A stretch of DNA of 64,000 nucleotides, taken from contig JAJDEO010000002.1 of assembly GCA_029259745.1 (NCBI GenBank), positions 53,787 through 117,786 of the forward strand, in the 5' to 3' direction. The position numbers and the translations under genes are program-made. The stretch is from Planctomycetota bacterium (lineage in GTDB: Bacteria; Planctomycetota; B15-G4). Under the pieces are notes generated by a model. That model did not search any database, was not told the DNA's origin, and saw nothing but the letters and a program-made list of their open reading frames with translations. Below, piece after piece: positions 1 through 64,000 of this stretch. Numbering within the stretch: position 1 is the stretch's first letter; every line of letters starts with the position of its first letter.

Positions 1-2
1 CG

Positions 3-1019
3 CGGTTCAGCGCACCGTTCCTGTGGTCCGAGTGGTCGACGGTTGTCGATGCTTGGCAGGTCGACAACTGGGAGGAGTACCGAACCGTCAAGAGGCTTGG
101 ACGCAAGACCCGCCTGGCTGAGTCCCAGCGGCGCGAGTTGTGGGCCGTGTTCGATGCGGTCCGTGCGAGGCTCGCCGATCAGGGGCGTGTGACGATGGCC
201 GGTGTGCACCGGGCCGTGGCGCAGGCGATCACCGACAGCGGTGCGCGGCCCTACGACTTCGCGATCGTCGACGAGGCGCAGGACGTGAGCGTCCCGCAGC
301 TTCGCTTCCTCGCGGCGCTCGGCGCGGCACGCCCTGATGGGCTCTTCTTCGCTGGCGATCTCGGTCAGCGCATCTTCCGTCAGCCCTTCTCGTGGTCGTC
401 GCTCGGCGTGGAGATCCGCGGGCGGTCGTCGATCCTCCGCGTCAACTACCGAACGTCCCACCAGATCCGCACTGCGGCCGACAGGTTGCTTGCGCTCGAA
501 CTCGCCGACGTCGACGGCAACAAGGAGGACCGTCGCGGAACCGTGTCCGTCTTCAACGGACCGGTACCGGAGATCCAGCTCTTCGACTCAGCATCGGACG
601 AGAGCGAGTTCGTCGGCGAGCGCCTGGCCGCGTGGATGGCCGACGGCATGGCTGCGCACGAGATGGCCGTGTTCGTGCGCAGCGATGCGCAGCTCGCAAG
701 AGCCGAAGAAGCACTCCGCAAGGCAGGCGTCGACTACCGAGTTGTCGGACCCCGCATGGACACGACCCACGGCAAGGCCTCCCTGACGACGATGCACCGC
801 GCCAAGGGCCTCGAGTTCCGCGCCGTAGCCGTCATGGCCTGCGACGACGAGGTCGTGCCGCTCCAAGATCGCATCGAAACCGTCACCGACGACTCCGACC
901 TCGAAGAGGTCTACAACACCGAGCGGCACCTGCTCTACGTCGCCTGCACCCGCGCGAGAGATCATCTGCTGGTGACGGCGGTGGAGCCGGGTTCGGAGTT
1001 TTTGGAGGACATGGCGTGA
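3..1019 (+). CDS. UvrD-like superfamily 1 DNA helicase, C-terminal part (5' end truncated by window start)
   Basis: The reading frame is open from base 3 into the track ORF 138..1019. SF1 helicase motifs are visible: DEAQD (II), GDLGQRIF (III), VNYRTSHQI (IV), TTMHRAKGLEF (V) and LLYVACTRAR (VI). Confidence 0.75.
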   Translation, partial: RFSAPFLWSEWSTVVDAWQVDNWEEYRTVKRLGRKTRLAESQRRELWAVFDAVRARLADQGRVTMAGVHRAVAQAITDSGARPYDFAIVDEAQDVSVPQLRFLAALGAARPDGLFFAGDLGQRIFRQPFSWSSLGVEIRGRSSILRVNYRTSHQIRTAADRLLALELADVDGNKEDRRGTVSVFNGPVPEIQLFDSASDESEFVGERLAAWMADGMAAHEMAVFVRSDAQLARAEEALRKAGVDYRVVGPRMDTTHGKASLTTMHRAKGLEFRAVAVMACDDEVVPLQDRIETVTDDSDLEEVYNTERHLLYVACTRARDHLLVTAVEPGSEFLEDMA

Positions 1020-1056
1020 GGGCGGTGGGTGGCCCGGGGCGTCGGAGGCTGCGAAC

Positions 1057-2628
1057 ATGACAATCTTTGATCGGCTGAAGGCGTTTCTGTCGGGAGGCGC
1101 GCGACCGACATTCGGGGAACTGCACGCAAAAGCAATACGTACACCCGATGAGCCCGCTGGCGAGCAGGATCCGCCCAATCGGTCGCCCGTCGAGGCGGTC
1201 AAGCCAACGCGCGAGTTCGAACTCGTCCGGGATCTACTCAAGGAGGGGTGTGCTCCGTTCGTCCTCGTGATTGGTCAGGCCGGCACCGGGAAGACCACAT
1301 GCATTAACTGGCTTCGCGAGCAGGTCGACGGAAACGTCGTCGTCGTTGCTTTCACGGGGCTCGCAGCCCTGACAGCGGGCGGCCAGACGATCCACTCGTT
1401 CTTCAGGTTCCCGCCGAAGTGGCTCGGTCCGCGTGACATCGAGCTGCATCTTGATCCAGCGATCTACCAGGAGCTCGACGTCCTCGTCATCGACGAGATC
1501 TCGATGGTGCGCGTCGACCTGCTCGATGCCATCGATCGCTTCTTGCGGCTCAACCGGAGTCAACGAAATCCTGCCAATGCGAATCGTCCGTTCGGCGGTG
1601 CGCAGATTGTAGCGTTCGGCGATCTATTCCAGCTTCCCCCGGTGGTGACGCGGGGCGATCAACGCCTGATGGAAAGGGCCGGTTATCTCAGCCAGCACTT
1701 CTTCAGTGCCGAGGCATTGCGCAACCTTGCGCCAGCGACCGTCGAGTTGACGCAGCCATTCCGTCAGCGTGACAGCGTATTTCTGGGGTTGCTTGGATGC
1801 ATACGCGAGGATCGAGACACAGAACGCGCTGTCGAGGAACTCAACGCGCGATGTGCTGAGAGCGGGGCATCGAATGCGGATATCTGGTTGACGGTGGTGC
1901 CGACGCGCGCGCGCGCTGAGCGCGTGAATTTCCGGCAGTTGGACGTGTTGCCAAGCGAGCCTCGCACCTATCAGGGGCAGATCCGCGGGCGGTTCATCTC
2001 GGGGCTGCGCGAGGGGGAGAAGCCCAATGACACGCAGGAAGAACGAAATCTTCCCGCGCCTTTCGAGCTTCAGCTGAAGCCTGGCGCGCGTGTCATCTTC
2101 ACGAAGAACGACGGCGGGCACCAATGGGTCAACGGCACGATGGGCACCGTTGTGGCGACAGAGCCGGAGCACGTCGTCGTCAGGGTTGACGCTGACGGGG
2201 AAGGCGAAGGCGACATCGTCCACGTCGGTCGATCGCGATGGACGAAGGACCGGTACCAGTATGATCGGCTGCTCGGCCGGATTACCCAGGAGGAGGTCGG
2301 GTCCTATTCGCAGATCCCTCTTGCGCCCGCCTGGGCCATCACGATTCATAAGGTCCAGGGCCAGACCCTCGACCGCATCTGCGTCGACCTCGACCGAGGC
2401 GCGTTCGCCACCGGCCAGACCTACGTTGCCATCAGCCGCTGTCGCTCCCTCGATGGGCTCCGCCTTGCACGCCCGATCACGCGTGAGGACGTTCTCTGTG
2501 ACCCACAGGTACGGCGCTTCATGGACAGCGTGCGTCCGTCATTGGCGAATCGACTACTTGTCGAGGAAGGATCGACTCAGGACGAACCGTACGGACCCGC
2601 CGGCGAGAACTATGGCGAACAACGCTGA
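1057..2628 (+). CDS. PIF1/RecD-like (AAA_30) SF1 helicase
   Basis: Walker A GQAGTGKT, PIF1-type GGQTIHSFF, motif II VLVIDEISMV, GDLFQLPPV and a C-terminal WAITIHKVQGQT..YVAISRCRS motif. It starts 37 bp after the previous stop on the same strand. Confidence 0.75.
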   Translation: MTIFDRLKAFLSGGARPTFGELHAKAIRTPDEPAGEQDPPNRSPVEAVKPTREFELVRDLLKEGCAPFVLVIGQAGTGKTTCINWLREQVDGNVVVVAFTGLAALTAGGQTIHSFFRFPPKWLGPRDIELHLDPAIYQELDVLVIDEISMVRVDLLDAIDRFLRLNRSQRNPANANRPFGGAQIVAFGDLFQLPPVVTRGDQRLMERAGYLSQHFFSAEALRNLAPATVELTQPFRQRDSVFLGLLGCIREDRDTERAVEELNARCAESGASNADIWLTVVPTRARAERVNFRQLDVLPSEPRTYQGQIRGRFISGLREGEKPNDTQEERNLPAPFELQLKPGARVIFTKNDGGHQWVNGTMGTVVATEPEHVVVRVDADGEGEGDIVHVGRSRWTKDRYQYDRLLGRITQEEVGSYSQIPLAPAWAITIHKVQGQTLDRICVDLDRGAFATGQTYVAISRCRSLDGLRLARPITREDVLCDPQVRRFMDSVRPSLANRLLVEEGSTQDEPYGPAGENYGEQR

Positions 2629-2679
2629 CCGTCTTCTCGTCTGATATCCTCCCGCCGATAACCTCTGGGGAGAGCCGCC

Positions 2680-3879
2680 TTGCCGTCATCGTTCACGTGG
2701 CTCGACGCCAGCGAGGTGGATCGGCGTCGGGCGCTCGACGTGATCGACTTGTTCAGCGTGCGGGACACGCGCGACCAGCTCGGACTCGCCGGCATTCGCG
2801 ATGCATGGGCGGACCGGCTCGCGCCGGGGACGAGCACGGTTCAGACGCGGGCGCGGTACTTCCTGTTCGTGCCGTGGATGTACCGGGCGCTGGCTGCTTC
2901 CAGCGTGCGCGCGGATCGAGTTGAAGCGCGAGCGAAACGCTTCGAGCTCGGACTCATCAAGGCGATCCGAGCGTCGGATCCTTCGGACGGGCTCATCGGT
3001 GCGCAGGCCGGTCGGGGGCTGCAGCGACTGCCAAGTGACATCTACTGGGGTGGGCTTGGGGCGTGGAAGGTCAGACTGTTCATCGGGGCGCGGACCCGCT
3101 ACCACCGCGCTCTCGGGCAGGAACGCGTCGATTCTGTCTTCCTGACCGACGGCGGCGTCGCAGCCGACTGGAACCCACACCTTCCCGCTCCACCGGACGA
3201 CTTCCCTGACGTTGCCACGCTCGACCTGCGGCGCATCGACGCGGAGTTTCTCCGTGAGCAAATCGTGCAGCATGCGCGCGGGTCCTGGATCGCGCACCTC
3301 GTCATGTCCAACGAGGTCTGGGACACCGTCCCGGCGCTCTGGGATCACCCTGCGACGTCCTCCGCCCCTGCGGCACTGGCGCGGGACATTGAGCACGTGC
3401 GTTTGTTCAGTCTCTCGATGCACGGCGCAGCATTGGTGTACGGCCGGATGCTGTCGGAGCAACTTGGGCGCGCTGACTGGATCGTCGACTGGGGCAAGCG
3501 CTTCGATGCGTGGGTCGAACGAACGCGCGCGTCCGCCGACAGCCTGCAGCACTGGGACACCGACGACTTTTGGAACCGCACACGTCTTCTGAATCCGCGC
3601 ATCCCGAGGAACAGTCGGCAGTTCGCGAGTCGTTGGATCGACGGACTCCGGGTGCGCCTCCGCGCCGGATTGCTTGCCGACCTCGCCGACGATGCTGAGG
3701 TCCGTCGCGACATCACCGCACGCGAGAGGTTCCTCAAGCGACACCGCGCACGGCTCACGCATCGTGAGCACCTGCAGCGCTGGAGCGGCGCCTCGGGTGC
3801 CGACGCGTTCGACTTCCGCTGGCCGGTCACGCAGCGGCTCGTGCGCGACATTCAACTTGGTCTTCGGAGGGATGACTGA
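2680..3879 (+). CDS. Hypothetical protein (399 aa), first gene of a three-gene DUF/PLD/SNF2 operon
   Basis: Long ORF with no recognisable catalytic motif. It starts 51 bp after the PIF1-like stop, and its TGA stop lies 2 nt before the GTG start of the next gene, which is preceded by GGAGG. Confidence 0.6.
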   Translation: MPSSFTWLDASEVDRRRALDVIDLFSVRDTRDQLGLAGIRDAWADRLAPGTSTVQTRARYFLFVPWMYRALAASSVRADRVEARAKRFELGLIKAIRASDPSDGLIGAQAGRGLQRLPSDIYWGGLGAWKVRLFIGARTRYHRALGQERVDSVFLTDGGVAADWNPHLPAPPDDFPDVATLDLRRIDAEFLREQIVQHARGSWIAHLVMSNEVWDTVPALWDHPATSSAPAALARDIEHVRLFSLSMHGAALVYGRMLSEQLGRADWIVDWGKRFDAWVERTRASADSLQHWDTDDFWNRTRLLNPRIPRNSRQFASRWIDGLRVRLRAGLLADLADDAEVRRDITARERFLKRHRARLTHREHLQRWSGASGADAFDFRWPVTQRLVRDIQLGLRRDD

Positions 3880-3881
3880 AG

Positions 3882-5768
3882 GTGCTGACGCCGCGCGACC
3901 GCACCCTGCTCCTCGAGGCGTTACACACGCCCGACGGCTTCCGGCTTGACCAAGCCGTCGGCACGACCTTCACGCTCGACCTGATGGCGCTTCTCACCGT
4001 GCCTTTGGCGTTTACCTTCGCGCACTGGGATGACGACGAAGGCCGGCCGACGCTCGACCCCGTCGCGCTGATCCACGCGCTCCGTGAGCACGCACGTCGC
4101 ATGCACATCTTCTGCCAGGCAGGGGAGATCCGCGCGCCTGGTGCGGGCCAACCATTGTTCACCGCCCTTGAGCCGTCGGTGATCGAGGCGCGCGCGCCGA
4201 AGCCCGGCGGTCTCTTCCACCCGAAGGCCTGGGTCCTGCGCTTCACGAACGCCGACGGCGATGTCATGTATCGCGTGCTCGTCGCCAGCCGCAACCTGAC
4301 CTTCGACCGCTCGTGGGACACGCTGCTCGTGCTCGAAGGATCATTGACTGGCCGCAGCCGCAACGTTCGTGACAGCGTTCCACTCGGTGACTTTGTTGCG
4401 GCGCTCCCCGACCTCGCACTGCGGCGCGTGCCGCAGCAAACGCGTCAAGCGATCCTCGATATGGCCGGCGAGCTACGCCGCGTTCGGTTCGACCCGCCCG
4501 AGCCGTTCAAGGAGCTGCACTTCCATCCCTTCGGCGTCGCTGGCCGCGCGAAGCACTGGCCATACGAAGGCGCATTCAAGGGGGTGGTCGTCTCGCCGTT
4601 TGTCGGCGACGAGATGCTCGCCGACCTCCTCGATACGTGCGAGGACTGGAACCGTCGCGAGGTTGACCTGCAGCTCATCTCGCGGCCTGAGTCTCTGGTC
4701 GGATTGTCGCGCGAAGTCGTCGAGCGCTTCTCCAGCTGCTGGATGCTGTCGGCCGATGCCGACCCCGAGGATGGTGTCGAGGAGTCAGAGGGTGGGGAGG
4801 CCTTCACTACCGACGACGCCCTCACGGGGCTGCATGCCAAACTTGTCGTACTGCACCGTGACCACTACGCGCATGTGTTCACTGGGTCGGCGAACGCGAC
4901 GGTGGCAGCTCATCAGCTCAATGTCGAGTTCATGGTCGAACTTGTCGGTGGTCGCGAAAAATGTGGTCTGCCCGCGTTGATGGGAAGCGATGGCGACGAG
5001 GGCAAGGGCACGCTGCGTGAGTTGCTTGAGCCGTGGGAGCCCGTCGACACCGAGCCGGACGCCGAGCAGGAGCTGATCAACGACCTCGACCGGCGACTCG
5101 CGAGAGCGCGCCTTGCCGTCGGCACGTGCGACCTCATACTCAACGTCGCGCCGACATCGGCCGACGATCGAGGCGACGTCACTTACGACGTTGACGTCAC
5201 CGGCGCGATGCCGGAGATGCCCGCTGGCGTGCGCGTCGTATGTTGGCTGGCAACGCAGGTCGTTCACTGCGCTGTGGAGCCCGCGAAGGGAGACACCGAG
5301 CACGTTGCGCGCTTCACGGACATCGCGTTGATTGATCTCACGGCGTTCCTCGCCTTTGAATGCGTCGCGAGTGAAGGCGGCGTTGAGCGGCGTTCGCGGT
5401 TCGCGCGACACCTGCCCCTGGTTGGCGCGCCCGACGACCGCGAAGAACGTCTCCTGCGCGCCATGCTCAACGATCGCGAGAAGGTCATGCAGCTCCTTCT
5501 GATGCTGCTTGCTGCCGACGACACCGGAGCGCCTCCGCCGGGTTTGGCGGACGGTGCGGGCCTCTGGAGCCGCTGGGGCGGGCCCGATGGCGTGCCACTG
5601 CTCGAGTCGCTCGTCGGTGCCCTCGCGCGCGACCCGTTGAGCCTCGAGCCAGTGCGCCGGCTCGTCGACGACTTGCGGCGGACCGAGGAGGGCGCCGAGC
5701 TGCTTCCCGACGGCTTCGGCGCGATCTGGGCGGGGGTTGAGGCCGCTGCCGGGGAGCTGCGCAAGTGA
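3882..5768 (+). CDS. PLD-like (phospholipase D / nuclease superfamily) protein with two degenerate HKD-type motifs
   Basis: First motif GGLFHPKAWVLRF...VLVASRNLT (HxK then S-x-N). Second motif LHAKLVVLHRDHYAHVFTGSANAT (HxK then GSxN). Both aspartates are replaced. 628 aa with a GTG start. Confidence 0.65.
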   Translation: MLTPRDRTLLLEALHTPDGFRLDQAVGTTFTLDLMALLTVPLAFTFAHWDDDEGRPTLDPVALIHALREHARRMHIFCQAGEIRAPGAGQPLFTALEPSVIEARAPKPGGLFHPKAWVLRFTNADGDVMYRVLVASRNLTFDRSWDTLLVLEGSLTGRSRNVRDSVPLGDFVAALPDLALRRVPQQTRQAILDMAGELRRVRFDPPEPFKELHFHPFGVAGRAKHWPYEGAFKGVVVSPFVGDEMLADLLDTCEDWNRREVDLQLISRPESLVGLSREVVERFSSCWMLSADADPEDGVEESEGGEAFTTDDALTGLHAKLVVLHRDHYAHVFTGSANATVAAHQLNVEFMVELVGGREKCGLPALMGSDGDEGKGTLRELLEPWEPVDTEPDAEQELINDLDRRLARARLAVGTCDLILNVAPTSADDRGDVTYDVDVTGAMPEMPAGVRVVCWLATQVVHCAVEPAKGDTEHVARFTDIALIDLTAFLAFECVASEGGVERRSRFARHLPLVGAPDDREERLLRAMLNDREKVMQLLLMLLAADDTGAPPPGLADGAGLWSRWGGPDGVPLLESLVGALARDPLSLEPVRRLVDDLRRTEEGAELLPDGFGAIWAGVEAAAGELRK

Positions 5769-8700
5769 GCCGCGATGACATGGAACATCCGAGCGCCGAG
5801 CCCACGCTCGCGCGCCTGAAGGGCTTCCAAAGGGCCGCAGTCGAGACGGCGTTCGAGCGGCTTTACACGGCGCCTGACTCGACGCGGCGCTTCCTCGTGG
5901 CAGACGAAGTCGGACTCGGCAAGACGCTCATTGCTCGCGGCATCATCGCCAAGGCCGTCGAACACCTTTGGAACGACGTCGAGCGCATCGACGTCGTCTA
6001 CCTCTGCTCCAACGCCAGAATCGCGAAGCAGAACATCCGCCGGCTCAACCCCTTCCCAGGCCTCTCCATTGCTGAGGCCGACCGCATCACGATGCTCCCG
6101 GTGAAGCTTGGGGCACTCGCCCACGATCGGCTGAACTTCGTGGCGTTCACGCCGGGCACGTCGCTAGATCTGAAGTCGAGCGAGGGACAGCGGCGCGAAC
6201 GTGCGCTTTTGTTCTGGTTGCTGCATGGCCATTGGCACCACGGTGATAACGGCGCAAGAAACCTTCTCGACGGTGCGGTCAAGCGTCGCGATCGCTGGCA
6301 TCAACTCGTGGACGACTTCCCGGCTACGAACCACATCGCGCCGAAGGTCCAGCGGCGCATCTTAGAGGCCCTTGAGAGTGCGGGCGCTTCAGGGACGACG
6401 ACGGGCAAGGGTGGGTTACGAGTTCGCTTCCAGGCTCTGTGCGCGCGGTTCGAGCGTGCGCGGCCGCCGTGGTCGGGTGTCTTACGCGAGGAACAACGCG
6501 AGCTTGTCGGCGAGCTGCGCACGCACGTCGCGAGGGCCTGCATCGACCTGCTCGAGCCTGACCTCGTCATCCTCGACGAGTTTCAGCGCTTCAATGACCT
6601 GCTCGACCCGCGCACCGACAGTGAAGCCGCCCAACTTGCACGACGCCTCTTCGAGTGGAGCGACGAGTCAGCCGAGGCGCGCGTGCTCTTGCTCTCGGCC
6701 ACGCCGTACAAGATGTACACGCTCACTCACGAGGCCGATGAAGACGACCACTACGCCGACTTCCTACGCACGGTCGACTTCCTCGAGCCGGACCACACGC
6801 GCCAAGCACAGCTCCGCCGACACCTCGGTGACTACCGGCGCGAGCTCTACAGCCTCGGAGCGGGCGGCGGCGAGCGTCTGCACGAGGTCAAGGCATCGAT
6901 TGAGCTGGCGTTGCGGCGCGTGATTTCGCGGACAGAGCGGCTCGGAGCCGGTGGCGCGCGCGACGGGATGCTGAAGGCCGTGTCGGTTCCGGGCGTGGCG
7001 CTCGAACCGCGCGACGTGCTCGACTTCGTCTACTTGCAGCGCATCGCCGATTGTCTCGAGCAGCGCAGCGTCGTCGAGTACTGGAAGTCGGCCCCGTACC
7101 TGCTGAACTTCATGGAGGATTACGGGCTCAAGCGCCAGCTCGAAGCCGAGCTGACGCGCCGTCGCCCCGATGCTGAACTTGTCGAGTGTCTTGCTGCCGC
7201 CGATGGCCTGCTGCTCGATGCACGTGGTCTGCGCGACTACGAAGCCGTCGCCCCGGCAAACGGGCGTCTTCGTGCGCTGGCCGACGACCTCTTCAAGAGC
7301 GGGTTGTGGCGCTGTCTTTGGCTGCCCCCGTCGCGACCAAACTATGCGCTCGGCGGTCCCTTCGCCGAGGCCTCGTCGCACTCAGCGGGCACGACGAAGC
7401 GGCTCGTCTTCTCGGCGTGGACCGTCGTGCCGAAGGTCATTGCGGCGTTGCTTAGTTATGAACTCGAACGCCGTAGCTTCCACGCCTTCGGCGGCGAGGT
7501 TGAGAACACGTCGGAGGCTCGCAAGAAGCGCGCGCCGCTGCTCCGGTTCGCGCGCAGCGAAGGACGGCTTTCCGGCATGCCGGTGCTGGCGTTGGCGTAT
7601 CCGTCGCCGGCCCTCGCGCGTCTCGGCGATCCGCTGGACGTCGCAGGCCGATTTGGAGAGAACACCGCGCAGGACGACCTCGTTGACGTTGTCGCCGCGC
7701 GCATCGAGACAGACCTCGCACCGATCCTCGCGCAGCATGCGAGCGAGCAGGGCGGCCCGGATGACGATTCGTGGTACTGGCAGGCACCTATCTTGCTCGA
7801 CCGCGCTGCTGACAAAGCAGGCACCGAAGCCTGGTGGTCGGAGGACGCGCTCGCGGCGCGCTGGACGGCGGCCGGTGACGACGATGGCGACGGAGGCCGT
7901 CTATGGACGGAGCACGTCGAGGAAGGCGTACGTGTCGCGCTGGGGGACCACACGCGCCTCGGTCGGCCACCCGCCGACCTGGTGACGACCCTTGCTCGCT
8001 TGGCGATCGCGGGGCCGGCCGTCTGTGCCCTACGCTCCTTCGAGCGCGTCCTCGACACCAGCGACGAGGATGCAGTGCGGGTCCGCCTCGCAGCCGGCCG
8101 GATCGGCTTCGCGTTCCGCTCGCTGTTCAACCGCCCCGAAGCGATGGCATTGCTCCGTGCAGGTCGCCGCGATACGCCGTACTGGCGACTCGTGCTCGGG
8201 CACGGCCTGGACGGCGACATCGACGCTGTACTCACCGAGCACATCCACGTCCTCCGCGATCTTCAGGGCTTGTTCGACGCTCTGCCGGGCGACGCGGCCG
8301 AGCGGCTCGCGAGAGTCGTTGAGGAGACCCTGTCGATCCGCGCCTCGTCCCAGCCATACGACGTGGTCCAGGCGTTGGGGGATGATGGTCAGGTCGAGCT
8401 GAACAAGAACGTTCGCAACCTGCGCGGCCACGTGGCGATGCGCTTCAGCACCGACAAGAGTGAGGACGAGGCCGGCGGTGTCCGCGCCGACACGGTTCGT
8501 GACGCGTTCAACTCACCCTTCTGGCCGTTCGTGCTGACGACGACCTCGGTAGGGCAGGAGGGCCTCGACTTCCACGCATGGTGCCACGCGGTCGTCCACT
8601 GGAATCTCCCGTCGAACCCAGTTGATCTCGAGCAGCGCGAGGGCCGCATACACCGCTTCAAGGGGCACGCCATCCGCAAGAACGTGGCGCGACGTCATGG

Positions 8701-9031
8701 CGCCGCACTCAACATCAAGGCGGGCGAGGATCCATGGTCGCTCATGTTCGACCAGGCCGTTGCGGATGTGGCCGATGACGCGCGCGGTCTCGTTCCATGG
8801 TGGGTCTATCCGCTTGAGGGCGGAGCGTCCATCGAGCGCCACGTGCCGATGCTTCCGCTGTCGAGGGAGCAGAGCAAGCTCGAGGCGCTCCGTAAGTCGC
8901 TCGCGGTGTACCGCATGGTGTTCGGACAGCCGCGGCAGGACGACCTCTTGGCTTACCTGATGGAGCACGTGTCACGCGAGGATATCGAGCAAAAGATGGC
9001 CGGGATGCGGATGGACTTGTCGCCGAGGTAG
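5765..9031 (+). CDS. SNF2/DExH-family SF2 helicase (1088 aa)
   Basis: Motif I VADEVGLGKTLIARG, motif II VILDEFQRF, motif III LLLSATPYKM and a C-terminal helicase core TTTSVGQEGLDFHAW...QREGRIHRFKGH. Its start overlaps the PLD gene stop (GTGA). Confidence 0.8.
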   Translation: MSRDDMEHPSAEPTLARLKGFQRAAVETAFERLYTAPDSTRRFLVADEVGLGKTLIARGIIAKAVEHLWNDVERIDVVYLCSNARIAKQNIRRLNPFPGLSIAEADRITMLPVKLGALAHDRLNFVAFTPGTSLDLKSSEGQRRERALLFWLLHGHWHHGDNGARNLLDGAVKRRDRWHQLVDDFPATNHIAPKVQRRILEALESAGASGTTTGKGGLRVRFQALCARFERARPPWSGVLREEQRELVGELRTHVARACIDLLEPDLVILDEFQRFNDLLDPRTDSEAAQLARRLFEWSDESAEARVLLLSATPYKMYTLTHEADEDDHYADFLRTVDFLEPDHTRQAQLRRHLGDYRRELYSLGAGGGERLHEVKASIELALRRVISRTERLGAGGARDGMLKAVSVPGVALEPRDVLDFVYLQRIADCLEQRSVVEYWKSAPYLLNFMEDYGLKRQLEAELTRRRPDAELVECLAAADGLLLDARGLRDYEAVAPANGRLRALADDLFKSGLWRCLWLPPSRPNYALGGPFAEASSHSAGTTKRLVFSAWTVVPKVIAALLSYELERRSFHAFGGEVENTSEARKKRAPLLRFARSEGRLSGMPVLALAYPSPALARLGDPLDVAGRFGENTAQDDLVDVVAARIETDLAPILAQHASEQGGPDDDSWYWQAPILLDRAADKAGTEAWWSEDALAARWTAAGDDDGDGGRLWTEHVEEGVRVALGDHTRLGRPPADLVTTLARLAIAGPAVCALRSFERVLDTSDEDAVRVRLAAGRIGFAFRSLFNRPEAMALLRAGRRDTPYWRLVLGHGLDGDIDAVLTEHIHVLRDLQGLFDALPGDAAERLARVVEETLSIRASSQPYDVVQALGDDGQVELNKNVRNLRGHVAMRFSTDKSEDEAGGVRADTVRDAFNSPFWPFVLTTTSVGQEGLDFHAWCHAVVHWNLPSNPVDLEQREGRIHRFKGHAIRKNVARRHGAALNIKAGEDPWSLMFDQAVADVADDARGLVPWWVYPLEGGASIERHVPMLPLSREQSKLEALRKSLAVYRMVFGQPRQDDLLAYLMEHVSREDIEQKMAGMRMDLSPR

Positions 9032-9035
9032 CGCC

Positions 9036-9056
9036 AGTCAGCGTCAGTCGCTGACT
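9036..9056 (+). terminator. Candidate stem-loop terminator after the SNF2 gene
   Basis: Inverted repeat AGTCAGCG-tcagt-CGCTGACT lies 5 nt after the TAG stop. There is no T-tract, which is usual for high-GC genomes. Confidence 0.3.
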
Positions 9057-9421
9057 TGCATGGAACAGTCCTGCGATCGGGAATCATCTGACGTGCGCAA
9101 TCGCGCACATCCGCTTGGCGTTCCCCTGTCACCGGGCATCCGGCCAGGCCTCCGAATCATCTCCCAGCACTGGATGGTCGACCCTACGGGCCCGCCAGGC
9201 TTCGCGGCGTCGAACGCGGTACGCGCGACGATTGACTAGGGCTGTCGCTGGCGGCGGTGCAGGTCTCTTCCCCGTCGTCGGGACGTCGTAGTTCGCAGGG
9301 ATGACGCAACGCACGGTCCTCGATCGACCACATCGAACCCCGGGCGACTACCGTCTCCGCTATCTATCAAGCAGCCCGGACGGCCCCTGCGTCTCGCGCC
9401 TGGAACTTTCGCTCAACCTTC

Positions 9422-9802
9422 GTGCGATTCGATCCCGATGAGTTGAGGATTGATGTCAAAACCTCTTCGAGAGTTGGCCGAGTGACTACAGCGACAATAG
9501 TTGAGACGCGTGAGTGTGATTTCTGCGGTGAAGACGTGCTTGTGAAGGCAAAGAAGTGCAAGCACTGCCACGAGACACTTGATCCGGCAATGCGCAAGGC
9601 TGAAGAGGCTATGCGCGTTTCGACAGCCGGAAGTGGCAGCGCCTCCTCGGCAGCGTCCGCAACCGTGGTCGTTGCAGGTCCGGACACTCGGCCTAACTTC
9701 CCCCACGTGTTTCACTTTCTCATGACGGTCGTCACCGTCGGATTCTGGGGGTTCGTCTGGGTGCTGCATTACTGCTGTCGTGGCGAGACTTACAAGAACT
9801 AG
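9422..9802 (+). CDS. Small zinc-ribbon membrane protein (CxxC...CxxC plus C-terminal TM helix)
   Basis: CDFCGED..CKHC zinc-ribbon pattern and hydrophobic tail FHFLMTVVTVGFWGFVWVL. Codon usage is visibly lower-GC than the flanks (aca, ata, gtt, gat, aag). The true start is uncertain (ATG 9422 or a downstream GTG). Confidence 0.45.
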   Translation: MRFDPDELRIDVKTSSRVGRVTTATIVETRECDFCGEDVLVKAKKCKHCHETLDPAMRKAEEAMRVSTAGSGSASSAASATVVVAGPDTRPNFPHVFHFLMTVVTVGFWGFVWVLHYCCRGETYKN

Positions 9803-9880
9803 TCGGCTATCTCACCTCGCGAGTGCCGCACGACGGCCTGCCCGGGCGGCCGAGTCGCCATCTGTCCCCTCAGGGCGAAG

Positions 9881-9957
9881 TGGTCGGGGTGACTGGATTC
9901 GAACCAGCGACCTTCTGCTCCCAAAGCAGACGCTCTACCAAACTGAGCCACACCCCG
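9881..9957 (-). tRNA. tRNA-Pro (anticodon TGG) with encoded CCA
   Basis: Hand-folded cloverleaf: acceptor CGGGGTG/CACCCCG, D-stem GCTC/GAGC, anticodon stem TCTGC/GCAGA with loop TTTGGGA, T-arm GCTGG-TTCGAAT-CCAGT, discriminator A, then CCA. Confidence 0.85.
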
Positions 9958-9988
9958 ACGGTGTGGGGGCATTGTAGGGGGCGGGGCG

Positions 9989-11467
9989 GTGGAGGCAATC
10001 GTCTCAAGGGGTGGGGCGTCGGGGGCCGACCGGGATGGGATGGAACTCTCGCGCGATGGGCTGCTGAGGTGGGTGGGGCTGCGTCTCGGCGCGGGGGTTC
10101 TGCTCGGTGGGGTGTGCGGGTGTTCGGAGCCTGCGCCTGCGCCGGTGCGTGCGGGGCCGGCGCAGCATCTGTTGCTCGTTGTCGTCGACACGCTGCGGGC
10201 CGATCACGTGGGCGTGCTCGGGGCGGCGCGGGACACGACGCCGCAGCTCGACGCGCTCGCGGAGCGCGGCGTCGTCTTCTCCCAGGCCATCGCGCCGTCG
10301 CCGTGGACGCGGCCCTCGATGGGGACGCTCATGACGGGCCGTCTTCCGCTCGCGCTGGGACTCACGGATCACAACTTCCGCAACCCGCAGACCGACGGGG
10401 ACGTGCTGCCGCAGTCGGCGCTGACGCTCGCCGAGGTCCTCGGCTCGGCCGACTTCGCCACGAGCGGCGTCGTCGCGAACATCAACGTCGAACCCGTCTT
10501 CGGTTTCGACCAGGGCTTCGCCGACTACGTCTCCGTGCCCGCCGAGATGGCCTCCGACCCGGCCTGGCGCGAGCGCAACGACTGGCTCCGCGACACGTCG
10601 TCACGCGTCACGACCCGCGCGCGCGACTGGCTCGCCGACTTCGCCGCCACGAACAGCGTCGACGACCGCGCCTTCCTCTACGTGCACTACCTCGACCCCC
10701 ACGATCCCTACACGCCCGCAGCAAAGTTCGACGCGCTGTTCGACGCCGATCGCTCGTCCGGCAATCCGTGGGCCGAGGACGAGCGCCTCTACGACGCCGA
10801 GATTCGTCAGATCGACGCCGAGGTCGGACGCCTGCTCGACGGGCTCGACGACGCCGGGATCGCCGACGACACCCTCGTCGTCATCGTCTCCGACCACGGT
10901 GAAGAGTTCGGAGACCACGGCGGCACGCGTCATGGCCACAGCGTCTACGACGAACTTCTGCGCGTGCCGTGGATCATGGCCGGCCCCGGCGTCGCGCGCG
11001 AACGACGTCGCGATCAGGTGGGGCTCATCGACGTCATGCCCACCGTCCTCGACGCGCTCGACATCGCGGCGCCGACGGGTCTGCGCGGTACTTCACAACT
11101 CGCCCTGACGCCGACGACCCGCGCCACGCGCAGCTCGGTCAGCGCGGAGCACGCGTCGGCAGCGGTGTTCAGTGAGTCGGCCTACGTCCCGCTCAACGCT
11201 CTGCGCGCACCACCCTGGAAGCTCATCGTCGACACGGAGACGAACGCAGCGTCGCTCTTCAACCTCGCGCGCGATCCCCGCGAACACGACGACGTCGCGG
11301 CGCACCATCCGCACGTCGTGCAGCGCTTGCTCGAACGCTGGCGAGACGAGCGCGCAACATCCGAGCGCAACCGTCTCCCGAGCGACGCGACCAGCACGGG
11401 CCTCTCATCGGCCCAGCGCGAACAGCTCGAAGCGCTCGGCTACATCGGCGACGACCACGCGCGCTGA
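9989..11467 (+). CDS. Sulfatase-like hydrolase (alkaline-phosphatase superfamily), probable lipoprotein
   Basis: LLLVVVDTLRADHVG metal-binding motif and SPWTRPSMGTLMTGR (variant C/S-x-P-x-R region). Signal/lipobox LLGGVCGCS. The start could be the internal ATG near 10037. Confidence 0.65.
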   Translation: MEAIVSRGGASGADRDGMELSRDGLLRWVGLRLGAGVLLGGVCGCSEPAPAPVRAGPAQHLLLVVVDTLRADHVGVLGAARDTTPQLDALAERGVVFSQAIAPSPWTRPSMGTLMTGRLPLALGLTDHNFRNPQTDGDVLPQSALTLAEVLGSADFATSGVVANINVEPVFGFDQGFADYVSVPAEMASDPAWRERNDWLRDTSSRVTTRARDWLADFAATNSVDDRAFLYVHYLDPHDPYTPAAKFDALFDADRSSGNPWAEDERLYDAEIRQIDAEVGRLLDGLDDAGIADDTLVVIVSDHGEEFGDHGGTRHGHSVYDELLRVPWIMAGPGVARERRRDQVGLIDVMPTVLDALDIAAPTGLRGTSQLALTPTTRATRSSVSAEHASAAVFSESAYVPLNALRAPPWKLIVDTETNAASLFNLARDPREHDDVAAHHPHVVQRLLERWRDERATSERNRLPSDATSTGLSSAQREQLEALGYIGDDHAR

Positions 11468-11476
11468 ACGCGCGCG

Positions 11477-11989
11477 CTACAAGTAGCGCGAGTTGATGAC
11501 GTTGATGTGGTGCCGTTCGTGCCCGGCGATGAGGTACGGGATCGAGCGCGCCGACGTCGCGAGGCCGTTGCAGGTGCCGCGCTGCTTCCAGGCCGTGTCG
11601 TCGAAGCTGCGCAGCAGCGTCAACGTGGCGTGACGCACCATCGCCCACTCCGTTTCGATCGAGGCCAGCGTGCGCTCATCGTGGCGGGCGGAGCTGATCC
11701 ACGCGTCGTGATCGAAGCCGGGCAGTGATCCCGTCTCGCCGCGGCCGATGCTCAGCACGCGGTACGCGAAGACGCGCTCACAGTCGCTCAAGTGTCCGAG
11801 GACCTCGCGGATCGACCACTTGTCCGGCGCATACCGAAAGCCGGCCCGCGTCTCCGAGAGACCGCCGATGAGTTCACGTCGCTCGTCGAGCTGCGCCTCG
11901 AGCACCCGAAGCACATCGTCCTCGGGCACGAGATCAACGTAGGGCTGAAAGTACTCGGCGTGATCCGTCGGAGCCGGTCGAGTCAACAT
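11477..11989 (-). CDS. DinB_2/DinB-YfiT-like family protein (four-helix-bundle metalloenzyme family)
   Basis: LGHLSDCERVFAYRV and IAGHERHHINVI histidine motifs in a 170-aa protein. It lies downstream of lexA on the same strand. Confidence 0.6.
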   Translation of the reverse strand: MLTRPAPTDHAEYFQPYVDLVPEDDVLRVLEAQLDERRELIGGLSETRAGFRYAPDKWSIREVLGHLSDCERVFAYRVLSIGRGETGSLPGFDHDAWISSARHDERTLASIETEWAMVRHATLTLLRSFDDTAWKQRGTCNGLATSARSIPYLIAGHERHHINVINSRYL

Positions 11990-12239
11990 GATCGAGATCC
12001 TTCCTGAGCGTTCGCCGAAGCGTATCAGCCTCGCCTGGGCTTCTCACAAGGATCTGCTGCGGACGTACTTCTGCCTTCGTGCGACGTCGGAACGTCACGT
12101 CTGATCCTCAGCGACCCGACCCGAGCCGCCCTCCGGGCAGAAGCACCGCGACGCCTTGCAACGAGGGCCAGGCGTGGCCGCAACAGGTCCTGTGAGGTAT
12201 CCGGCCTGACGCCCCCTTGGCTCCCTCGAGCATGCACTG

Positions 12240-12560
12240 CGCTAGCAGGGTGTTGACGAGCTGCTTCGGATGAGCTGTGCGTGGCCGGGTGCTCCTGAAC
12301 GCGCGTTGAAGAACTCGTTCGGCGCGCGGCACGCGCCCCGCGGCGCTCGCAACAACCCACCCGTTCCTCCGACCCATACACCGCCAAAGCAGGGTGTTGA
12401 CGAGCTGCTTCGGATGAGCTGTGCGTGGCCGGGTGCTCCTGAGAGCGCCTGCAAACGCAGGCGAATCTTCAGATTCGTCGAGGCTTTCAGGCACTCTCAG
12501 GAGTGCCCGGACGCGTGCAGATCGCCGAATCAGCTCGTCAACGCCCTGCGACTAAAAGAC
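12240..12560. repeat. Cluster of nested, structured intergenic repeats (REP/MITE-like), locus A
   Basis: An exact 55-bp direct repeat agcagggtgttgacgagctgcttcggatgagctgtgcgtggccgggtgctcctga occurs at about 12245 and about 12389. It carries the gttgaagaactcgttcgg module, the hairpin module aacgcaggcgaatcTTCAgattcgtcgaggct, and an inverted partial copy near 12518-12549. Confidence 0.8.
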
Positions 12561-12723
12561 GCGGCCCGAGGTTGGTGAAACCCCGAGCCGCGTCAGCATT
12601 GCGAGGGCCGCGGGAGGGAGGGGAATGCGGCCCTAGATCGCAGATGATGGGATCCCGCGAGGGATCGCGTGTCGCTGTGCCTTGGCGTCGTGACGATGTC
12701 ACATGGCGACGCTCGCCGTCCCG

Positions 12724-13332
12724 TCAGATCCTCGTGCGGATGACGCCGATCAGCTTGCCCGTCACCTCGACGTGCGAGACGAGGATCGGTTCCATGGCAT
12801 CGTTGGCTGGCTGCAGGCGTATGTGGTCGTGTTCGCGGTAGAAGCGCTTCAACGTGCTGCGCTTGCCGCCCGTGTCTTCGTCGTCGAGCATCGCGACGAC
12901 GATGTCTCCGTCGCGCGCCGACGTCGTGGGCTTGATCACCACGAGGTCACCGGGACAGATGTGGTCGTTGATCATCGACTCACCTTCGACGCGCAGCAGG
13001 AAGCAGCCGTCGTCGGCGCTCGCGAGATCGTCGAGCGTGAACGTCTCGGTGTCTTCGATCGCCTCGATCGCAGCACCAGCCGCGATGCGCCCCTTGACCG
13101 CGAGCTGCGAGCTGCCCGTCACCTCGTCTTCGACGAGCGTGATCGACCGCGCCATGTTCGGCGTCTTGCGGATCGCACCCTTCTTCTCCAGCGCGTTCAC
13201 GTGCTCGTAGATCGTGATCTTCGAGACGCCGAAGAACTGCGACATCTCATCGAGCGTGGGTGAGACGCCCTTGTCCTCGATGTAGTCGCGGACGAAGTTC
13301 AGGACGGCAAGCTGCTTCTCGGTCAGGAACAT
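12724..13332 (-). CDS. lexA: LexA repressor (SOS transcriptional regulator, S24 peptidase)
   Basis: N-terminal winged HTH LTEKQLAVLNFVRDYIEDKGVSPTLDEM..KGAI and C-terminal autoprotease VEGESMI..ICPGDLVVIKP with KRF. Clean ATG start. Confidence 0.9.
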   Translation of the reverse strand: MFLTEKQLAVLNFVRDYIEDKGVSPTLDEMSQFFGVSKITIYEHVNALEKKGAIRKTPNMARSITLVEDEVTGSSQLAVKGRIAAGAAIEAIEDTETFTLDDLASADDGCFLLRVEGESMINDHICPGDLVVIKPTTSARDGDIVVAMLDDEDTGGKRSTLKRFYREHDHIRLQPANDAMEPILVSHVEVTGKLIGVIRTRI

Positions 13333-13824
13333 GGTGCGAGTCCAGAGGTCAGATAAGGGCGGCGGCGACGAGCATCAAGACCATGGTGCTGACGGCGAGC
13401 ACTTCGCCGCCGACCACGTTTCGCAGGATGGCCGGGCGGCGGAAGATCCGCGGAGCCACCAGTGGTGCGGTCAATGGCCGTGCGAGTGTCGGCACGGCTG
13501 TGGCGCGCAGAGCGACAGCCCAGCGCGAGACGGCGCTCGGCCCACGACGATGGAGTGCGCGGCCCAGACTGGCGCGTGACGCGCCTCCTCCGGCAAGGGC
13601 GCCGTGGCGCTCGGGCATCAAGAGTGGAGCAGTCGTGGTGGACATCGTGCACCTCCAAGAGGGGGCGGTGTTCAGCGCGCGGACCGCCTGGGCGCCAGGC
13701 GGTGACGGAGCCAGTCGGCCCGCGAGGTTCTGACCAAGATGTGCGCGTCGGGCTGGGTGTCGCCGTCAGCGCGGGTGATACGAAGCAAGGGTGGGACGGT
13801 CGTGACGCGAGCGCCACTCAAGCC

Positions 13825-13893
13825 GTTAGGCCTGTTTTACCCTAACATCGGCTGAACGCGAGGGGGCTTGAGGAGAATGTTAGGGTTGTTTTC
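13825..13893. promoter_or_regulatory. Candidate operator/promoter region between divergent lexA-side and nadB-side genes
   Basis: AT-enriched patch containing the palindrome GTTAGG-N10-CCTAAC (13825..13846) and a second GTTAGGnnTGTTTT copy (about 13879..13893). A third TTAGG lies near 13924. Confidence 0.3.
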
Positions 13894-14299
13894 GGTGCGG
13901 AGTGTATCTCCCGGAATGGCAAGGGTTTAGGTCGGGTGCGGTTCTTTGGGTTCGGTGCCGGGCGGGCGAGGTCCGGCGGCGGGTCGCCCGCCCGGGGGCG
14001 CGCCGACCCGAACATCGCGTGATTGCCGGACAGCTCGCTTTCGGTTGCCGGGCAGCGCGGCAGCACGCGCGGGCATGGCTCGTCACCAGCGCGTGCCCGT
14101 GTCGCCAGGGGGCGTCGGCCGTTCGATGACGTGTGCCGGCTCGGCGGCGGCGCGCGGCGTGTCGGCGCGCCCGGCCGGCGCGGCGATGTTTAACGACGAC
14201 ACGCAGGTCGCACGTCTCAGCGACGCGGACGTTACCGTGTGGGCGTCGGCCTGGCCGGTCGACGGCAGTTCATCCCTATCTGCACAGTGCGCCACCGCC

Positions 14300-15979
14300 A
14301 TGACCGACCTGTCCACCGCGACGCCATCTTCCGCGATCCCGCAGCTCGTGATCCCGGGCCCGGAGGTCGCGCGCTTCCTCGTCGAGCTCAACCCGCTGCA
14401 CTTGCCCAGCCATGAGGTCGACGTCGTCGTCGTCGGCGGCGGCGTGGCCGGACTCTCGGCCGCGGTGGCCTCGGCGACATCCGCGGACACGCTCGTGTTG
14501 CTCAAAGGTGCGCGTGGGCAGAGCAACACGTCGTGGGCGCAAGGCGGCATGGCCGCGGTGCTCAGCCCGAAGGACTCCATCGACAGCCACGTCGCCGACA
14601 CGGCACGTCTCGCTGGCGGCCTCGGCCACGACGACGTCATCCGCTCGATCGTCGCCGACGGCCCCGACATCGTGTCGCAGTGGATCGAGTGGGGCGGCGA
14701 GTTCGATCGCGATGCGTCAGGCAACCTACTCCTCGCGATGGAAGGCGGTCACTCGCACGAACGCATCATCCACGCCAACGGCGACCAGACCGGCGCCGAG
14801 ATCCAGCGCCTGCTCATCGCGCGCGCGCAGCTGAGTCAACGCATCTCCGTCATGGAGGAGACGTTCGTCCTCGATCTGATCAAGGACGAGGGCGTCGTGC
14901 GCGGTGTGCTGGCGTGGTCGCAGCAGCAGGGTTTCTTCGCAGTCTGGGCCGGGTCGGTGATCCTTGCGACAGGCGGCGGCGGTCAGCTCTACCGCGAGAC
15001 GACGAACCCGAAGGACGCCACGATGGACGGCGTCGCCATGGCTTACCGGGCAGGTGCCGAGGTGCGCGGCCTCGAGTTCGTCCAGTTCCACCCGACGGCG
15101 CTCTACGTCGCCGGGATGGCGCGTTTCCTCGTCAGTGAGACGGCGCGCGGTGAGGGCGGCGTGCTGCGCGATCGCAACGGCGACGCGTTCATGCAGAACT
15201 ACCACCCCGACGCCGAACTCGCGCCGCGCGATGTCGTCTCGCGCGCGATCGTGCGCCACTTGGGCATCGTCCGCGACAGCAACGTCTGGCTCGACATGCA
15301 GCACCTCGACGAGGCCCACCTGCGCAAGCGTTTCCCCGTCATCAACAAGGCCTGCGTCGAGTTCGGCATCGACATGTCCAAGGAGATGATCCCCGTGCAC
15401 CCGGCCTGTCACTACATGGTCGGAGGCGTGCGCGCGGACGCCGACGGGCGCACGACGCTCGAGGCGCTCTACGCCTGCGGCGAGGTGGCCTGCACCGGCT
15501 TCCATGGCGCCAACCGCATGGGCAGCAACTCGTTGCTCGAGGGCGCCGTGTGCGGCTGGCGCGCGGGGCGCCACGCGGCCGAGGCCAAGCGCAAGCCCTC
15601 GGCGCGCGCCGCCATCCAAGAAACCGAACGGCGCGCCCACCCCGGGCTCCTCGACCTTCCCGACCTCGACAACGCGATGCGCTCACTGATGTGGCGCATC
15701 GTCGGAATCGAACGCGACGCGCCGGGTCTCGCGGCGGCGCGTAGCCGACTCGAGAAGTGGAACCACCTGCTCGCCTCGCGCGTGTTCAGCACTCCCGAAG
15801 GATGGGTGCTGACGAACAAGATGCTGGCTGCCAGAATGGTGACCGAGGCTGCGAGCACGCGCTTCGAGAGTCGTGGCACTCACTACAGGCGCGATCACGA
15901 GGGCGTCGACGACGACCACTGGCGCAAGGATCTCTGTTTCGTGCGCCCCGACCGCGCCGAACATTCCGCGTCTTCATGA
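14300..15979 (+). CDS. nadB: L-aspartate oxidase-like FAD flavoprotein (NadB/SdhA family)
   Basis: FAD-binding VVVVGGGVAGLSAAV, SWAQGGMAAV, HSHERIIHANGDQTGAEI and C-terminal RFESRGTHYRRD. The track ORF begins at 13946 with a low-complexity N-terminus, so the start was chosen at an internal ATG (559 aa). Confidence 0.6.
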   Translation: MTDLSTATPSSAIPQLVIPGPEVARFLVELNPLHLPSHEVDVVVVGGGVAGLSAAVASATSADTLVLLKGARGQSNTSWAQGGMAAVLSPKDSIDSHVADTARLAGGLGHDDVIRSIVADGPDIVSQWIEWGGEFDRDASGNLLLAMEGGHSHERIIHANGDQTGAEIQRLLIARAQLSQRISVMEETFVLDLIKDEGVVRGVLAWSQQQGFFAVWAGSVILATGGGGQLYRETTNPKDATMDGVAMAYRAGAEVRGLEFVQFHPTALYVAGMARFLVSETARGEGGVLRDRNGDAFMQNYHPDAELAPRDVVSRAIVRHLGIVRDSNVWLDMQHLDEAHLRKRFPVINKACVEFGIDMSKEMIPVHPACHYMVGGVRADADGRTTLEALYACGEVACTGFHGANRMGSNSLLEGAVCGWRAGRHAAEAKRKPSARAAIQETERRAHPGLLDLPDLDNAMRSLMWRIVGIERDAPGLAAARSRLEKWNHLLASRVFSTPEGWVLTNKMLAARMVTEAASTRFESRGTHYRRDHEGVDDDHWRKDLCFVRPDRAEHSASS

Positions 15980-16037
15980 CGACGACCGCGCGCGCGAGTC
16001 GTCCGCCCCGCACGCCCGGCGTGCACGACGGAGAGGT

Positions 16038-17345
16038 GTGATTCGGCAGGACGACAATCACCATTACGACACCACGAAGCTCCCCGAGAAGGCGGTGCTG
16101 TTCGGCGTCGTCACCGACGACTCCGCGATCGAACGCGAGCGGTTGTCCGAGCTGGCCGGGCTTGCCGAGGCGGCCGACGTCAGCGTCGCCGGACGGCTCG
16201 TGCAACGGCTCGCCAAGCCGCGTCCGTCGACGTTCCTCGGCTCGGGCAAGGTCGAGGAACTCAAGACGCTCGTGCGCTCGACGGATGCCGACCTCGCCAT
16301 CGCCGACATGGACCTCACACCGGCCCAGGTGCGCAACCTCACGAAGGTCGTCGGCCGGCGCGTGATCGACCGCTCCGAACTCATCATGGACATCTTCGCC
16401 GTGCGAGCGCGCACCTCGCAGGCAAAGCTCCAGGTCGAGCTGGCGCAGCTCAAGTACGCGCTCCCGCGCCTCCGCGGTCAGTGGTCGCACCTCGACCGCT
16501 ACACCGGCGGTGGGGTGGGGACGCGCGGGCCCGGTGAGAAGCAGCTCGAGACGGACCGGCGGCTCGTCAACAAGCGCATCCGCGATCTCGAGCGGCGGCT
16601 CGAGGTCTACGAGCGACGCAAGCGGCTGACGCTCGAAGGACGCCGCGACGCTCAGAAGGTCGCCCTCGCGGGCTACACGAACACCGGCAAGTCGACGCTC
16701 TTCAATCGCGTCACTGCCGGCGAGGTCTACGCCGCGAACCGACTCTTCGCCACGCTCGACACGCGCACGCGCAAGTGGCCGATCGAACCCGACTACAGCG
16801 TGCTGCTCTCCGACACGGTGGGCTTCGTGCGCGACCTCCCGCCGCACCTCGTCGCGTCATTCCACGCCACGCTCGAGGAGGTCATCGAGGCCGACCTCGT
16901 GCTGCACATCGTCGATGCGACGGACGAGTTCGCCGCCGAGCGGATCGCGACGGTCGACCACGTCATGACGTCGATCGGCGCCGGCGAGATCCCGCGCATC
17001 ACGGTGTTCAACAAGGTCGATGCCGTGCGCGACCCGATGGAGCTGCGCGCCGTCCTCAACGCTCACCCGGGCTCGGTGCAGACGTCGGCGCGCACCGGCG
17101 TCGGGCTCGACGAACTCGGCGCACGCGTGAAGGACTTCTTCAGCGGCTACATGCACGAGTACGAGCTGGTCATGCCCATCACGGATGGCCGTGCCCACGC
17201 GGAAGTGCGACGCTTCGCGACGGTGCTCGACACGAACGCGTCCGACGAAAGTCTGATCTTCCGCCTGCGCGTCGAGCAGCGACGGCTCGGCAAGCTGCGC
17301 GCATGGGCGCGCGACTCAGGACTCGTCCTCGCCGAGCCCGAGTAG
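16038..17345 (+). CDS. hflX: GTPase HflX
   Basis: HflX N-domain (LVRSTDADLAIADMDLTPAQVRNL) and G-domain GYTNTGKSTLFN / DTVGF / NKVD. GTG start preceded by GGAGAGG, which gives 435 aa. Confidence 0.85.
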   Translation: MIRQDDNHHYDTTKLPEKAVLFGVVTDDSAIERERLSELAGLAEAADVSVAGRLVQRLAKPRPSTFLGSGKVEELKTLVRSTDADLAIADMDLTPAQVRNLTKVVGRRVIDRSELIMDIFAVRARTSQAKLQVELAQLKYALPRLRGQWSHLDRYTGGGVGTRGPGEKQLETDRRLVNKRIRDLERRLEVYERRKRLTLEGRRDAQKVALAGYTNTGKSTLFNRVTAGEVYAANRLFATLDTRTRKWPIEPDYSVLLSDTVGFVRDLPPHLVASFHATLEEVIEADLVLHIVDATDEFAAERIATVDHVMTSIGAGEIPRITVFNKVDAVRDPMELRAVLNAHPGSVQTSARTGVGLDELGARVKDFFSGYMHEYELVMPITDGRAHAEVRRFATVLDTNASDESLIFRLRVEQRRLGKLRAWARDSGLVLAEPE

Positions 17346-17477
17346 GCCCCGGTCCTCACAGCGATCTCTGCTGCGAGCGCGCCTCATCGTGAAGGCGGCG
17401 TTGGGACGATGCGTCCGTGGTCACGCGCCATGCTCTCGCTCCCTTCTCCGCACCAGCTCAAGGCGGATTCGGGCCAC

Positions 17478-17801
17478 TCAGCGCAGGTCGAGCACCTGGC
17501 CGGGGACGATCTCGTAGGGCTGCAGCAAGCCGTTGACGATGGCCAGATCCTCGGCGAAGGCCTCATCGCCGAAGTAGCGCTGGGCCAACGACTCGAGCGT
17601 CTCGCCCTCCTGGACGATGTGGTAGTCGACGCCGGCGATGCGCCCCGAGTCGGGCGCCTCGCCGAACGTCAACACCATGAGGTTCTCATCGTCAGCCACA
17701 GCCGCGACGGCTTCTTCATCGACGGCCGGGATACGCTCGATGACCTCGATCGCGAGGAGCACGATCACCACGAGCAGGCCGACGAGGATGAGCTTGCGCA
17801 C
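17478..17801 (-). CDS. LysM domain membrane-anchored protein
   Basis: N-terminal TM helix, then LysM YHIVQEGETLESLAQRYFGD...LAIVNGL..IVPGQVL. It lies immediately downstream of secDF. Confidence 0.7.
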   Translation of the reverse strand: MRKLILVGLLVVIVLLAIEVIERIPAVDEEAVAAVADDENLMVLTFGEAPDSGRIAGVDYHIVQEGETLESLAQRYFGDEAFAEDLAIVNGLLQPYEIVPGQVLDLR

Positions 17802-17811
17802 GTCTGTGCCG

Positions 17812-20574
17812 TCAGCGGGCCTTGGCGCGGGCCGAACGCTCTTCGAGCATGCGCAGCACCGGTGCCGCCACGAACATCGACGAGTAGGTTCCGACGACCA
17901 CGCCGATCATCATCGCGAAGGAGAAACCCTCGAGGACGTTCTGCTTGCCGAGGTTGAAGACGAAGATGACCACGAGCGCGATGAACGTCGTGAGTGACGT
18001 CAGCAGCGTGCGCGCGAGCGTCTGGTTGATCGAGATGTTCAGCACCTCGCCGAGCGGCTTCTTGAGGCGCGGGATGTTCTCACGGACGCGGTCGAACAGC
18101 ACGATCGTGTCGTTCAGCGAGTAGCCGATGATCGTCAGGAAGGCCGCGATCATCGCGAGGTCGATCTCCACGTCGACGATGCCGAGGTAGTGCACGGCCG
18201 AGACCACGCCGAGCGCGATGATGACGTCGTGCGCGAGGGCGGCGATCGCTGCGTAGCCGTAGCTGTACTCGCTGAAGCGGACGCGGATGTAGAGGACGAT
18301 CGCGATGAACGAGAGCAGGATGGCGCGAATGGCCGAGTCGCGCAGCTCCGTGCCCACCTTGCCGCCGATCGTCGACGACTCGAGGAACGGCTCACTGAGC
18401 TTCGGGACACCGGCGGCCTCGCGCAACGACGTGCTGAGCGTCTGCACGACGAACTGCTCCGTGATGCCGACGCGCGGCACCGAGCCCGTCACCGTGACGG
18501 CCTTCGGGCCGGCCTGCTCGACGATGAGATCGCCGAAGGCACCACCGAGCGCCTTGCTGACGGCGTCCGGCTTGACCGGGTCGAGGAAGTGAGCCGTGGC
18601 CGCGATCGACGTCACCTGCGTGGCTTCGTTCGGCGAGACGCTCACGTCCGTGGCGAAGTCGGAGAGGATCATCGACCCCAGGGCGCGCTTGAGCGGCAGC
18701 TCGTAGCGCTCTTGCAGGTCGACGTCTTCGTTGACCTCACCCTCGTCGCCCGTCGCCTTGATCTTCACGACGAACTGCGTGGTCTTGCCTGACTCCGACT
18801 TGCCGTCGGACACCGAGATGATCTGGGCGCCCGGGAAGACTGTGTCGACGGCTCCCTTCACCTGGGGCTGACTGGCCGCCTCGGCGAGCACGATCTGGCC
18901 CTTGTAGCCGCCGCGGAAGTCGAGGCCGTACTTGTCGTCGTCACTGACCGTGAAGGCGATGATCGAAAGGACGATCGCGAAGACCGAAACGCGCGTCGCC
19001 ATGCGCGTCTTCGACATGAACGCGATGTTCGTGTCGGACGAGATGAGGCGTCCCATCGTGGCCGAGGCCAGCTTGCCCTTCGAGAGGACGAGGTCGTAGA
19101 GCGAGCGACCGATGACGAGCACCGAGAAGACCGACGTCAAGATGCCGATCATGAGCACGACGGAGAAGCCGCGCACCGGGCCGGTGCCGACCTTGTAGAG
19201 GATGAAGGCCGTGACGAACGTCGTGATGTTGGCGTCGAGAATCGTCGAGAAGGCCTTGTCGAAGCCGAGCTTGACGGCCTGCTCGAGGCTCTTGCTGCGG
19301 TCGGCTTCCTCACGGAGACGTTCGAACACGAGGATGTTCGCGTCCACCGCCATGCCGAGCGTCAGCACCAAACCGGCCAGGCCCGGCAGCGTGATCGTGG
19401 CCTTGATGGCCATGAGGATCGCCGTGAGCATCAACAGGTTGAGCAGCAGCGTCACGACGGCGATGACGCCGTGGATGCGGTAGTAGACGAGCATGAACAG
19501 GATGATCGCGATGAGCGCTGCGATCGATGCGTTGTAGCCCGCCGTGATCGAGGCCTCGCCGAGCGACGGTCCGATCGTGTTCTCGAACAGCAGCTGCGGC
19601 TTCATCTGCAGGCTGCCCGACTTGACGATCGTGCGGTAGCCCTTGATCTCGTCCTGGCTGAAGCCGCCGTAGCGACCGGACTTGATGATGAAACTGTCGC
19701 GCAGGGGCTCGTTGATGGTGGCCGGGCTCTCGGCCACACGGCCGTCGAGCAGGATCGCCATCGGGTTGTTCACGCCCTCGGTCGTGAAGTCCTCGAAGTC
19801 GCCGGCGCGCGAGGGCTTCATCGAGATGCCGACGGCGCCCTGGTTGGTTTCGTCGAGCGTCGGGTAGGCGTCGAGGATGTCGGTGCCCGTGAAGATGCGG
19901 TTGGGCGAGGTCTCGAGCTTGACGAAGAGGTAGTCGTCGGCCGTCAGCTCGCTGCCCGCAGGAAGCGTGCCGCTCTCGTCGATGAGTTCGTCGAGCGCCT
20001 TGGGCGGTTGGCCTTCGGTGCGGCGGTTGTCGGCCAGCACGCGATCCGAGAACGGGATCCAACGATAGACGACGTCATCGAACGTCATGTCGAGCGAGGC
20101 GACGCTGATCTCGTTGGGCAGACGTCCGAAGTTCTCGGGGAGCGCCAGCAGCTCCGTGAGTCGATCGCGTTGCTCGCCGACGGAGACTCCGCGCGCCGGG
20201 TCGTCGACGTTCGCCATGCGCAGCTCGAGGTGACCGACACGCGAGACGAGGCTCTTGATCGTGTCGGCTTCCTCCTTCCCACGCCCAGGCAGCTCGATCA
20301 CGATCTCGTCCGTGCCCTGCCGTGTGATCGACATCTCGCGGATGCCGAACGTGTCGAGCCGACTGCGCAGCGTGTCGGTCGCGCTGTCCATGCGCGAGAT
20401 CTTCTGCTCTTCCGTTTCGCCCACGGCGCCCTCGGGCGCTTCGAGGCGGTAGCGCATCGTCACGCCACCCTGCAGGTCCAGACCGAGGACGGGCTCTTGC
20501 GAGACCACCGACCAGATCGAGAGACCGAGGATGATGACGATCCAGAAGAGACGCTTACCGAGACTGCCGTCCAT
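17812..20574 (-). CDS. secDF: Protein translocase subunit SecDF (fused SecD-SecF)
   Basis: 920-aa polytopic protein with a SecD periplasmic domain and two RND-like TM bundles. The second half carries SecF signatures. Confidence 0.85.
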   Translation of the reverse strand: MDGSLGKRLFWIVIILGLSIWSVVSQEPVLGLDLQGGVTMRYRLEAPEGAVGETEEQKISRMDSATDTLRSRLDTFGIREMSITRQGTDEIVIELPGRGKEEADTIKSLVSRVGHLELRMANVDDPARGVSVGEQRDRLTELLALPENFGRLPNEISVASLDMTFDDVVYRWIPFSDRVLADNRRTEGQPPKALDELIDESGTLPAGSELTADDYLFVKLETSPNRIFTGTDILDAYPTLDETNQGAVGISMKPSRAGDFEDFTTEGVNNPMAILLDGRVAESPATINEPLRDSFIIKSGRYGGFSQDEIKGYRTIVKSGSLQMKPQLLFENTIGPSLGEASITAGYNASIAALIAIILFMLVYYRIHGVIAVVTLLLNLLMLTAILMAIKATITLPGLAGLVLTLGMAVDANILVFERLREEADRSKSLEQAVKLGFDKAFSTILDANITTFVTAFILYKVGTGPVRGFSVVLMIGILTSVFSVLVIGRSLYDLVLSKGKLASATMGRLISSDTNIAFMSKTRMATRVSVFAIVLSIIAFTVSDDDKYGLDFRGGYKGQIVLAEAASQPQVKGAVDTVFPGAQIISVSDGKSESGKTTQFVVKIKATGDEGEVNEDVDLQERYELPLKRALGSMILSDFATDVSVSPNEATQVTSIAATAHFLDPVKPDAVSKALGGAFGDLIVEQAGPKAVTVTGSVPRVGITEQFVVQTLSTSLREAAGVPKLSEPFLESSTIGGKVGTELRDSAIRAILLSFIAIVLYIRVRFSEYSYGYAAIAALAHDVIIALGVVSAVHYLGIVDVEIDLAMIAAFLTIIGYSLNDTIVLFDRVRENIPRLKKPLGEVLNISINQTLARTLLTSLTTFIALVVIFVFNLGKQNVLEGFSFAMMIGVVVGTYSSMFVAAPVLRMLEERSARAKAR

Positions 20575-20690
20575 GGTCGAATGCCGTGGGAATGGGTGCG
20601 GAACCGCGGTCAGTCAGACGCGCGGCGGAGACCCGACACGAACGTGCCGGGCATGAGCAATGCAGGAGACGCGGGCGAGGTGCCCCCGTG

Positions 20691-21206
20691 TCATTCGTCG
20701 GCGGTGCCTGCCGCCACCTTCTCGGCCTCGGCAGCTGCCGCTGCTTCTGCCGCCACCTTCTCGGCTGCGACAGCTTCAGCGGCGGCCTTCTCCTCGGCCT
20801 TGCGGGCCTTGGTCTCGGCGGCTGCGATGTCGGCGAGCTCGCGAGCACCACCGACCTTCTCCGAGATGCGCGCGGCCTTACCGCTCTTCGTGCGGAGGTC
20901 GTAGAGCTTCGCGCGACGCACGTCGCCACGACGAAGGATCTCGATCTCCTTGACGAGCGGCGAGCCGTAGGGGAAGACACGCTCGACACCCTCACCCTGC
21001 ACGACGCGGCGCACGGTGAAGGCCTTGCCGGCGCCCTGTCCCTTGATCGCGATGACGTCGCCGATGAAGTTCTGGATGCGCGTCTTGTCCTTGTCCTTGC
21101 CCGAGCCTTCACGGATCAGGACGGCCACGGAAACGTGGTCGCCGACCTTGAAGGACGATCGCTTGGGGACGGACGTGTTGTCGATATGGCTGACGGGGGT
21201 GCTCAT
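20691..21206 (-). CDS. rplS: 50S ribosomal protein L19 with an Ala/Glu/Lys-rich C-terminal extension
   Basis: FKVGDHVSV..RIQNFIGDVIAIKG..FTVRRVVQGEGVERVFPYGSPLVKEIEILRRGDVRRAKLYDLR. The start was refined to the internal ATG preceded by GAGGA; the track ORF 20691..21362 has an N-terminal overhang. Confidence 0.9.
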   Translation of the reverse strand: MSTPVSHIDNTSVPKRSSFKVGDHVSVAVLIREGSGKDKDKTRIQNFIGDVIAIKGQGAGKAFTVRRVVQGEGVERVFPYGSPLVKEIEILRRGDVRRAKLYDLRTKSGKAARISEKVGGARELADIAAAETKARKAEEKAAAEAVAAEKVAAEAAAAAEAEKVAAGTADE

Positions 21207-21231
21207 CGTGAATCCTCGAGGCAAGTGCGCG

Positions 21232-21918
21232 TTACGTGTGCGCCTTGCGATGCGCTTTCCAAAGGGCGGTCCGACGCTCGGCCTGCTGGCGGCGCCACGC
21301 CTCGATGTCGGAGTGATGACCGCTGAGCAAGATGTCCGGGACGGTACTCCCCCGGAACTCATACGGTCGCGTGTAGTGCGGGTAGTCGAGCTGACCCGAC
21401 GTGAAGCTGTCTTGTTGTGCCGACTCGTCGTGGCCGAGCACGTTGGGGATCAAGCGTGTGGATGCTTCGATCATCGCCATCGCGGGGATCTCACCGCCCG
21501 ACAGCACGAAGTCGCCCAACGAGATCTCGCGCCAGTCGAAGCCGTCGTGGATGCGCTGGTCGAAACCTTCGTAGCGCCCGCAGAGCACGAGCCACTCGGG
21601 CTCCTCGCTCAGTTCGGCCGCGATGTTCTGGTCGAAGCGCTCGCCGGTGGGCGTGAGCAGCAGCTTCGGCATCGTGGGGCGGCCCGCGTCGGCGAGCACT
21701 CGTTCGACGGTCTCGAAGACCGGCTCGGGTTTGATCACCATGCCGGGGCCACCGCCGTAGGGGCGGTCGTCGACGGTGTTGTGACGATCCGTCGTGGCCT
21801 CGCGGTAGTCATGCAACTCCACCTCCAGCAGCCCCTTCGCGCGGGCGATGCCCACGATGCTCTCGTCGAGAAAGCTCTCGAAAAGGCGCGGGAACAAGGA
21901 AAGGACGTGGACCTTCAC
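21232..21918 (-). CDS. trmD: tRNA (guanine37-N1)-methyltransferase TrmD
   Basis: SPOUT-fold TrmD motifs (GGGPGMV, LLLTPTGERF, VLCGRYEGFDQR, SLGDFVLSGGE). Conserved trmD-rplS order. Confidence 0.9.
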   Translation of the reverse strand: MKVHVLSLFPRLFESFLDESIVGIARAKGLLEVELHDYREATTDRHNTVDDRPYGGGPGMVIKPEPVFETVERVLADAGRPTMPKLLLTPTGERFDQNIAAELSEEPEWLVLCGRYEGFDQRIHDGFDWREISLGDFVLSGGEIPAMAMIEASTRLIPNVLGHDESAQQDSFTSGQLDYPHYTRPYEFRGSTVPDILLSGHHSDIEAWRRQQAERRTALWKAHRKAHT

Positions 21919-22110
21919 GACGACACTCGGGCGGCAAGCCGAAACGGATGATGGGACGCAACGGCGGCCTCGCTCCCCGTGGAAACGACCTCGGGGGCAC
22001 AGCGCGACGAACGTCCTTTGGCACTGGAAATCGAACCGACTAGTGTAAACCCCTGCTCATGCGGGTCAAGAAGGCCCGGAGCAGCGTCTTTTCCAAGCCG
22101 GAGGCCGGAC

Positions 22111-22752
22111 GTGTTCACCGGGATCATCGAGAACCCCTGCCCGCTCGTCGAGACGCGCGAGCTCGAGGGCCGCCGCCGGCTCATCGTCGACCTGGCACCG
22201 ATCCGGGCCTACGACGCGGGGCCGGCCGAGCGCCCGCTCGCGGCCTTGGGTGACAGCATCGCGATCAACGGCTGCTGCCTCACGGTGGTGGCTCTGACGG
22301 GGGATCAGGCCAGTTTTGACGTGATCCCCGAAACGCTCGAGCTCACGTCACTGGGCGGGTTGAAGGTCGGCACGCGCGTGAACGTCGAGCGGGCGATGGC
22401 CTTCGGTGACCGCATCGACGGGCACCTCGTCCAGGGCCACATCGAGGGCACGGGCACCGTGATCGTGTCCGAGGACCAGGGCGGACAGTGGTGGCTGAGC
22501 GTGGATTGTGGCAAAGATTTCGCGGCGCGGACGCTCCACAAGGGTTCCGTCACCCTCGACGGCGTGAGTCTGACGGTGGCCGAACTGACGGCCGACAGCG
22601 TCGCCGTCGCCCTCGTCCCGCATACCCTCGAGCGGACAGTGCTCGGGGAGCGTCGGGTGGGTGATCGGGTGAATCTCGAGGCCGATCTGATCGGTGGCTG
22701 GGTCCGGCGGACGGTTGAGGGCATGGGGTTGGAGATTCGTCGGGGGACGTGA
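22111..22752 (+). CDS. Riboflavin synthase (alpha subunit)
   Basis: (M/V)FTGIIE N-terminus with two lumazine-binding repeats (AINGCCLTVV.., SVTLDGVSLTVAEL). GTG start preceded by GGAGG. The track ORF starts earlier at 21979. Confidence 0.85.
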   Translation: MFTGIIENPCPLVETRELEGRRRLIVDLAPIRAYDAGPAERPLAALGDSIAINGCCLTVVALTGDQASFDVIPETLELTSLGGLKVGTRVNVERAMAFGDRIDGHLVQGHIEGTGTVIVSEDQGGQWWLSVDCGKDFAARTLHKGSVTLDGVSLTVAELTADSVAVALVPHTLERTVLGERRVGDRVNLEADLIGGWVRRTVEGMGLEIRRGT

Positions 22753-23145
22753 GGGGTGGTTGTCCGCCGGCGGCGGTCGACGGGGACATCGTTGCTCAGG
22801 CACGCCTCGTGGCGTCGGTGGGATCTCGGGACGGTGGTGAGGGCGGCGTGAAGTCGCTGCCGATGTCCCCGTCGACCGCCGCCGGCTCGGTGGGCGTGAG
22901 TCGTGGCGTGCCCGCGACGGAGTCGGGGGTGTGGTGGAGGTGGTGCTCGGGGCGGAGGTTCGGTCGTCGTGCGCTGGAGCGCGCGTGGAGTCGATGATCC
23001 TCGGGGACGGGCGGTGCCGGGCGGGCGCGCTGCGCTGGGGGGCTCGTTCGTGGGCGTCTCGTTCGCGCGACTGAGTTGTTGAGCTCGTTCGCTTGGCGAG
23101 CGAGGATCGGATGGTCATCCGTTCGCACTCATTCGAGGATTCGCC

Positions 23146-23535
23146 ATGCTTGACCGTTTGCTCGCTCCGCACGCGTCACGCGCCTACATGGCTTTGCGCA
23201 TCGTGTCGGGCTTGTTGTTTGCGTTTCATGGTGTGCAGAAGATCTTCGGCGTGTTCGGCGGGACGTCGCCTGACGTCGGATCGCAGCTTTGGATCGGTGG
23301 GCTGATCGAGCTGGTGACTGGGCTGCTCATCGCTCTTGGCATCGGGACGCGCGTGGCTGCGTTCCTGGCGAGCGGGACCATGGCCGTGGCCTACTTCCAG
23401 TTCCATTGGAAGTTCCAGTTTGACGACAACTTCTTTCCGGCCGTCAACGGCGGTGAACTCGCGGTCGTCTACTGCTTCGTGTTCCTCTACATCGCATGTC
23501 GCGGAGCTGGCGCGGGGAGTGCCCGGGCGACGTGA
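23146..23535 (+). CDS. DoxX family membrane protein
   Basis: LRIVSGLLFAFHGVQKIFG DoxX signature; small four-TM protein. Confidence 0.7.
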   Translation: MLDRLLAPHASRAYMALRIVSGLLFAFHGVQKIFGVFGGTSPDVGSQLWIGGLIELVTGLLIALGIGTRVAAFLASGTMAVAYFQFHWKFQFDDNFFPAVNGGELAVVYCFVFLYIACRGAGAGSARAT

Positions 23536-23667
23536 TCGTCGGGACACGCTCGAAGCGCGACGAGCGTGGGTGAGCGGGCTGGTCGAGCGCGCCGCGCGGG
23601 CGACCGACGCACGCGGGGCAATCGGGATTGTCGGGGAGGATGTTGGCTGACGCCGGACGGCAGAGCG

Positions 23668-24567
23668 TCAGCCGAACGTCTCACGCACGCCGTCGAGCGC
23701 CGTGCGTGGATCGTAGCCCAGATCCCGCATCGCGTCGGTGTTGTCGACGACGTGGTCGCCGTGGCGGTGGAACTGCACGATGCGCTGGATGCCGCACTTG
23801 TTGACCAGCGCCAGCGCGCTGCCGGCGAGACCGAGCAGACCCAGCGGCAGCGTTACGAACTTGGCCTTGCCACCCGAGGCGTCACGCACGGCGCGGCGGT
23901 AGTCGTGCACGGAGATGCCGTCGCGACTGCCCAGGCGGTAGCGCTTGCCGACGACGCCGTCGCGCTCGCAGGCCGCGATGAGCGCGTGGGCCACGTCGTC
24001 GACGTGCACGGGCGAGATGCGCGCCGCGCCGCCGCCGGGCAGCGGATGGATCCCCGACTGCAGCGACGCGACGAGCGCCGGCGTTGTCCCGCCGTCGTCC
24101 GGGCCGTAGATCAGCGTGGGTCGCATGATGACGACGGGCACGTCGCCCTGGGCCTCGAGCAAGGCCTCGGCGGCTTCCTTCGAGCGGCTGTACTCCGTCG
24201 ACGGCGGGTCCTCGACGGCGAACGACGAGACGTAGACGAGCCGCGGGGGCGTGGGCAGCGCGCGGCAAGCCGCGAGCACCTCGGCCGTGCCACCGATGTT
24301 GACCGTGAGCAGGTCGGGGCGCCTGTGGTCGACCACCGCGGCGGCGTGGATGACGGCGTCGGGCGCCGCGTCGGCGAAGACGTCGACGAGCGAGTAGCCC
24401 TCGCACACGTCGCCCTTCACGAGCGTGGCCTTGGCGGCCAGCTCCGGCACGCGCCCGGGATCGCGACTCAGGATGGTGACGGCATGCCCCGCCGCGCGCG
24501 CGACGCGCAGCACGTGCTTGCCCAGGAAGCCGGTTCCGCCAGTGACGAGGATCTTCACGGCGGACAT
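23668..24567 (-). CDS. NAD-dependent epimerase/dehydratase (SDR family)
   Basis: MSAVKILVTGGTGFLGKHV Rossmann motif and YSRSK catalytic Y-x3-K. 299 aa. The track merges it into a 707-aa ORF. Confidence 0.8.
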   Translation of the reverse strand: MSAVKILVTGGTGFLGKHVLRVARAAGHAVTILSRDPGRVPELAAKATLVKGDVCEGYSLVDVFADAAPDAVIHAAAVVDHRRPDLLTVNIGGTAEVLAACRALPTPPRLVYVSSFAVEDPPSTEYSRSKEAAEALLEAQGDVPVVIMRPTLIYGPDDGGTTPALVASLQSGIHPLPGGGAARISPVHVDDVAHALIAACERDGVVGKRYRLGSRDGISVHDYRRAVRDASGGKAKFVTLPLGLLGLAGSALALVNKCGIQRIVQFHRHGDHVVDNTDAMRDLGYDPRTALDGVRETFG

Positions 24568-24618
24568 GTTAGCCTTCGCGCTCGTCGATCGAAGGTCATT
24601 GTCGTTGGCTGGAGCACC

Positions 24619-25806
24619 GTGCGCGTTCTCGAGGTCATGGAGTGCACCATCGGCGGCACGCGTCGACATCTGCGCGACGTCGTGCTGGGCATGCGCGCGC
24701 GCGGCGTGGAGGTCGATGTCGTCTGCGCGGCCGAGCGCGAGCCGAAGATGCGCGCCGATATGGAGCGCTTCGCGGCTGCCGGCGCCAGCGTCCATGAGAT
24801 CCCCATGGTGCGGCGCATCTCGCCGGCCACCGACTTCCGCCACGCCCTGCGCATGCTGCCGCGCATTCTCGACCGCCGGCTCGATGTCGTCCACACGCAC
24901 TCGAGCAAGGCCGGCGCGCTCGGGCGCGGAGTCGCGACCTGCATCTCGGGTGCCGCGCGCGTGCACACGCCGCACACCTTCGCGGCGGCCTTCGACGGCA
25001 AGGGGCAGGGCGGCGAGGAGATCGGCAACAAGAGCCTCGTGATCCGCACCGAGCAGCTGCTCGGGCGCGTCACCGACGCGATGATCCACGTCTCGGCCGA
25101 TGAGCTCGAGCAGGGCCAGACGTTCGGCGTGATCGCCCGGCCGCGCGCGCATGTCGTCCACAACGGGATCGACCCCGCGCCGTTCGAGGCGCCGGGGGAC
25201 GACGAGGCGCGCGCCTTCCGCACGCAGCTCGGGATTCCGCTCGGGGCGCCGCTCGTCGGCACGGTCGGGCTGCTGAATGACGCCAAGGGCCACGACCTGC
25301 TGCTCGAGGCCGTCGCCGGCATGGCCGACGACGTGCACGTGCTGATCGTCGGCCATGGTGAACTCGAGAGCACCTTGCGGGCCCAGGCCGAGACACTCGG
25401 TCTCGCAGCGCGTCTGCACATGCCGGGCTGGCTCGACGACGTCGCGGCCGGTTACCGCGCGCTCGATGTCTTCGCGCTGCCCTCGCGTTGGGAGGGGCTT
25501 TCCTACGCGCTGCTCGAGGCGATGGCGGCGGGGCGGGCCTGCGTGTCCACCGACGTCAACGGGTCGCGCGAGGCGCTCGTGGCAGAGCTCGACGACTGCG
25601 GTGCGGCGGGCGCGATCGTGCCCTGCGGGGAAGTCGACGCCCTGGCCGAGCAGCTCACGCGGCTGCTCGGCGACGAGTCGACGCGCGCGGCGATGGGAAC
25701 GGCGGCACGCGAGCGCGTGCATCGAGCGTTCACAGTGGACAGGATGGTGGAGCGCACGCTGGACGTCTTCGCGACGGCGGGCGCAGTCCACGAGGAGACG
25801 GCGTGA
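24619..25806 (+). CDS. Glycosyltransferase family 4 (GT-B, RfaB-like)
   Basis: IGGTRRHL..RG.EV N-domain and C-terminal E-X7-E region FALPSRWEGLSYALLEAMAAGRACVSTDV. Start is ambiguous (GTG 24619 or ATG 24637). The track ORF 23566..25806 carries an antisense overhang across the epimerase gene. Confidence 0.75.
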   Translation: MRVLEVMECTIGGTRRHLRDVVLGMRARGVEVDVVCAAEREPKMRADMERFAAAGASVHEIPMVRRISPATDFRHALRMLPRILDRRLDVVHTHSSKAGALGRGVATCISGAARVHTPHTFAAAFDGKGQGGEEIGNKSLVIRTEQLLGRVTDAMIHVSADELEQGQTFGVIARPRAHVVHNGIDPAPFEAPGDDEARAFRTQLGIPLGAPLVGTVGLLNDAKGHDLLLEAVAGMADDVHVLIVGHGELESTLRAQAETLGLAARLHMPGWLDDVAAGYRALDVFALPSRWEGLSYALLEAMAAGRACVSTDVNGSREALVAELDDCGAAGAIVPCGEVDALAEQLTRLLGDESTRAAMGTAARERVHRAFTVDRMVERTLDVFATAGAVHEETA

Positions 25807-26915
25807 AGATCCAGCACCTCATCACCACGCTCGGCGTCGGCGGCGCCGAGAAGCACCTGCTGCTGCTGACGGCCGGACAGGTCGCGCGCGGACACGAAGT
25901 CTCCGTGCTCTACTTCAAGGGCGAGGGCGAGCTGCGCGAGGAGTTCGAGCGCGTCGGCGTCTCGGTCGCCCACCTGCCCATGGCGACCGTGTCGTCGCTG
26001 CCGCGCACCCGCCGCGCGCTCACCGAAGTGCTGCGCGTCAGTGCGCCCGACATCGTCCACACGCACCTGCTCAAGGCCGACGCTCTCGGGGCGATGGCCG
26101 TGCCGAGACTCGGCCGCGCTGCGCCGCCGCTCATCGCGAGCAAGCACAACGACGAACGCGCGCTGCTGCGCTGGCCCGTGTCCGTGATCCACGGGCTGCT
26201 GTCGAAACGCGTGGCGCGCACGATCGCGCTCAGCAAGCACGTCGAGCAGTTCGTCATCCGCCACGGGCGCGTTCCGGCCGACGCGATCACGCAGATCTAC
26301 TACGGTATCGACCCGACGTCGATGCGCCCGACGCGTGAGCGCGCCGAGGTCCGCGCCGAGATCGGCGTCGCGGCGGACGCGCGCGTGCTCGTCTGCGTCG
26401 GACGCCTGGCTCCGCAAAAAGACCACCCGACGCTGCTGCGCGCCATGACGTCGCTGCCCGACGACGTCGTGCTCCTGCTCGTCGGTGGCGATCCCTTCGG
26501 TCAAGGCGAAGAACAGCTCCGACGCCTGGCCGGTGAGCTGGGCCTGGGCGAGCGCGTGCGCTTCCTCGGCATCCGCTCGGATGTTCCCGATCTGCTCGGT
26601 GCCTCGGATCTCTTCGTGCTCCCGTCCCTCTGGGAAGGGCTCGGACTCGTCTTCCTCGAGGCCATGGCCGCAGCGCTGCCGATCGTCGCGACCACGGTCT
26701 CGGCGATCCCCGAAGTCGTGGAGGACGGTGAGTCGGGCTGGCTCGTCGCCCCGTCCGACCCCGACGCTCTCGCGGCGGCGATCACGACGGCACTCGACGA
26801 CCCCGACGAGCGCCGCCGACGCGGGCAGGCCGGTGCTGCACGCCTCGCCGAGCGCTTCGGCCTCGACCGCATGATCGACGAGACGTTGGCCGTCTATGAA
26901 GCAGCCCGATCGTGA
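25803..26915 (+). CDS. Glycosyltransferase family 4 (second copy)
   Basis: KIQHLITTLGVGGAEKHL and C-terminal FVLPSLWEGLGLVFLEAMAAALPIVATTV. GTG start overlaps the previous stop. Confidence 0.75.
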   Translation: MKIQHLITTLGVGGAEKHLLLLTAGQVARGHEVSVLYFKGEGELREEFERVGVSVAHLPMATVSSLPRTRRALTEVLRVSAPDIVHTHLLKADALGAMAVPRLGRAAPPLIASKHNDERALLRWPVSVIHGLLSKRVARTIALSKHVEQFVIRHGRVPADAITQIYYGIDPTSMRPTRERAEVRAEIGVAADARVLVCVGRLAPQKDHPTLLRAMTSLPDDVVLLLVGGDPFGQGEEQLRRLAGELGLGERVRFLGIRSDVPDLLGASDLFVLPSLWEGLGLVFLEAMAAALPIVATTVSAIPEVVEDGESGWLVAPSDPDALAAAITTALDDPDERRRRGQAGAARLAERFGLDRMIDETLAVYEAARS

Positions 26916-27427
26916 GCGCCTGGGAGCGGGCACGCGCCGCCCTCGGTCCGCGACCGAGCCGCGTGACGGTGCTGTGCACGGGCAACATCTGTCGCTCGCC
27001 GATCGCCGAGGTGCTCTTGAGTGAACGCCTCGCCGATCTCGGCGTCACGGATGTCGAAGTCGGCTCGGCCGGAACCCATGCGCTCGTCGGCTCGGGGGCC
27101 ATGCCCGAGGCTGTCGCGGCGGCTCATGAGCACGGCGGCGACGCGTCGCAGCATGTCGCGAGCCAGCTCGATGAGTCTGTGGCGGCGGCATCAGGGCTGC
27201 TGCTCTGCGCCACCGAAGGCCACCGCGGCTACGTGCTCGCGCACTTCGGCCACCTCGACGCGGCCCGCGCGCGATTGTTCAACGAGCCGATCGACGACGG
27301 TGACATGCCGCTCGACGTCGACGACCCCTACGGCCTCGACGGTGACGTCTATCGTCTCGTCGGCAACGTCATCGCGCGTGCGATGGAGGCCTGGGCCGAG
27401 CGCATCGCCAAGTGGCCGCCGGCTTGA
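26912..27427 (+). CDS. Low-molecular-weight protein-tyrosine phosphatase
   Basis: P-loop VLCTGNICRSP (C-X5-R) and DDPYG aspartate motif. ATGA overlap with the upstream glycosyltransferase. Confidence 0.8.
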   Translation: MSAWERARAALGPRPSRVTVLCTGNICRSPIAEVLLSERLADLGVTDVEVGSAGTHALVGSGAMPEAVAAAHEHGGDASQHVASQLDESVAAASGLLLCATEGHRGYVLAHFGHLDAARARLFNEPIDDGDMPLDVDDPYGLDGDVYRLVGNVIARAMEAWAERIAKWPPA

Positions 27428-27433
27428 CGGCCT

Positions 27434-27502
27434 GTCGAAGAACTGTTCCGAGTGCGACGGGCGTGCTCGGGTGCGTGCGACGCGCCGGATGACTTCTTCA
27501 AC
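27434..27502. repeat. REP-like imperfect palindromic element (locus B of the repeat family)
   Basis: gtcgaagaactgttccgagtg ... ctcgggtgcgtgcgacgcgccggatgacttcttcaac. The two arms are partly reverse-complementary (gaagaa/ttcttc). It fills the convergent gap between the phosphatase and the EamA transporter. Confidence 0.7.
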
Positions 27503-27508
27503 ACGCTG

Positions 27509-38066: not shown

Positions 38067-38882
38067 ATGGCACTCATGGCACGCGCTCAACCACTCCACC
38101 CCGGCGTCCTCCTCCGAGGACTGATGGCCTTCTTCATCGTGGGCGGACTGCTGCTGCTCATGTTCGGGGCAAGTCGCTGGCGTGCAGCCCACCCGCGCTT
38201 CCGGGTCGATCCGGGCGCCATCGCGATCGATGTGCTGCCGAGCTGGGCCGACGAGGGTTTGGCCGTGACGATCGCCCGGCGGCTCGGGGCGGCACTCGGG
38301 CCCCCGGCCTCGCTGACGAGCGCCGACGACCTCGACGCCTGGAAAAGCGCGTTGGCGGCCGATCCGTGGGTCGAGCGCGTCGTGGCGAGCCAGGAGCGCT
38401 TTCCCTACCGAGCGTCGGTCGCGCTCGTCCTCCGACGGCCGGTCATGGACGTCGAAGGGATCCTCTGGTCGGCTGACGGCTGGGCGTTGGGCGCGGGCGT
38501 CACCTCCATCGAACCGGTGCCTCTGGTCTATGACGGCCCGCTCGACGACGACGCGATTCTCGAGTGTGCGGCGGCCTGCGAGGAGATCCGAGCGGCGCGC
38601 TCCGAGCTGCTCGCGTCCGGCCTGCGGCTCGTCTGGGTGGGGGTGAGTGACGGGGGCTACGTCGTCTTCATCAGCTCCGAAGGCACCGAAATCGTCTGGG
38701 GGCGCTCCACCCGCTACCACGAGATGGCTCGACACGATTGGCCCGTCGAGGGGCGTCTGGACCACATCCGGGAGGCTCTGGCCCGCGATCCGGGCCTCAG
38801 GAGCACCGTTCGGATCGACGTCTATCTCGATCGGCTCCGGATCCAGCCGGGTCCGCCGCCCGAGGTACGAGGAGGGCGTTGA
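38067..38882 (+). CDS. FtsQ/DivIB-like protein (single TM plus POTRA-like region)
   Basis: N-terminal TM helix, then PWVERVVASQERFPYRASVALVLRRPVMDVEG, which resembles the FtsQ POTRA consensus. It is not in a dcw cluster. Confidence 0.45.
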   Translation: MALMARAQPLHPGVLLRGLMAFFIVGGLLLLMFGASRWRAAHPRFRVDPGAIAIDVLPSWADEGLAVTIARRLGAALGPPASLTSADDLDAWKSALAADPWVERVVASQERFPYRASVALVLRRPVMDVEGILWSADGWALGAGVTSIEPVPLVYDGPLDDDAILECAAACEEIRAARSELLASGLRLVWVGVSDGGYVVFISSEGTEIVWGRSTRYHEMARHDWPVEGRLDHIREALARDPGLRSTVRIDVYLDRLRIQPGPPPEVRGGR

Positions 38883-39004
38883 TCGCGGAGGCAGCTCTCG
38901 ATATCCTGCGCGATTCCACTCCGGCCACCTGGGCGACAAGCCAGACGGAGTGCCGCGCTCCACAGCGCGGACGACCACCGCAATCCAACGATCTGTTCCC
39001 GACG

Positions 39005-39454
39005 ATGAAGACCTACCTCGCCAAACCCGGTGAAGTGCAGCAGCAATGGCAGCACTTCGACGCGGACGGCGCCGTGCTCGGCCGCATGGCCGCACGCATC
39101 GCCACCGTGCTCCAGGGCAAGCATCGCCCGCAGTACACCCCGCACGTCGACACAGGCGATTTCGTCGTCGTGACCAACGCTGCCAAGGTGCTTCTCACGG
39201 GTGAGAAGAAGGACCAGCGCATGATTCGCTGGCACACCGGCTACATCGGCCACCTGCGCGAGATGTCCGTCGGCGAGATGCTCGACAAGCATCCCGAACG
39301 TGTCGTCGAGTTGGCGGTTCGTCGCATGATGCCGAAGACGAAGCTCGGCCGCGCGATGATGAAGAAGCTGAAGGTCGTCCCGGGCCCCGATCACAAGTTC
39401 GGCGCACAGAAGCCTGTGACCGCCGATACCACGCCGTTCAAGAAGGAAGTCTGA
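39005..39454 (+). CDS. rplM: 50S ribosomal protein L13
   Basis: [53 protein letters not shown]. Start refined inside track ORF 38738..39454. Confidence 0.9.
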
Positions 39455-39456
39455 CG

Positions 39457-39981
39457 ATGAGCGACAGCGACACCCCGACGCCCGCCGAGGCTCCCGAGCC
39501 GGCAGAGGCGCCCGTGATCGCCGCCGAGGGCGAAGAATCCGCAACGGCCGTGGCTGAGCCGCGTCCCGTGCCGGTGATCCCGACGCTGGGTCCGAAGGAG
39601 TACGTGTGGGGCACGGGACGACGCAAGACGTCGGTTGCCCGTGTGCGCATCCGTCCCGGCAAGGGCAACATCGTCTGCAACAACCGTCCGATCGACGTCT
39701 ACTTCCCCGTAGACCGTCATCGCGTCGACATCTGTGCGCCGCTCGAGGCCACGAACGTCGCGAAGGGCTACGACGTCTGGGCGAACATCAACGGTGGCGG
39801 GATCACGGGGCAGGCCGGTGCGGTCCGCCTCGGCATCGCGCGTGCGTTGCTCAAGGCCCAGCCAGAGCTCGAAGAGATCCTCCGCCACGGCGGCTACCTC
39901 ACGCGTGACTCGCGCATGGTCGAGCGCAAGAAGTACGGTCAGCGCAAGGCGCGTCGTCGCTTCCAGTTCTCGAAGCGCTGA
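39457..39981 (+). CDS. rpsI: 30S ribosomal protein S9 with an acidic/Ala-Pro-rich N-terminal extension
   Basis: [19 protein letters not shown]...[19 protein letters not shown]...[18 protein letters not shown]. Confidence 0.9.
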
Positions 39982-40118
39982 CGCGAGACATGCGCGAGGT
40001 CATTCCGCGCATGGTTCGCTGATCATGCAGCTCAGCATGTCCAGTACTCGACGCGTCGTGTGCCTTCTTGGCCGCGGCGCGTCGTGTCGTTTCCTGCGCA
40101 TGACCGGAGAACGGTGAC

Positions 40119-40874
40119 GTGGCTGGGCACAGCAAGTTCAAGAACATCATGCACCGCAAGAAGGGCGTGGACGCCAAGCGCTCCAAGGCCTTCAGCAAGC
40201 ACGCCAAGTTGATCATGACAGCGGCGCGCACGGGCGGCCCCGACCCGGCCATGAACCTCACGCTGCGCTACGCCATCGAGCGCGCACGTGCCGACAACAT
40301 GCCGAAGGATCCGATCGAGCGCGCGATCGTGAAGGGCTCGGGCGGCGGGGAGGGCGTCGATCTCGAGTCGCTGACCTACGAGGGCTACGGCCCCGGGGGC
40401 GTCGCGATTCTCGTCGACGCGCTCACCGACAACCGCGCTCGGACGATCACGGATGTCCGCATGGCCTTCGACCGCAACAACGGCAACATCGGCGAGAGTG
40501 GGTCGGTCGCCTGGAACTTCGAAACCAAGGCGCTCTTCTTCGTGCCCAGCGAGGCGTCCGCTGAGGAGGCTGTCCTCATGGCCGCGATGGAGGCCGAGGC
40601 CGACGACTGCACGCCGACCGACGGCGGCTTCGAGATCACGGCCGACCCGACGAAGTTCGGCTCGGTCGCCGAGGCGCTCGAAGGCGCGGGCTACAAGCCC
40701 GCGAAGAGCGAGATCGCGTCACTCCCGAAAACCACGGTCACGCTCGACGACGCGGAGCAGGTTCAACAGCTCGTTCGCCTGCTCGACGCCCTCGAAGACC
40801 TCGACGACGTCCAGAACACGGCGGCGAACATCGAGTGGACCGATGCGGCGCTCGCGGCGGCTGAGCACGCCTGA
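40119..40874 (+). CDS. yebC: YebC/PmpR family DNA-binding transcriptional regulator
   Basis: MAGHSKFKNIMHRK...DAKRSKAFSK..YEGYGPGGVAILVDALTDNRART; 251 aa. Confidence 0.85.
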   Translation: MAGHSKFKNIMHRKKGVDAKRSKAFSKHAKLIMTAARTGGPDPAMNLTLRYAIERARADNMPKDPIERAIVKGSGGGEGVDLESLTYEGYGPGGVAILVDALTDNRARTITDVRMAFDRNNGNIGESGSVAWNFETKALFFVPSEASAEEAVLMAAMEAEADDCTPTDGGFEITADPTKFGSVAEALEGAGYKPAKSEIASLPKTTVTLDDAEQVQQLVRLLDALEDLDDVQNTAANIEWTDAALAAAEHA

Positions 40875-40881
40875 GCGAACC

Positions 40882-41945
40882 TCACACGTCGTTGTTGGTC
40901 GTCTTGAAGACGTTGTCGGAGTAGGCGTTCGACGGCGGGCCGATTTCGTCGATGAGGTCGAGGTCGAAGCTCTTCTTGGCCTGGTTCCTGATGAAGGTGT
41001 TGTTGCCCGCGGTGACGTCGAAGCCGTCGTCGCCGGAGCGCGTGACCTTGTTCGACTCGACCGAGAGCTGGGTCCCCACGAGATCGAAGCCATCGGCGTC
41101 GGCAAAGCGAGAGGCGTTCTTCTCGAGGTGGACGAGCGAGGCGTTGCGCGTCTCGAAGCCGTCGTCTTCGACGGACGTCACGCGATTTCGGATCAGCGTG
41201 ACCTCGCTGCCCTGAACGGAGATGCCGTCCGAGCCGCAGCGTGAGACGCTGTTGCGCTCGAGCCTGGCGTCGACCGTGAAGATCGCGTCGAGGTCTTCGG
41301 AGAGCGAGATGCCCGTCCCGCCGACGTCGTCGACCTTGTTCTTGATCATCAGGAGTCCGCTCGAGTCGTCGAGTCGGATGCCGTCGCCGTCGCGTCTTCG
41401 ACGCGGCAGCGCTCGATCGTCATGTCGTCGCAGGCCGTCGCGTGGGTGCCGTGTCCCGTCCCGCCTTCGATGCGCACGCGGTGCAGCGTCACGCCCGACG
41501 AGTTCGTGATGCGCAGGACGGCGTCGGCGCCGTCCGGAGCCATGATCAACGCCCCGCCCTTCGCGCGGATCGTGATGTCGTCGAGGTTGTCGACGACGAT
41601 GGTCTCGGTCCACTCGCCCTTGCTGATGAGGATCGTGTCGCCCTCCTCGGCGATGTCGATCGCTCCCTGGATCGTCTCGACGTCCTGCGGGACGCGGACG
41701 TCGATCATCCCGGAGGCCGCTCCGGACAGCGCGAGGGTCGAGGCGAGGAGCACGCTGGACGGCGGGATCTTGGTGATGGACGTACGATGGAACTCCGAAG
41801 GCGCGATCGACGGGCGTGGGGCAGAATGGCCCGAGAAGCGGACGTTCCGCTTCCCCCTGACGGCGCGTCTATCGAGCCCGGGTGCGCCGTGGCATGGGCG
41901 TTGTTCGGCGTCCGCGGAGTCTGCGCGGCTTCTGTTTCGTCTCAA
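40882..41945 (-). pseudogene. Right-handed parallel beta-helix repeat protein, apparently split by a frameshift near 41350
   Basis: ORF 41349..41945 encodes a signal peptide plus beta-helix N-terminus (IDVRVPQDVETIQGAIDIAEEGDTILISKG). ORF 40882..41613 continues the beta-helix repeats (NSVSRCGSDGISVQG.., NRVTSVEDDGFE..) in another frame. They abut at about 41350 with a 1-2 nt frame offset. Confidence 0.5.
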
Positions 41946-42025
41946 GCCGAGAAGCGTGGACGTCGATCAAGGACATGCAGCGCGCGGACAACGGAGCCTC
42001 GCGCGAACCATCTCGGAGCCGTTCG

Positions 42026-42535
42026 ATGGACCAGGCCCAACTCGTAAACTTCGTCACCGATCCTCAGACGGGACTGTTCACGAACGCGTATTTCCAGCTG
42101 CGCGTCGACGAGGAGTACAAGCGCTCGATGCGCTACGGGTGGACGTACTCACTCGTCCTCATGGACGTGCACGGGCTCGACGAGGTGCACGCGGCGGGCA
42201 GCGCCCCGGCCGTCGCGGGGGTTTGGCTCAACATCGCCAACGGCATCCTGATCAACTCGCGCGACGTCGACCTGCCGGCGCGCATCGCCGAGAACCGCCT
42301 CGCGCTGCTGCTGCCCGGCACGGAGCTCGAGGGCGCCGAGATCATGGTCCAGCGGGTGATGGGCGACATCCTCGAGTCGGCGCCAGCATCGATCAGTCTC
42401 GATGTCGGCATGACCGAGATCCCGCGCGCCGATGTGCAGTCGTGCGACGAGTTCCTCGCGCGCGCCGAGAAGGCGCTCGAAGTCGCGGCCACGCAGGGGC
42501 AGAACCAACTCGTCAGCTGGACCGCGCCCGTCTGA
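42026..42535 (+). CDS. Stand-alone degenerate GGDEF domain protein (probably catalytically inactive)
   Basis: GGDEF fold pattern TDPQTGLFTNAYF..YSLVLMDVHGLDEV..., but the signature position reads ARIAENRLALLLPGT instead of GGDEF. Start set at MDQAQLV; the track ORF begins at 41882. Confidence 0.55.
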   Translation: MDQAQLVNFVTDPQTGLFTNAYFQLRVDEEYKRSMRYGWTYSLVLMDVHGLDEVHAAGSAPAVAGVWLNIANGILINSRDVDLPARIAENRLALLLPGTELEGAEIMVQRVMGDILESAPASISLDVGMTEIPRADVQSCDEFLARAEKALEVAATQGQNQLVSWTAPV

Positions 42536-42624
42536 GCGCGTCGGCGTCGCGCCACAGCGAGCGCGACGCGGAGAAGCTCAAGCTGCTGCCGAGAACCCGT
42601 TGTCATGCTAGTCTGCAGAGCGTC

Positions 42625-43041
42625 ATGACAGCTCGCTTCCGACCCGCCGTCGCCCTGCTGCTCGCGCTGCTTCAGCTCGTGCCGATCGCCCACGTGCTTT
42701 CGGAGTCGTGTGATGCGGTTGCGCGTTCGTGCTGTGCGGGGGCGCATGACGGCGGCTCGGCCGACGCAACCGCCGCTTGCTGCGAGAGCGAGCAGCATCC
42801 GGCCGTCGGGCTCGAGAAGAGCCGCTGCGGGTGCCGTGTCGCCCCGACGCCGAGCGTGCCAGGCGCGCCGAGCGAGGCGCTGGCGGAGGTTCGCGCGTGG
42901 GGCGCGGACGCCGAACTCGATGAGATCGTGGCGTCGCTGAACCCGGCACTGCCCACGGTGCACGTCGCGACTGTCATCCCCGCGCTCGCGGAGCCTGGTC
43001 GACCACCGGCAAGCGTCGCGTTCTGCGTCCTGCTGCTCTGA
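42625..43041 (+). CDS. Small Cys-rich secreted protein (possible metal-binding periplasmic protein)
   Basis: Signal peptide MTARFRPAVALLLALLQLVPIAHVLS followed by CDAVARSCCAGAHD..AACCESEQHP..RCGCR. It sits directly upstream of the RND metal-efflux operon, within track ORF 41422..43041. Confidence 0.45.
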   Translation: MTARFRPAVALLLALLQLVPIAHVLSESCDAVARSCCAGAHDGGSADATAACCESEQHPAVGLEKSRCGCRVAPTPSVPGAPSEALAEVRAWGADAELDEIVASLNPALPTVHVATVIPALAEPGRPPASVAFCVLLL

Positions 43042-43165
43042 TCCGTCGGGATCGGGCATCGCACGGCGTCGCCCTCGGGTGACGTGACGTCGATGCCGTG
43101 CGTGCGCGCGTCCTTCGACGCCGCCTGAGACATGTCGCGCCCGTGGGCGCGGTGTGTGATCTCGC

Positions 43166-44557
43166 GTGATCGCGAGTCCTCCGACGATCGGTCCGACCAT
43201 GGCCACACTCTCTCTTCTCGCCGCCGCCTCGTGCGCGGCGATGCTCGCCGTCAGTTGCGCGACGCCCGCAGATCCGCCGCCGCGCGCGCAGTCGTTCGAG
43301 GCGCGTGCGCTGCCGGCCGCGCCTGTTGCGCGCTCGACGCGCGCCTCGTCACAGGCCGCCATCACGTTCCCTGGCGGCGACCTCACCGACATGCTGCGCT
43401 TCGCGCTCGAACACAATCCCGAGATGCGCGCGGCCCACGCGCATTGGAGCGCGCTCGCCGAGCGCATCGAGCAGGCCGAGACGCTGCCCGATCCCACCGT
43501 GACGTTCGGCGAGTTCCTCGAAGAACTCGAGACGCGCGCGGGGCCGCAGCGCCGGCGGCTCGGGTTGTCGCAATCATTCCCCTGGCCGGGCACGTTGGCT
43601 GCGCGTGCGCGTGTCGCCGAGCGACGGGCCCACGCGGCCTGGTACGCCCTCGACGCCAAGCGGCTCGCCATCGTCGAAGACGTCACGCGCGCGTATCACG
43701 AGTACGCCTTCGGTGGGCGCGAGCTCGAGATCCGGCGCGAGTTGCTCGAGCTGCTCAGCGGGCTCGAACCGCTCGTGCAGGGGCGCGTGCGGACCGGCGG
43801 TCCCCAGGCGCAGCTGTTGCGGTTGCAGGTCGAGATCGGCGCGCTCGAGGATGTGGTCGCCAGCGTCGACGCGCGGTTGCCGGTGCTCGCCGCGCGCCTG
43901 GCGGATGCGCTCGGTGTTCCGAGCTCCGCGGGGCTGCTCGACCCGCCGAAGCTCGCTGTCCCGAGTGACATCGTCGTCGACCTGGAGGCACTTCGCGCCC
44001 GACTGCACGATCGCAACCCGGCGCTGCACGCCCTCGACGCGGAGTGGAGCGCTGCGCGCGCCGCCGAGGAGCTCGCAGACCTGCGCGGCTCACCCAACTT
44101 CACCGTCGGCGTCGACTATCTCGACACCGGCGCGGCGATCAACCCCGGGACGCCGGACAGCGGTGACGACCCGCTGCTCCTCAGGGTCGGCATGACGATT
44201 CCGATCTGGCGTTCGAGCGTTGCGGCGGGGCGGCGTGAGGCGCGGCTGTCGAGCGCGGCGGCCCACGAACGCGTCGCGGACGCCGAGTCGCGCCTCGCCA
44301 CCGAACTCGCCGCTGCGGCCTTCGCTGTCGAGGATGCGCTGCGACGCGTGGAGCTCTATCGCGGCGCGCTCGTTCCGCGGGCCCGCTCGTCGCTGTCACT
44401 CACGGCGGCGTCGTATCGCGCGGGCACGTCCACTGTCGTCGATCTGCTGGACGCCGAGCGCGTCGTTCTCGAGTTCGAACTCTCGTCGTGGCGCGCCTGC
44501 CGCGATGCCTTCGTCGGCGCGGCGCGCCTGACGACTCTCACCGGAGGTGAGCCATGA
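43166..44557 (+). CDS. Outer-membrane efflux protein (TolC/CzcC/CusC family)
   Basis: OEP-family repeats and an N-terminal signal. First gene of the OMF-MFP-RND operon. Confidence 0.7.
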   Translation: MIASPPTIGPTMATLSLLAAASCAAMLAVSCATPADPPPRAQSFEARALPAAPVARSTRASSQAAITFPGGDLTDMLRFALEHNPEMRAAHAHWSALAERIEQAETLPDPTVTFGEFLEELETRAGPQRRRLGLSQSFPWPGTLAARARVAERRAHAAWYALDAKRLAIVEDVTRAYHEYAFGGRELEIRRELLELLSGLEPLVQGRVRTGGPQAQLLRLQVEIGALEDVVASVDARLPVLAARLADALGVPSSAGLLDPPKLAVPSDIVVDLEALRARLHDRNPALHALDAEWSAARAAEELADLRGSPNFTVGVDYLDTGAAINPGTPDSGDDPLLLRVGMTIPIWRSSVAAGRREARLSSAAAHERVADAESRLATELAAAAFAVEDALRRVELYRGALVPRARSSLSLTAASYRAGTSTVVDLLDAERVVLEFELSSWRACRDAFVGAARLTTLTGGEP

Positions 44558-46953
44558 CCGCCCGCCTGCTACTCGCCGTCTTTGCGACGGCGCTCATCGC
44601 CTTTGCCATCGGTCGCATCTCGGCACCTGATCCCGCGCGAGGAGCGCCGGCGAGCGTCGATGAACACGCGGGTCACGACCACGCGGCCATCGAAGCTGGC
44701 GCAGATTCCGTGGCGACGCTCTGGACCTGTCCGATGCACCCGCAGATCCAACTTCCCGAGTTCGGCGACTGTCCGATCTGCGGCATGGACCTCGTGCCGC
44801 GCGCGGCCGGCGGCGACGATGACCCGCGGCGCCTTGCCATGTCACCGGCCGCCATCGCCTTGGCAGGAATCATCAGCGAGCCGGCGCGTCGCCGCAACGT
44901 CACGCGTCCGGTGCGCATGGTCGGCAAGATCGACTACGACGAAACCGCCGTGCGCACGATCTCGGCCTGGGTCGCCGGTCGCCTCGAGCGGCTGTTCGTC
45001 GACGCGCAGGGCGTCCCCGTGGCACGCGGTGACCACCTCGTTTCGATCTACAGCCCCGACTTGCTGCTCGCGCAGGATGAACTCCTCGTGGCAAAGCGCG
45101 AACTGGCCGGCATCACGTCGGCGACGTCGGAGTTCCTCGCCGAGTCGACGCGCGGAGGGTACCGCGCGGCCCGCGACAAGCTCCTGCTCTTCGGCCTCAG
45201 TGCGGGGCAGGTCGACGAACTCGAGCGTCGCAGCGTGGCCGACGATCACGTGCTCATCAACTCGCCCTCGTCCGGCGTCGTCATCGACAAGCTTGTCGAC
45301 GAAGGTGCCTACGTGCGGGTGGGCGAGCCGATCTATCGCATCGCCGACCTCTCGCGCCTCTGGGTGTTGCTCGACGCCTATGAGCAAGACCTCCCGTGGG
45401 TGCGCTACGGTCAACCGGTGCGGCTCGAGGTCGAGGCCATGCCGGGGCGCATCGTCGAAGGCACGGTGTCCTTCGTCGACCCCTTCATCGACGAGCACAC
45501 GCGCACGGCGAAGGTGCGCGTGCAGGTCGACAACTCCACCGGGTTGCTCAAGCCGGGGATGTTCGTGCACGGCGTCGTCCTCGCGCGGTTGGGTCCTGGC
45601 GGCGCGCTGATCGTCGACGACGTGGCGGGCAAGTGGGTCTCGCCGATGCACCCCGAGATCGTCAAGGACGGGCCGGGTGTATGTGATGTGTGCGGCATGG
45701 ACCTCGTGCCGGCCGAGGAACTCGGCCTCGTGTCCGAGCCGTCCGACGGCGAGCGCCCGCTCGTCGTGCCGCGCAGCGCGGTGCTCGTCACCGGAGTGCG
45801 CGCGATCGTCTATGTCGACGTGCCAGGCGCGGAGCGTCCGACGTACGAGGGACGCGAAGTCGTGCTCGGCCCGACGGCCGGTGACGACGTCATCATCATG
45901 GACGGACTCGAGGAGGGCGAGCGTGTCGTCGTCAACGGCGCCTTCCGCGTCGACAGTGCGATGCAGATCGTGGCCAAGCCGAGCATGATGTCGATGCCGG
46001 GCGAACGACGCGCGCCGAGTGGACCGCACGTCGCGGTGTTCGTCGAGTCGCTGGGAGCCGTGTACGACGCCGCGTTGGCGTTGCAGGTGGCGCTGGCGGG
46101 GGACGACGAGCTGGCCGCGCGTGCTGTCTTCGTCGAACTCGAGACGGTGCTCGATGCGCCGATCGCTTCGGGGCTCGCGGCCAGCGAGCGTATGATCTGG
46201 AGCGAAGAGCGCGCGCGTCTGGTGGGCGCAGTGCGCGAGGCCCGGCGCGCCGCAGACATCGGCGAGCTACGGGTCGCGTTCGAGCACGTCTCGTTGTCGG
46301 TGCTGACGCTGGCGCTCGAGTTCGGCCACGATCGCCCCGGCGTGCTCATCGAGGCGCACTGTCCGATGGCCTTCGATGATCGCGGCGCGAGCTGGCTCCA
46401 AGCCGGCAGCGAGATTCTCAACCCGTACTTCGGCGCCGCGATGTTGCGCTGCGGCGACGTGCGCACGCAGCTCGGTGATGTGTCACATGCGACTCCGACG
46501 GTCGAGGAACACGAGCACGCGGAGCCTGGCGCGCATGCGCCACACGGCCCGGCTTCCGAGCTCTTCGAGGCATATCTGGTCTTGCAGGAAGCGCTCGCTG
46601 CCGACGCTGCCGCGGTTGCCGAGCAAGCGGCAGAGGCGTTGCACGCGGCGGCCGAGGCCGCCGGTGCCGACGACGTCGCGTCCGTCCTCGCGCGGCGCGC
46701 TGAACGGTCCTCTGACATCCAAGGGCTGCGCGTGCTGTTCGCGCCGATCTCGGAAGCCATGATCGCGCGGGTCGGTCGCGCGGGGCAACCGCTGGGCGAG
46801 ACGTTGCACGTCGTTCACTGTCCGATGGCCTTTGACGATCAGGGCGCGAACTGGATCCAACGGGAGCGCACGGTCGCCAACCCGTACTTCGGCGCCTCGA
46901 TGTTGCGCTGCGGGCGGGTCACCGAAGATCTCGAGCCGGCGGGTGACCGATGA
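44554..46953 (+). CDS. RND efflux periplasmic adaptor (CusB/CzcB-like) with heavy-metal-binding and DUF3347-like repeats
   Basis: Two CPMHP..CP(I/V)CGMDLVP metal-binding modules, an HlyD-like core, and C-terminal tandem repeats HCPMAFDD(R/Q)GA(S/N)W(L/I)Q...NPYFGA(A/S)MLRCG. ATGA overlap with the upstream gene. Confidence 0.75.
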   Translation: MTARLLLAVFATALIAFAIGRISAPDPARGAPASVDEHAGHDHAAIEAGADSVATLWTCPMHPQIQLPEFGDCPICGMDLVPRAAGGDDDPRRLAMSPAAIALAGIISEPARRRNVTRPVRMVGKIDYDETAVRTISAWVAGRLERLFVDAQGVPVARGDHLVSIYSPDLLLAQDELLVAKRELAGITSATSEFLAESTRGGYRAARDKLLLFGLSAGQVDELERRSVADDHVLINSPSSGVVIDKLVDEGAYVRVGEPIYRIADLSRLWVLLDAYEQDLPWVRYGQPVRLEVEAMPGRIVEGTVSFVDPFIDEHTRTAKVRVQVDNSTGLLKPGMFVHGVVLARLGPGGALIVDDVAGKWVSPMHPEIVKDGPGVCDVCGMDLVPAEELGLVSEPSDGERPLVVPRSAVLVTGVRAIVYVDVPGAERPTYEGREVVLGPTAGDDVIIMDGLEEGERVVVNGAFRVDSAMQIVAKPSMMSMPGERRAPSGPHVAVFVESLGAVYDAALALQVALAGDDELAARAVFVELETVLDAPIASGLAASERMIWSEERARLVGAVREARRAADIGELRVAFEHVSLSVLTLALEFGHDRPGVLIEAHCPMAFDDRGASWLQAGSEILNPYFGAAMLRCGDVRTQLGDVSHATPTVEEHEHAEPGAHAPHGPASELFEAYLVLQEALAADAAAVAEQAAEALHAAAEAAGADDVASVLARRAERSSDIQGLRVLFAPISEAMIARVGRAGQPLGETLHVVHCPMAFDDQGANWIQRERTVANPYFGASMLRCGRVTEDLEPAGDR

Positions 46954-49900
46954 GTGACGATCGCTCGCCGATGACACGCGTCATCGGGTTCTTCCTCGGC
47001 AACCCGCTACTCGTCGCGCTCGCCACGGTGTTCGCGATCGGCTGGGGCGTGCTTGTTGCGCCGTTCGACTGGGACATCCCCGGCATCCCGCGCGACCCCG
47101 TGCCCGTCGACGCGATTCCCGACACAGGCGAGAACCAACAGATCGTCTTCACGGCGTGGCCGGGCCGCTCACCGCAAGACGTCGAAGATCAGATCTCGTA
47201 TCCGCTGACCGTCGCGCTGCTCGGCGTCCCCGGCGTCAAGAGCATCCGCAGCTCGTCGATGTTCGGCGTCTCGTCGGTGTTCGTGATCTTCGAAGACGAG
47301 ATCGAGTTCTATTGGTCGCGCAGTCGACTGCTCGAGAAGCTCGGAAGCCTGCCGCAGGGAACGCTTCCCGACGGCGTGCAGCCCGCTCTCGGGCCCGATG
47401 CGACGCCGCTCGGACAGGTCTTCTGGTACACGCTCGAAGGGCGTGACACCGACGGCAAGCCCACCGGCGGATGGGATCTGCACGAGCTGCGGTCGGCCCA
47501 GGACTGGCACGTCCGGTATGCACTTTCGAGCGTCGCCGGCGTGGCCGAGGTCGCGTCGATCGGTGGGTACGTGCAGGAGTATCAGATCGATGTCGACCCC
47601 GACGCGATGCGGGCGCATGGCGTGTCGCTCGAACGCGTCTTCGGGGCCGTGCGCAACTCGAACGTCGACGTCGGTGCGCGCACGATCGAGGTGAACCGGG
47701 CCGAGTACGTCGTGCGCGGGCTGGGCTTGATCGAGTCGCTGGAGGATCTCGAAGAGGTCGTCGTGGGAATGCGTGGCGACGTCCCGGTCACGGTGCGGCA
47801 GATCGCGAACGTCGCGCTCGGGCCGGCGCTGCGGCGCGGTGCGCTCGACAAGGGCGGGGCCGAGGCCGTGGGCGGCGTCGTCGTCGCGCGCCACGGCGCC
47901 AACCCCATGGCGACGATCGACGGCGTGAAGGCCAAGATCGCCGAGATCGCTCCGGGCCTGCCGTCCAAGGTGCTCGACGACGGCCGCGTCTCACGCGTCA
48001 CCGTCATTCCCTTCTACGATCGCTCGGGCCTCATCCGCGAGACGCTTGGCACGCTCAGCGATGCGCTCGAGCAGCAGATCCTCGTCACGATCCTCGTCGT
48101 GCTCGTGATGGTGGGGCACCTGCGCAGCGCCGTGCTCGTCTCGGGGCTGCTGCCGCTCGCCGTGCTCATCACGTTCATCATGATGAAGCACACGGGTGTC
48201 GACGCGAACGTCGTGGCGCTTTCCGGCATCGCCATCGCGATCGGCACGATGGTCGACGTCGGTATCGTGCTCACGGAGAGCATCCTGAACCACGTCGCGC
48301 CGGGACAAACCGTGCGCGAACGTCTCGATGCCGTGCGAACGGGCGCCGCCGAGGTGGGCAGCGCGGTGCTGACGGCCGTGCTGACGACCGTCATCAGCTT
48401 CCTGCCCGTCTTCACGATGGAAGGTGCCGAGGGCAAGCTCTTCGGCCCGCTGGCGGCCACGAAGACCTACGCGTTGATCGCGTCGATCTTCGTCGCGCTC
48501 GTCGTGATCCCGCCGGCGGCGTTGCTGATGCTCGGACGGGGACGCCGTGAGAACGATCGCAAGCCGGGTCTGCTCGGTGCGCTGCTCCTCGCGGCCACGG
48601 GCGCCCTCGCGTGGAATGTTCTCCACCCGGCACTCGGGGGCGCGCTCGTCGCCTACGCTGTCTGGCGCGTCATCGCTCCGCGCCTGCCCGCCATCGTGAT
48701 GCGCATTGCGTCGACGATTTTCGCGATCGTGGCCATCGCCGCCGTCGCGTGGTGGCTGGCTGAGCGTTGGGAGCCGCTCGGTCCTGGCAACGACACGCGC
48801 AACCTCATCTTCACGGTGACGACGATCGGCGGCGTGCTGCTCGCGTTCCGCCTGCTGGTGCTCGTGTACGTCCCGCTGCTTCGGATGTGTCTGCGCTTCA
48901 AGCTCACGTTCCTCATGCTGCCGACGCTCCTGATCGTCTTGGGGCTCTTCTCATGGCTCGGCTTCGCGCGCGTCGCGGGCCCACTCGCTCCGGCCGTCGC
49001 GCGTGTCTCGTCGTTCGTCTCCGAGGATGTCACGGCCAGTGATGTCGCACTTTCTCCGACATGGGTCTCGCTCGCTCACACCTTCCCGGGGCTCGGCAAA
49101 GAGTTCATGCCGTCGCTCGACGAGGGCTCGTTCCTGCTCATGCCGGTGACGATGGCCCACGCGTCGATCGGCGAGGCGTTCGACCTGCTCCAGCAGCAGG
49201 ACATGGCCATCCGCGCGATCCCGGAGGTCGACGAAGTCGTGGGCAAGATCGGGCGCGCCGAGACGGCCCTCGACCCGGCGCCGATCTCGATGGTCGAGAC
49301 GGTCATCACGTACCTGCCCGAGTTCGTGCTCGACGAGAATGGTCGTCCCCGACGCTTCGCCTACGACGACGAGCACGCGCGCTTCGTGCTCGACGACGAC
49401 GAACAGCTCGTGCCCGATGACGACGGGCGTCCCTTCCGGCAATGGCGCGATCACATCGAGTCGCCGTACGACATCTGGAAGCTGATCGAGAACGCCGCGG
49501 CCGTCCCCGGCATGACCACGGCCTCGATGCTCCAGCCCATCGAGACGCGGCGCATCATGCTGCAGACGGGCATGCGCGCCTCCATGGGCGTCAAGATCCG
49601 CGGCCCCGACCTTGAGAGCATCGAACGCGTCGCACTCGATTTCGAGCGCATGCTCAAGGACGTCCCGTCGATCCGCCCGGCCACCGTGCTCGCCGACCGC
49701 GTGATCGGCAAGCCGTACCTCGAGATCGACATCGACCGCCGCGCCATCGCGCGCTACGGCCTCTCGGTGCGCTCGGTGCAAGACGTCATCGAGGTGGCGA
49801 TCGGCGGCCGGCAGCTCACGACCACCGTGGAGGGCCGCGAGCGCTACCCCGTGCGCGTGCGCTACCAGCGCGAGCTGCGCGACGACATCGGCGACCTCGA

Positions 49901-50765
49901 GCGCATCCTCGTCAGCACGCCGATGGGCGCACACGTTCCGCTCGGTCAGCTCGCCGACATCCGCTACACGCCGGGACCGCAGCTCATCCGCAGCGAGGAC
50001 ACCTTCCTCACGGCTTACGTGATCTTCGACCGCCAGCCGGGCACGGCCGAGGTCGACGTCGTCGACGATGCCCGTGCGTACCTTGCCGAGCGCATCGACA
50101 GCGGCGCGTACCGCCTGCCGACCGGCGTCTCGTATCGCTTCGCCGGAGCCTATGAGAACCAGCAGCGCGCGGCGGCCACCCTGCGGGTCGTGCTCCCGCT
50201 CGCGCTGTTCTTGATCTTCGTGATCCTCTACCTGCAGTTCCGCTCGACGGTCACGACAGCGATCGTCTTCGCGGCTGTCTTCGTCGCATGGTCAGGCGGG
50301 TTCCTGATGCTCTGGCTCTACGGCCAAGACTGGTTCCTCGCCGACCCGATCGCGGGCGTCGACCTGCGCGGGCTGTTCGGCGTCGGGCCGCTCAATCTCA
50401 GCGTTGCCGTGTGGGTCGGGTTCCTCGCCCTCTTCGGTATCGCGACGGACGACGGCGTCATCATGGCCACCTACCTGCGCCAGACGCTCGCCAAGCGCCT
50501 GCCGACGAACCGCGCCGCGCTCCACGAGGCCGTCATCGAAGCCGGCGCCCGACGCATCCGGCCCTGCCTCATGACGACGGCCACGACCACGTTGGCACTC
50601 CTGCCCGTGCTCACGTCCACGGGCCGCGGCTCCGACGTCATGATCCCGATGGCCATCCCGTCGCTCGGCGGAATGACGGTCGCGATCATCACGATCTTCG
50701 TCGTCCCGGTGCTCCAGTGCGCCGTCGAGGAGCGCAAGCTCCGCCGCGGCATCGAGGCCGGTTGA
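46950..50765 (+). CDS. CusA/CzcA-family heavy-metal efflux RND transporter (1271 aa)
   Basis: RND 12-TM architecture with conserved periplasmic loops. About 200 aa longer than typical CusA because of an acidic insertion (..FAYDDEHARFVLDDDEQLVPDDDGRPF..). Confidence 0.8.
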   Translation: MSDDRSPMTRVIGFFLGNPLLVALATVFAIGWGVLVAPFDWDIPGIPRDPVPVDAIPDTGENQQIVFTAWPGRSPQDVEDQISYPLTVALLGVPGVKSIRSSSMFGVSSVFVIFEDEIEFYWSRSRLLEKLGSLPQGTLPDGVQPALGPDATPLGQVFWYTLEGRDTDGKPTGGWDLHELRSAQDWHVRYALSSVAGVAEVASIGGYVQEYQIDVDPDAMRAHGVSLERVFGAVRNSNVDVGARTIEVNRAEYVVRGLGLIESLEDLEEVVVGMRGDVPVTVRQIANVALGPALRRGALDKGGAEAVGGVVVARHGANPMATIDGVKAKIAEIAPGLPSKVLDDGRVSRVTVIPFYDRSGLIRETLGTLSDALEQQILVTILVVLVMVGHLRSAVLVSGLLPLAVLITFIMMKHTGVDANVVALSGIAIAIGTMVDVGIVLTESILNHVAPGQTVRERLDAVRTGAAEVGSAVLTAVLTTVISFLPVFTMEGAEGKLFGPLAATKTYALIASIFVALVVIPPAALLMLGRGRRENDRKPGLLGALLLAATGALAWNVLHPALGGALVAYAVWRVIAPRLPAIVMRIASTIFAIVAIAAVAWWLAERWEPLGPGNDTRNLIFTVTTIGGVLLAFRLLVLVYVPLLRMCLRFKLTFLMLPTLLIVLGLFSWLGFARVAGPLAPAVARVSSFVSEDVTASDVALSPTWVSLAHTFPGLGKEFMPSLDEGSFLLMPVTMAHASIGEAFDLLQQQDMAIRAIPEVDEVVGKIGRAETALDPAPISMVETVITYLPEFVLDENGRPRRFAYDDEHARFVLDDDEQLVPDDDGRPFRQWRDHIESPYDIWKLIENAAAVPGMTTASMLQPIETRRIMLQTGMRASMGVKIRGPDLESIERVALDFERMLKDVPSIRPATVLADRVIGKPYLEIDIDRRAIARYGLSVRSVQDVIEVAIGGRQLTTTVEGRERYPVRVRYQRELRDDIGDLERILVSTPMGAHVPLGQLADIRYTPGPQLIRSEDTFLTAYVIFDRQPGTAEVDVVDDARAYLAERIDSGAYRLPTGVSYRFAGAYENQQRAAATLRVVLPLALFLIFVILYLQFRSTVTTAIVFAAVFVAWSGGFLMLWLYGQDWFLADPIAGVDLRGLFGVGPLNLSVAVWVGFLALFGIATDDGVIMATYLRQTLAKRLPTNRAALHEAVIEAGARRIRPCLMTTATTTLALLPVLTSTGRGSDVMIPMAIPSLGGMTVAIITIFVVPVLQCAVEERKLRRGIEAG

Positions 50766-50929
50766 CACCTTGCTCTCGCGGAGGGCGGATCCCAGTCGTG
50801 ACAGCCCGGCTGCAATGCCCGTGCGCAGGCGCGCCGCAGTCGACATTTCGTGATCGTCCGGCCGGCGCGAATGCAGTGCCCGGCATCGCAGTCACGCGCT
50901 CGTGACGATCGTCCACGACGAACCCGGCC

Positions 50930-52261
50930 TCAGTCGGTCGTGCTCGGTTCCTCGTCCTTCCACTGCAGGAAGAAGCGCTCGCCCGCGAAGACGGTGACGA
51001 GGCAGACCGCAGCGGCGATGAGCACCGGTGGGTCGCTTCGACCTTTGGTGACGACGAGCGCACCCAGTGCGAGGGTGTCGAGCACGATGGCAGTGACGGG
51101 AACCCAGACGCGTAGCTCGAGCTCGTCCCGGAGATACCGCACGGCACCCCAGTGAATCGCGACGTCCATGACGAGGTACACGATCGCGCCGAGCGCCGCG
51201 ATCCGACCGAGGTCGAATGCGACGGTCAGGACCATGGCGAACACGATCGTGTAGACGATCGTATGTGTATGGACGTTGCCGGGCATCCCGAAGTGTCGAT
51301 GCGGCACGAGGTTCATCTTCGTGAGCATTGTCAGGATACGCGAGACGGCGAAGACGCTCGCGATGATGCCGGAGAGTGTTGCGAGGATTGCCAGTACGAC
51401 GGTCAGTGTGACGCCCGTGTCTCCGAACGCTGGTCGCGCCGCTTCGGCGAGGGCAAAGTCACGCGCCTGGACGATCTCCTCGATTGTCAGGCTGTTTGCG
51501 ACGGCGAGGGCGACGACCGCGTACGCGACGGTACAGATGGCGAGCGAGATCACGATCGCTCGTCCGACGTTCTTCTCCGGTTCGCGGATCTCCGCACCGC
51601 TCGTCGTGATCGTCGTGAAGCCCTTGTAGGCCAGGATCCCGATCGCCGTTGCCGGGAGGAGTCCCCAGAGCGACGACGTGTCCGAGACCGACGGCGCGTC
51701 GAGGCGCACGCCGGACGCCCAGAGTGCGGCGCCAGCGAACGCCATGATGCCTGCAATCTTGACGAACGCCATCGCGATCGAAAGACGTCCGATCAGCTTG
51801 TTCCCGGAGATGTTGACCACGAAGGCCACGAGCAGCAGTCCGACGCCGAGTGCAGGGACGAGCCACTCTTCGTCCTTGGCGTCGAAGAGCTGCAGCGTAT
51901 ACGTGCCGAACGTTCGGGCGACGAGGCTCTCGTTGATGACCATCGAGATGTACATGAGCAATGAACATGCGGCCGTGACCGTGCCCGGGCCATAGGCCTG
52001 CTTCAAGTACATGGCGATGCCACCGGCCGACGGATTGGCGTTCGACATCTTCACGTAGGTATACGAGCTGATGCCGCTGACGATCGCAGCGAGCACGAAC
52101 GCGATCGGAAACAGCGGTCCAGCCAGCTCGGCGAGTTGGCCCGTCAGCGCAAACACACCGGCGCCGATCATGACACCCGTTCCCATCGCAACGGCGCCGC
52201 CGAGTGACAGGCTGTCCTCCTCGAACGCGCCTTCGGGGCCCGAGTCGTGGTGGTCTTTCAC
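50930..52261 (-). CDS. APC-family amino-acid permease
   Basis: 12-TM APC pattern (GTGVMIGAGVFALTG...). Its start abuts the multicopper oxidase stop. Confidence 0.7.
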   Translation of the reverse strand: MKDHHDSGPEGAFEEDSLSLGGAVAMGTGVMIGAGVFALTGQLAELAGPLFPIAFVLAAIVSGISSYTYVKMSNANPSAGGIAMYLKQAYGPGTVTAACSLLMYISMVINESLVARTFGTYTLQLFDAKDEEWLVPALGVGLLLVAFVVNISGNKLIGRLSIAMAFVKIAGIMAFAGAALWASGVRLDAPSVSDTSSLWGLLPATAIGILAYKGFTTITTSGAEIREPEKNVGRAIVISLAICTVAYAVVALAVANSLTIEEIVQARDFALAEAARPAFGDTGVTLTVVLAILATLSGIIASVFAVSRILTMLTKMNLVPHRHFGMPGNVHTHTIVYTIVFAMVLTVAFDLGRIAALGAIVYLVMDVAIHWGAVRYLRDELELRVWVPVTAIVLDTLALGALVVTKGRSDPPVLIAAAVCLVTVFAGERFFLQWKDEEPSTTD

Positions 52262-53580
52262 GTCGCGTCGATCCCGTCACGCTCGAGCTGATCGTCCGAT
52301 GCCCGCTTGGCAGACGTTCCTGGCGGATGGTCGTACCAGCCGGGGTCTTCTCCGCGTGCGAGTGCGTCGTCGGAGAGCCCATCGCGCACCTTGATCACAC
52401 CCGCCATACCGCCGAGGCCGATCGGTGACTCGAACCCGCCGCGCGCCTTGGCCATCGGGATGCTGTTGTCGGGGATGGCCATGTGTCCGTCGGTCATGTC
52501 TTTCATGCCCTTCGCTCCCATCGTCATGTACCCCGGGATGACGGAGCGCACGCGTTCATCGAAGCCTTTGGCATCGAAGCCGATCATGTTCGGGAACGCG
52601 TGACCCATTTGGTTCATGACGTGGTGCGTCATGTGGCAGTGGAACGCCCAGTCGCCGGGGTAGATCGCATCGAACTCGATGTCGCGCGTCTCACCGACGC
52701 CCACGAGAGTTGTCACGCGCTTGCGCTGCTGGTCGGTGGGGATGCGTTGACCATCGACGGCGGTTTCGTGGAACTCGTATCCGTGGAGGTGCATCGGGTG
52801 ATGATCCATGGCGGAGAGATTGCCGATCCGGATGCGCACGCGTTGGCCCGTGCGTACGACGAGAGGTTCGAGGTAGGGGAACACGCGACCGTTCATCGTG
52901 AGGACGTTGAAGTCGCTCATCTCGTTGGGGTTCGGGCGTCGTGCCCCGGCGTCGATGCGCCACTCGTGAAGCATCAAGGCGAAGTCACGATCGACCGGCG
53001 GGTCGACGGCATCGCGCGGGTGGATGATGAACATGCCCGTCAACCCGAGTCCCTCTTGGGTCATCGTGTCGTGGTGGCTGTGGAACATGTACGTGCCGTT
53101 CTGCACGAGCTCGAACTCATACACCCAGGTTTCGCCCGGCGGGATCGGTTCTTGCGTGAGACCGCTCACGCCGTCCATGCCGTTGGGGAGGATGAAACCG
53201 TGCCAGTGAACGGTGGTGGGTGCGGGAAGTTCGTTCGTGACGTAGATGCGGACGATGTCGCCTTCGACCGCCTCGATCACCGGCCCGTTCACCTGACCGT
53301 TGTAGCCCCAGCAGAGCGCCGAAAGGCCCGGAGCGAACGAGTGCTCGAACTCCTTGGCGACGAGATGGAAGACCTTGGCGCCGGCACTGATGCGGAACGG
53401 AACCGTTGCACCACTCGGCACGATGACGGGGCGATAGTGCTCGTCGGGGAGCCCGAGCGGTTGCGCTGCGACGCGCGCTGTCGTCTCGGCCGTCTCTCCA
53501 GCGCTGGCGACACGCGAAGAGAGTGCAACCGCGGCGCCGACTGTTGCGCCGGAGAGGAGTAGTTCTCGTCGAGTGGGCAT
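52258..53580 (-). CDS. Multicopper oxidase (CopA/CueO-like) with a twin-arginine signal
   Basis: Copper-ligand motifs TVHWHGF, HPMHLHGYEF and AFHCHMTHHVM. Tat motif TRRELLL. Start preceded by AGGAGG; the track ORF extends to 53772. Confidence 0.85.
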   Translation of the reverse strand: MPTRRELLLSGATVGAAVALSSRVASAGETAETTARVAAQPLGLPDEHYRPVIVPSGATVPFRISAGAKVFHLVAKEFEHSFAPGLSALCWGYNGQVNGPVIEAVEGDIVRIYVTNELPAPTTVHWHGFILPNGMDGVSGLTQEPIPPGETWVYEFELVQNGTYMFHSHHDTMTQEGLGLTGMFIIHPRDAVDPPVDRDFALMLHEWRIDAGARRPNPNEMSDFNVLTMNGRVFPYLEPLVVRTGQRVRIRIGNLSAMDHHPMHLHGYEFHETAVDGQRIPTDQQRKRVTTLVGVGETRDIEFDAIYPGDWAFHCHMTHHVMNQMGHAFPNMIGFDAKGFDERVRSVIPGYMTMGAKGMKDMTDGHMAIPDNSIPMAKARGGFESPIGLGGMAGVIKVRDGLSDDALARGEDPGWYDHPPGTSAKRASDDQLERDGIDAT

Positions 53581-53584
53581 CGGT

Positions 53585-55006
53585 TCAGTGACCTCCTGAG
53601 GATGGATCGCCGCTTCCCGCCATGGCTGCTTCGTTCGCGGTCGTGGAGATGCCGAAGCGAGCTTGGGGGAGGCGACCGAGGAGTAGCGACTCGAGGCGGT
53701 TGCGCGCGATCCAGTGATCGCGGAGGCTCTCGACCGAAGAGCGCGCCGCGTCGATCTCACGGCGCCGCGCATCGAGGACTTGGAAGACCCCGATCTGCAT
53801 GGCGTTGAACTGCATCTGTGTCTGTTGGGTGATGCGCGAGCGCAGCGGCACGATCACGTCACGGAGGTAGCGACTGTTCTCCGACGTCGTGCTGCTCATG
53901 ATGAACGCTGCGCGAGCCGACCTGCGCAGTCTGATGGCGAGGGCGGTGTACTCGGCGTAGGCTTGCTCGAAGCGAGATCGAGCTTCCTCACCGGCTGCCT
54001 GTCCGTAGTCGAAGATCGGCAGCGAGAACGACACCAGCGGGCCGCCGCTCCAGGTTTCGTCGGCTTCCCGTTCCGCCGTGATGCCGGCCGAGAGCACGGG
54101 GAACGTCGCTTCGATCTCACGCAAGTCGACGGAGCGCCCCAAGGCCACGACGCGGCTGTGCATCGCCGCGAGGTCGAGACTCGCCGCGATGACGCTCGTC
54201 TCGACGTCCTCGGGTGCGATGGTGAGATCGGTCGGCATCGGGAGCCGCGGTGGCACCGTCCAGCGCGAGCCCGTCGCATCCCAGATCCCGAGCAGCGCAT
54301 TCATGTTCTCGCGCTGCTCGCCGGCACGAGCGAGCGCGGACACGAGCGCCGTTCTCGTTTCCTGGTGGAGCGCCTGCTCGGTGAGCACATCGAGCTCGAT
54401 GATGTTGCCGGCCTCGCGCAGTCGACGCGCCGCGTCGTAGCCGTAGTAGGTCGCGTCCGTCGCCGTGCGATAGAGTTCGACGAGTTCGAGCTGCGCTTGC
54501 AGGGTGCGATACGCGTCGCGCACTTCGGTTGCGAGGTCGAGGATCGCGGCCGTCACCTCCGCTTCCACTTGCTGATAGCGCGCGCTGGCGACGCTCTTCC
54601 TGCGCGGGATCAGGAGGACGTCGATGATGCTCTGGGTGAGGCCGAGTTCGAGGAGGTCACCGCCATCCGACTCGATGAACTGGACTTCGGCATCCATGAC
54701 CGGGTTCGGCAGCAGCGACGCCTGCCAGACCTCGGCACGCGCGATGTCGAGGTTCTCGAGGAGCGCTTGGAGCTGCGAGTTGTTCGCGATCGCGAGGCGC
54801 ACGGCTTCATCTGCCGTGAGCACGCCATCGGCCAGGATCGTCTCGATCGCGTCTGTCCGCGCCGAGGGATCGAGTGAGACCTCGATGCCAAGGCGCGCCT
54901 GAGCTTCGTCGCGCACCGCGGCGCGACGCTCCGCGGGGGGCGGTGTTGCACAGGCGGCGAGGGCTGCGCCCAGCATGCACACCGTCGCGGTGGCAGTCCT
55001 GTTCAT
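53585..55006 (-). CDS. Outer-membrane efflux protein (TolC/CusC family)
   Basis: Lipobox LGAALAAC with OEP repeats. It lies 5 bp upstream of the multicopper oxidase gene. Confidence 0.7.
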   Translation of the reverse strand: MNRTATATVCMLGAALAACATPPPAERRAAVRDEAQARLGIEVSLDPSARTDAIETILADGVLTADEAVRLAIANNSQLQALLENLDIARAEVWQASLLPNPVMDAEVQFIESDGGDLLELGLTQSIIDVLLIPRRKSVASARYQQVEAEVTAAILDLATEVRDAYRTLQAQLELVELYRTATDATYYGYDAARRLREAGNIIELDVLTEQALHQETRTALVSALARAGEQRENMNALLGIWDATGSRWTVPPRLPMPTDLTIAPEDVETSVIAASLDLAAMHSRVVALGRSVDLREIEATFPVLSAGITAEREADETWSGGPLVSFSLPIFDYGQAAGEEARSRFEQAYAEYTALAIRLRRSARAAFIMSSTTSENSRYLRDVIVPLRSRITQQTQMQFNAMQIGVFQVLDARRREIDAARSSVESLRDHWIARNRLESLLLGRLPQARFGISTTANEAAMAGSGDPSSGGH

Positions 55007-55374
55007 GGATGACCCCCGTGCTCGTGACGGGCGCCCTCGTGACGGGGCTCCGCTGCACGCGGGGCTGCCGGATCATCTTCGTGGCTTTCCATCGTGCCCG
55101 CCGGTTCCATGCCGTCACCAGGCATCGTTGAGTGCTCGCTGGACTCACCGGAGGAGCCGAGCAGCGGGGGCGCGAGGTCGAACGGGCTCGGCGCATGCAG
55201 CGCTCCCCCGGTCGTGTTCGAGGCCAGCGCGGGATGGCCTTCGGGGACCTCGAACTCGTAGGTGCTCGCGCAGCCCGAAATGCTTGCGAGGGCAATCGCC
55301 GCGAACGCTTGCGCGGCGCGCCGACGAGCGGTTCGAGACGGCGTTCGCGGTTGCGAGCAGGCCTGGCATTCCAT
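55003..55374 (-). CDS. Met/His-rich periplasmic lipoprotein (putative copper-binding)
   Basis: Lipobox LASISGCAS with C-terminal HSTMPGDGMEPAGTMESHEDD...RHEGARHEHGGHP. ATGA overlap with the downstream OMF gene. Start refined inside track ORF 55003..55545. Confidence 0.5.
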   Translation of the reverse strand: MECQACSQPRTPSRTARRRAAQAFAAIALASISGCASTYEFEVPEGHPALASNTTGGALHAPSPFDLAPPLLGSSGESSEHSTMPGDGMEPAGTMESHEDDPAAPRAAEPRHEGARHEHGGHP

Positions 55375-55441
55375 GAGAGCTCCTGTGATACGCGCGAGAG
55401 GAGATGCTATACCCGGGTTGGGTATAACGTCTGGAGCCAAC

Positions 55442-55735
55442 ATGTCGACCGAATCCGAGAGAAAGAAGCTCCTCGCTCGCCTGAGCCGCATCGAAGGCCA
55501 GGTAGGCGGAGTCAAGCGCATGGTGAACGAGGACAAGTACTGCATGGACGTTCTGCAGCAGATCTCGGCGATCCAGGGCGCTCTGGCTCAGGTCAGCAAG
55601 CAGCTTTTGCAGGGGCATCTGCGGACGTGCGTTCCGGCGGCGTTTCGCTCGAATGACGCCGAGTTGCAGGAGCAGATGGTCGCCGAGCTTGTCGATCTCT
55701 ATGCACGCACGCGGCGTGGGGGGCCATCCAAGTGA
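55442..55735 (+). CDS. csoR: CsoR/RcnR-family metal-sensing transcriptional repressor
   Basis: [39 protein letters not shown] with the conserved Cys and His ligands (C..H..C pattern). 97 aa. It overlaps the copA start. Confidence 0.8.
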
Positions 55736-58080
55736 CGTCGAACGACCATGATGTCGTCGAGCATGGTGCGACGACGAGCATCGATCCCGTCTGCGGGATG
55801 ACGGTGAAGGAAGAATCGGCGGCGGGACGTGTCGAACACGACGGTCACACGTATCTCTTCTGCTCGTTGGGCTGTCGTGACAAGTTTGCCGACGCGCCCG
55901 AGCGCTTCCTCGAGGACAAGGCGCAACCCGACGCTGCAGCCGAACACGACGTCCCGGCCGGTGCGGTCTACGTCTGCCCGATGCATCCCGAAGTGCGTCA
56001 GGTCGGTCCTGGCACGTGTCCGGTCTGCGGGATGGCGCTCGAGCCGGACTCACCCGCCGTTGAAGCCGATGACTCCGAACTCCGTGACATGCGGCGACGC
56101 TTCATCATTGCCGCGGCGTTGACGCTGCCGGTCGTCGTCGTCGCCATGGGCGACATGGTTCTTCCCGGGTCGCCGATCCACACGGCGCTCGGCACGCGTG
56201 TCGCGGGGATGATCGAGTTCGTGCTGACGACGCTTGTCGTCCTTTACGCGGGCTGGCCGCTGCTGGCGCGTGGCGTCGAGTCGGTGCGACGCCTGGCCCC
56301 GAACATGTTCACGCTGATCGCGATCGGGGTGATCGTCGCCCACGTGCACAGCACGCTGGCAGTCTTCGCGCCGAGCCTCTTCCCCGAGGCTTTCCGCGAT
56401 GCCGACGGGCGTGTCGGTCTCTACTTCGAGGCAGCTGCTGTCATCGTCACACTCGTCCTCCTTGGACAGGTCCTCGAGCTTCGAGCCCGCGCGAAGACGG
56501 GCTCCGCAATCCGTGCGTTGCTCGATCTCACGCCGAAGACCGCGCGACTCATCGACGGCGATGGTGAGCGTGATGTGCCGCTCGATGCCGTGGTGGTCGG
56601 CGACCGTTTGCGCATCCGCCCTGGCGAGAGCGTGCCGGTGGATGGCACGGTCGAGGAAGGCACGAGCAGCATCGACGAGTCGATGGTCTCGGGCGAGCCG
56701 ATGCCGGTCGAGAAGGGGCCGGGAGACAGCGTGATCGGTGGCACCGTGAACACGGCGGGGGCGCTCGTCGTCGCGGCGACCGAGGTGGGTGAGCGCACGC
56801 TGCTCGCAAGGATCGTGCAACTCGTGGCGACCGCACAGCGCAGTCGCGCACCCGTTCAATCCCTTGTCGACCGCGTGTCGGCATGGTTCGTGGTCACTGT
56901 GATCATCACCGCCGTGCTCGCGTTCATCCTGTGGTCGCTCTTCGGGCCCGCACCTTCCCTGGCCTACGCGCTGCTCGCATTCGTGTCGGTGCTCATCATC
57001 GCCTGCCCGTGCGCGCTCGGGCTCGCCACACCGATGTCGATCATGGTCGCCACAGGGAAGGGGGCACAGTCGGGCGTGCTCTTCCGCAATGCCGAGGCGA
57101 TCCAGACACTTCGCGACGTCGACGTCGTCGTGGTCGACAAGACGGGCACGCTCACGCTTGGAGCGCCGCGTTTCGATCGGGTGCTCGCGGCGCCCGGTTT
57201 CGCGAAGGACGAGGTGCTCGCCCATGCCGCAGGGCTCGAGATCGGCAGCGAGCACCCCCTGGCGTCTGCGGTGCTCGACGGCGCACGTGAGCGAGGCATC
57301 GAACCGACGGTCGTCACCAACTTCGCTTCCGTGACGGGGAAGGGTGTCTCAGGCACCCACGCGGGTCTGCGGCTTTCACTCGGGAACGCGTCGCTGATGA
57401 GTGACGTGGGCGCGAGTTCACCCGAGCTTGCCGACGAAGCGAAGGCCCTCCAGGACGAGGGCGCCACGGTGATGTTCCTCGCGGTGGACGGGGAGCTCGC
57501 CGGTGCTCTTTCCGTGTCCGATCCGATCAAAGAAACGACTCCGCGTGCGCTCGTGCAGCTGCGTGAGCACGGACTCCGCGTCATCATGCTCACGGGTGAC
57601 AACGAGCGCACGGCCCGGGCCGTCGCCGCGAAGCTCGGCATCGATGACGTCTTCGCGGATGCCCTCCCCGACGACAAGCTCCGGCTCATCGAGCGCTTGC
57701 AGAGCGAAGGGCAGCGCGTCGCGATGGCCGGCGACGGCATCAACGACTCGCCTGCGCTGGCCCAGGCAGACGTCGGCATCGCCATGGGAACGGGCACGGA
57801 CATCGCGATGGAGAGCGCGGACGTGACGCTCGTGCGCGGGAGCCTTGGCGGCATTGCGGTCGCCCGTCGGCTGAGCGAGCTGACGATGCGGAACCTCAAG
57901 CAGAACCTCGCGTTCGCGTTCGGCTACAACGCGATCGGCGTTCCGATCGCCGCCGGTGCGCTCTACCCCGTCACCGGCTGGCTGCTGAGCCCGATGTTCG
58001 CTGCCGCAGCGATGAGCCTGAGTTCGGTCTCCGTGATCGCCAACGCGCTGCGCCTACGAGCTGTGAAGCTCGAGCGGTGA
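55732..58080 (+). CDS. copA: Copper-translocating P1B-type ATPase with N-terminal YHS/TRASH and CPMHP-type metal-binding domains
   Basis: DPVCGMTV...FCSLGC (YHS), [25 protein letters not shown] motif [20 protein letters not shown] and [10 protein letters not shown]. Confidence 0.9.

Positions 58081-64000: not shown

What the first reader, a model, noticed from the sequence alone, without database searches (positions are those of the whole stretch)
1..9957. Probable genomic island on the 3' side of tRNA-Pro(TGG)
The helicase/PLD genes end about 850 bp from the 3' end of a minus-strand tRNA-Pro. Housekeeping genes begin immediately on the other side of the tRNA. The small gene between them has noticeably lower GC and A/T-ending codons. 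The 3' ends of tRNA genes are classic integration sites, so 1..9880 plausibly represents horizontally acquired DNA. No integrase is visible, but one may lie beyond the window start.
Basis: partly seen in the sequence, partly recalled or inferred. Interest (0 to 1): 0.55.

Follow-up and report, generated by a model that had tools for sequence, protein, structure and literature searches.

The report
Anti-phage defence island beside tRNA-Pro
The first 9.9 kb of the window is the visible end of a horizontally acquired cluster of anti-phage defence genes, including a complete Azaca system, that stops exactly at the 3' end of a tRNA-Pro gene; this is a common kind of genomic island, and its integrase and repeat boundaries could not be seen.

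Summary
tRNA-Pro(TGG) lies at 9881-9957 on the minus strand, and the last large gene ends 849 nt from its 3' end. The small gene in between has 56% GC.

The "helicase/PLD genes" are a complete Azaca defence system (ZacA, ZacB, ZacC), preceded by a PIF1/Dda-like helicase and a UvrD-like helicase. A Logan contig identical to the window shows that the UvrD gene follows a Type III methyltransferase, so the island runs past the window start.

Codon usage of all six genes departs from the other 32 genes in the window (p about 5e-4). The closest relative found shares ten syntenic backbone genes and the same tRNA-Pro. It carries unrelated genes on the tRNA's 3' side, and DNA similarity stops at the last tRNA base.

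Homologues of the methyltransferase-UvrD module and the nearest Azaca cassette also lie against the 3' ends of other tRNAs elsewhere, sometimes with a recombinase.

No integrase and no tRNA-derived repeat occur in the 11.2 kb visible, and no strictly empty site was found.

Verdict: a real but ordinary defence island. Site-specific integration is plausible but unproven.

The parts
3..1019 (+). C-terminal 338 aa of a 690-aa UvrD-like SF1 helicase. The gene starts about 1.05 kb before the window.
   Evidence: Pfam UvrD_C 1.2e-21. The full gene is at L001:247-2319, and L001 is 100% identical to the window over their 3906-nt overlap. Homologues are 61-69% identical across many phyla.
1057..2628 (+). 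PIF1/Dda-like SF1B helicase, 523 aa. Role uncertain: orphan defence gene or the element's own replication helicase.
   Evidence: Pfam PIF1 1.9e-24. PHROG 325 Dda-like helicase 1.7e-69. GTGKT at 76 and DEISM at 146. GC 0.62, GC3 0.73. It is not linked to UvrD or Azaca in any other locus and has no close relative in viral contigs.
2680..3879 (+). ZacA (DUF6361), first gene of the Azaca system
   Evidence: PADLOC ZacA 1.8e-109 over the full length. Pfam DUF6361 1.4e-50.
3882..5768 (+). ZacB, PLD-like nuclease of Azaca
   Evidence: PADLOC ZacB 1.5e-163 over the full length. HxK at residues 113 and 318, GSxN at 335.
5765..9031 (+). ZacC, SF2 helicase/NTPase of Azaca. The start overlaps the ZacB stop; the true start may be the ATG at 5780.
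   Evidence: PADLOC ZacC E=0, 1124 bits. GLGKT at 50 and DEFQ at 271. The 1088-aa form is not on record.
9032..9421 (.). Non-coding spacer between ZacC and the small gene
   Evidence: No Pfam or PHROG match for its ORF. tblastn with five recombinases from related islands finds nothing. No terminator-like site.
9422..9802 (+). Small zinc-ribbon plus C-terminal transmembrane protein. It is the most compositionally foreign gene and lies 78 nt from the tRNA 3' end.
   Evidence: GC 0.559, GC3 0.63, codon distance 1.42. CxxC at 32 and 46. 887 representatives at E<=1e-3, best 58% identity. Weak matches to PHROGs of unknown function.
9881..9957 (-). tRNA-Pro(TGG) with encoded CCA; marks the island boundary
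   Evidence: ARAGORN. One mismatch to the tRNA of relatives L082 and L084; similarity stops at its last base.
9971..9998 (-). Promoter-like site for the tRNA (TTGCCT-16-TACAAT)
   Evidence: Consensus scan. TACAAT is also present upstream of the tRNA in L082.
9989..11467 (+). Sulfatase on the 5' side of the tRNA. It is not part of the island but is absent in the closest relative.
   Evidence: Pfam Sulfatase 7.2e-47. Typical codon usage, 0.862. L082 and L083 have the tRNA directly after DinB.

Best explanation
Window 1..9880 is the tRNA-proximal part (at least 11.2 kb counting the off-window extension) of a horizontally acquired, mosaic anti-phage defence island that abuts the 3' end of tRNA-Pro(TGG). 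Reading towards the tRNA, it holds: a Type III R-M methyltransferase (only its last 81 codons are seen, off-window), a UvrD-like helicase, a PIF1/Dda-like helicase, a complete Azaca system (ZacA, ZacB, ZacC), and a small zinc-ribbon membrane protein.

Shown: the gene identities, the atypical codon usage, the absence of these genes from the nearest syntenic relative, the break of similarity at the tRNA's last base, and the recurrence of the same modules against tRNA 3' ends elsewhere.

Inferred (about 0.5): the island arose when an integrative element recombined into the tRNA-Pro 3' end. Independent defence cassettes then accreted in the slot between UvrD and the tRNA. The recombinase was either lost or lies beyond the window.

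Function of the main cargo, from published work on a Bacillus homologue: the ZacABC complex uses the ZacC ATPase and the ZacB PLD nuclease to degrade phage DNA.
For: Gene content:
- PADLOC gives full-length ZacA, ZacB and ZacC hits (1.8e-109, 1.5e-163, 0), with catalytic motifs intact.
- The upstream fragment in L001 is a Type III Mod C-terminus.

Foreignness:
- GC3 is 0.63-0.84 against 0.858 +/- 0.04, and codon distance is higher, p about 5e-4. Tetranucleotide divergence is elevated across 1-10 kb.
- UvrD homologues are 61-69% identical in Spirochaetales, Proteobacteria, Acidobacteriota, Planctomycetota, Chloroflexota, Verrucomicrobiota and other phyla.
- ZacA's nearest relatives are only 55-58% identical and sit in unrelated contexts, whereas backbone proteins are 57-92% identical to L082.

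Boundary:
- L082 and L083 keep RibE through DinB and then tRNA-Pro, followed by unrelated genes. Alignment identity ends at ...CCGACCA.

Analogy with other loci:
- Among 80 loci with UvrD homologues, 12 of 14 downstream tRNAs are on the minus strand facing UvrD. Four lie within 600 nt where about 0.4 is expected.
- L016 and L018 (large serine recombinases) and L063 (tyrosine integrase) have a recombinase next to the tRNA. L066 has a 630-aa DUF6538 protein in that position.
- The closest Azaca cassette (L090) ends 365 nt from a minus-strand tRNA-Gly.

Mechanism of Azaca: bioRxiv 10.1101/2025.07.10.664194.
Against: No integrase, recombinase or remnant exists in 1..9880 or anywhere else in the window. 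No repeat of the tRNA longer than 10 nt exists in the region from 1300 nt before the window start to position 9800. The tRNA-proximal position, where recombinases sit in L016, L018 and L063, is occupied by Azaca and a small ORF.

The comparator genomes are distant (LexA 73-85% identical). They carry other lineage-specific genes rather than an empty site, so the synteny break could reflect old rearrangement. The compositional shift is modest for UvrD, ZacB and ZacC. No att repeat was found within 10 kb in the analogous loci either.
Confidence: 0.7

Rival explanations
1. This is a defence-gene hotspot that does not depend on integration into the tRNA. The region is a variable chromosomal slot whose content is exchanged by homologous recombination of flanking core genes or by illegitimate insertion. 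The tRNA is simply the last conserved feature before the slot.
For: No integrase or att repeat is visible. Three relatives each have different, mutually unrelated genes after tRNA-Pro, and the 5' side also varies (sulfatase here, QueF and an amidohydrolase in L085). In L030, L064, L065 and L079 the UvrD module abuts a tRNA with no room for a recombinase between UvrD and the tRNA; the ORFs scanned in those loci were a Type III Res subunit and ordinary chromosomal genes.
Against: The strong orientation bias (12 of 14) and the proximity of homologous modules to tRNA 3' ends. Recombinases are adjacent to the tRNA in L016, L018 and L063. The exact coincidence of the break with the last tRNA base is what site-specific integration predicts.
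Confidence: 0.22
2. The genes are native and vertically inherited. The helicase and PLD genes are long-standing residents, and their composition differs only because of gene-specific constraints.
For: GC of UvrD, ZacA, ZacB and ZacC (0.66-0.67) is close to the window mean. Some background genes (DoxX, g38019) have a similar codon distance.
Against: All six genes lie on the atypical side (p about 5e-4). They are absent from the closest syntenic relative. UvrD is 61-69% identical across phyla, against LexA at 55-73% for most hits and 82-85% only in the three closest relatives. The nearest ZacA is only 58% identical and sits in another context.
Confidence: 0.05

Closest known systems
Azaca anti-phage system (ZacABC; named in PADLOC-DB; biochemistry in bioRxiv 10.1101/2025.07.10.664194)
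   Same: Three co-oriented, tightly packed genes in the order DUF6361, PLD-like nuclease, SF2 helicase. Full-length HMM matches. The HxK and Walker A/B motifs are conserved.
   Different: The host is a high-GC uncultured bacterium, probably Planctomycetota, rather than Bacillus. ZacA is at most 58% identical to any sequence on record. Function was not tested here.
tRNA-associated genomic islands and integrative elements (classical tRNA 3'-end integration with a tyrosine or serine recombinase and att repeats)
   Same: It abuts the 3' end of a tRNA exactly. It carries accessory cargo, has atypical codon usage, and is absent from a syntenic relative. Homologous modules sit in islands with tRNA-proximal recombinases.
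   Different: No recombinase and no att repeat occur in the 11.2 kb nearest the tRNA. The far end was not seen.
Type III restriction-modification module with an attached UvrD-like helicase (as in L081: HTH, Res, Mod, UvrD)
   Same: The 81 codons upstream of UvrD are 84-94% identical to the Mod C-termini that precede UvrD homologues in 65 of 80 loci. The L081 Mod matches PADLOC MTase_III with E=0.
   Different: Only the Mod C-terminus is visible for this organism, and it is off-window. Res was not seen. Here a PIF1-like helicase and Azaca follow UvrD, which no other locus shows.
Gabija (GajA, GajB) and DISARM (DrmA-E)
   Same: The UvrD-like protein hits GajB models (about 1e-22). ZacB and ZacC hit DrmC and DrmD weakly.
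   Different: There is no GajA (OLD/Toprim nuclease) and no DrmA or DrmB (DUF1998). The hits cover only generic helicase and PLD motifs and fall far below family cut-offs.

Membership tests
Azaca defence system | ZacA (DUF6361 protein) present | tested here: met
   PADLOC ZacA 1.8e-109 covering 1-396 of 396. Pfam DUF6361 1.4e-50.
Azaca defence system | ZacB PLD-like nuclease with HxK motifs | tested here: met
   PADLOC ZacB 1.5e-163. HPK at 113, HAK at 318, GSAN at 335.
Azaca defence system | ZacC SF2 helicase with Walker A and B motifs | tested here: met
   PADLOC ZacC E=0 (1124 bits). GLGKT at 50, DEFQ at 271.
Azaca defence system | Three genes contiguous on one strand in the order A-B-C | tested here: met
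   2680-3879, 3882-5768 and 5765-9031, with gaps of +2 and -4 nt. The same architecture is seen in L090 and L093.
Azaca defence system | Protects against phage; the complex degrades phage DNA | not testable with these tools
   Known only for the Bacillus homologue.
tRNA-integrated genomic island | Boundary at the 3' end of a tRNA gene | tested here: met
   Similarity to L082 and L083 ends at the last tRNA base. tRNA call.
tRNA-integrated genomic island | Integrase or recombinase gene inside the island | tested here: not met
   None in window 1-9880 or in the first 1300 nt of L001. The remainder of the island lies outside the available sequence, because look-ups to the source contig returned nothing.
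tRNA-integrated genomic island | Direct repeat of the tRNA 3' segment at the far end (att pair) | tested here: inconclusive
   No match longer than 10 nt in the region from 1300 nt before the window start to position 9800. The far end is not in the available sequence.
tRNA-integrated genomic island | Composition or codon usage differs from the host backbone | tested here: met
   Mann-Whitney p = 6e-4 (GC3) and 4.8e-4 (codon distance) for 6 genes against 32. Tetranucleotide KL is elevated.
tRNA-integrated genomic island | Absent from related genomes that keep the flanking backbone (empty or alternative site) | tested here: inconclusive
   L082 and L083 (LexA 85% identical) keep the backbone and tRNA but carry other genes. 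No strictly empty site was found, and the relatives are distant.
Type III restriction-modification | Mod methyltransferase plus Res helicase-nuclease | not testable with these tools
   Only the last 81 residues of Mod are visible, in L001. Res was not seen.
Gabija | GajA OLD-family nuclease next to the GajB UvrD-like helicase | tested here: not met
   No GajA hit among the neighbours. The upstream neighbour is a methyltransferase.
DISARM | DrmA helicase and DrmB (DUF1998) together with DrmC | tested here: not met
   Only sub-threshold DrmC and DrmD motif hits. No DUF1998 protein.

The most novel reading that the evidence does not exclude
The Type III Mod-UvrD module may be the conserved core of an unrecognised and exceptionally promiscuous family of tRNA-targeting integrative defence elements. 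The Mod C-terminus has a median 89% amino-acid identity across more than ten phyla. The family would have two cargo slots: one between Mod and UvrD, and one between UvrD and the tRNA. On this reading, the window shows a recombinase-less descendant whose second slot captured Azaca and a PIF1-like helicase, and the helicase could itself be a new single-gene defence or the element's replication helicase.
Probability: 0.25. Interest if true: 0.55.

Novelty: new member of a known kind. Interest (0 to 1): 0.3.

Why it matters
The finding correctly flags accessory DNA and, with tools, resolves it into named parts. It gives a complete Azaca system in a high-GC, probably planctomycete lineage, stacked with a Type III R-M-linked UvrD-like helicase and an orphan PIF1-like helicase at a tRNA boundary. 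This adds one more example of defence-island organisation and a divergent Azaca homologue for comparative work. It does not change how such islands are understood. The recurrent link between the Mod-UvrD module and tRNA 3' ends across phyla is the only element that might repay further study.

Tried and rejected
1. Extending upstream. The source is an NCBI contig of 188,037 bp, but exact look-ups for LexA, ZacC and P0001 returned nothing. Only short Logan contigs were returned: L001 adds 1.3 kb, and L089 adds nothing.
2. The single genome-contig scan, run with UvrD, did not contain the source genome.
3. Locating the far junction through the orthologue of L082's tRNA-flank FG-GAP gene. No hit lay on the 188-kb contig, and no relative above 37% identity exists.
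4. att search by pattern, repeat finder and short-word blastn. Only chance matches of 10 nt or less were found. The same was true in 11 analogous loci.
5. Integrase remnants. tblastn with five recombinases or recombinase-like proteins from related islands against the whole window found nothing.
6. The small ORF as a homologue of L082's tRNA-adjacent 187-aa gene. No similarity.
7. PIF1 relatives in viral contigs. None.
8. The L090 87-aa ORF next to tRNA-Gly looked, from memory, like an integrase N-terminus. Pfam gave no match, so the idea is not used.
9. A fold clue for the N-terminal 240 aa of the UvrD-like protein. No Pfam or PDB sequence match.
10. Gabija and DISARM membership were rejected because the partner genes are missing.
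11. The metagenome-contig scan was not used. The 90%-identity clusters of the island proteins have a single member, and the closest JGI LexA is 72% identical, so neither the island nor a close host relative can be in that collection.
Full report
**Observation**

ARAGORN finds a single tRNA in the 64-kb window, tRNA-Pro(TGG) at 9881..9957 on the minus strand. Its 3' end, with encoded CCA, therefore faces lower coordinates. A promoter-like TTGCCT-16-TACAAT site lies just upstream of it at 9998..9971.

All substantial genes to the left are on the plus strand with short gaps:
- 3..1019
- 1057..2628
- 2680..3879
- 3882..5768
- 5765..9031
- a small ORF at 9422..9802

The small ORF has GC 0.559 and GC3 0.63.

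**What the genes are**

PADLOC models identify 2680..9031 as a complete Azaca system:
- ZacA (DUF6361): E 1.8e-109
- ZacB (PLD-like): E 1.5e-163
- ZacC (SF2 helicase): E 0, 1124 bits

Each match is full-length, and Pfam agrees for DUF6361. ZacB keeps two HxK motifs (residues 113 and 318) and a GSxN motif. ZacC keeps GLGKT and DEFQ.

A recent preprint shows that a Bacillus ZacABC complex degrades phage T4 DNA. All three proteins, the nuclease site and the ZacC Walker A motif are needed (bioRxiv 10.1101/2025.07.10.664194). Hits to DISARM and Gabija models cover only generic motifs, and the partner genes are missing.

The other genes:
- 1057..2628 is a PIF1/Dda-like SF1B helicase (Pfam PIF1 1.9e-24; PHROG 325 1.7e-69).
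- 3..1019 is the C-terminal half of a UvrD-like helicase.
- The small ORF encodes a CxxC...CxxC zinc ribbon followed by a hydrophobic C-terminus. It belongs to a real, widespread, unnamed family: 887 representatives at E<=1e-3, 139 at E<=1e-10. It has weak matches to phage protein families of unknown function.

**The island runs off the window**

A 5.2-kb Logan contig (L001, sample SRR15505515) is 100% identical to window 1..3906 and adds 1300 nt upstream. It shows the full 690-aa UvrD-like gene. Abutting its start codon are the last 81 codons of another gene.

That fragment is 84-94% identical (median 89%) to the C-termini of large methyltransferases. These lie upstream of UvrD homologues in 65 of 80 loci from other genomes. 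In L081 the methyltransferase matches PADLOC MTase_III with E=0 and is preceded by HTH and Res genes.

So the left neighbour is a Type III R-M module, and the finding's coordinate 1 is not an island boundary.

**Evidence for foreign origin**

- Codon usage. The six genes have GC3 of 0.63-0.84 against 0.858 +/- 0.040 for 32 other genes in the window. Their synonymous-codon distance is 0.955-1.42 against 0.873 +/- 0.114. Mann-Whitney p is 6e-4 and 4.8e-4 respectively.
- k-mers. Tetranucleotide divergence is raised in all ten 2-kb windows that start within the first 10 kb, and six of them exceed the 85th percentile.
- Mosaic structure. The degree of deviation differs between modules: the small ORF is most deviant, then PIF1, then ZacA, then the rest. 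This suggests several separate acquisitions.
- Spread across phyla. The UvrD-like protein has full-length homologues at a flat 61-69% identity in Spirochaetales, Gamma-, Beta- and Deltaproteobacteria, Acidobacteriota, Planctomycetota, Verrucomicrobiota, Chloroflexota, Latescibacterota, Armatimonadota, Nitrospira and others. None of these loci has the PIF1 or Zac genes.
- Azaca is patchy. ZacA's nearest relatives are only 55-58% identical. They lie in other defence contexts, next to DUF1998 and PLD genes in L090 and an SNF2 helicase in L093. More distant relatives are named from Planctomycetota, Anaerolineales, Gammaproteobacteria, Actinomycetota and Myxococcota.

**Comparison with relatives of the host**

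LexA homologues point to a Planctomycetota-like lineage. The named hits are Planctomycetota MAGs, and PSCyt/PSD-domain proteins occur in L085.

The closest accessible relatives are L082 and L083 (LexA 85% identical). They share ten syntenic backbone genes, RibE to DinB, at 57-92% protein identity. Their tRNA-Pro(TGG) differs from the window's at one base. In the DNA alignment, identity runs through the tRNA and stops at its last base.

Beyond the tRNA they carry a 187-aa membrane protein and FG-GAP surface proteins. These are unrelated to anything in the window.

Other relatives:
- L084 (LexA 82%): the contig ends inside the tRNA's 3' end.
- L085 (LexA 73%): has tRNA-Pro near LexA, but with other genes on both sides.
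- L087 (LexA 70%): has lost this arrangement.

The defence genes are therefore absent from the nearest relative, and the break is exactly at the tRNA. However, this is an alternative-content site, not an empty one. The L082 flank gene has no orthologue on the source contig and no relative above 37% identity anywhere. The region 3' of this tRNA is thus variable in every lineage sampled.

**Evidence on mechanism from analogous loci**

I looked at tRNAs around the UvrD gene in the 80 loci with UvrD homologues, each oriented with UvrD on the plus strand:

| Region | Bases scanned | tRNAs found |
|---|---|---|
| Upstream of UvrD | 572 kb | 5 |
| Downstream of UvrD | 594 kb | 14 |

Of the 14 downstream tRNAs, 12 are on the minus strand with the 3' end facing UvrD, as in the window. 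My calculation gives a binomial two-sided p of about 0.013. Four lie within 600 nt of the UvrD stop, where about 0.4 is expected from the upstream density (my calculation, Poisson p about 7e-4).

In four of these loci the gene next to the tRNA is a recombinase or recombinase-like:
- L018, tRNA-Ser: large serine recombinase, with a primase nearby
- L016, tRNA-Met: large serine recombinase, with a primase nearby
- L063, tRNA-Ala: tyrosine integrase
- L066, tRNA-Glu: a 630-aa protein that matches only Pfam DUF6538, a domain I recall from integrase N-termini (memory, not tested)

Ordinary chromosomal genes lie beyond the tRNA in L030, L064, L065 and L079. The closest Azaca cassette (L090) also ends 365 nt from the 3' end of a minus-strand tRNA-Gly.

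These parallels make tRNA-targeted integration the most likely origin of the window's island. On this reading, PIF1, Azaca and the small ORF occupy the variable slot between UvrD and the tRNA.

**What is missing**

No integrase, recombinase or transposase domain occurs in 1..9880 or anywhere else in the window. tblastn with five recombinases or recombinase-like proteins from the analogous islands finds no remnant. No repeat of the tRNA or its flank longer than 10 nt exists in the region from 1300 nt before the window start to position 9800.

Recombinases are usually tRNA-proximal in such islands (my own knowledge, and seen in L016, L018 and L063). Their absence from that position here means either loss, as in the recombinase-less loci L030, L064, L065 and L079, or a distal location.

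I could not read further upstream. The source contig (188,037 bp, NCBI) is known to the protein index, but look-ups to it returned nothing.

**Verdict**

The interpretation, horizontally acquired DNA bounded by the tRNA 3' end, is supported at about 0.7-0.8. The specific mechanism, integrase-mediated insertion with an att pair, remains an inference at about 0.5.

The main rival is a recombination-driven defence hotspot whose edge merely coincides with the tRNA (about 0.2). Vertical inheritance is unlikely (about 0.05).

This is a new member of a known kind: a defence island carrying Azaca. Interest is low to moderate.

Noticed in passing
L001:2-247 (off-window, about 1.05-1.3 kb before window position 1); L002-L081: The C-terminus of a Type III Mod methyltransferase upstream of the UvrD-like gene is 84-94% identical (median 89%) across more than ten phyla. 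UvrD itself is only 61-69% identical. In 41 of 65 loci, 1-5 kb of variable cargo sits between Mod and UvrD.
   Followed up: partly
L016, L018, L030, L044, L046, L063-L066, L079, L081: Homologues of the Mod-UvrD module lie repeatedly against the 3' ends of different tRNA genes (Asn, Gln, Arg, Phe, Glu, Ser, Lys, Met, Ala). 12 of 14 downstream tRNAs are in the facing orientation. Three loci keep a tRNA-proximal serine or tyrosine recombinase, and a fourth has a DUF6538 protein in that position.
   Followed up: partly
L001:247-950 (N-terminal ~240 aa of the UvrD-like protein, off-window): The N-terminal region has no Pfam match and no PDB sequence match. By eye the first ~90 residues resemble a RelE/ParE-like toxin motif. 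This impression comes from memory and was not tested.
   Followed up: partly
window 9989-11467: A lipoprotein-like sulfatase sits between DinB and the 5' side of tRNA-Pro here but is absent in L082 and L083, where the tRNA follows DinB directly. Its codon usage is host-like. This is either a loss in the relative or an older gain here.
   Followed up: partly
L090:5007-11831: The nearest Azaca cassette (ZacA 58%, ZacB 58%, ZacC 65% identical) lies next to DISARM-like genes (DUF1998/MZB and PLD). It ends 365 nt from the 3' end of a minus-strand tRNA-Gly(CCC), with an unassigned 87-aa ORF in between.
   Followed up: partly
L093:1-243: A second Azaca locus has, about 2 kb upstream and on the opposite strand, a UvrD-like C-terminal fragment. 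It is 86% identical over 81 aa to the window's UvrD.
   Followed up: no
L084 (ends at 5790 inside tRNA-Pro); L091 (ends about 60 nt before the tRNA-Gly position seen in L090): Logan contigs break at or just before the tRNA in two independent samples. This fits strain-level variation or repeats at these junctions, but it may be an assembly accident.
   Followed up: no
window 50930-58080: A cluster of an amino-acid permease, a multicopper oxidase, an outer-membrane efflux protein and a copper-type P-ATPase has lower GC (0.636-0.640) and raised tetranucleotide divergence at 51-53 kb. It may be a second, older acquisition. No mobility genes were seen.
   Followed up: partly

Follow-up and report, generated by a model that had tools for sequence, protein, structure and literature searches.

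Two superfamily 1 helicase genes upstream of an Azaca system in a Planctomycetota defence island: evidence for membership in separate units

The stretch of DNA analysed here (64,000 nucleotides of a contig from a Planctomycetota bacterium; hereafter, the window) begins with genes for a UvrD-like and a Pif1-like helicase that directly precede a triad of defence genes. This arrangement raises the question of whether the two helicases form a module of their own, whether they belong with the triad to one larger five-gene unit, whether they derive from a mobilisation module of a conjugative element, or whether they are unrelated genes that came to lie side by side.

Gene arrangement and identity of the two helicases

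A 5.2 kb Logan contig (L001) is 100% identical to the window over 3906 overlapping bases and extends it upstream by 1.3 kb, such that window position 1 corresponds to L001 position 1301. The features considered below are the following:

3..1019, + strand: UvrD-type SF1A helicase, C-terminal 338 codons (residues 353-690 of 690 aa), from Pfam and L001
1020..1056, + strand: spacer of 37 bp, G-rich; GGAGG ribosome-binding site located 8 nt upstream of the Pif1-like ATG
1057..2628, + strand: Pif1-family SF1B helicase, intact, 523 aa, from Pfam PIF1 and solved structures
2680..3879, + strand: ZacA (DUF6361), first Azaca gene; PADLOC ZacA E = 1.8e-109, Pfam DUF6361 173 bits
3882..5768, + strand: ZacB, phospholipase-D-family nuclease; PADLOC ZacB E = 1.5e-163
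5765..9031, + strand: ZacC, SNF2/DEAD-type NTPase; PADLOC ZacC E = 0, 1124 bits
9881..9957, - strand: tRNA-Pro (UGG), 3' end facing the defence genes

All five protein-coding genes are on the + strand. The stop codon of the UvrD-like gene (1019) is followed after 37 bp by the Pif1-like ATG (1057), and the Pif1-like stop codon (2628) is followed after 51 bp by the ZacA start codon (TTG, 2680). The initial annotation had described two helicase genes on one strand with gaps of 37-51 bp, a UvrD-like gene cut by the window start, and UvrD-like (SF1A) and PIF1/RecD-like (SF1B) families; the coordinates, L001 and the Pfam matches, respectively, bear out these descriptions. A scan for promoters and terminators detected no such site in either the 37 bp or the 51 bp spacer. 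The shared strand, short gaps (37 and 51 bp) and absence of terminator-like sites suggest that the five genes may be co-transcribed, and some functional interplay among them is possible. A megablast comparison of window positions 1-9100 to plasmids yielded no match.

The reading frame of the UvrD-like gene is open from window position 3 to the stop codon at 1019, and the portion of the protein within the window matches Pfam UvrD_C (78 bits; cutoff 25.6) and also UvrD_C_2. The complete gene (L001 247-2319) encodes 690 aa, and the full-length protein matches PF00580 (61 bits) and PF13361 (75 bits), both over their cutoffs, which places it in the UvrD/Rep/PcrA-type SF1A superfamily. Assignment to a housekeeping UvrD/PcrA/Rep equivalog was rejected, since the best NCBIfam match (pcrA) reached 94 bits, far short of its 911-bit cutoff. 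Homologs share 60-74% identity across the 120 top-ranked protein clusters and 80 metagenome loci, with clusters named for Acidobacteria, Betaproteobacteria, and Sedimentisphaerales among them.

The Pif1-like protein matches Pfam PIF1 (PF05970) with 87 bits (cutoff 25.9), and solved bacterial Pif1 helicases match its residues 47-501 (E = 3e-88 to 1e-61). It carries a Walker A motif (GQAGTGKT), a Walker B motif (DEISM), and the PFGG...GDLFQLPPV signature (PFGGAQIVAFGDLFQLPPV), and the positions of all three are invariant in an alignment of 31 sequences. Its resemblance to bacterial Pif1 proteins (Bacteroides Pif1, 5FHD/5FTB; the 6S3E group; 8BNS/8BNV) thus extends over residues 47-501, the motifs and size (~430-520 aa). 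It differs from the solved proteins in an N-terminal extension of ~60 residues that has no recognisable domain and in the location of its gene in a defence island. A Pfam search found neither a relaxase nor a nuclease domain. The gene encodes a free-standing bacterial Pif1-family helicase with a predicted 5'-3' polarity. The similarity of both helicases and of the Zac triad to their families lies far outside what chance would produce. RecD of RecBCD was also considered as an identity for this protein and was rejected (TIGR01447, 45 bits versus a cutoff of 310; neighbouring genes UvrD-like and ZacA).

The UvrD-like helicase and a probable upstream restriction-modification unit

The extended sequence places a type III DNA methyltransferase gene immediately upstream of the UvrD-like gene. 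L001 positions 2-247 encode the C-terminus of a Mod protein with 86% identity to Mod of P. avellanae, and the Mod stop codon overlaps the start codon of the UvrD-like gene (TGATG). An identical 1-nt overlap is shared by the Mod and helicase genes of P. avellanae. Querying protein sequences with the Mod fragment (81 aa) recovered only short fragments of 85-95% identity, none of which matched it exactly.

We then evaluated co-occurrence across 80 metagenome loci that encode members of the UvrD-like family, where a locus was considered informative if it had enough flanking sequence on the side in question. Mod was encoded upstream and on the same strand in 48 of 50 loci with >3 kb of upstream sequence. 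Among loci with >7.5 kb upstream, Mod was present in all 30 and a Res homolog of the BPTD_3080 family in 29. The interval between Mod and helicase often contains variable cargo genes. The two nearest relatives of the UvrD-like protein (74% identity) are encoded at the end of a Res-(x)-Mod-helicase series, beyond which the genes are unrelated. A similar association was observed on plasmids, where the gene corresponding to the upstream Mod fragment lies between a Res of the BPTD_3080 family and a UvrD-like helicase of the same kind, and where the helicase is encoded in all 10 records whose full-length Mod is a close one (54% identity or more). In the listed plasmid records with full-length Mods of at most 51% identity, from cyanobacteria, Chlorohelix, Rhodococcus, Sphingobium, and others, no helicase match was detected.

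Because the UvrD-like gene overlaps Mod (TGATG), and because Mod (48/50) and Res (29/30) are so consistently found upstream of its family, we assigned it to the upstream unit. Sequence comparison points to it being the last member of a Res-Mod-helicase operon of type III-like character, in which it is translationally coupled to Mod. The recovered sequence ends inside Mod, and we infer that a BPTD_3080-type Res lies upstream of it in the source genome.

Type III systems use Mod to mark the DNA of the host and Res to cut DNA that lacks the mark. The Mod of this family matches the PADLOC MTase_III model over its full length (1730 bits), and the Res matches NCBIfam NF046055 (1335 bits) and combines a ResIII helicase with a C-terminal endonuclease domain; its match to the canonical type III Res model is weak. 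The BPTD_3080 lineage resembles type III systems in its MTase_III-type Mod and in the ResIII and endonuclease domains of its Res. It differs in having, as a conserved third gene, a UvrD-type helicase with a RelE fold, which is absent from classical type III systems.

This fold resides in the N-terminal domain of the UvrD-like protein, outside the window, where an AlphaFold model has a pLDDT of 85-94 over residues 1-100. Foldseek matched the domain to YoeB, RelE, and YafQ (probability 1.0; target TM-score 0.68-0.76), and a weak match to Pfam HigB-like was detected (20 bits; cutoff 27). Residues R57, R63, H67, H80, H81, D82, and Y85 are invariant. The structural model indicates that the N-terminal ~95 residues of the family adopt a conserved RelE-type alpha/beta fold, and the protein is built of three parts, namely this RelE/YoeB-fold domain, a conserved helical module, and the SF1A motor. 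The N-terminus has the fold of RelE/YoeB/YafQ toxins, yet no antitoxin gene was seen; a role as an RNase or in ribosome binding is putative. Cami1, the CARF-RelE fusion of type III CRISPR systems, was also among the fold matches. Both are defence proteins in which a RelE-type domain is fused to another module, which is a CARF sensor in Cami1 and an SF1A helicase in the UvrD-like family. Literature searches for a RelE-UvrD fusion and for BPTD_3080 returned nothing specific.

Gabija was evaluated as an alternative assignment of the UvrD-like gene and was rejected, since no OLD-family GajA adjoins it (a methyltransferase lies upstream and the Pif1-like gene downstream). Like GajB, the protein is an SF1A UvrD-type motor in a defence operon, and PADLOC GajB models match the full-length protein with 63-78 bits, scores that reflect the helicase core alone. 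Unlike GajB, it is coupled to a methyltransferase rather than to a GajA/OLD nuclease partner. To our knowledge, GajB also lacks a RelE-fold N-terminal domain such as that of the UvrD-like protein.

We propose that the operon would encode, in order, a helicase-endonuclease of the BPTD_3080 Res family, Mod (~950 aa), and the 690-aa helicase, the latter being a lineage-specific accessory that adds a third gene to a type III-like restriction-modification system. The helicase may act on the DNA ends or single strands that arise during restriction or phage replication, and could couple this action to a second output, RNA cleavage or ribosome binding, through its RelE-like domain.

Readings that join the helicases to each other or to Azaca

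SF1A and SF1B helicase families have opposite polarities in RecBCD. By analogy to RecB and RecD, the two adjoining genes might encode a dedicated bipolar module that pairs a 3'-5' (SF1A) with a 5'-3' (SF1B) motor, and the single strand, the 37-bp gap with no terminator, and the polarities of the two families are consistent with the separate two-gene module that had been suggested initially. The co-occurrence analysis argues against it. A Pif1-like or ZacA gene follows the UvrD-like gene in none of the 43 loci with downstream sequence, and the two closest relatives of the latter precede other genes. Conversely, 80 genomic loci of Pif1-like relatives contain no member of the UvrD-like family, no Res and no ZacABC (0/80), the one match being a 76-aa generic UvrD_C. 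Moreover, the UvrD-like gene is translationally coupled to Mod instead, and GC3 differs between the UvrD-like (0.844) and Pif1-like (0.725) genes, compared to 0.79-0.80 in other flanking genes. The side-by-side placement of SF1A and SF1B helicase genes recalls recB and recD, but RecC or AddB is absent, neither window helicase has a nuclease domain, and the genes do not co-occur elsewhere. These observations make a dedicated two-helicase module very improbable.

The triad at 2680-9031 constitutes, on its PADLOC matches, a complete Azaca system by itself. The literature describes Azaca as a three-protein system, and ZacABC alone cleaves DNA in vitro. The neighbouring triad corresponds to this full system, and neither of the two helicases is one of its Zac components. 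Even so, an extended Azaca in which both helicases and ZacABC form a single five-gene defence unit would account for the shared strand, short gaps, and lack of terminators.

Such a unit might seem to have a precedent on alphaproteobacterial plasmids, where an AddAB-like nuclease-helicase pair directly precedes Azaca in 10 of 14 non-Cronobacter records and does so in two Azaca lineages that share ~41% identity in ZacA. However, this pair, which comprises an AddA-like protein of 1135 aa and a PD-(D/E)XK nuclease, belongs to families other than the UvrD-like and Pif1-like ones, and 18 of 28 plasmids carry it without Azaca, adjoining other defence cargo. Because of these 18 plasmids, the position of the pair upstream of Azaca is more likely a hotspot effect, and the pair, in rhizobial plasmids, was rejected as a dedicated Azaca partner.

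Other Azaca loci likewise argue against a five-gene unit. In this comparison, the nearest relative examined has 39% identity in ZacA, and Pif1 relatives were available up to 58% identity; a link between Pif1 and this Azaca subtype that is confined to the local lineage may therefore exist. Neither helicase family was detected in nine distinct plasmid Azaca loci (0/9), and in Halomarina, Cronobacter, and Ralstonia Azaca stands alone, with no helicase gene preceding it. Viral contigs yielded no Azaca with ZacA; a single distant ZacC-like locus was found there, in which matches to ZacA, ZacB, and the helicases were absent. From the opposite direction, Zac genes were absent from all 80 UvrD-like and all 80 Pif1-like loci. 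Together with the activity of ZacABC alone, these results do not favour the larger unit that had been raised at the outset, and we regard it as highly unlikely.

Collectively, these observations suggest that the two unrelated SF1 helicases most likely come from separate units within a chromosomal defence island, in which the terminal gene of a restriction-modification operon is followed by a solitary Pif1 and then by an independent Azaca system.

The Pif1-like helicase, the island edge, and wider implications

The sampled Pif1-like loci have no recurrent neighbour, the most frequent neighbouring gene family occurring in at most 6 of 80 loci, and from these comparisons the Pif1-like gene appears to be without a conserved partner. 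The gene would then be autonomous and acquired separately, with no dedicated partner, and is probably co-transcribed with its neighbours merely through insertion between two units on the same strand.

The closest relatives (49-58% identity) occur in defence islands. In three contigs, a relative lies directly after a DrmA-like/DUF4325 gene and beside DrmMI and DrmD homologues (DISARM-like); in one contig, a relative follows an LmuB-like ATPase (Lamassu-like), with a TIR gene nearby. These settings, and the position of the Pif1-like gene after a type III-like restriction-modification unit in the source DNA, would be compatible with a portable single-gene defence or accessory factor that resides behind methylation-based or other systems, as opposed to a neutral passenger or a repair helicase. 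However, other relatives (46-51% identity) are found among transporters, lipases, and similar genes, the wider family is without a recurrent neighbour and is also common on viral contigs, and PADLOC matched no Pif1-system model beyond generic RecD-like domains. We therefore consider a portable defence role doubtful, and the solitary, autonomous gene remains our preferred reading. Literature searches on Pif1 in defence islands gave nothing specific.

As a separate observation, the closest Pif1 relatives recur at the 3' end of methyltransferase-containing systems, which could hint at a linked function.

At the other end of the cluster, housekeeping genes continue to the right of the tRNA-Pro gene, and this gene therefore marks the right edge of the island. 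No att-type repeat of the tRNA 3' end was detected in window positions 1-10100, the left end of the island being outside the window. A reading in which the Pif1/RecD-like gene is left over from, or still belongs to, a TraA-type mobilisation module, and the cluster is of conjugative-element origin, would be in line with the abutting tRNA gene, a best NCBIfam match to TraA_Ti, and weak tblastn matches to TraA genes (26% identity). However, the TraA_Ti match (55 bits) is far under the cutoff of 590 and covers the helicase part only (model positions 378-708), whereas matches to Pif1 are much stronger (E = 3e-88 to solved structures). Only ~66 residues precede Walker A, with no relaxase domain found, and a TraA/TrwC-type relaxase-helicase was rejected given that no HUH domain is present. 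Furthermore, the 1.3 kb recovered upstream encodes a methyltransferase and no transfer gene, and no transfer genes are present to the right of the tRNA. The probability of a mobilisation origin, which the initial annotation had named as an alternative to defence, is accordingly minute. The defence setting of the cluster is retained.

Helicase-rich strings in defence islands are easily misread as large new systems, and one such false lead is removed here: a restriction-modification unit of type III-like character, a lone Pif1 helicase, and an ordinary Azaca system together account for the string. Two leads arise in its place. The first is a very widespread family of accessory helicases with a RelE-fold head that is tied to one restriction-modification lineage and for which no description was found in the literature searched. 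The second is a Pif1 clade that recurs at the 3' end of defence operons. A bolder reading, to which we assign a low probability, is that the RelE-fold helicase is a true third subunit with a translation-directed output in an operon that carries defence cargo and, separately, that the Pif1 clade is a portable accessory behind DISARM-like and type III-like systems. If this were true, the type III-like lineage would become a three-component system in which RNA cleavage by the RelE domain might, for example, be triggered by an encounter of the helicase with phage DNA or by a block to restriction.

Helicase genes in a chromosomal defense island

Two SF1-type helicase genes lie upstream of the triad ZacA, ZacB, and ZacC, as first described; open reading frames, Pfam domains, and measured gaps (37 bp from the UvrD-like to the Pif1-like gene and 51 bp from there to ZacA) bore out the initial annotation on this point. 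Judged from sequence, the triad is a complete Azaca anti-phage system.

Features at the left end of the window
3-1019, + strand: UvrD-like gene, 3' part; open frame of 338 residues with UvrD_C and UvrD_C_2 domains
1057-2628, + strand: Pif1-like gene; complete 523-codon ORF; Pfam PIF1 is the best family (87 bits, cutoff 25.9)
2680-3879, + strand: ZacA; PADLOC ZacA model, E = 1.8e-109
3882-5768, + strand: ZacB; PADLOC ZacB model, E = 1.5e-163
5765-9031, + strand: ZacC; PADLOC ZacC model, E = 0
9881-9957, - strand: tRNA-Pro(UGG); gene at the island end

The setting is a chromosomal defense island ending at a tRNA gene, with ordinary chromosomal content beyond it. Genes sampled to the right of tRNA-Pro encode a sulfatase, SecDF, PPDK, a glycosyltransferase, and a CusBA-like efflux pump. 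Both a Ski2/DSHCT-type DEAD-box helicase gene (35712-37718, - strand) and a CusB/CusA-like heavy-metal efflux pair (44554-50765, + strand) are ordinary chromosomal genes with no relation to the two helicases discussed here. No integrase gene was identified in the ~850 bp between the end of ZacC and the 3' end of tRNA-Pro (9032-9880), nor was a repeat of the tRNA-Pro end detected within positions 1-10100. Should the island have arisen by integration, the recombinase and the second att site would lie beyond the window start. Between ZacC and tRNA-Pro, where G+C is lower, a 126-codon ORF (9422-9802, + strand) encodes a zinc-ribbon motif (CxxC...CxxC) and, at the C-terminus, a hydrophobic stretch.

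A sequence scan revealed no terminator-like sites in the gaps between the units which, together with the shortness of those gaps, makes read-through transcription likely. Such read-through reflects how the genes are locally arranged and provides no evidence for a common mechanism. The 37-bp spacer preceding the Pif1-like gene (1020-1056; GGGCGGTGGGTGGCCCGGGGCGTCGGAGG) is G-rich with several G-runs, which may be meaningless in a genome of 67% G+C.

The UvrD-like gene and its restriction-modification lineage

A public Logan contig (L001) overlaps the window start by 3906 bases, all of them identical, and extends it by 1300 bases upstream. The UvrD-like gene is indeed cut by the window start, as initially proposed, and encodes 690 aa at full length; the transfer genes that had been considered upstream were not found in the 1300 bases recovered, which contain the end of a methyltransferase gene. 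Specifically, L001 2-247 holds the final 81 codons of the upstream neighbor, the stop of which overlaps the helicase start (TGATG). This fragment shares 80-86% identity with the C-terminus of plasmid-encoded “site-specific DNA-methyltransferase” matches. The gene order in Pseudomonas avellanae and Gemmobacter fulvus is “BPTD_3080 family restriction endonuclease”, methyltransferase, and a homolog of the UvrD-like helicase, and the 1-nt overlap of methyltransferase and helicase is also present in P. avellanae. Along its entire length, the plasmid-borne methyltransferase (Mod) matches PADLOC MTase_III (1730 bits). The endonuclease (Res) matches NCBIfam NF046055 (1335 bits) and comprises a ResIII helicase domain followed by a C-terminal endonuclease domain, as type III Res proteins do. 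The last 81 residues of Mod are 85-95% identical in >100 protein clusters (P0241-P0360) that span many phyla and environments, a conservation that is unusually strong for the tail of a restriction-modification gene.

The UvrD-like helicase family is very conserved, with the best 120 protein clusters, including those with Acidobacteria, Betaproteobacteria, and Sedimentisphaerales names, each sharing 64-74% identity with the query along its full length. We screened the neighbors of 80 metagenome loci of relatives (60-73% identity) by tblastn. Mod was upstream on the same strand in 48/50 loci with >3 kb of upstream DNA; where >7.5 kb was available, Mod was present in 30/30 loci and Res in 29/30. 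Downstream, no gene family was common to more than three of the metagenome loci, and neither a Pif1-like gene nor ZacA was detected by tblastn in the 43 loci where downstream sequence reached 1.7 kb or more. The two closest relatives (74% identity; GCA_029259715.1 and GCA_029260315.1) are arranged as Res-(small gene)-Mod-helicase and Res-Mod-helicase, respectively, followed by unrelated genes in each. Each of the 10 plasmid records whose full-length Mod is close (54% identity or more) carries the helicase and, among the matches listed, full-length Mods of 51% identity or less (cyanobacteria, Chlorohelix, Rhodococcus, Sphingobium, and others) had no helicase match. This marks the helicase as a lineage-specific accessory of this restriction-modification family rather than a universal subunit.

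In 64 of the metagenome loci (L094-L173), between 3 and 8214 nt separate the Mod stop from the helicase start. Genes filling this interval on the same strand encode AAA/ABC-type ATPases, an S8 peptidase and AAA ATPase pair, a DUF262-like protein, a DEAD-box helicase, and small unknown proteins, with no filler family in more than four loci. The interval resembles a hotspot for cargo genes within the restriction-modification operon.

The N-terminus of the UvrD-like protein was examined in an AlphaFold model of residues 1-215, in which pLDDT was 85-94 over the first 100 residues. Foldseek matched the first ~95 residues to the RelE/YoeB/YafQ fold (probability 1.0, target TM-score 0.68-0.76), with Cami1, a CRISPR-associated RelE fusion, also among the matches. 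Residues R57, R63, H67, H80, H81, D82, and Y85 were invariant among 12 sequences 68-79% identical to the window's protein. The RelE-fold part is followed by a conserved helical module (~residues 139-182), and both are encoded upstream of the window (L001 247-950). No antitoxin gene is adjacent to the UvrD-like gene. We found no paper describing such a RelE-UvrD helicase as a restriction-modification component, which, given incomplete literature coverage, is absence of evidence only.

The Pif1-like gene and the Azaca triad

The Pif1-like protein is a typical bacterial Pif1: its residues 47-501 align with bacterial Pif1 helicases of solved structure (E = 3e-88 to 1e-61), and it has Walker A, Walker B, and PFGG...GDLFQLPPV signatures at positions invariant among relatives. 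A TraA-type mobilization origin, raised in the initial annotation, is not supported by the methyltransferase sequence in the recovered upstream bases or by the protein itself: only ~66 residues precede Walker A, a Pfam search detected no relaxase domain, and the TraA_Ti model scored 55 bits (cutoff 590), matching the helicase part and nothing else. The RecD model scored 45 bits (cutoff 310). GC3 of the Pif1-like gene (0.725) differs from that of the UvrD-like gene (0.844) and ZacABC (0.79-0.80), which fits separate acquisition.

At 80 genomic loci of Pif1-like relatives (36-46% identity), no member of the RelE-UvrD family, no Res, and no Zac gene lay within 10 kb, and clustering of all flanking ORFs yielded no neighbor family in more than six loci. 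Taken with the 0/43 UvrD-like loci that have a Pif1-like gene, this argues against the two helicases as a two-gene module. The closest Pif1-like relatives (55-58% identity) follow a 1158-aa DrmA-like/DUF4325 gene on three contigs (L002, L258, and GCA_041445565.1), in DISARM-like islands with DrmMI-like and DrmD-like genes; these islands also carry a PDC-S68 homolog. A relative at 49% identity (contig L004) is preceded by an LmuB-like SMC ATPase and has a TIR gene in the vicinity. Others (46-51% identity) lie among lipase, transporter, or regulator genes, and relatives are also common on viral contigs. The recurrence of the nearest relatives at the 3' end of defense operons leaves room for a defense or accessory role, which we regard as unlikely; a passenger or repair helicase is equally compatible. 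A very local association of the Pif1-like gene with its neighbors may exist, since the relatives compared reach up to 58% identity in Pif1 and up to 39% in ZacA.

According to a 2025 preprint, DNA cleavage by ZacABC in vitro requires all three proteins and no others (10.1101/2025.07.10.664194). No helicase gene precedes Azaca on Halomarina, Cronobacter, or Ralstonia plasmids, and 0/9 distinct plasmid Azaca loci have the RelE-UvrD or Pif1-like family. These counts, and the lack of Zac genes at the 80 Pif1-like loci, speak against a five-gene unit. On alphaproteobacterial plasmids, an AddAB-like pair (a PD-(D/E)XK nuclease of ~886 aa and an AddA-like helicase of ~1135 aa) is directly upstream of Azaca in 10/14 non-Cronobacter records (L175, L263-L267, H71-H98), an adjacency that spans two Azaca lineages with ~41% identity in ZacA. 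The pair at first favored a larger unit as a dedicated Azaca partner. This was rejected because 18/28 plasmids with a close AddA-like helicase homolog lack Azaca and carry other defense-like cargo beside the pair (TerB/ATPase/DEAD, multiubiquitin-ThiF-DUF6527, restriction endonuclease and AAA ATPase, or RES-Xre). We read the arrangement as a hotspot beside a conserved plasmid gene pair, the members of which belong to different protein families than the window helicases.

A proposed junction of three units

Collectively, the two-gene module, the five-gene unit, and the mobilization cluster are not supported; the segment is most likely a junction of three independent units, with the UvrD-like and Pif1-like genes side by side through island assembly. 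The first is a type III-like restriction-modification system mostly upstream of the window, with Res predicted in this genome. Type III systems methylate host sites through Mod and cleave unmodified DNA through Res, a helicase-endonuclease that depends on ATP. The third gene of this unit encodes an SF1A motor with extra N-terminal parts that may load on DNA ends or single-stranded DNA from restriction or phage replication, and may couple DNA loading to an activity of its RelE-like head on RNA or ribosomes. The second unit is a solitary Pif1 helicase, a family that unwinds forks, G-quadruplexes, and R-loops 5'-3', and the third is the complete Azaca system. The RelE-fold accessory helicase of this type III-like lineage is what most merits pursuit; if the proposed coupling is true, the restriction-modification unit would gain a second line of action.

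Follow-up and report, generated by a model that had tools for sequence, protein, structure and literature searches.

A three-gene locus beside a tRNA-Pro gene matches the Azaca (ZacABC) anti-phage defence system

The presence of a PLD-like nuclease gene beside that of a large helicase, with a third gene of no evident family in front of them, raised the question of whether positions 2680-9031 of the 64,000-nt stretch of DNA analysed here (the window), from a probable Planctomycetota genome, encode a new defence system or a copy of a known one. A preliminary description, made from the sequence, had leaned towards the former, proposing an anti-phage system in a defence-island setting whose layout could not be named, while allowing that a family already described, though less studied, might account for it. 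This caveat proved apt, as the triad is an ordinary copy of an already named system, Azaca, and is not new. The region is very probably an Azaca (ZacABC) operon for anti-phage defence, intact and located in a defence island beside tRNA-Pro, and the PADLOC matches to Azaca bear out the proposal of a defence function.

The identification is carried by these matches, in which all three proteins were covered nearly end to end, and with them the view of an uncharacterised, unnameable layout falls. The PADLOC ZacA model matched the 399-aa protein at 1.8e-109 (profile positions 1-395 of 396), the ZacB model matched the 628-aa protein at 1.5e-163, also nearly end to end, and the ZacC model matched the 1088-aa protein with E=0 and 1124 bits (profile positions 5-1016 of 1019). 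Azaca is defined as a helicase, a PLD nuclease and a DUF6361 protein, a definition that later papers credit to Millman et al. 2022, and the same three families occur here in the same order: a DUF6361 protein of the expected ~400 aa (ZacA, by Pfam PF19888 and PADLOC), a nuclease of the PLD superfamily that has the catalytic HxK residues (ZacB) and an SF2 helicase (ZacC), encoded by contiguous, co-directional genes in the order A-B-C. The link to the tested Bacillus and 'Kp' Azaca proteins runs via the PADLOC profiles. Identity to the best 80 of 586 genome loci was ~31-50%, and the top identity in the protein collection was 58% for ZacA and 68% for ZacB. The preliminary description had itself named prior annotation of the triad as a known system as the finding that would overturn its novelty, and the Pfam and PADLOC searches it proposed found exactly that.

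The three ORFs, all on the plus strand, are tightly packed, and their junctions, read from the sequence, are exactly as first described. The zacA ORF (2680-3879; 399 aa, TTG start) encodes the DUF6361 protein, the third Azaca subunit, and its TGA (3877-3879) is followed by 'ag' and then by the GTG at 3882 that starts zacB (3882-5768; 628 aa), the gene for the PLD-superfamily nuclease subunit. The TGA of zacB (5766-5768) overlaps the GTG at 5765, as GTGA, that starts zacC (5765-9031; 1088 aa), the gene for the SF2 helicase/ATPase subunit. GGAG-type Shine-Dalgarno-like runs are present 7, 11 and 8 nt 5' of the zacA, zacB and zacC starts, respectively, and the first of these, GGGGAGAG (2667..2674, plus strand; read from the sequence), falls within the gap between zacA and the PIF1-like gene upstream of it. 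For zacC there is an alternative start, ATG 5780, whose 1083-aa product is present in the public protein collection, from which the GTG-5765 product is absent; this deposited call has an 11-nt gap after zacB and no overlap. GTG 5765 is nevertheless favoured over ATG 5780 as the probable start, because in the three closest relatives the 4-nt zacB/zacC overlap is called and the N-termini are as long as that of the GTG-5765 product. The tight packing of zacABC holds with either start. Starting 5 nt past the zacC stop is a hairpin, AGTCAGCG-tcagt-CGCTGACT (9036..9056, plus strand; read from the sequence), a weak candidate for a terminator stem without a T tract; the terminator scan reported no terminator 3' of zacC, having missed the hairpin because it has no T run.

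ZacC had been described as an SNF2/DExH helicase, and it is a large SF2 helicase in which motifs I (DEVGLGKT, 47-54, with GLGKT at 50-54), II (DEFQ, 271), III (SATP, 311), V (TSVGQEG, 927) and VI (QREGRIHR, 957) are all intact and identical to the consensus of the family, but its motif II is of the DExQ rather than the DExH type. Its SNF2 likeness stands in part, being seen in partial matches to DrmD, DpdE, BrxH and RapA that are confined to the C-terminal lobe, but there was no match to Pfam SNF2-rel_dom; a sequence search with ZacC against the PDB also gave no match. ZacA, which had been thought to have no recognisable motif, is a full-length Pfam DUF6361 protein (PF19888, 1.4e-50). No NCBIfam model matched it, and neither a sequence search nor a profile search of the PDB gave a match; its predicted fold is confident and without a solved structural relative. 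In the characterised Bacillus Azaca, the ZacA homologue is needed for DNA cleavage (bioRxiv 10.1101/2025.07.10.664194).

The ZacB model has a bilobed PLD core (~residues 1-390) with two HxK...SxN half-sites; a beta-sandwich comes next, and the C-terminal region is helical. Its PLD fold is akin to those of Tdp1, PLD4, SauUSI, Nuc and BfiI, with Tdp1 the best match, and both the profile and the model detect the SauUSI nuclease domain (PDB 7clg); a single-sequence search of the PDB gave only a spurious ryanodine-receptor match. Motif 1 is H113-P-K115-AWVL-R120 ... S136-R-N138 and motif 2 is H318-A-K320-LVVL-H325 ... G335-S-A-N338, so that the two PLD-like motifs with replaced Asp had been read correctly, R120 and H325 being at the Asp positions of HxK(x)4D. 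The catalytic H, K and N of both half-sites are intact and invariant across the family, and the motif 1 Arg is the family norm (67/72 aligned ZacB sequences). At the motif 2 position 68 of the 72 aligned sequences have D/E, and this copy, with its His, differs in this from Azaca at large; the three nearest relatives (52-58% identity) have His or Gln there. The activity or specificity of this copy could therefore differ.

How the three proteins would work together can be proposed from their homologues. In a 2025 preprint, Bacillus Azaca gave >10^6-fold protection against T4 and preferred T4 dsDNA in vitro, and cleavage of T4 DNA required ZacA, ZacB and ZacC, together with the Walker A motif of ZacC and an intact PLD active site (bioRxiv 10.1101/2025.07.10.664194). 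Protection and cleavage were shown for Bacillus (Bm) and 'Kp' operons, the cut-site consensus was degenerate (A|NT), and the preprint suggested the glucosyl-hydroxymethylcytosine of T4 DNA as a possible cue (bioRxiv 10.1101/2025.07.10.664194). By homology with the Bacillus system, zacABC would give rise to one coupled transcript and three proteins that would form a complex, in which the SF2 ATPase/helicase ZacC would spend ATP on DNA and license the PLD nuclease ZacB, ZacB would cleave phage dsDNA at highly degenerate sites, and ZacA would be the obligatory third subunit. If there is a modification cue, Azaca would resemble a modification-dependent (Type IV-like) restriction system built from several subunits. 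The analysis of this copy establishes its family, its intact catalytic motifs, the PLD fold of ZacB and the conserved order of the genes; that its proteins form a complex and depend on ATP, and what its DNA target and phage specificity are, we infer by homology. Azaca operons have been tested from Bacilli and Proteobacteria, whereas the host of this copy, judging from named HflX relatives at 60-67% identity, is probably a member of the Planctomycetota, for which, to our knowledge, no T-even-type hypermodified phages are known. In this copy, as in other Azaca operons, the genes are tightly coupled, and the catalytic H/K/N residues and the ZacC Walker A/B are intact.

A more novel reading, although it is improbable, starts from a small ZacB subclade to which this copy belongs and in which the acidic residue is gone from both HKD half-sites (Arg in motif 1, His or Gln in motif 2). 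The subclade might have a changed chemistry or substrate relative to characterised Azaca, with ZacA as a possible sensor. Its one positive support is the conserved substitution. As examples, such a change might involve another DNA modification cue, or the processing of phosphodiester adducts, those of protein and DNA among them.

It is very unlikely that the triad is part of a larger unnamed system that includes the upstream methyltransferase, UvrD-like and PIF1/RecD-like genes. The setting does invite the idea: upstream of zacA are genes for a Type III-like methyltransferase and for two helicases, one UvrD-like and one PIF1-like, all co-directional and with short gaps of 37 nt (UvrD-like/PIF1-like) and 51 nt (PIF1-like/zacA), the fragment 5' of the UvrD-like gene matches the PADLOC MTase_III C-terminus (4e-45), and a consensus scan of 2300-2700 found no sigma-70-like promoter 5' of zacA. 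Among the best 80 of 586 loci, however, a PIF1-like match was beside zacA in 0/80 and a UvrD-like match in 1/80 (L031), and in the closest relatives the genes upstream of the triad are altogether different ones. Moreover, ZacABC of Bacillus alone suffices for defence and cleavage (bioRxiv 10.1101/2025.07.10.664194). The upstream helicases were rejected as Azaca partners on this synteny (best 80 of 586 loci), and the support for defence that the preliminary description had drawn from the neighbouring helicases is accordingly weak. The left end of the defence island lies beyond the window start.

It is likewise very unlikely that the triad is a degenerate or inactivated remnant of Azaca, a reading that would rest on the absence of the canonical Asp from both PLD motifs, Arg and His taking its place, and on a Pfam PLDc_2 score for ZacB under the cut-off. 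The Arg is normal for the family and, as the motif 2 His/Gln is common to the nearest relatives, that substitution is evidently kept under selection and does not reflect decay; in addition, none of the three ORFs is truncated relative to the profiles, and neither the H, K and N residues nor the helicase motifs are disrupted. Tdp1, the best structural match, is also instructive, since it is an active PLD-superfamily 'HKN' enzyme whose motifs are likewise without Asp, although its identity to ZacB is 13-15%, it has no helicase or DUF6361 partners and its biological role is another one. The missing Asp was rejected as a sign of inactivation, the substitutions being conserved across the family or the subclade.

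The chance that the triad instead represents a form of DISARM or of Mokosh, or a single-system SauUSI-type relative, is very small, since matches to these systems were >100 orders of magnitude weaker than those to the Zac models and covered short stretches only. There is a likeness, as in both DISARM (DrmC PLD and DrmD SNF2-like) and Mokosh (MkoB PLD) a large helicase is also paired with a PLD-like nuclease in the setting of defence, but the conserved Azaca module is A-B-C only, without DUF1998/DrmB, DrmA or a methyltransferase. The two upstream genes are UvrD-like and PIF1-like, and neither is DUF1998/MZB by Pfam; the DrmC and DrmD matches to the triad were marginal or local (PADLOC, NCBIfam), and NCBIfam gave only marginal DrmC, DpdE and DrmD matches, far under the cut-offs. 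For Mokosh, PADLOC found a weak MkoB match to ZacB (3.3e-4, 18 bits) and no match to an Mko helicase. The exclusion of both systems in the preliminary description was sound. SauUSI-type Type IV enzymes (PDB 7clg) likewise unite the functions of an SF2 ATPase/helicase and a PLD-family nuclease, but do so in a single polypeptide with its own recognition domain and no DUF6361 partner, whereas Azaca has three proteins. The target of SauUSI is modified cytosine, and the characterised Azaca similarly prefers hypermodified T4 DNA, its modification dependence being so far a suggestion. The helicases also set the systems apart, that of Mokosh being SF1 and that of Azaca SF2 (bioRxiv 10.1101/2025.07.10.664194).

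The reading as an ordinary Azaca operon is further supported by conservation of the triad. Of 586 stretches that a genome scan confirmed as encoding relatives of ZacA, the best 80 loci were kept; among these, zacB directly followed zacA in 79, the one exception being at a contig end, and zacC came next in all 71 with enough room, so that the three-gene synteny that the preliminary description wished to see checked is strict. The A-B-C loci among these 80 span many bacterial phyla and some archaea, and in the nearest relatives the three genes are retained together with their 4-nt overlap. In RefSeq the proteins are listed as 'DUF6361 family protein / phospholipase D family protein / helicase-related protein', and a standard annotator with the PADLOC models would label the locus Azaca automatically. 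The value of the locus is thus one of annotation, as it adds to the record an intact copy of Azaca from what is probably a Planctomycetota genome, set in a defence island by tRNA-Pro, and questions about the role of ZacA and the recognition of phage DNA are no more testable with it than with the studied copies. To those working on Azaca, the strict A-B-C order, the ZacA fold and the motif 2 substitution of the subclade may be of interest.

The tRNA context noted earlier is present, tRNA-Pro(UGG) being on the minus strand at 9881-9957, 850 nt downstream of zacC; housekeeping genes start past it, an Rfam search returned tRNA only, and a search of the window gave no att-like repeat of the 3' end of tRNA-Pro. 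Elsewhere, ZacA is carried by 43 plasmid records, the triad of the closest relative is beside DISARM-like genes, and on a Cronobacter plasmid the triad adjoins a tyrosine recombinase. Plasmid carriage, defence neighbours and the tRNA setting together point to a mobile or accessory character of Azaca.

The three genes at 2680-9031 had been put forward in the preliminary description as a candidate defence-like system that was uncharacterised, and as regards anti-phage defence that reading proved right. Each product matched its PADLOC profile nearly end to end, ZacA at 1.8e-109 (positions 1-395 of 396), ZacB at 1.5e-163 (1-584 of 586) and ZacC at E=0 with 1124 bits (5-1016 of 1019), and in Pfam ZacA is DUF6361 (1.4e-50). 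In the literature, with credit to Millman et al. 2022, Azaca is defined as a helicase, a PLD nuclease and a DUF6361 protein, and the profile matches and this published definition therefore identify the triad, on sequence grounds, as an Azaca (ZacABC) operon. The runner-up PADLOC matches (MkoB, DrmC, DrmD, DpdE and BrxH) were marginal or limited to stretches of ~50 residues. The claim that the system was uncharacterised fails, since the triad is already covered by the PADLOC ZacA, ZacB and ZacC models; the window copy is intact and ordinary, and it belongs to a system that is named, experimentally validated and already known.

The genes are co-directional on the plus strand with the junctions originally described, as the six-frame ORF list and a reading of the sequence both bear out: zacA at 2680-3879 (399 aa, TTG start), zacB at 3882-5768 (628 aa, GTG start) and zacC at 5765-9031 (1088 aa, GTG start). 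Between the zacA TGA (3877-3879) and the zacB GTG stand just the two bases 'ag', the zacB TGA (5766-5768) overlaps the zacC GTG at 5765, and a GGAG-type purine run lies 7-11 nt 5' of every start. The start of zacC is ambiguous between GTG 5765 and ATG 5780. The latter is the public gene call, and its 1083-aa product is present in the public protein collection, from which the product of GTG 5765 is absent. GTG 5765 is nevertheless favoured as the probable start: in the three nearest relatives zacB and zacC as called overlap by 4 nt and the ZacC N-termini equal its product in length, and a GGGGAG run precedes it at 8 nt. Tight packing of zacA, zacB and zacC holds with either.

Hundreds of full-length ZacA homologues of ~400 aa were found, all of them DUF6361; the exact sequence is on a single 188-kb NCBI contig, and the closest other protein is 58% identical. 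Hosts among the ZacA matches listed were Bacillota, Chloroflexota, Acidobacteriota, Planctomycetota, Verrucomicrobiota, Pseudomonadota, Gemmatimonadota, Actinomycetota, Cyanobacteria, Myxococcota and Methanotrichaceae archaea; one genomic survey reports enrichment of Azaca in Actinobacteria. ZacA was also present on 43 plasmids, and a single weak partial match was found in phages. The candidates scored for ZacB included at least 5620 relatives at E <= 1e-10; informative names were rare among these and read 'phospholipase D family protein'. In RefSeq the three proteins are named 'DUF6361 family protein / phospholipase D family protein / helicase-related protein'. At least 586 stretches encoding ZacA relatives were confirmed when one genome per species was scanned, and the best 80 of these were searched by tblastn with the window ZacB and ZacC (identities of 31-50%). 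The zacB gene was directly 3' of zacA in 79 of the 80, the single miss ending 92 nt past zacA, and zacC came next in all 71 loci that reach beyond zacB, the other nine being contig ends, so that the three-gene order is kept in every one of these loci with room for it. In the three nearest relatives the triad recurs amid differing neighbours, which include DISARM-like MZB and PLDc_2 genes and an SNF2 helicase. In one of them (L082), a DISARM-like set of a helicase-sized large gene, MZB/DUF1998 and PLDc_2 is directly upstream (L082 1-4692), and in another (L084) an SNF2-rel_dom helicase is downstream (L084 8810-11071).

In ZacB, the two PLD-like HxK...SxN motifs with a replaced Asp were borne out residue by residue: H113-x-K115 ... 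S136-R-N138 and H318-x-K320 ... G335-S-A-N338, with Arg120 and His325 at the canonical Asp positions of motifs 1 and 2, respectively. All of the 72 aligned ZacB sequences share the H, K and N residues in each of the two half-sites. The motif 1 position is Arg in 67 of the 72, and loss of the Asp there is therefore, as judged from the alignment, a family trait. At motif 2, the canonical HxK(x)4[D/E] is found in 68 of the 72, and the window copy alone among them has His. Two of the three nearest relatives (52-58% identity) also have His at this acidic position and the third has Gln. The replacement is therefore not decay but a trait conserved within a small subclade, in which neither half-site holds an acidic residue. 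This His/Gln substitution is the sole local peculiarity of the window Azaca. ZacC had been described as an SNF2/DExH helicase, and its motifs I (DEVGLGKT), II (DEFQ), III (SATP), V (TSVGQEG) and VI (QREGRIHR) were all found and are identical to the family consensus, but motif II is DExQ, not DExH, and the SNF2 likeness is confined to local matches over the C-terminal lobe.

How such a locus might act is suggested by a 2025 preprint on Azaca homologues (bioRxiv 10.1101/2025.07.10.664194). There, Azaca was selective for T-even phages, with >10^6-fold protection against T4, and purified Bacillus ZacABC preferentially degraded T4 dsDNA from ~10 nM protein, at highly degenerate sites (A|NT) and with all three subunits needed. 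Mutants of the PLD active site or the ZacC Walker A were dead, mutation of conserved ZacA residues had no effect, and the authors suggested glucosyl-hydroxymethylcytosine as a possible recognition cue. By homology, the model best supported for the window locus is that its products would form an ATP-dependent nuclease complex of three subunits; in it, ZacC would drive or license ZacB on phage DNA and ZacA would be an essential subunit. In function it would resemble a split Type IV-like restriction system such as SauUSI. It does not belong to that family.

Upstream, a Logan contig that extends the left end of the window (L001) gives the order of co-directional genes leading to zacA (window 1-2628 and L001 1-3928): first the C-terminal part of a DNA methyltransferase of Type III-like kind (PADLOC MTase_III, 4e-45), then a 690-aa UvrD-like helicase whose N-terminal ~230 aa have no domain assignment, and last a 523-aa PIF1/RecD-like helicase (window 1057-2628). 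These genes make a defence-island setting plausible, with the left end of the island outside the window, and they may form a separate defence module. As neighbours of Azaca they are not conserved: among the 80 retained ZacA loci, a counterpart of the UvrD-like gene was found in one and of the PIF1-like gene in none. Downstream, a tRNA-Pro(UGG) is located 850 nt from zacC on the minus strand, its 3' end towards the operon, and no att-like repeat of its end was found in the window; past it are the housekeeping genes sulfatase, DinB, LexA, HflX and SecDF. The named relatives of HflX, at 60-67% identity, come almost without exception from Planctomycetota MAGs, which makes a planctomycete the probable host. 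Between zacC and the tRNA, a small ORF at 9422-9802 (+), with no match in Pfam, encodes a zinc-ribbon-like segment of the form CxxC...CxxC and, towards the C-terminus, a hydrophobic stretch.

Elsewhere in the window, a 451-aa ORF at 32560-33915 (-) encodes the pore-forming N-terminal domain of delta-endotoxins (Pfam Endotoxin_N, 4.8e-17), unexpected in a genome that is probably of Planctomycetota. A copper or heavy-metal resistance cluster at 44554-58080 comprises a CusA/AcrB-family pump, a multicopper oxidase and two proteins that contain HMBD domains, one CusB-like and the other a P-type ATPase that also contains YHS.

Follow-up and report, generated by a model that had tools for sequence, protein, structure and literature searches.

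An apparently undescribed 159-bp hairpin element, very probably an IS5-derived MITE, forms the repeat cluster beside lexA in a Planctomycetota genome

ERIC sequences are imperfect palindromes of ~127 bp that lie in intergenic DNA; between distantly related genera their sequence is conserved, especially at the centre, whereas they occupy different positions. The element described here is likewise an intergenic imperfect palindrome with a conserved centre, but it occurs in a different phylum, is unrelated in sequence, is associated with a 4-bp CTAG duplication, and has a candidate parent family of insertion sequences (IS). Bacterial MITEs derived from IS include Correia/NEMIS of Neisseria, Nezha of cyanobacteria, and RUP (PMC3733652). 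These are non-coding, measure 70–300 bp, form long hairpins, carry terminal inverted repeats and a short target duplication, have their ends in common with an autonomous IS, and are dispersed in intergenic DNA, and the present element agrees with them in all of these respects. Unlike the known MITEs, it is almost fully palindromic, one of its strands systematically folds better than the other, and its central hairpin is conserved across classes of Planctomycetota and recurs in a modified form in an alphaproteobacterium. Within the IS5 family, a 4-bp repeat TTAA has been reported for ISKpn26 (PMC10569121). IS5 elements of the ISDisp1 type (NF033581; DUF772 and DDE_Tnp_1) resemble the element in their terminal CAGGCCGTTGAAAAA(GTGCTT) and in a 4-bp CTAG/CTAA duplication, whereas the element has no transposase gene, is 159 bp instead of 1.3–1.5 kb in length, and has two arms that are both like one IS end only. 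The ISDisp1-type relatives are proteobacterial, and no planctomycete parent was found in the window or at 57 further loci. REP sequences have been described as palindromes of 20–40 nt that bear a terminal GTAG or CGTC tag, are linked to a Y1 transposase, and have flanks that are not duplicated (PMC3733652). The REP/BIME/REPIN repeats with their RAYT are, like the element, intergenic, palindromic, clustered, and thought to act as single strands; the element differs from REPs in size, in the absence of the tag and of a Y1 link, and in its duplicated flanks.

The window analyzed is a stretch of 64,000 nt from a Planctomycetota bacterium (contig JAJDEO010000002.1, positions 53,787–117,786). An initial annotation had described a nested repeat cluster (locus A) between the genes for LexA (12724–13332, minus strand) and a DinB_2 protein (11477–11989, minus strand), both of which were recognized with Pfam. 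Its description of the repeats was accurate. The exact 55-bp duplication, with a spacing of 144 bp, is present (12244–12298 = 12388–12442) and is embedded in a 74-nt repeat of 91% identity. The GTTGAAGAACTCGTTCGG module lies at 12305–12322 and the two small hairpins gcctgcAAACgcaggc and gaatcTTCAgattc at 12449–12476, the flanking inverted repeat GGGTGCTCCTGAGAG / CTCTCAGGAGTGCCC belongs to an inverted repeat of 53 nt, and the inverted partial copy downstream was found at 12525–12549 with 23 of 25 matches. The recurrences noted at 27.43 and 35.56 kb are related copies at 27428–27508 and 35553–35711. Arm patterns of 25 and 30 nt had an expected number of matches of 0 in shuffles, and the repeat features of locus A are not of chance origin. 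The natural unit, however, is a near-perfect hairpin element of ~159 bp and not the 55-bp repeat; the modules listed earlier are its arms and its apex, and at locus A several copies and pieces of this one non-coding element have piled up.

Two full copies (A and C), one internally deleted copy (B), and two fragments at locus A (A' and A'') are present in the window. Fragment A' (12246–12298, plus strand) is a solo left arm consisting of the first 53 nt of the element; it is identical to the left arm of copy A and has at its outer end the tetramer CTAG (12242–12245), the consensus 4-bp target and the commonest flank in 59 copies. Fragment A'' (12299–12345, minus strand) is an incomplete right arm from another, oppositely oriented copy and includes GTTGAAGAACTCGTTCGGCGCGCGGCACGC; the right-arm pattern GCGTGCNNNNCGCCGRAYSANYTNNTCAAC matches it at 12305–12334 on the minus strand. 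Copy A (12390–12548, plus strand) has the full length of 159 bp, its apex motif at 12457–12483, and degenerate flanks (AAAG / CGAC). Copy B (27428–27508, plus strand) has been reduced to 81 bp, with ~30 nt of the left arm and 46 nt of the right arm but without the apex, and its right-arm part has 89% identity with that of copy C. It occupies the entire gap between the convergent stop codons (TGA at 27425–27427, TCA at 27509–27511) of a low-molecular-weight phosphatase gene and an EamA transporter gene. The flanks of copies A and B are not direct repeats. Copy C (35553–35711, plus strand) is again of full length, 159 bp, with its apex motif at 35620–35646, and lies between a DEAD/DSHCT helicase gene and a gene for a PLP-dependent decarboxylase. 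Its left flank CCAG (35549–35552) is one base off its right flank CTAG (35712–35715), the first three bases of which are the TAG stop codon of the helicase gene on the minus strand. Positions 12388–12549 and 35551–35712 are 71% identical over 162 nt, with the loop TTCA in copy A and GGTG in copy C. The 15 nt upstream of A' (12231–12245, CATGCACTGCGCTAG) and of copy A (12375–12389, CATACACCGCCAAAG) are alike at 10 positions, and the next 55 nt are identical, which suggests that the segment was duplicated and that the element portion later underwent conversion.

The terminal inverted repeats of ~25–30 bp begin with CAGnCCGTTGAAGAAnT, and the arms pair over their whole length. In the window and in most lineages the terminal repeats read CAGnCCGTTGAAGAA... 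/ ...TTCTTCAACGGnCTG, and with its flanks the element runs from CTAG-CAG to CTG-CTAG. The termini have the form CAGnCCGTTGA or, in individual subfamilies, TGGTGTGTCGC and GAGTCTGTCC. The central hairpin consists of an 8-bp stem GGCGAATC/GATTCGTC with a variable loop of 4–6 nt, a 3x3 internal loop GCA/GAG, and a closing C-G pair. Secondary-structure prediction, which the initial annotation had proposed, gave RNA folds of −125.3 kcal/mol for the plus strand and −106.6 for the minus strand of copy A (z-score −13.3), and −124.1 against −87.3 kcal/mol for copy C (z-score −13.0). Changes of the "compensatory" kind were seen at 32 of 42 arm pairs. The earlier claim that differing loops over conserved stems are typical of a selected structure held in part: the loops do differ and the stem is invariant in the two window copies, but from the window alone the argument for selection is weak, and real covariation occurs only in the arms and in an alphaproteobacterial cousin of the element. 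The element has no coding capacity, and no frame is preferentially open across 58 copies (22–39 of 58 open in every frame). A peptide RRRIxGFVE, encoded in one apex frame, was considered and rejected; only 26 out of 58 copies have this frame open, which does not exceed the counts for other frames, and synonymous variation is absent. Two hybrid copies (L056, 1498–1665; L047, 5200–5367) have the left arm of one subfamily and the right arm of another joined at the apex, which suggests recombination between subfamilies at the conserved centre.

The genome-wide search that had likewise been proposed covered 185,579 species genomes; its query was the central 27-nt motif GCAGGCGAATC-N4-GATTCGTCGAGG, and it yielded 57 further copies. 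Of these, 56 are in genomes labelled as Planctomycetota or its orders and families, and the remaining one is in a MAG labelled only "bacterium". Each of the 57 places is a hairpin element of ~165 nt. Kolteria novifilia Pan216 (NZ_CP036279.1) has 16 exact-apex copies spread round its 7.6 Mb chromosome, together with decayed ones, and the further hosts include several Phycisphaerales MAGs and other MAGs; Co_bin.47 (JAUILN01) is among those with many near-identical copies. The right-arm pattern, which matches all four arms of the window, had zero matches in the 185,579 species genomes; the arms are lineage-specific. No apex was found in viral contigs. Invariance of the apex in the 57 copies is by construction, as the apex was the search key. 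Its conservation is not: the arms diverge greatly between genomes and the apex does not, and the two window copies, despite their overall identity of 71%, have 14+14 apex bases in common. Extra copies recovered via their arms have an apex decayed by 1–3 substitutions; since single copies can lose it, the constraint on the apex acts on propagation and not on each locus. A second MITE family with other termini, GCTTCGTCTCAAAAGTTGATCG...ACTTTTGAGACGGAGC between two CTAG tetramers, was observed in K. novifilia (L039, 6791–6964; L046, 6600–6772; end of L033). Its apex core is that of the first family, CAGGCGAATC-N5-GATTCGTCGA with a 5-nt loop, and in L046 it abuts a first-family copy. A literature search for the element sequence, or for such an element in Planctomycetes, gave no match. 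Among Rfam covariance models, only tRNA-Pro passed the gathering threshold in the window, and no family matched the element; at the E-value threshold only generic long-hairpin (miRNA precursor) models matched, far below their cut-offs. The tRNA-Pro (anticodon TGG; 9881–9957, minus strand) is the only Rfam or ARAGORN match in the window. The element thus belongs to a family that is spread through Planctomycetota genomes and is apparently undescribed.

Target-site duplication was evident from the flanks of the 59 copies, in which 4 nt are duplicated with the consensus CTAG; TTAG and CTAA are also common, in keeping with YTAR-type targets as expected for an IS5-family derivative. Scripted comparison found identical flank 4-mers in 25 of 58 copies, where permutations gave a mean of 13.3, and 27 were counted when the alignment was read by eye. 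Identical pairs other than CTAG numbered 8 (TTAG four times, CTGG, CTTG, CGAG, and TCAA) where 0.94 were expected, and none of 100,000 permutations reached 8. A TA-only duplication of the IS630 type was ruled out: the partner of TTAG is always TTAG or something close to it and in no case CTAG, and the duplication is therefore 4 bp and not TA. Abutting copies with one common CTAG are present in L018, L046, and L054. Approximately 23 of the 59 copies adjoin the stop codon of a neighbour, as judged from crude ORF calls. A helicase orthologue of 86% identity ends in ...GGG TAG, and the element is absent behind its stop codon. Downstream gene order on the orthologous contig differs from that in the window, so the comparison shows presence and absence of the element and not a clean empty site. 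In this 86%-identical relative (L058, 8215–9993, compared with 35421–35712 of the window), a 592-aa gene of the beta-lactamase family lies between the helicase and decarboxylase genes, where the window has only the MITE.

When a Phycisphaerales copy was compared with plasmids by BLAST, the matches fell exactly on the termini of IS5-family elements. Over its first 21 nt this copy (L019) is identical to the end of ISDisp1 (21/21), a 1321-bp element of a Diaphorobacter plasmid that has the termini CAGGCCGTTGAAAAAGTGCTT...TTTTTCAACGGCCTG, or in a longer reading CAGGCCGTTGAAAAAGTGCTTTTCG ... GGGGATTTTTCAACGGCCTG, between two CTAA tetramers. Its transposase of 362 aa matches the IS5-family model NF033581 of NCBIfam with 318 bits and contains PF05598 and PF01609. 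The same termini with CTAG duplications occur in a 1543-bp IS of S. meliloti SM11 and in a degenerate IS of 1273 bp in R. etli. Similarity between element and IS is confined to ~21–30 terminal nucleotides, with BLAST E-values that alone amount to 0.04–0.1; the match carries weight because it sits exactly on the IS termini and goes with the same type of duplication. The two MITE arms are similar to that end of the IS which is distal to the transposase start (AAGTGCTTCG, AAGTCATTCG); neither is similar to the leader end. In addition, the Rhizobiaceae IS has a hairpin CGCAGACGAAGC-CT-GAATCGTCTCCG located 27 nt inside the distal end. This hairpin agrees with the apex in 18 of 24 positions, a level of agreement that 3 of 5000 shuffles attained. 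No ISDisp1-like transposase (tblastn) and no full-length IS with these termini was found in the window or at the 57 planctomycete loci. The best 120 matches of a transposase protein search all had at least 65% identity, and every one with a named source was proteobacterial; a mobilizing enzyme in the phylum is accordingly deduced from proteobacterial elements. Near the copies there is no multi-copy or recurrent gene, and no genes of at least 80% identity are common to different loci; the only recurring neighbours belong to paralogue-rich families (sulfatases, histidine kinases, and DUF1559). A parent with a gene at the position of the loop was also sought and rejected: a metagenome scan for the left half-apex without the right half gave 109 matches, all of them chance matches in coding DNA with the exception of three copies with loops of 5–6 nt.

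Terminal identity with IS5-family elements, together with the CTAA/CTAG duplications, identifies the element with high confidence as a MITE derived from an IS5-family insertion sequence, and locus A as a pile-up of such MITEs. This was one of the options named in the initial annotation, and both the 4-bp target-site duplication and the terminal inverted repeats common to IS5-family IS bear it out. To judge from the termini, an ISDisp1-like DDE transposase most likely mobilizes the MITE in trans. Such an enzyme, encoded elsewhere, would bind the terminal repeats, cut at YTAG with a 4-bp stagger, and insert the element. Tetramers containing TA are rare in this genome of 67% G+C outside stop codons and spacers, for which reason the element would land between genes and in many cases at a TAG stop codon. 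As every insertion re-creates CTAG at the two ends of the element, further copies could land beside old ones, giving rise to clusters such as the pile-up at locus A, and later deletions and duplications would leave fragments such as A' and A''. The likeness of both arms to the distal IS end makes it probable that the element originated by fold-back of the transposase-distal end at the subterminal hairpin. If fold-back took place separately in different lineages, the "compensatory" pairs of the arms need no selection. A double-stranded DDE mechanism leaves the strand-specific folding and the conservation of the core across phyla unaccounted for.

The position of the cluster between lexA and the DinB_2 gene had led to the suggestion that it influences their transcription or termination, and a locus-specific SOS element, acting as a LexA operator, a terminator, or a promoter module of the DinB_2 gene, would fit that position. 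SOS boxes have the form CGAAC-N4-GTTCG, and the apex palindrome CGAATC-N4-GATTCG has a similar layout. As an operator, however, this palindrome was rejected, since GAATC-N4-GATTC is restricted within the window to two element copies and is missing upstream of lexA. The lexA gene has its own canonical intrinsic terminator on the minus strand (12594–12558 plus a T run, within 12552–12594; a G+C-rich stem of 16 bp, a 5-nt loop, and TTTT), which ends directly before the right end of copy A; it separates the lexA stop codon from the cluster and so places the cluster beyond the lexA transcript. The other copies, in the window and at the 57 loci, flank unrelated genes. An SOS role is extremely unlikely on this evidence, and the presence of the element at the lexA locus is incidental. 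The initial annotation had also named REP/BIME-like elements, and a REP/BIME/REPIN-type repeat mobilized in single-stranded DNA form by a HuH transposase of the Y1 type (a RAYT, or the "class 3" TnpA_Y1 found mainly in Planctomycetes) would account for a palindromic, intergenic repeat that folds strand-specifically. In Planctomycetes, repeated hairpins flank the class 3 Y1 genes (PMC6006769), and Y-transposases are abundant in R. baltica (PMC3733652). The class 3 hairpins that have been published (e.g., CCGAGCCGCGACCGTAAGGGAGCGGA) are nevertheless unrelated in sequence, no Y1 gene lies beside any copy, and the element has no GTAG, CGTC, or CnGA foot, measures 159 bp against the 20–65 nt of REPs, duplicates a 4-bp flank, shows no replichore bias of orientation among the 16 Kolteria copies, and has termini identical to those of DDE elements of the IS5 family. 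Membership in the REP group is very unlikely for these reasons.

The strand asymmetry bears on another possibility, that the MITE is also a functional single-stranded module, with a forward transcript from its own promoter and a hairpin core that would be bound by protein or serve as a regulatory RNA acting, for example, on the IS5 transposase. In 58 of 58 copies the better fold is that of the forward strand, defined by the apex sequence GCAGG..., with a mean difference of −22.6 kcal/mol, and the forward strand keeps this advantage in 58 of 58 (mean −17.4 kcal/mol) when the apex is swapped for a neutral stem-loop. Predicted arm pairs include 99 G.U against 29 A.C, and a direct arm-to-arm count gave 360 G.U against 215 A.C; the excess is very strong in the high-G+C subfamilies, but the Kolteria and IP29b subfamilies have almost none by the direct count. 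Orientation relative to the gene whose stop codon is touched was forward in 10 cases and reverse in 13, and no bias was seen with respect to local GC skew or, among the 16 Kolteria copies, to replichore, so that the asymmetry is independent of the orientation of neighbouring genes and of the replichore. Aureimonas sp. AU20, a member of the Alphaproteobacteria, has a homologous hairpin element of 165 nt in at least 12 copies on three replicons (plasmid loci L170, 2466–2636; L173; L174), with the termini GAGGCTGTTTGGAA. This cousin retains AAGGCGCCAAA-CGCAG ... CGAGGATTGGCAACG, the C-G pair, and the 3x3 loop GCA/GAG, while its apical stem is a different complementary pair, UCGAUGCC/GGCAUCGG, and its folding is asymmetric as well (−97.5 against −70.7). 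Asymmetry and conserved core together point to a single-stranded form of one defined strand. Transcription from within, leading to selection on the RNA or to a C-to-T bias, or some other single-stranded step would be the likeliest cause, and to this extent the asymmetry hints at the small-RNA option of the initial annotation. A functional module of this kind would explain the retention of the core in both Planctomycetota and Alphaproteobacteria as well as the preservation of a good fold on one strand only. Against it, a scan of 11900–12800 that does not cover planctomycete promoters found no sigma-70-type promoter, the only terminator in that interval is the one of lexA and none lies within the element, and the element has no Rfam family. 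Moreover, single copies lose the apex by ordinary decay, which places the constraint on propagation, and covariation in the arms is possible without selection if elements were born by fold-back in each lineage. A function of the single strand in addition to mobility is possible but rather unlikely.

Two further repeats in the window were recorded. A perfect 26-bp inverted repeat GCCGGCGGCGGTCGACGGGGACATCG (22766–22791 and 22861–22886, spacer 69 nt) lies just past an ORF ending at 22752 and is unrelated to the MITE. Two direct repeats 459 nt apart (46357–46454 and 46816–46913; 87% and 97% identity) look like an internal tandem duplication of ~0.46 kb.

Recognition of the cluster as a pile-up of MITEs removes a suspected regulatory element from the lexA/DinB_2 locus. 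The element confuses gene callers, as spurious ORFs run through copies and many copies supply or overlap stop codons, and it may affect neighbouring genes. It also marks insertion hot spots and sites of rearrangement. Overall, the element is ordinary in kind, with two notable features, the strand-specific fold and the core conserved across phyla, and these make a tractable puzzle. K. novifilia Pan216 is cultured and has at least 16 copies, so that RNA-seq and transposition assays are feasible, and the element offers an entry point to the study of IS5-family activity in a phylum for which genetic tools are few.
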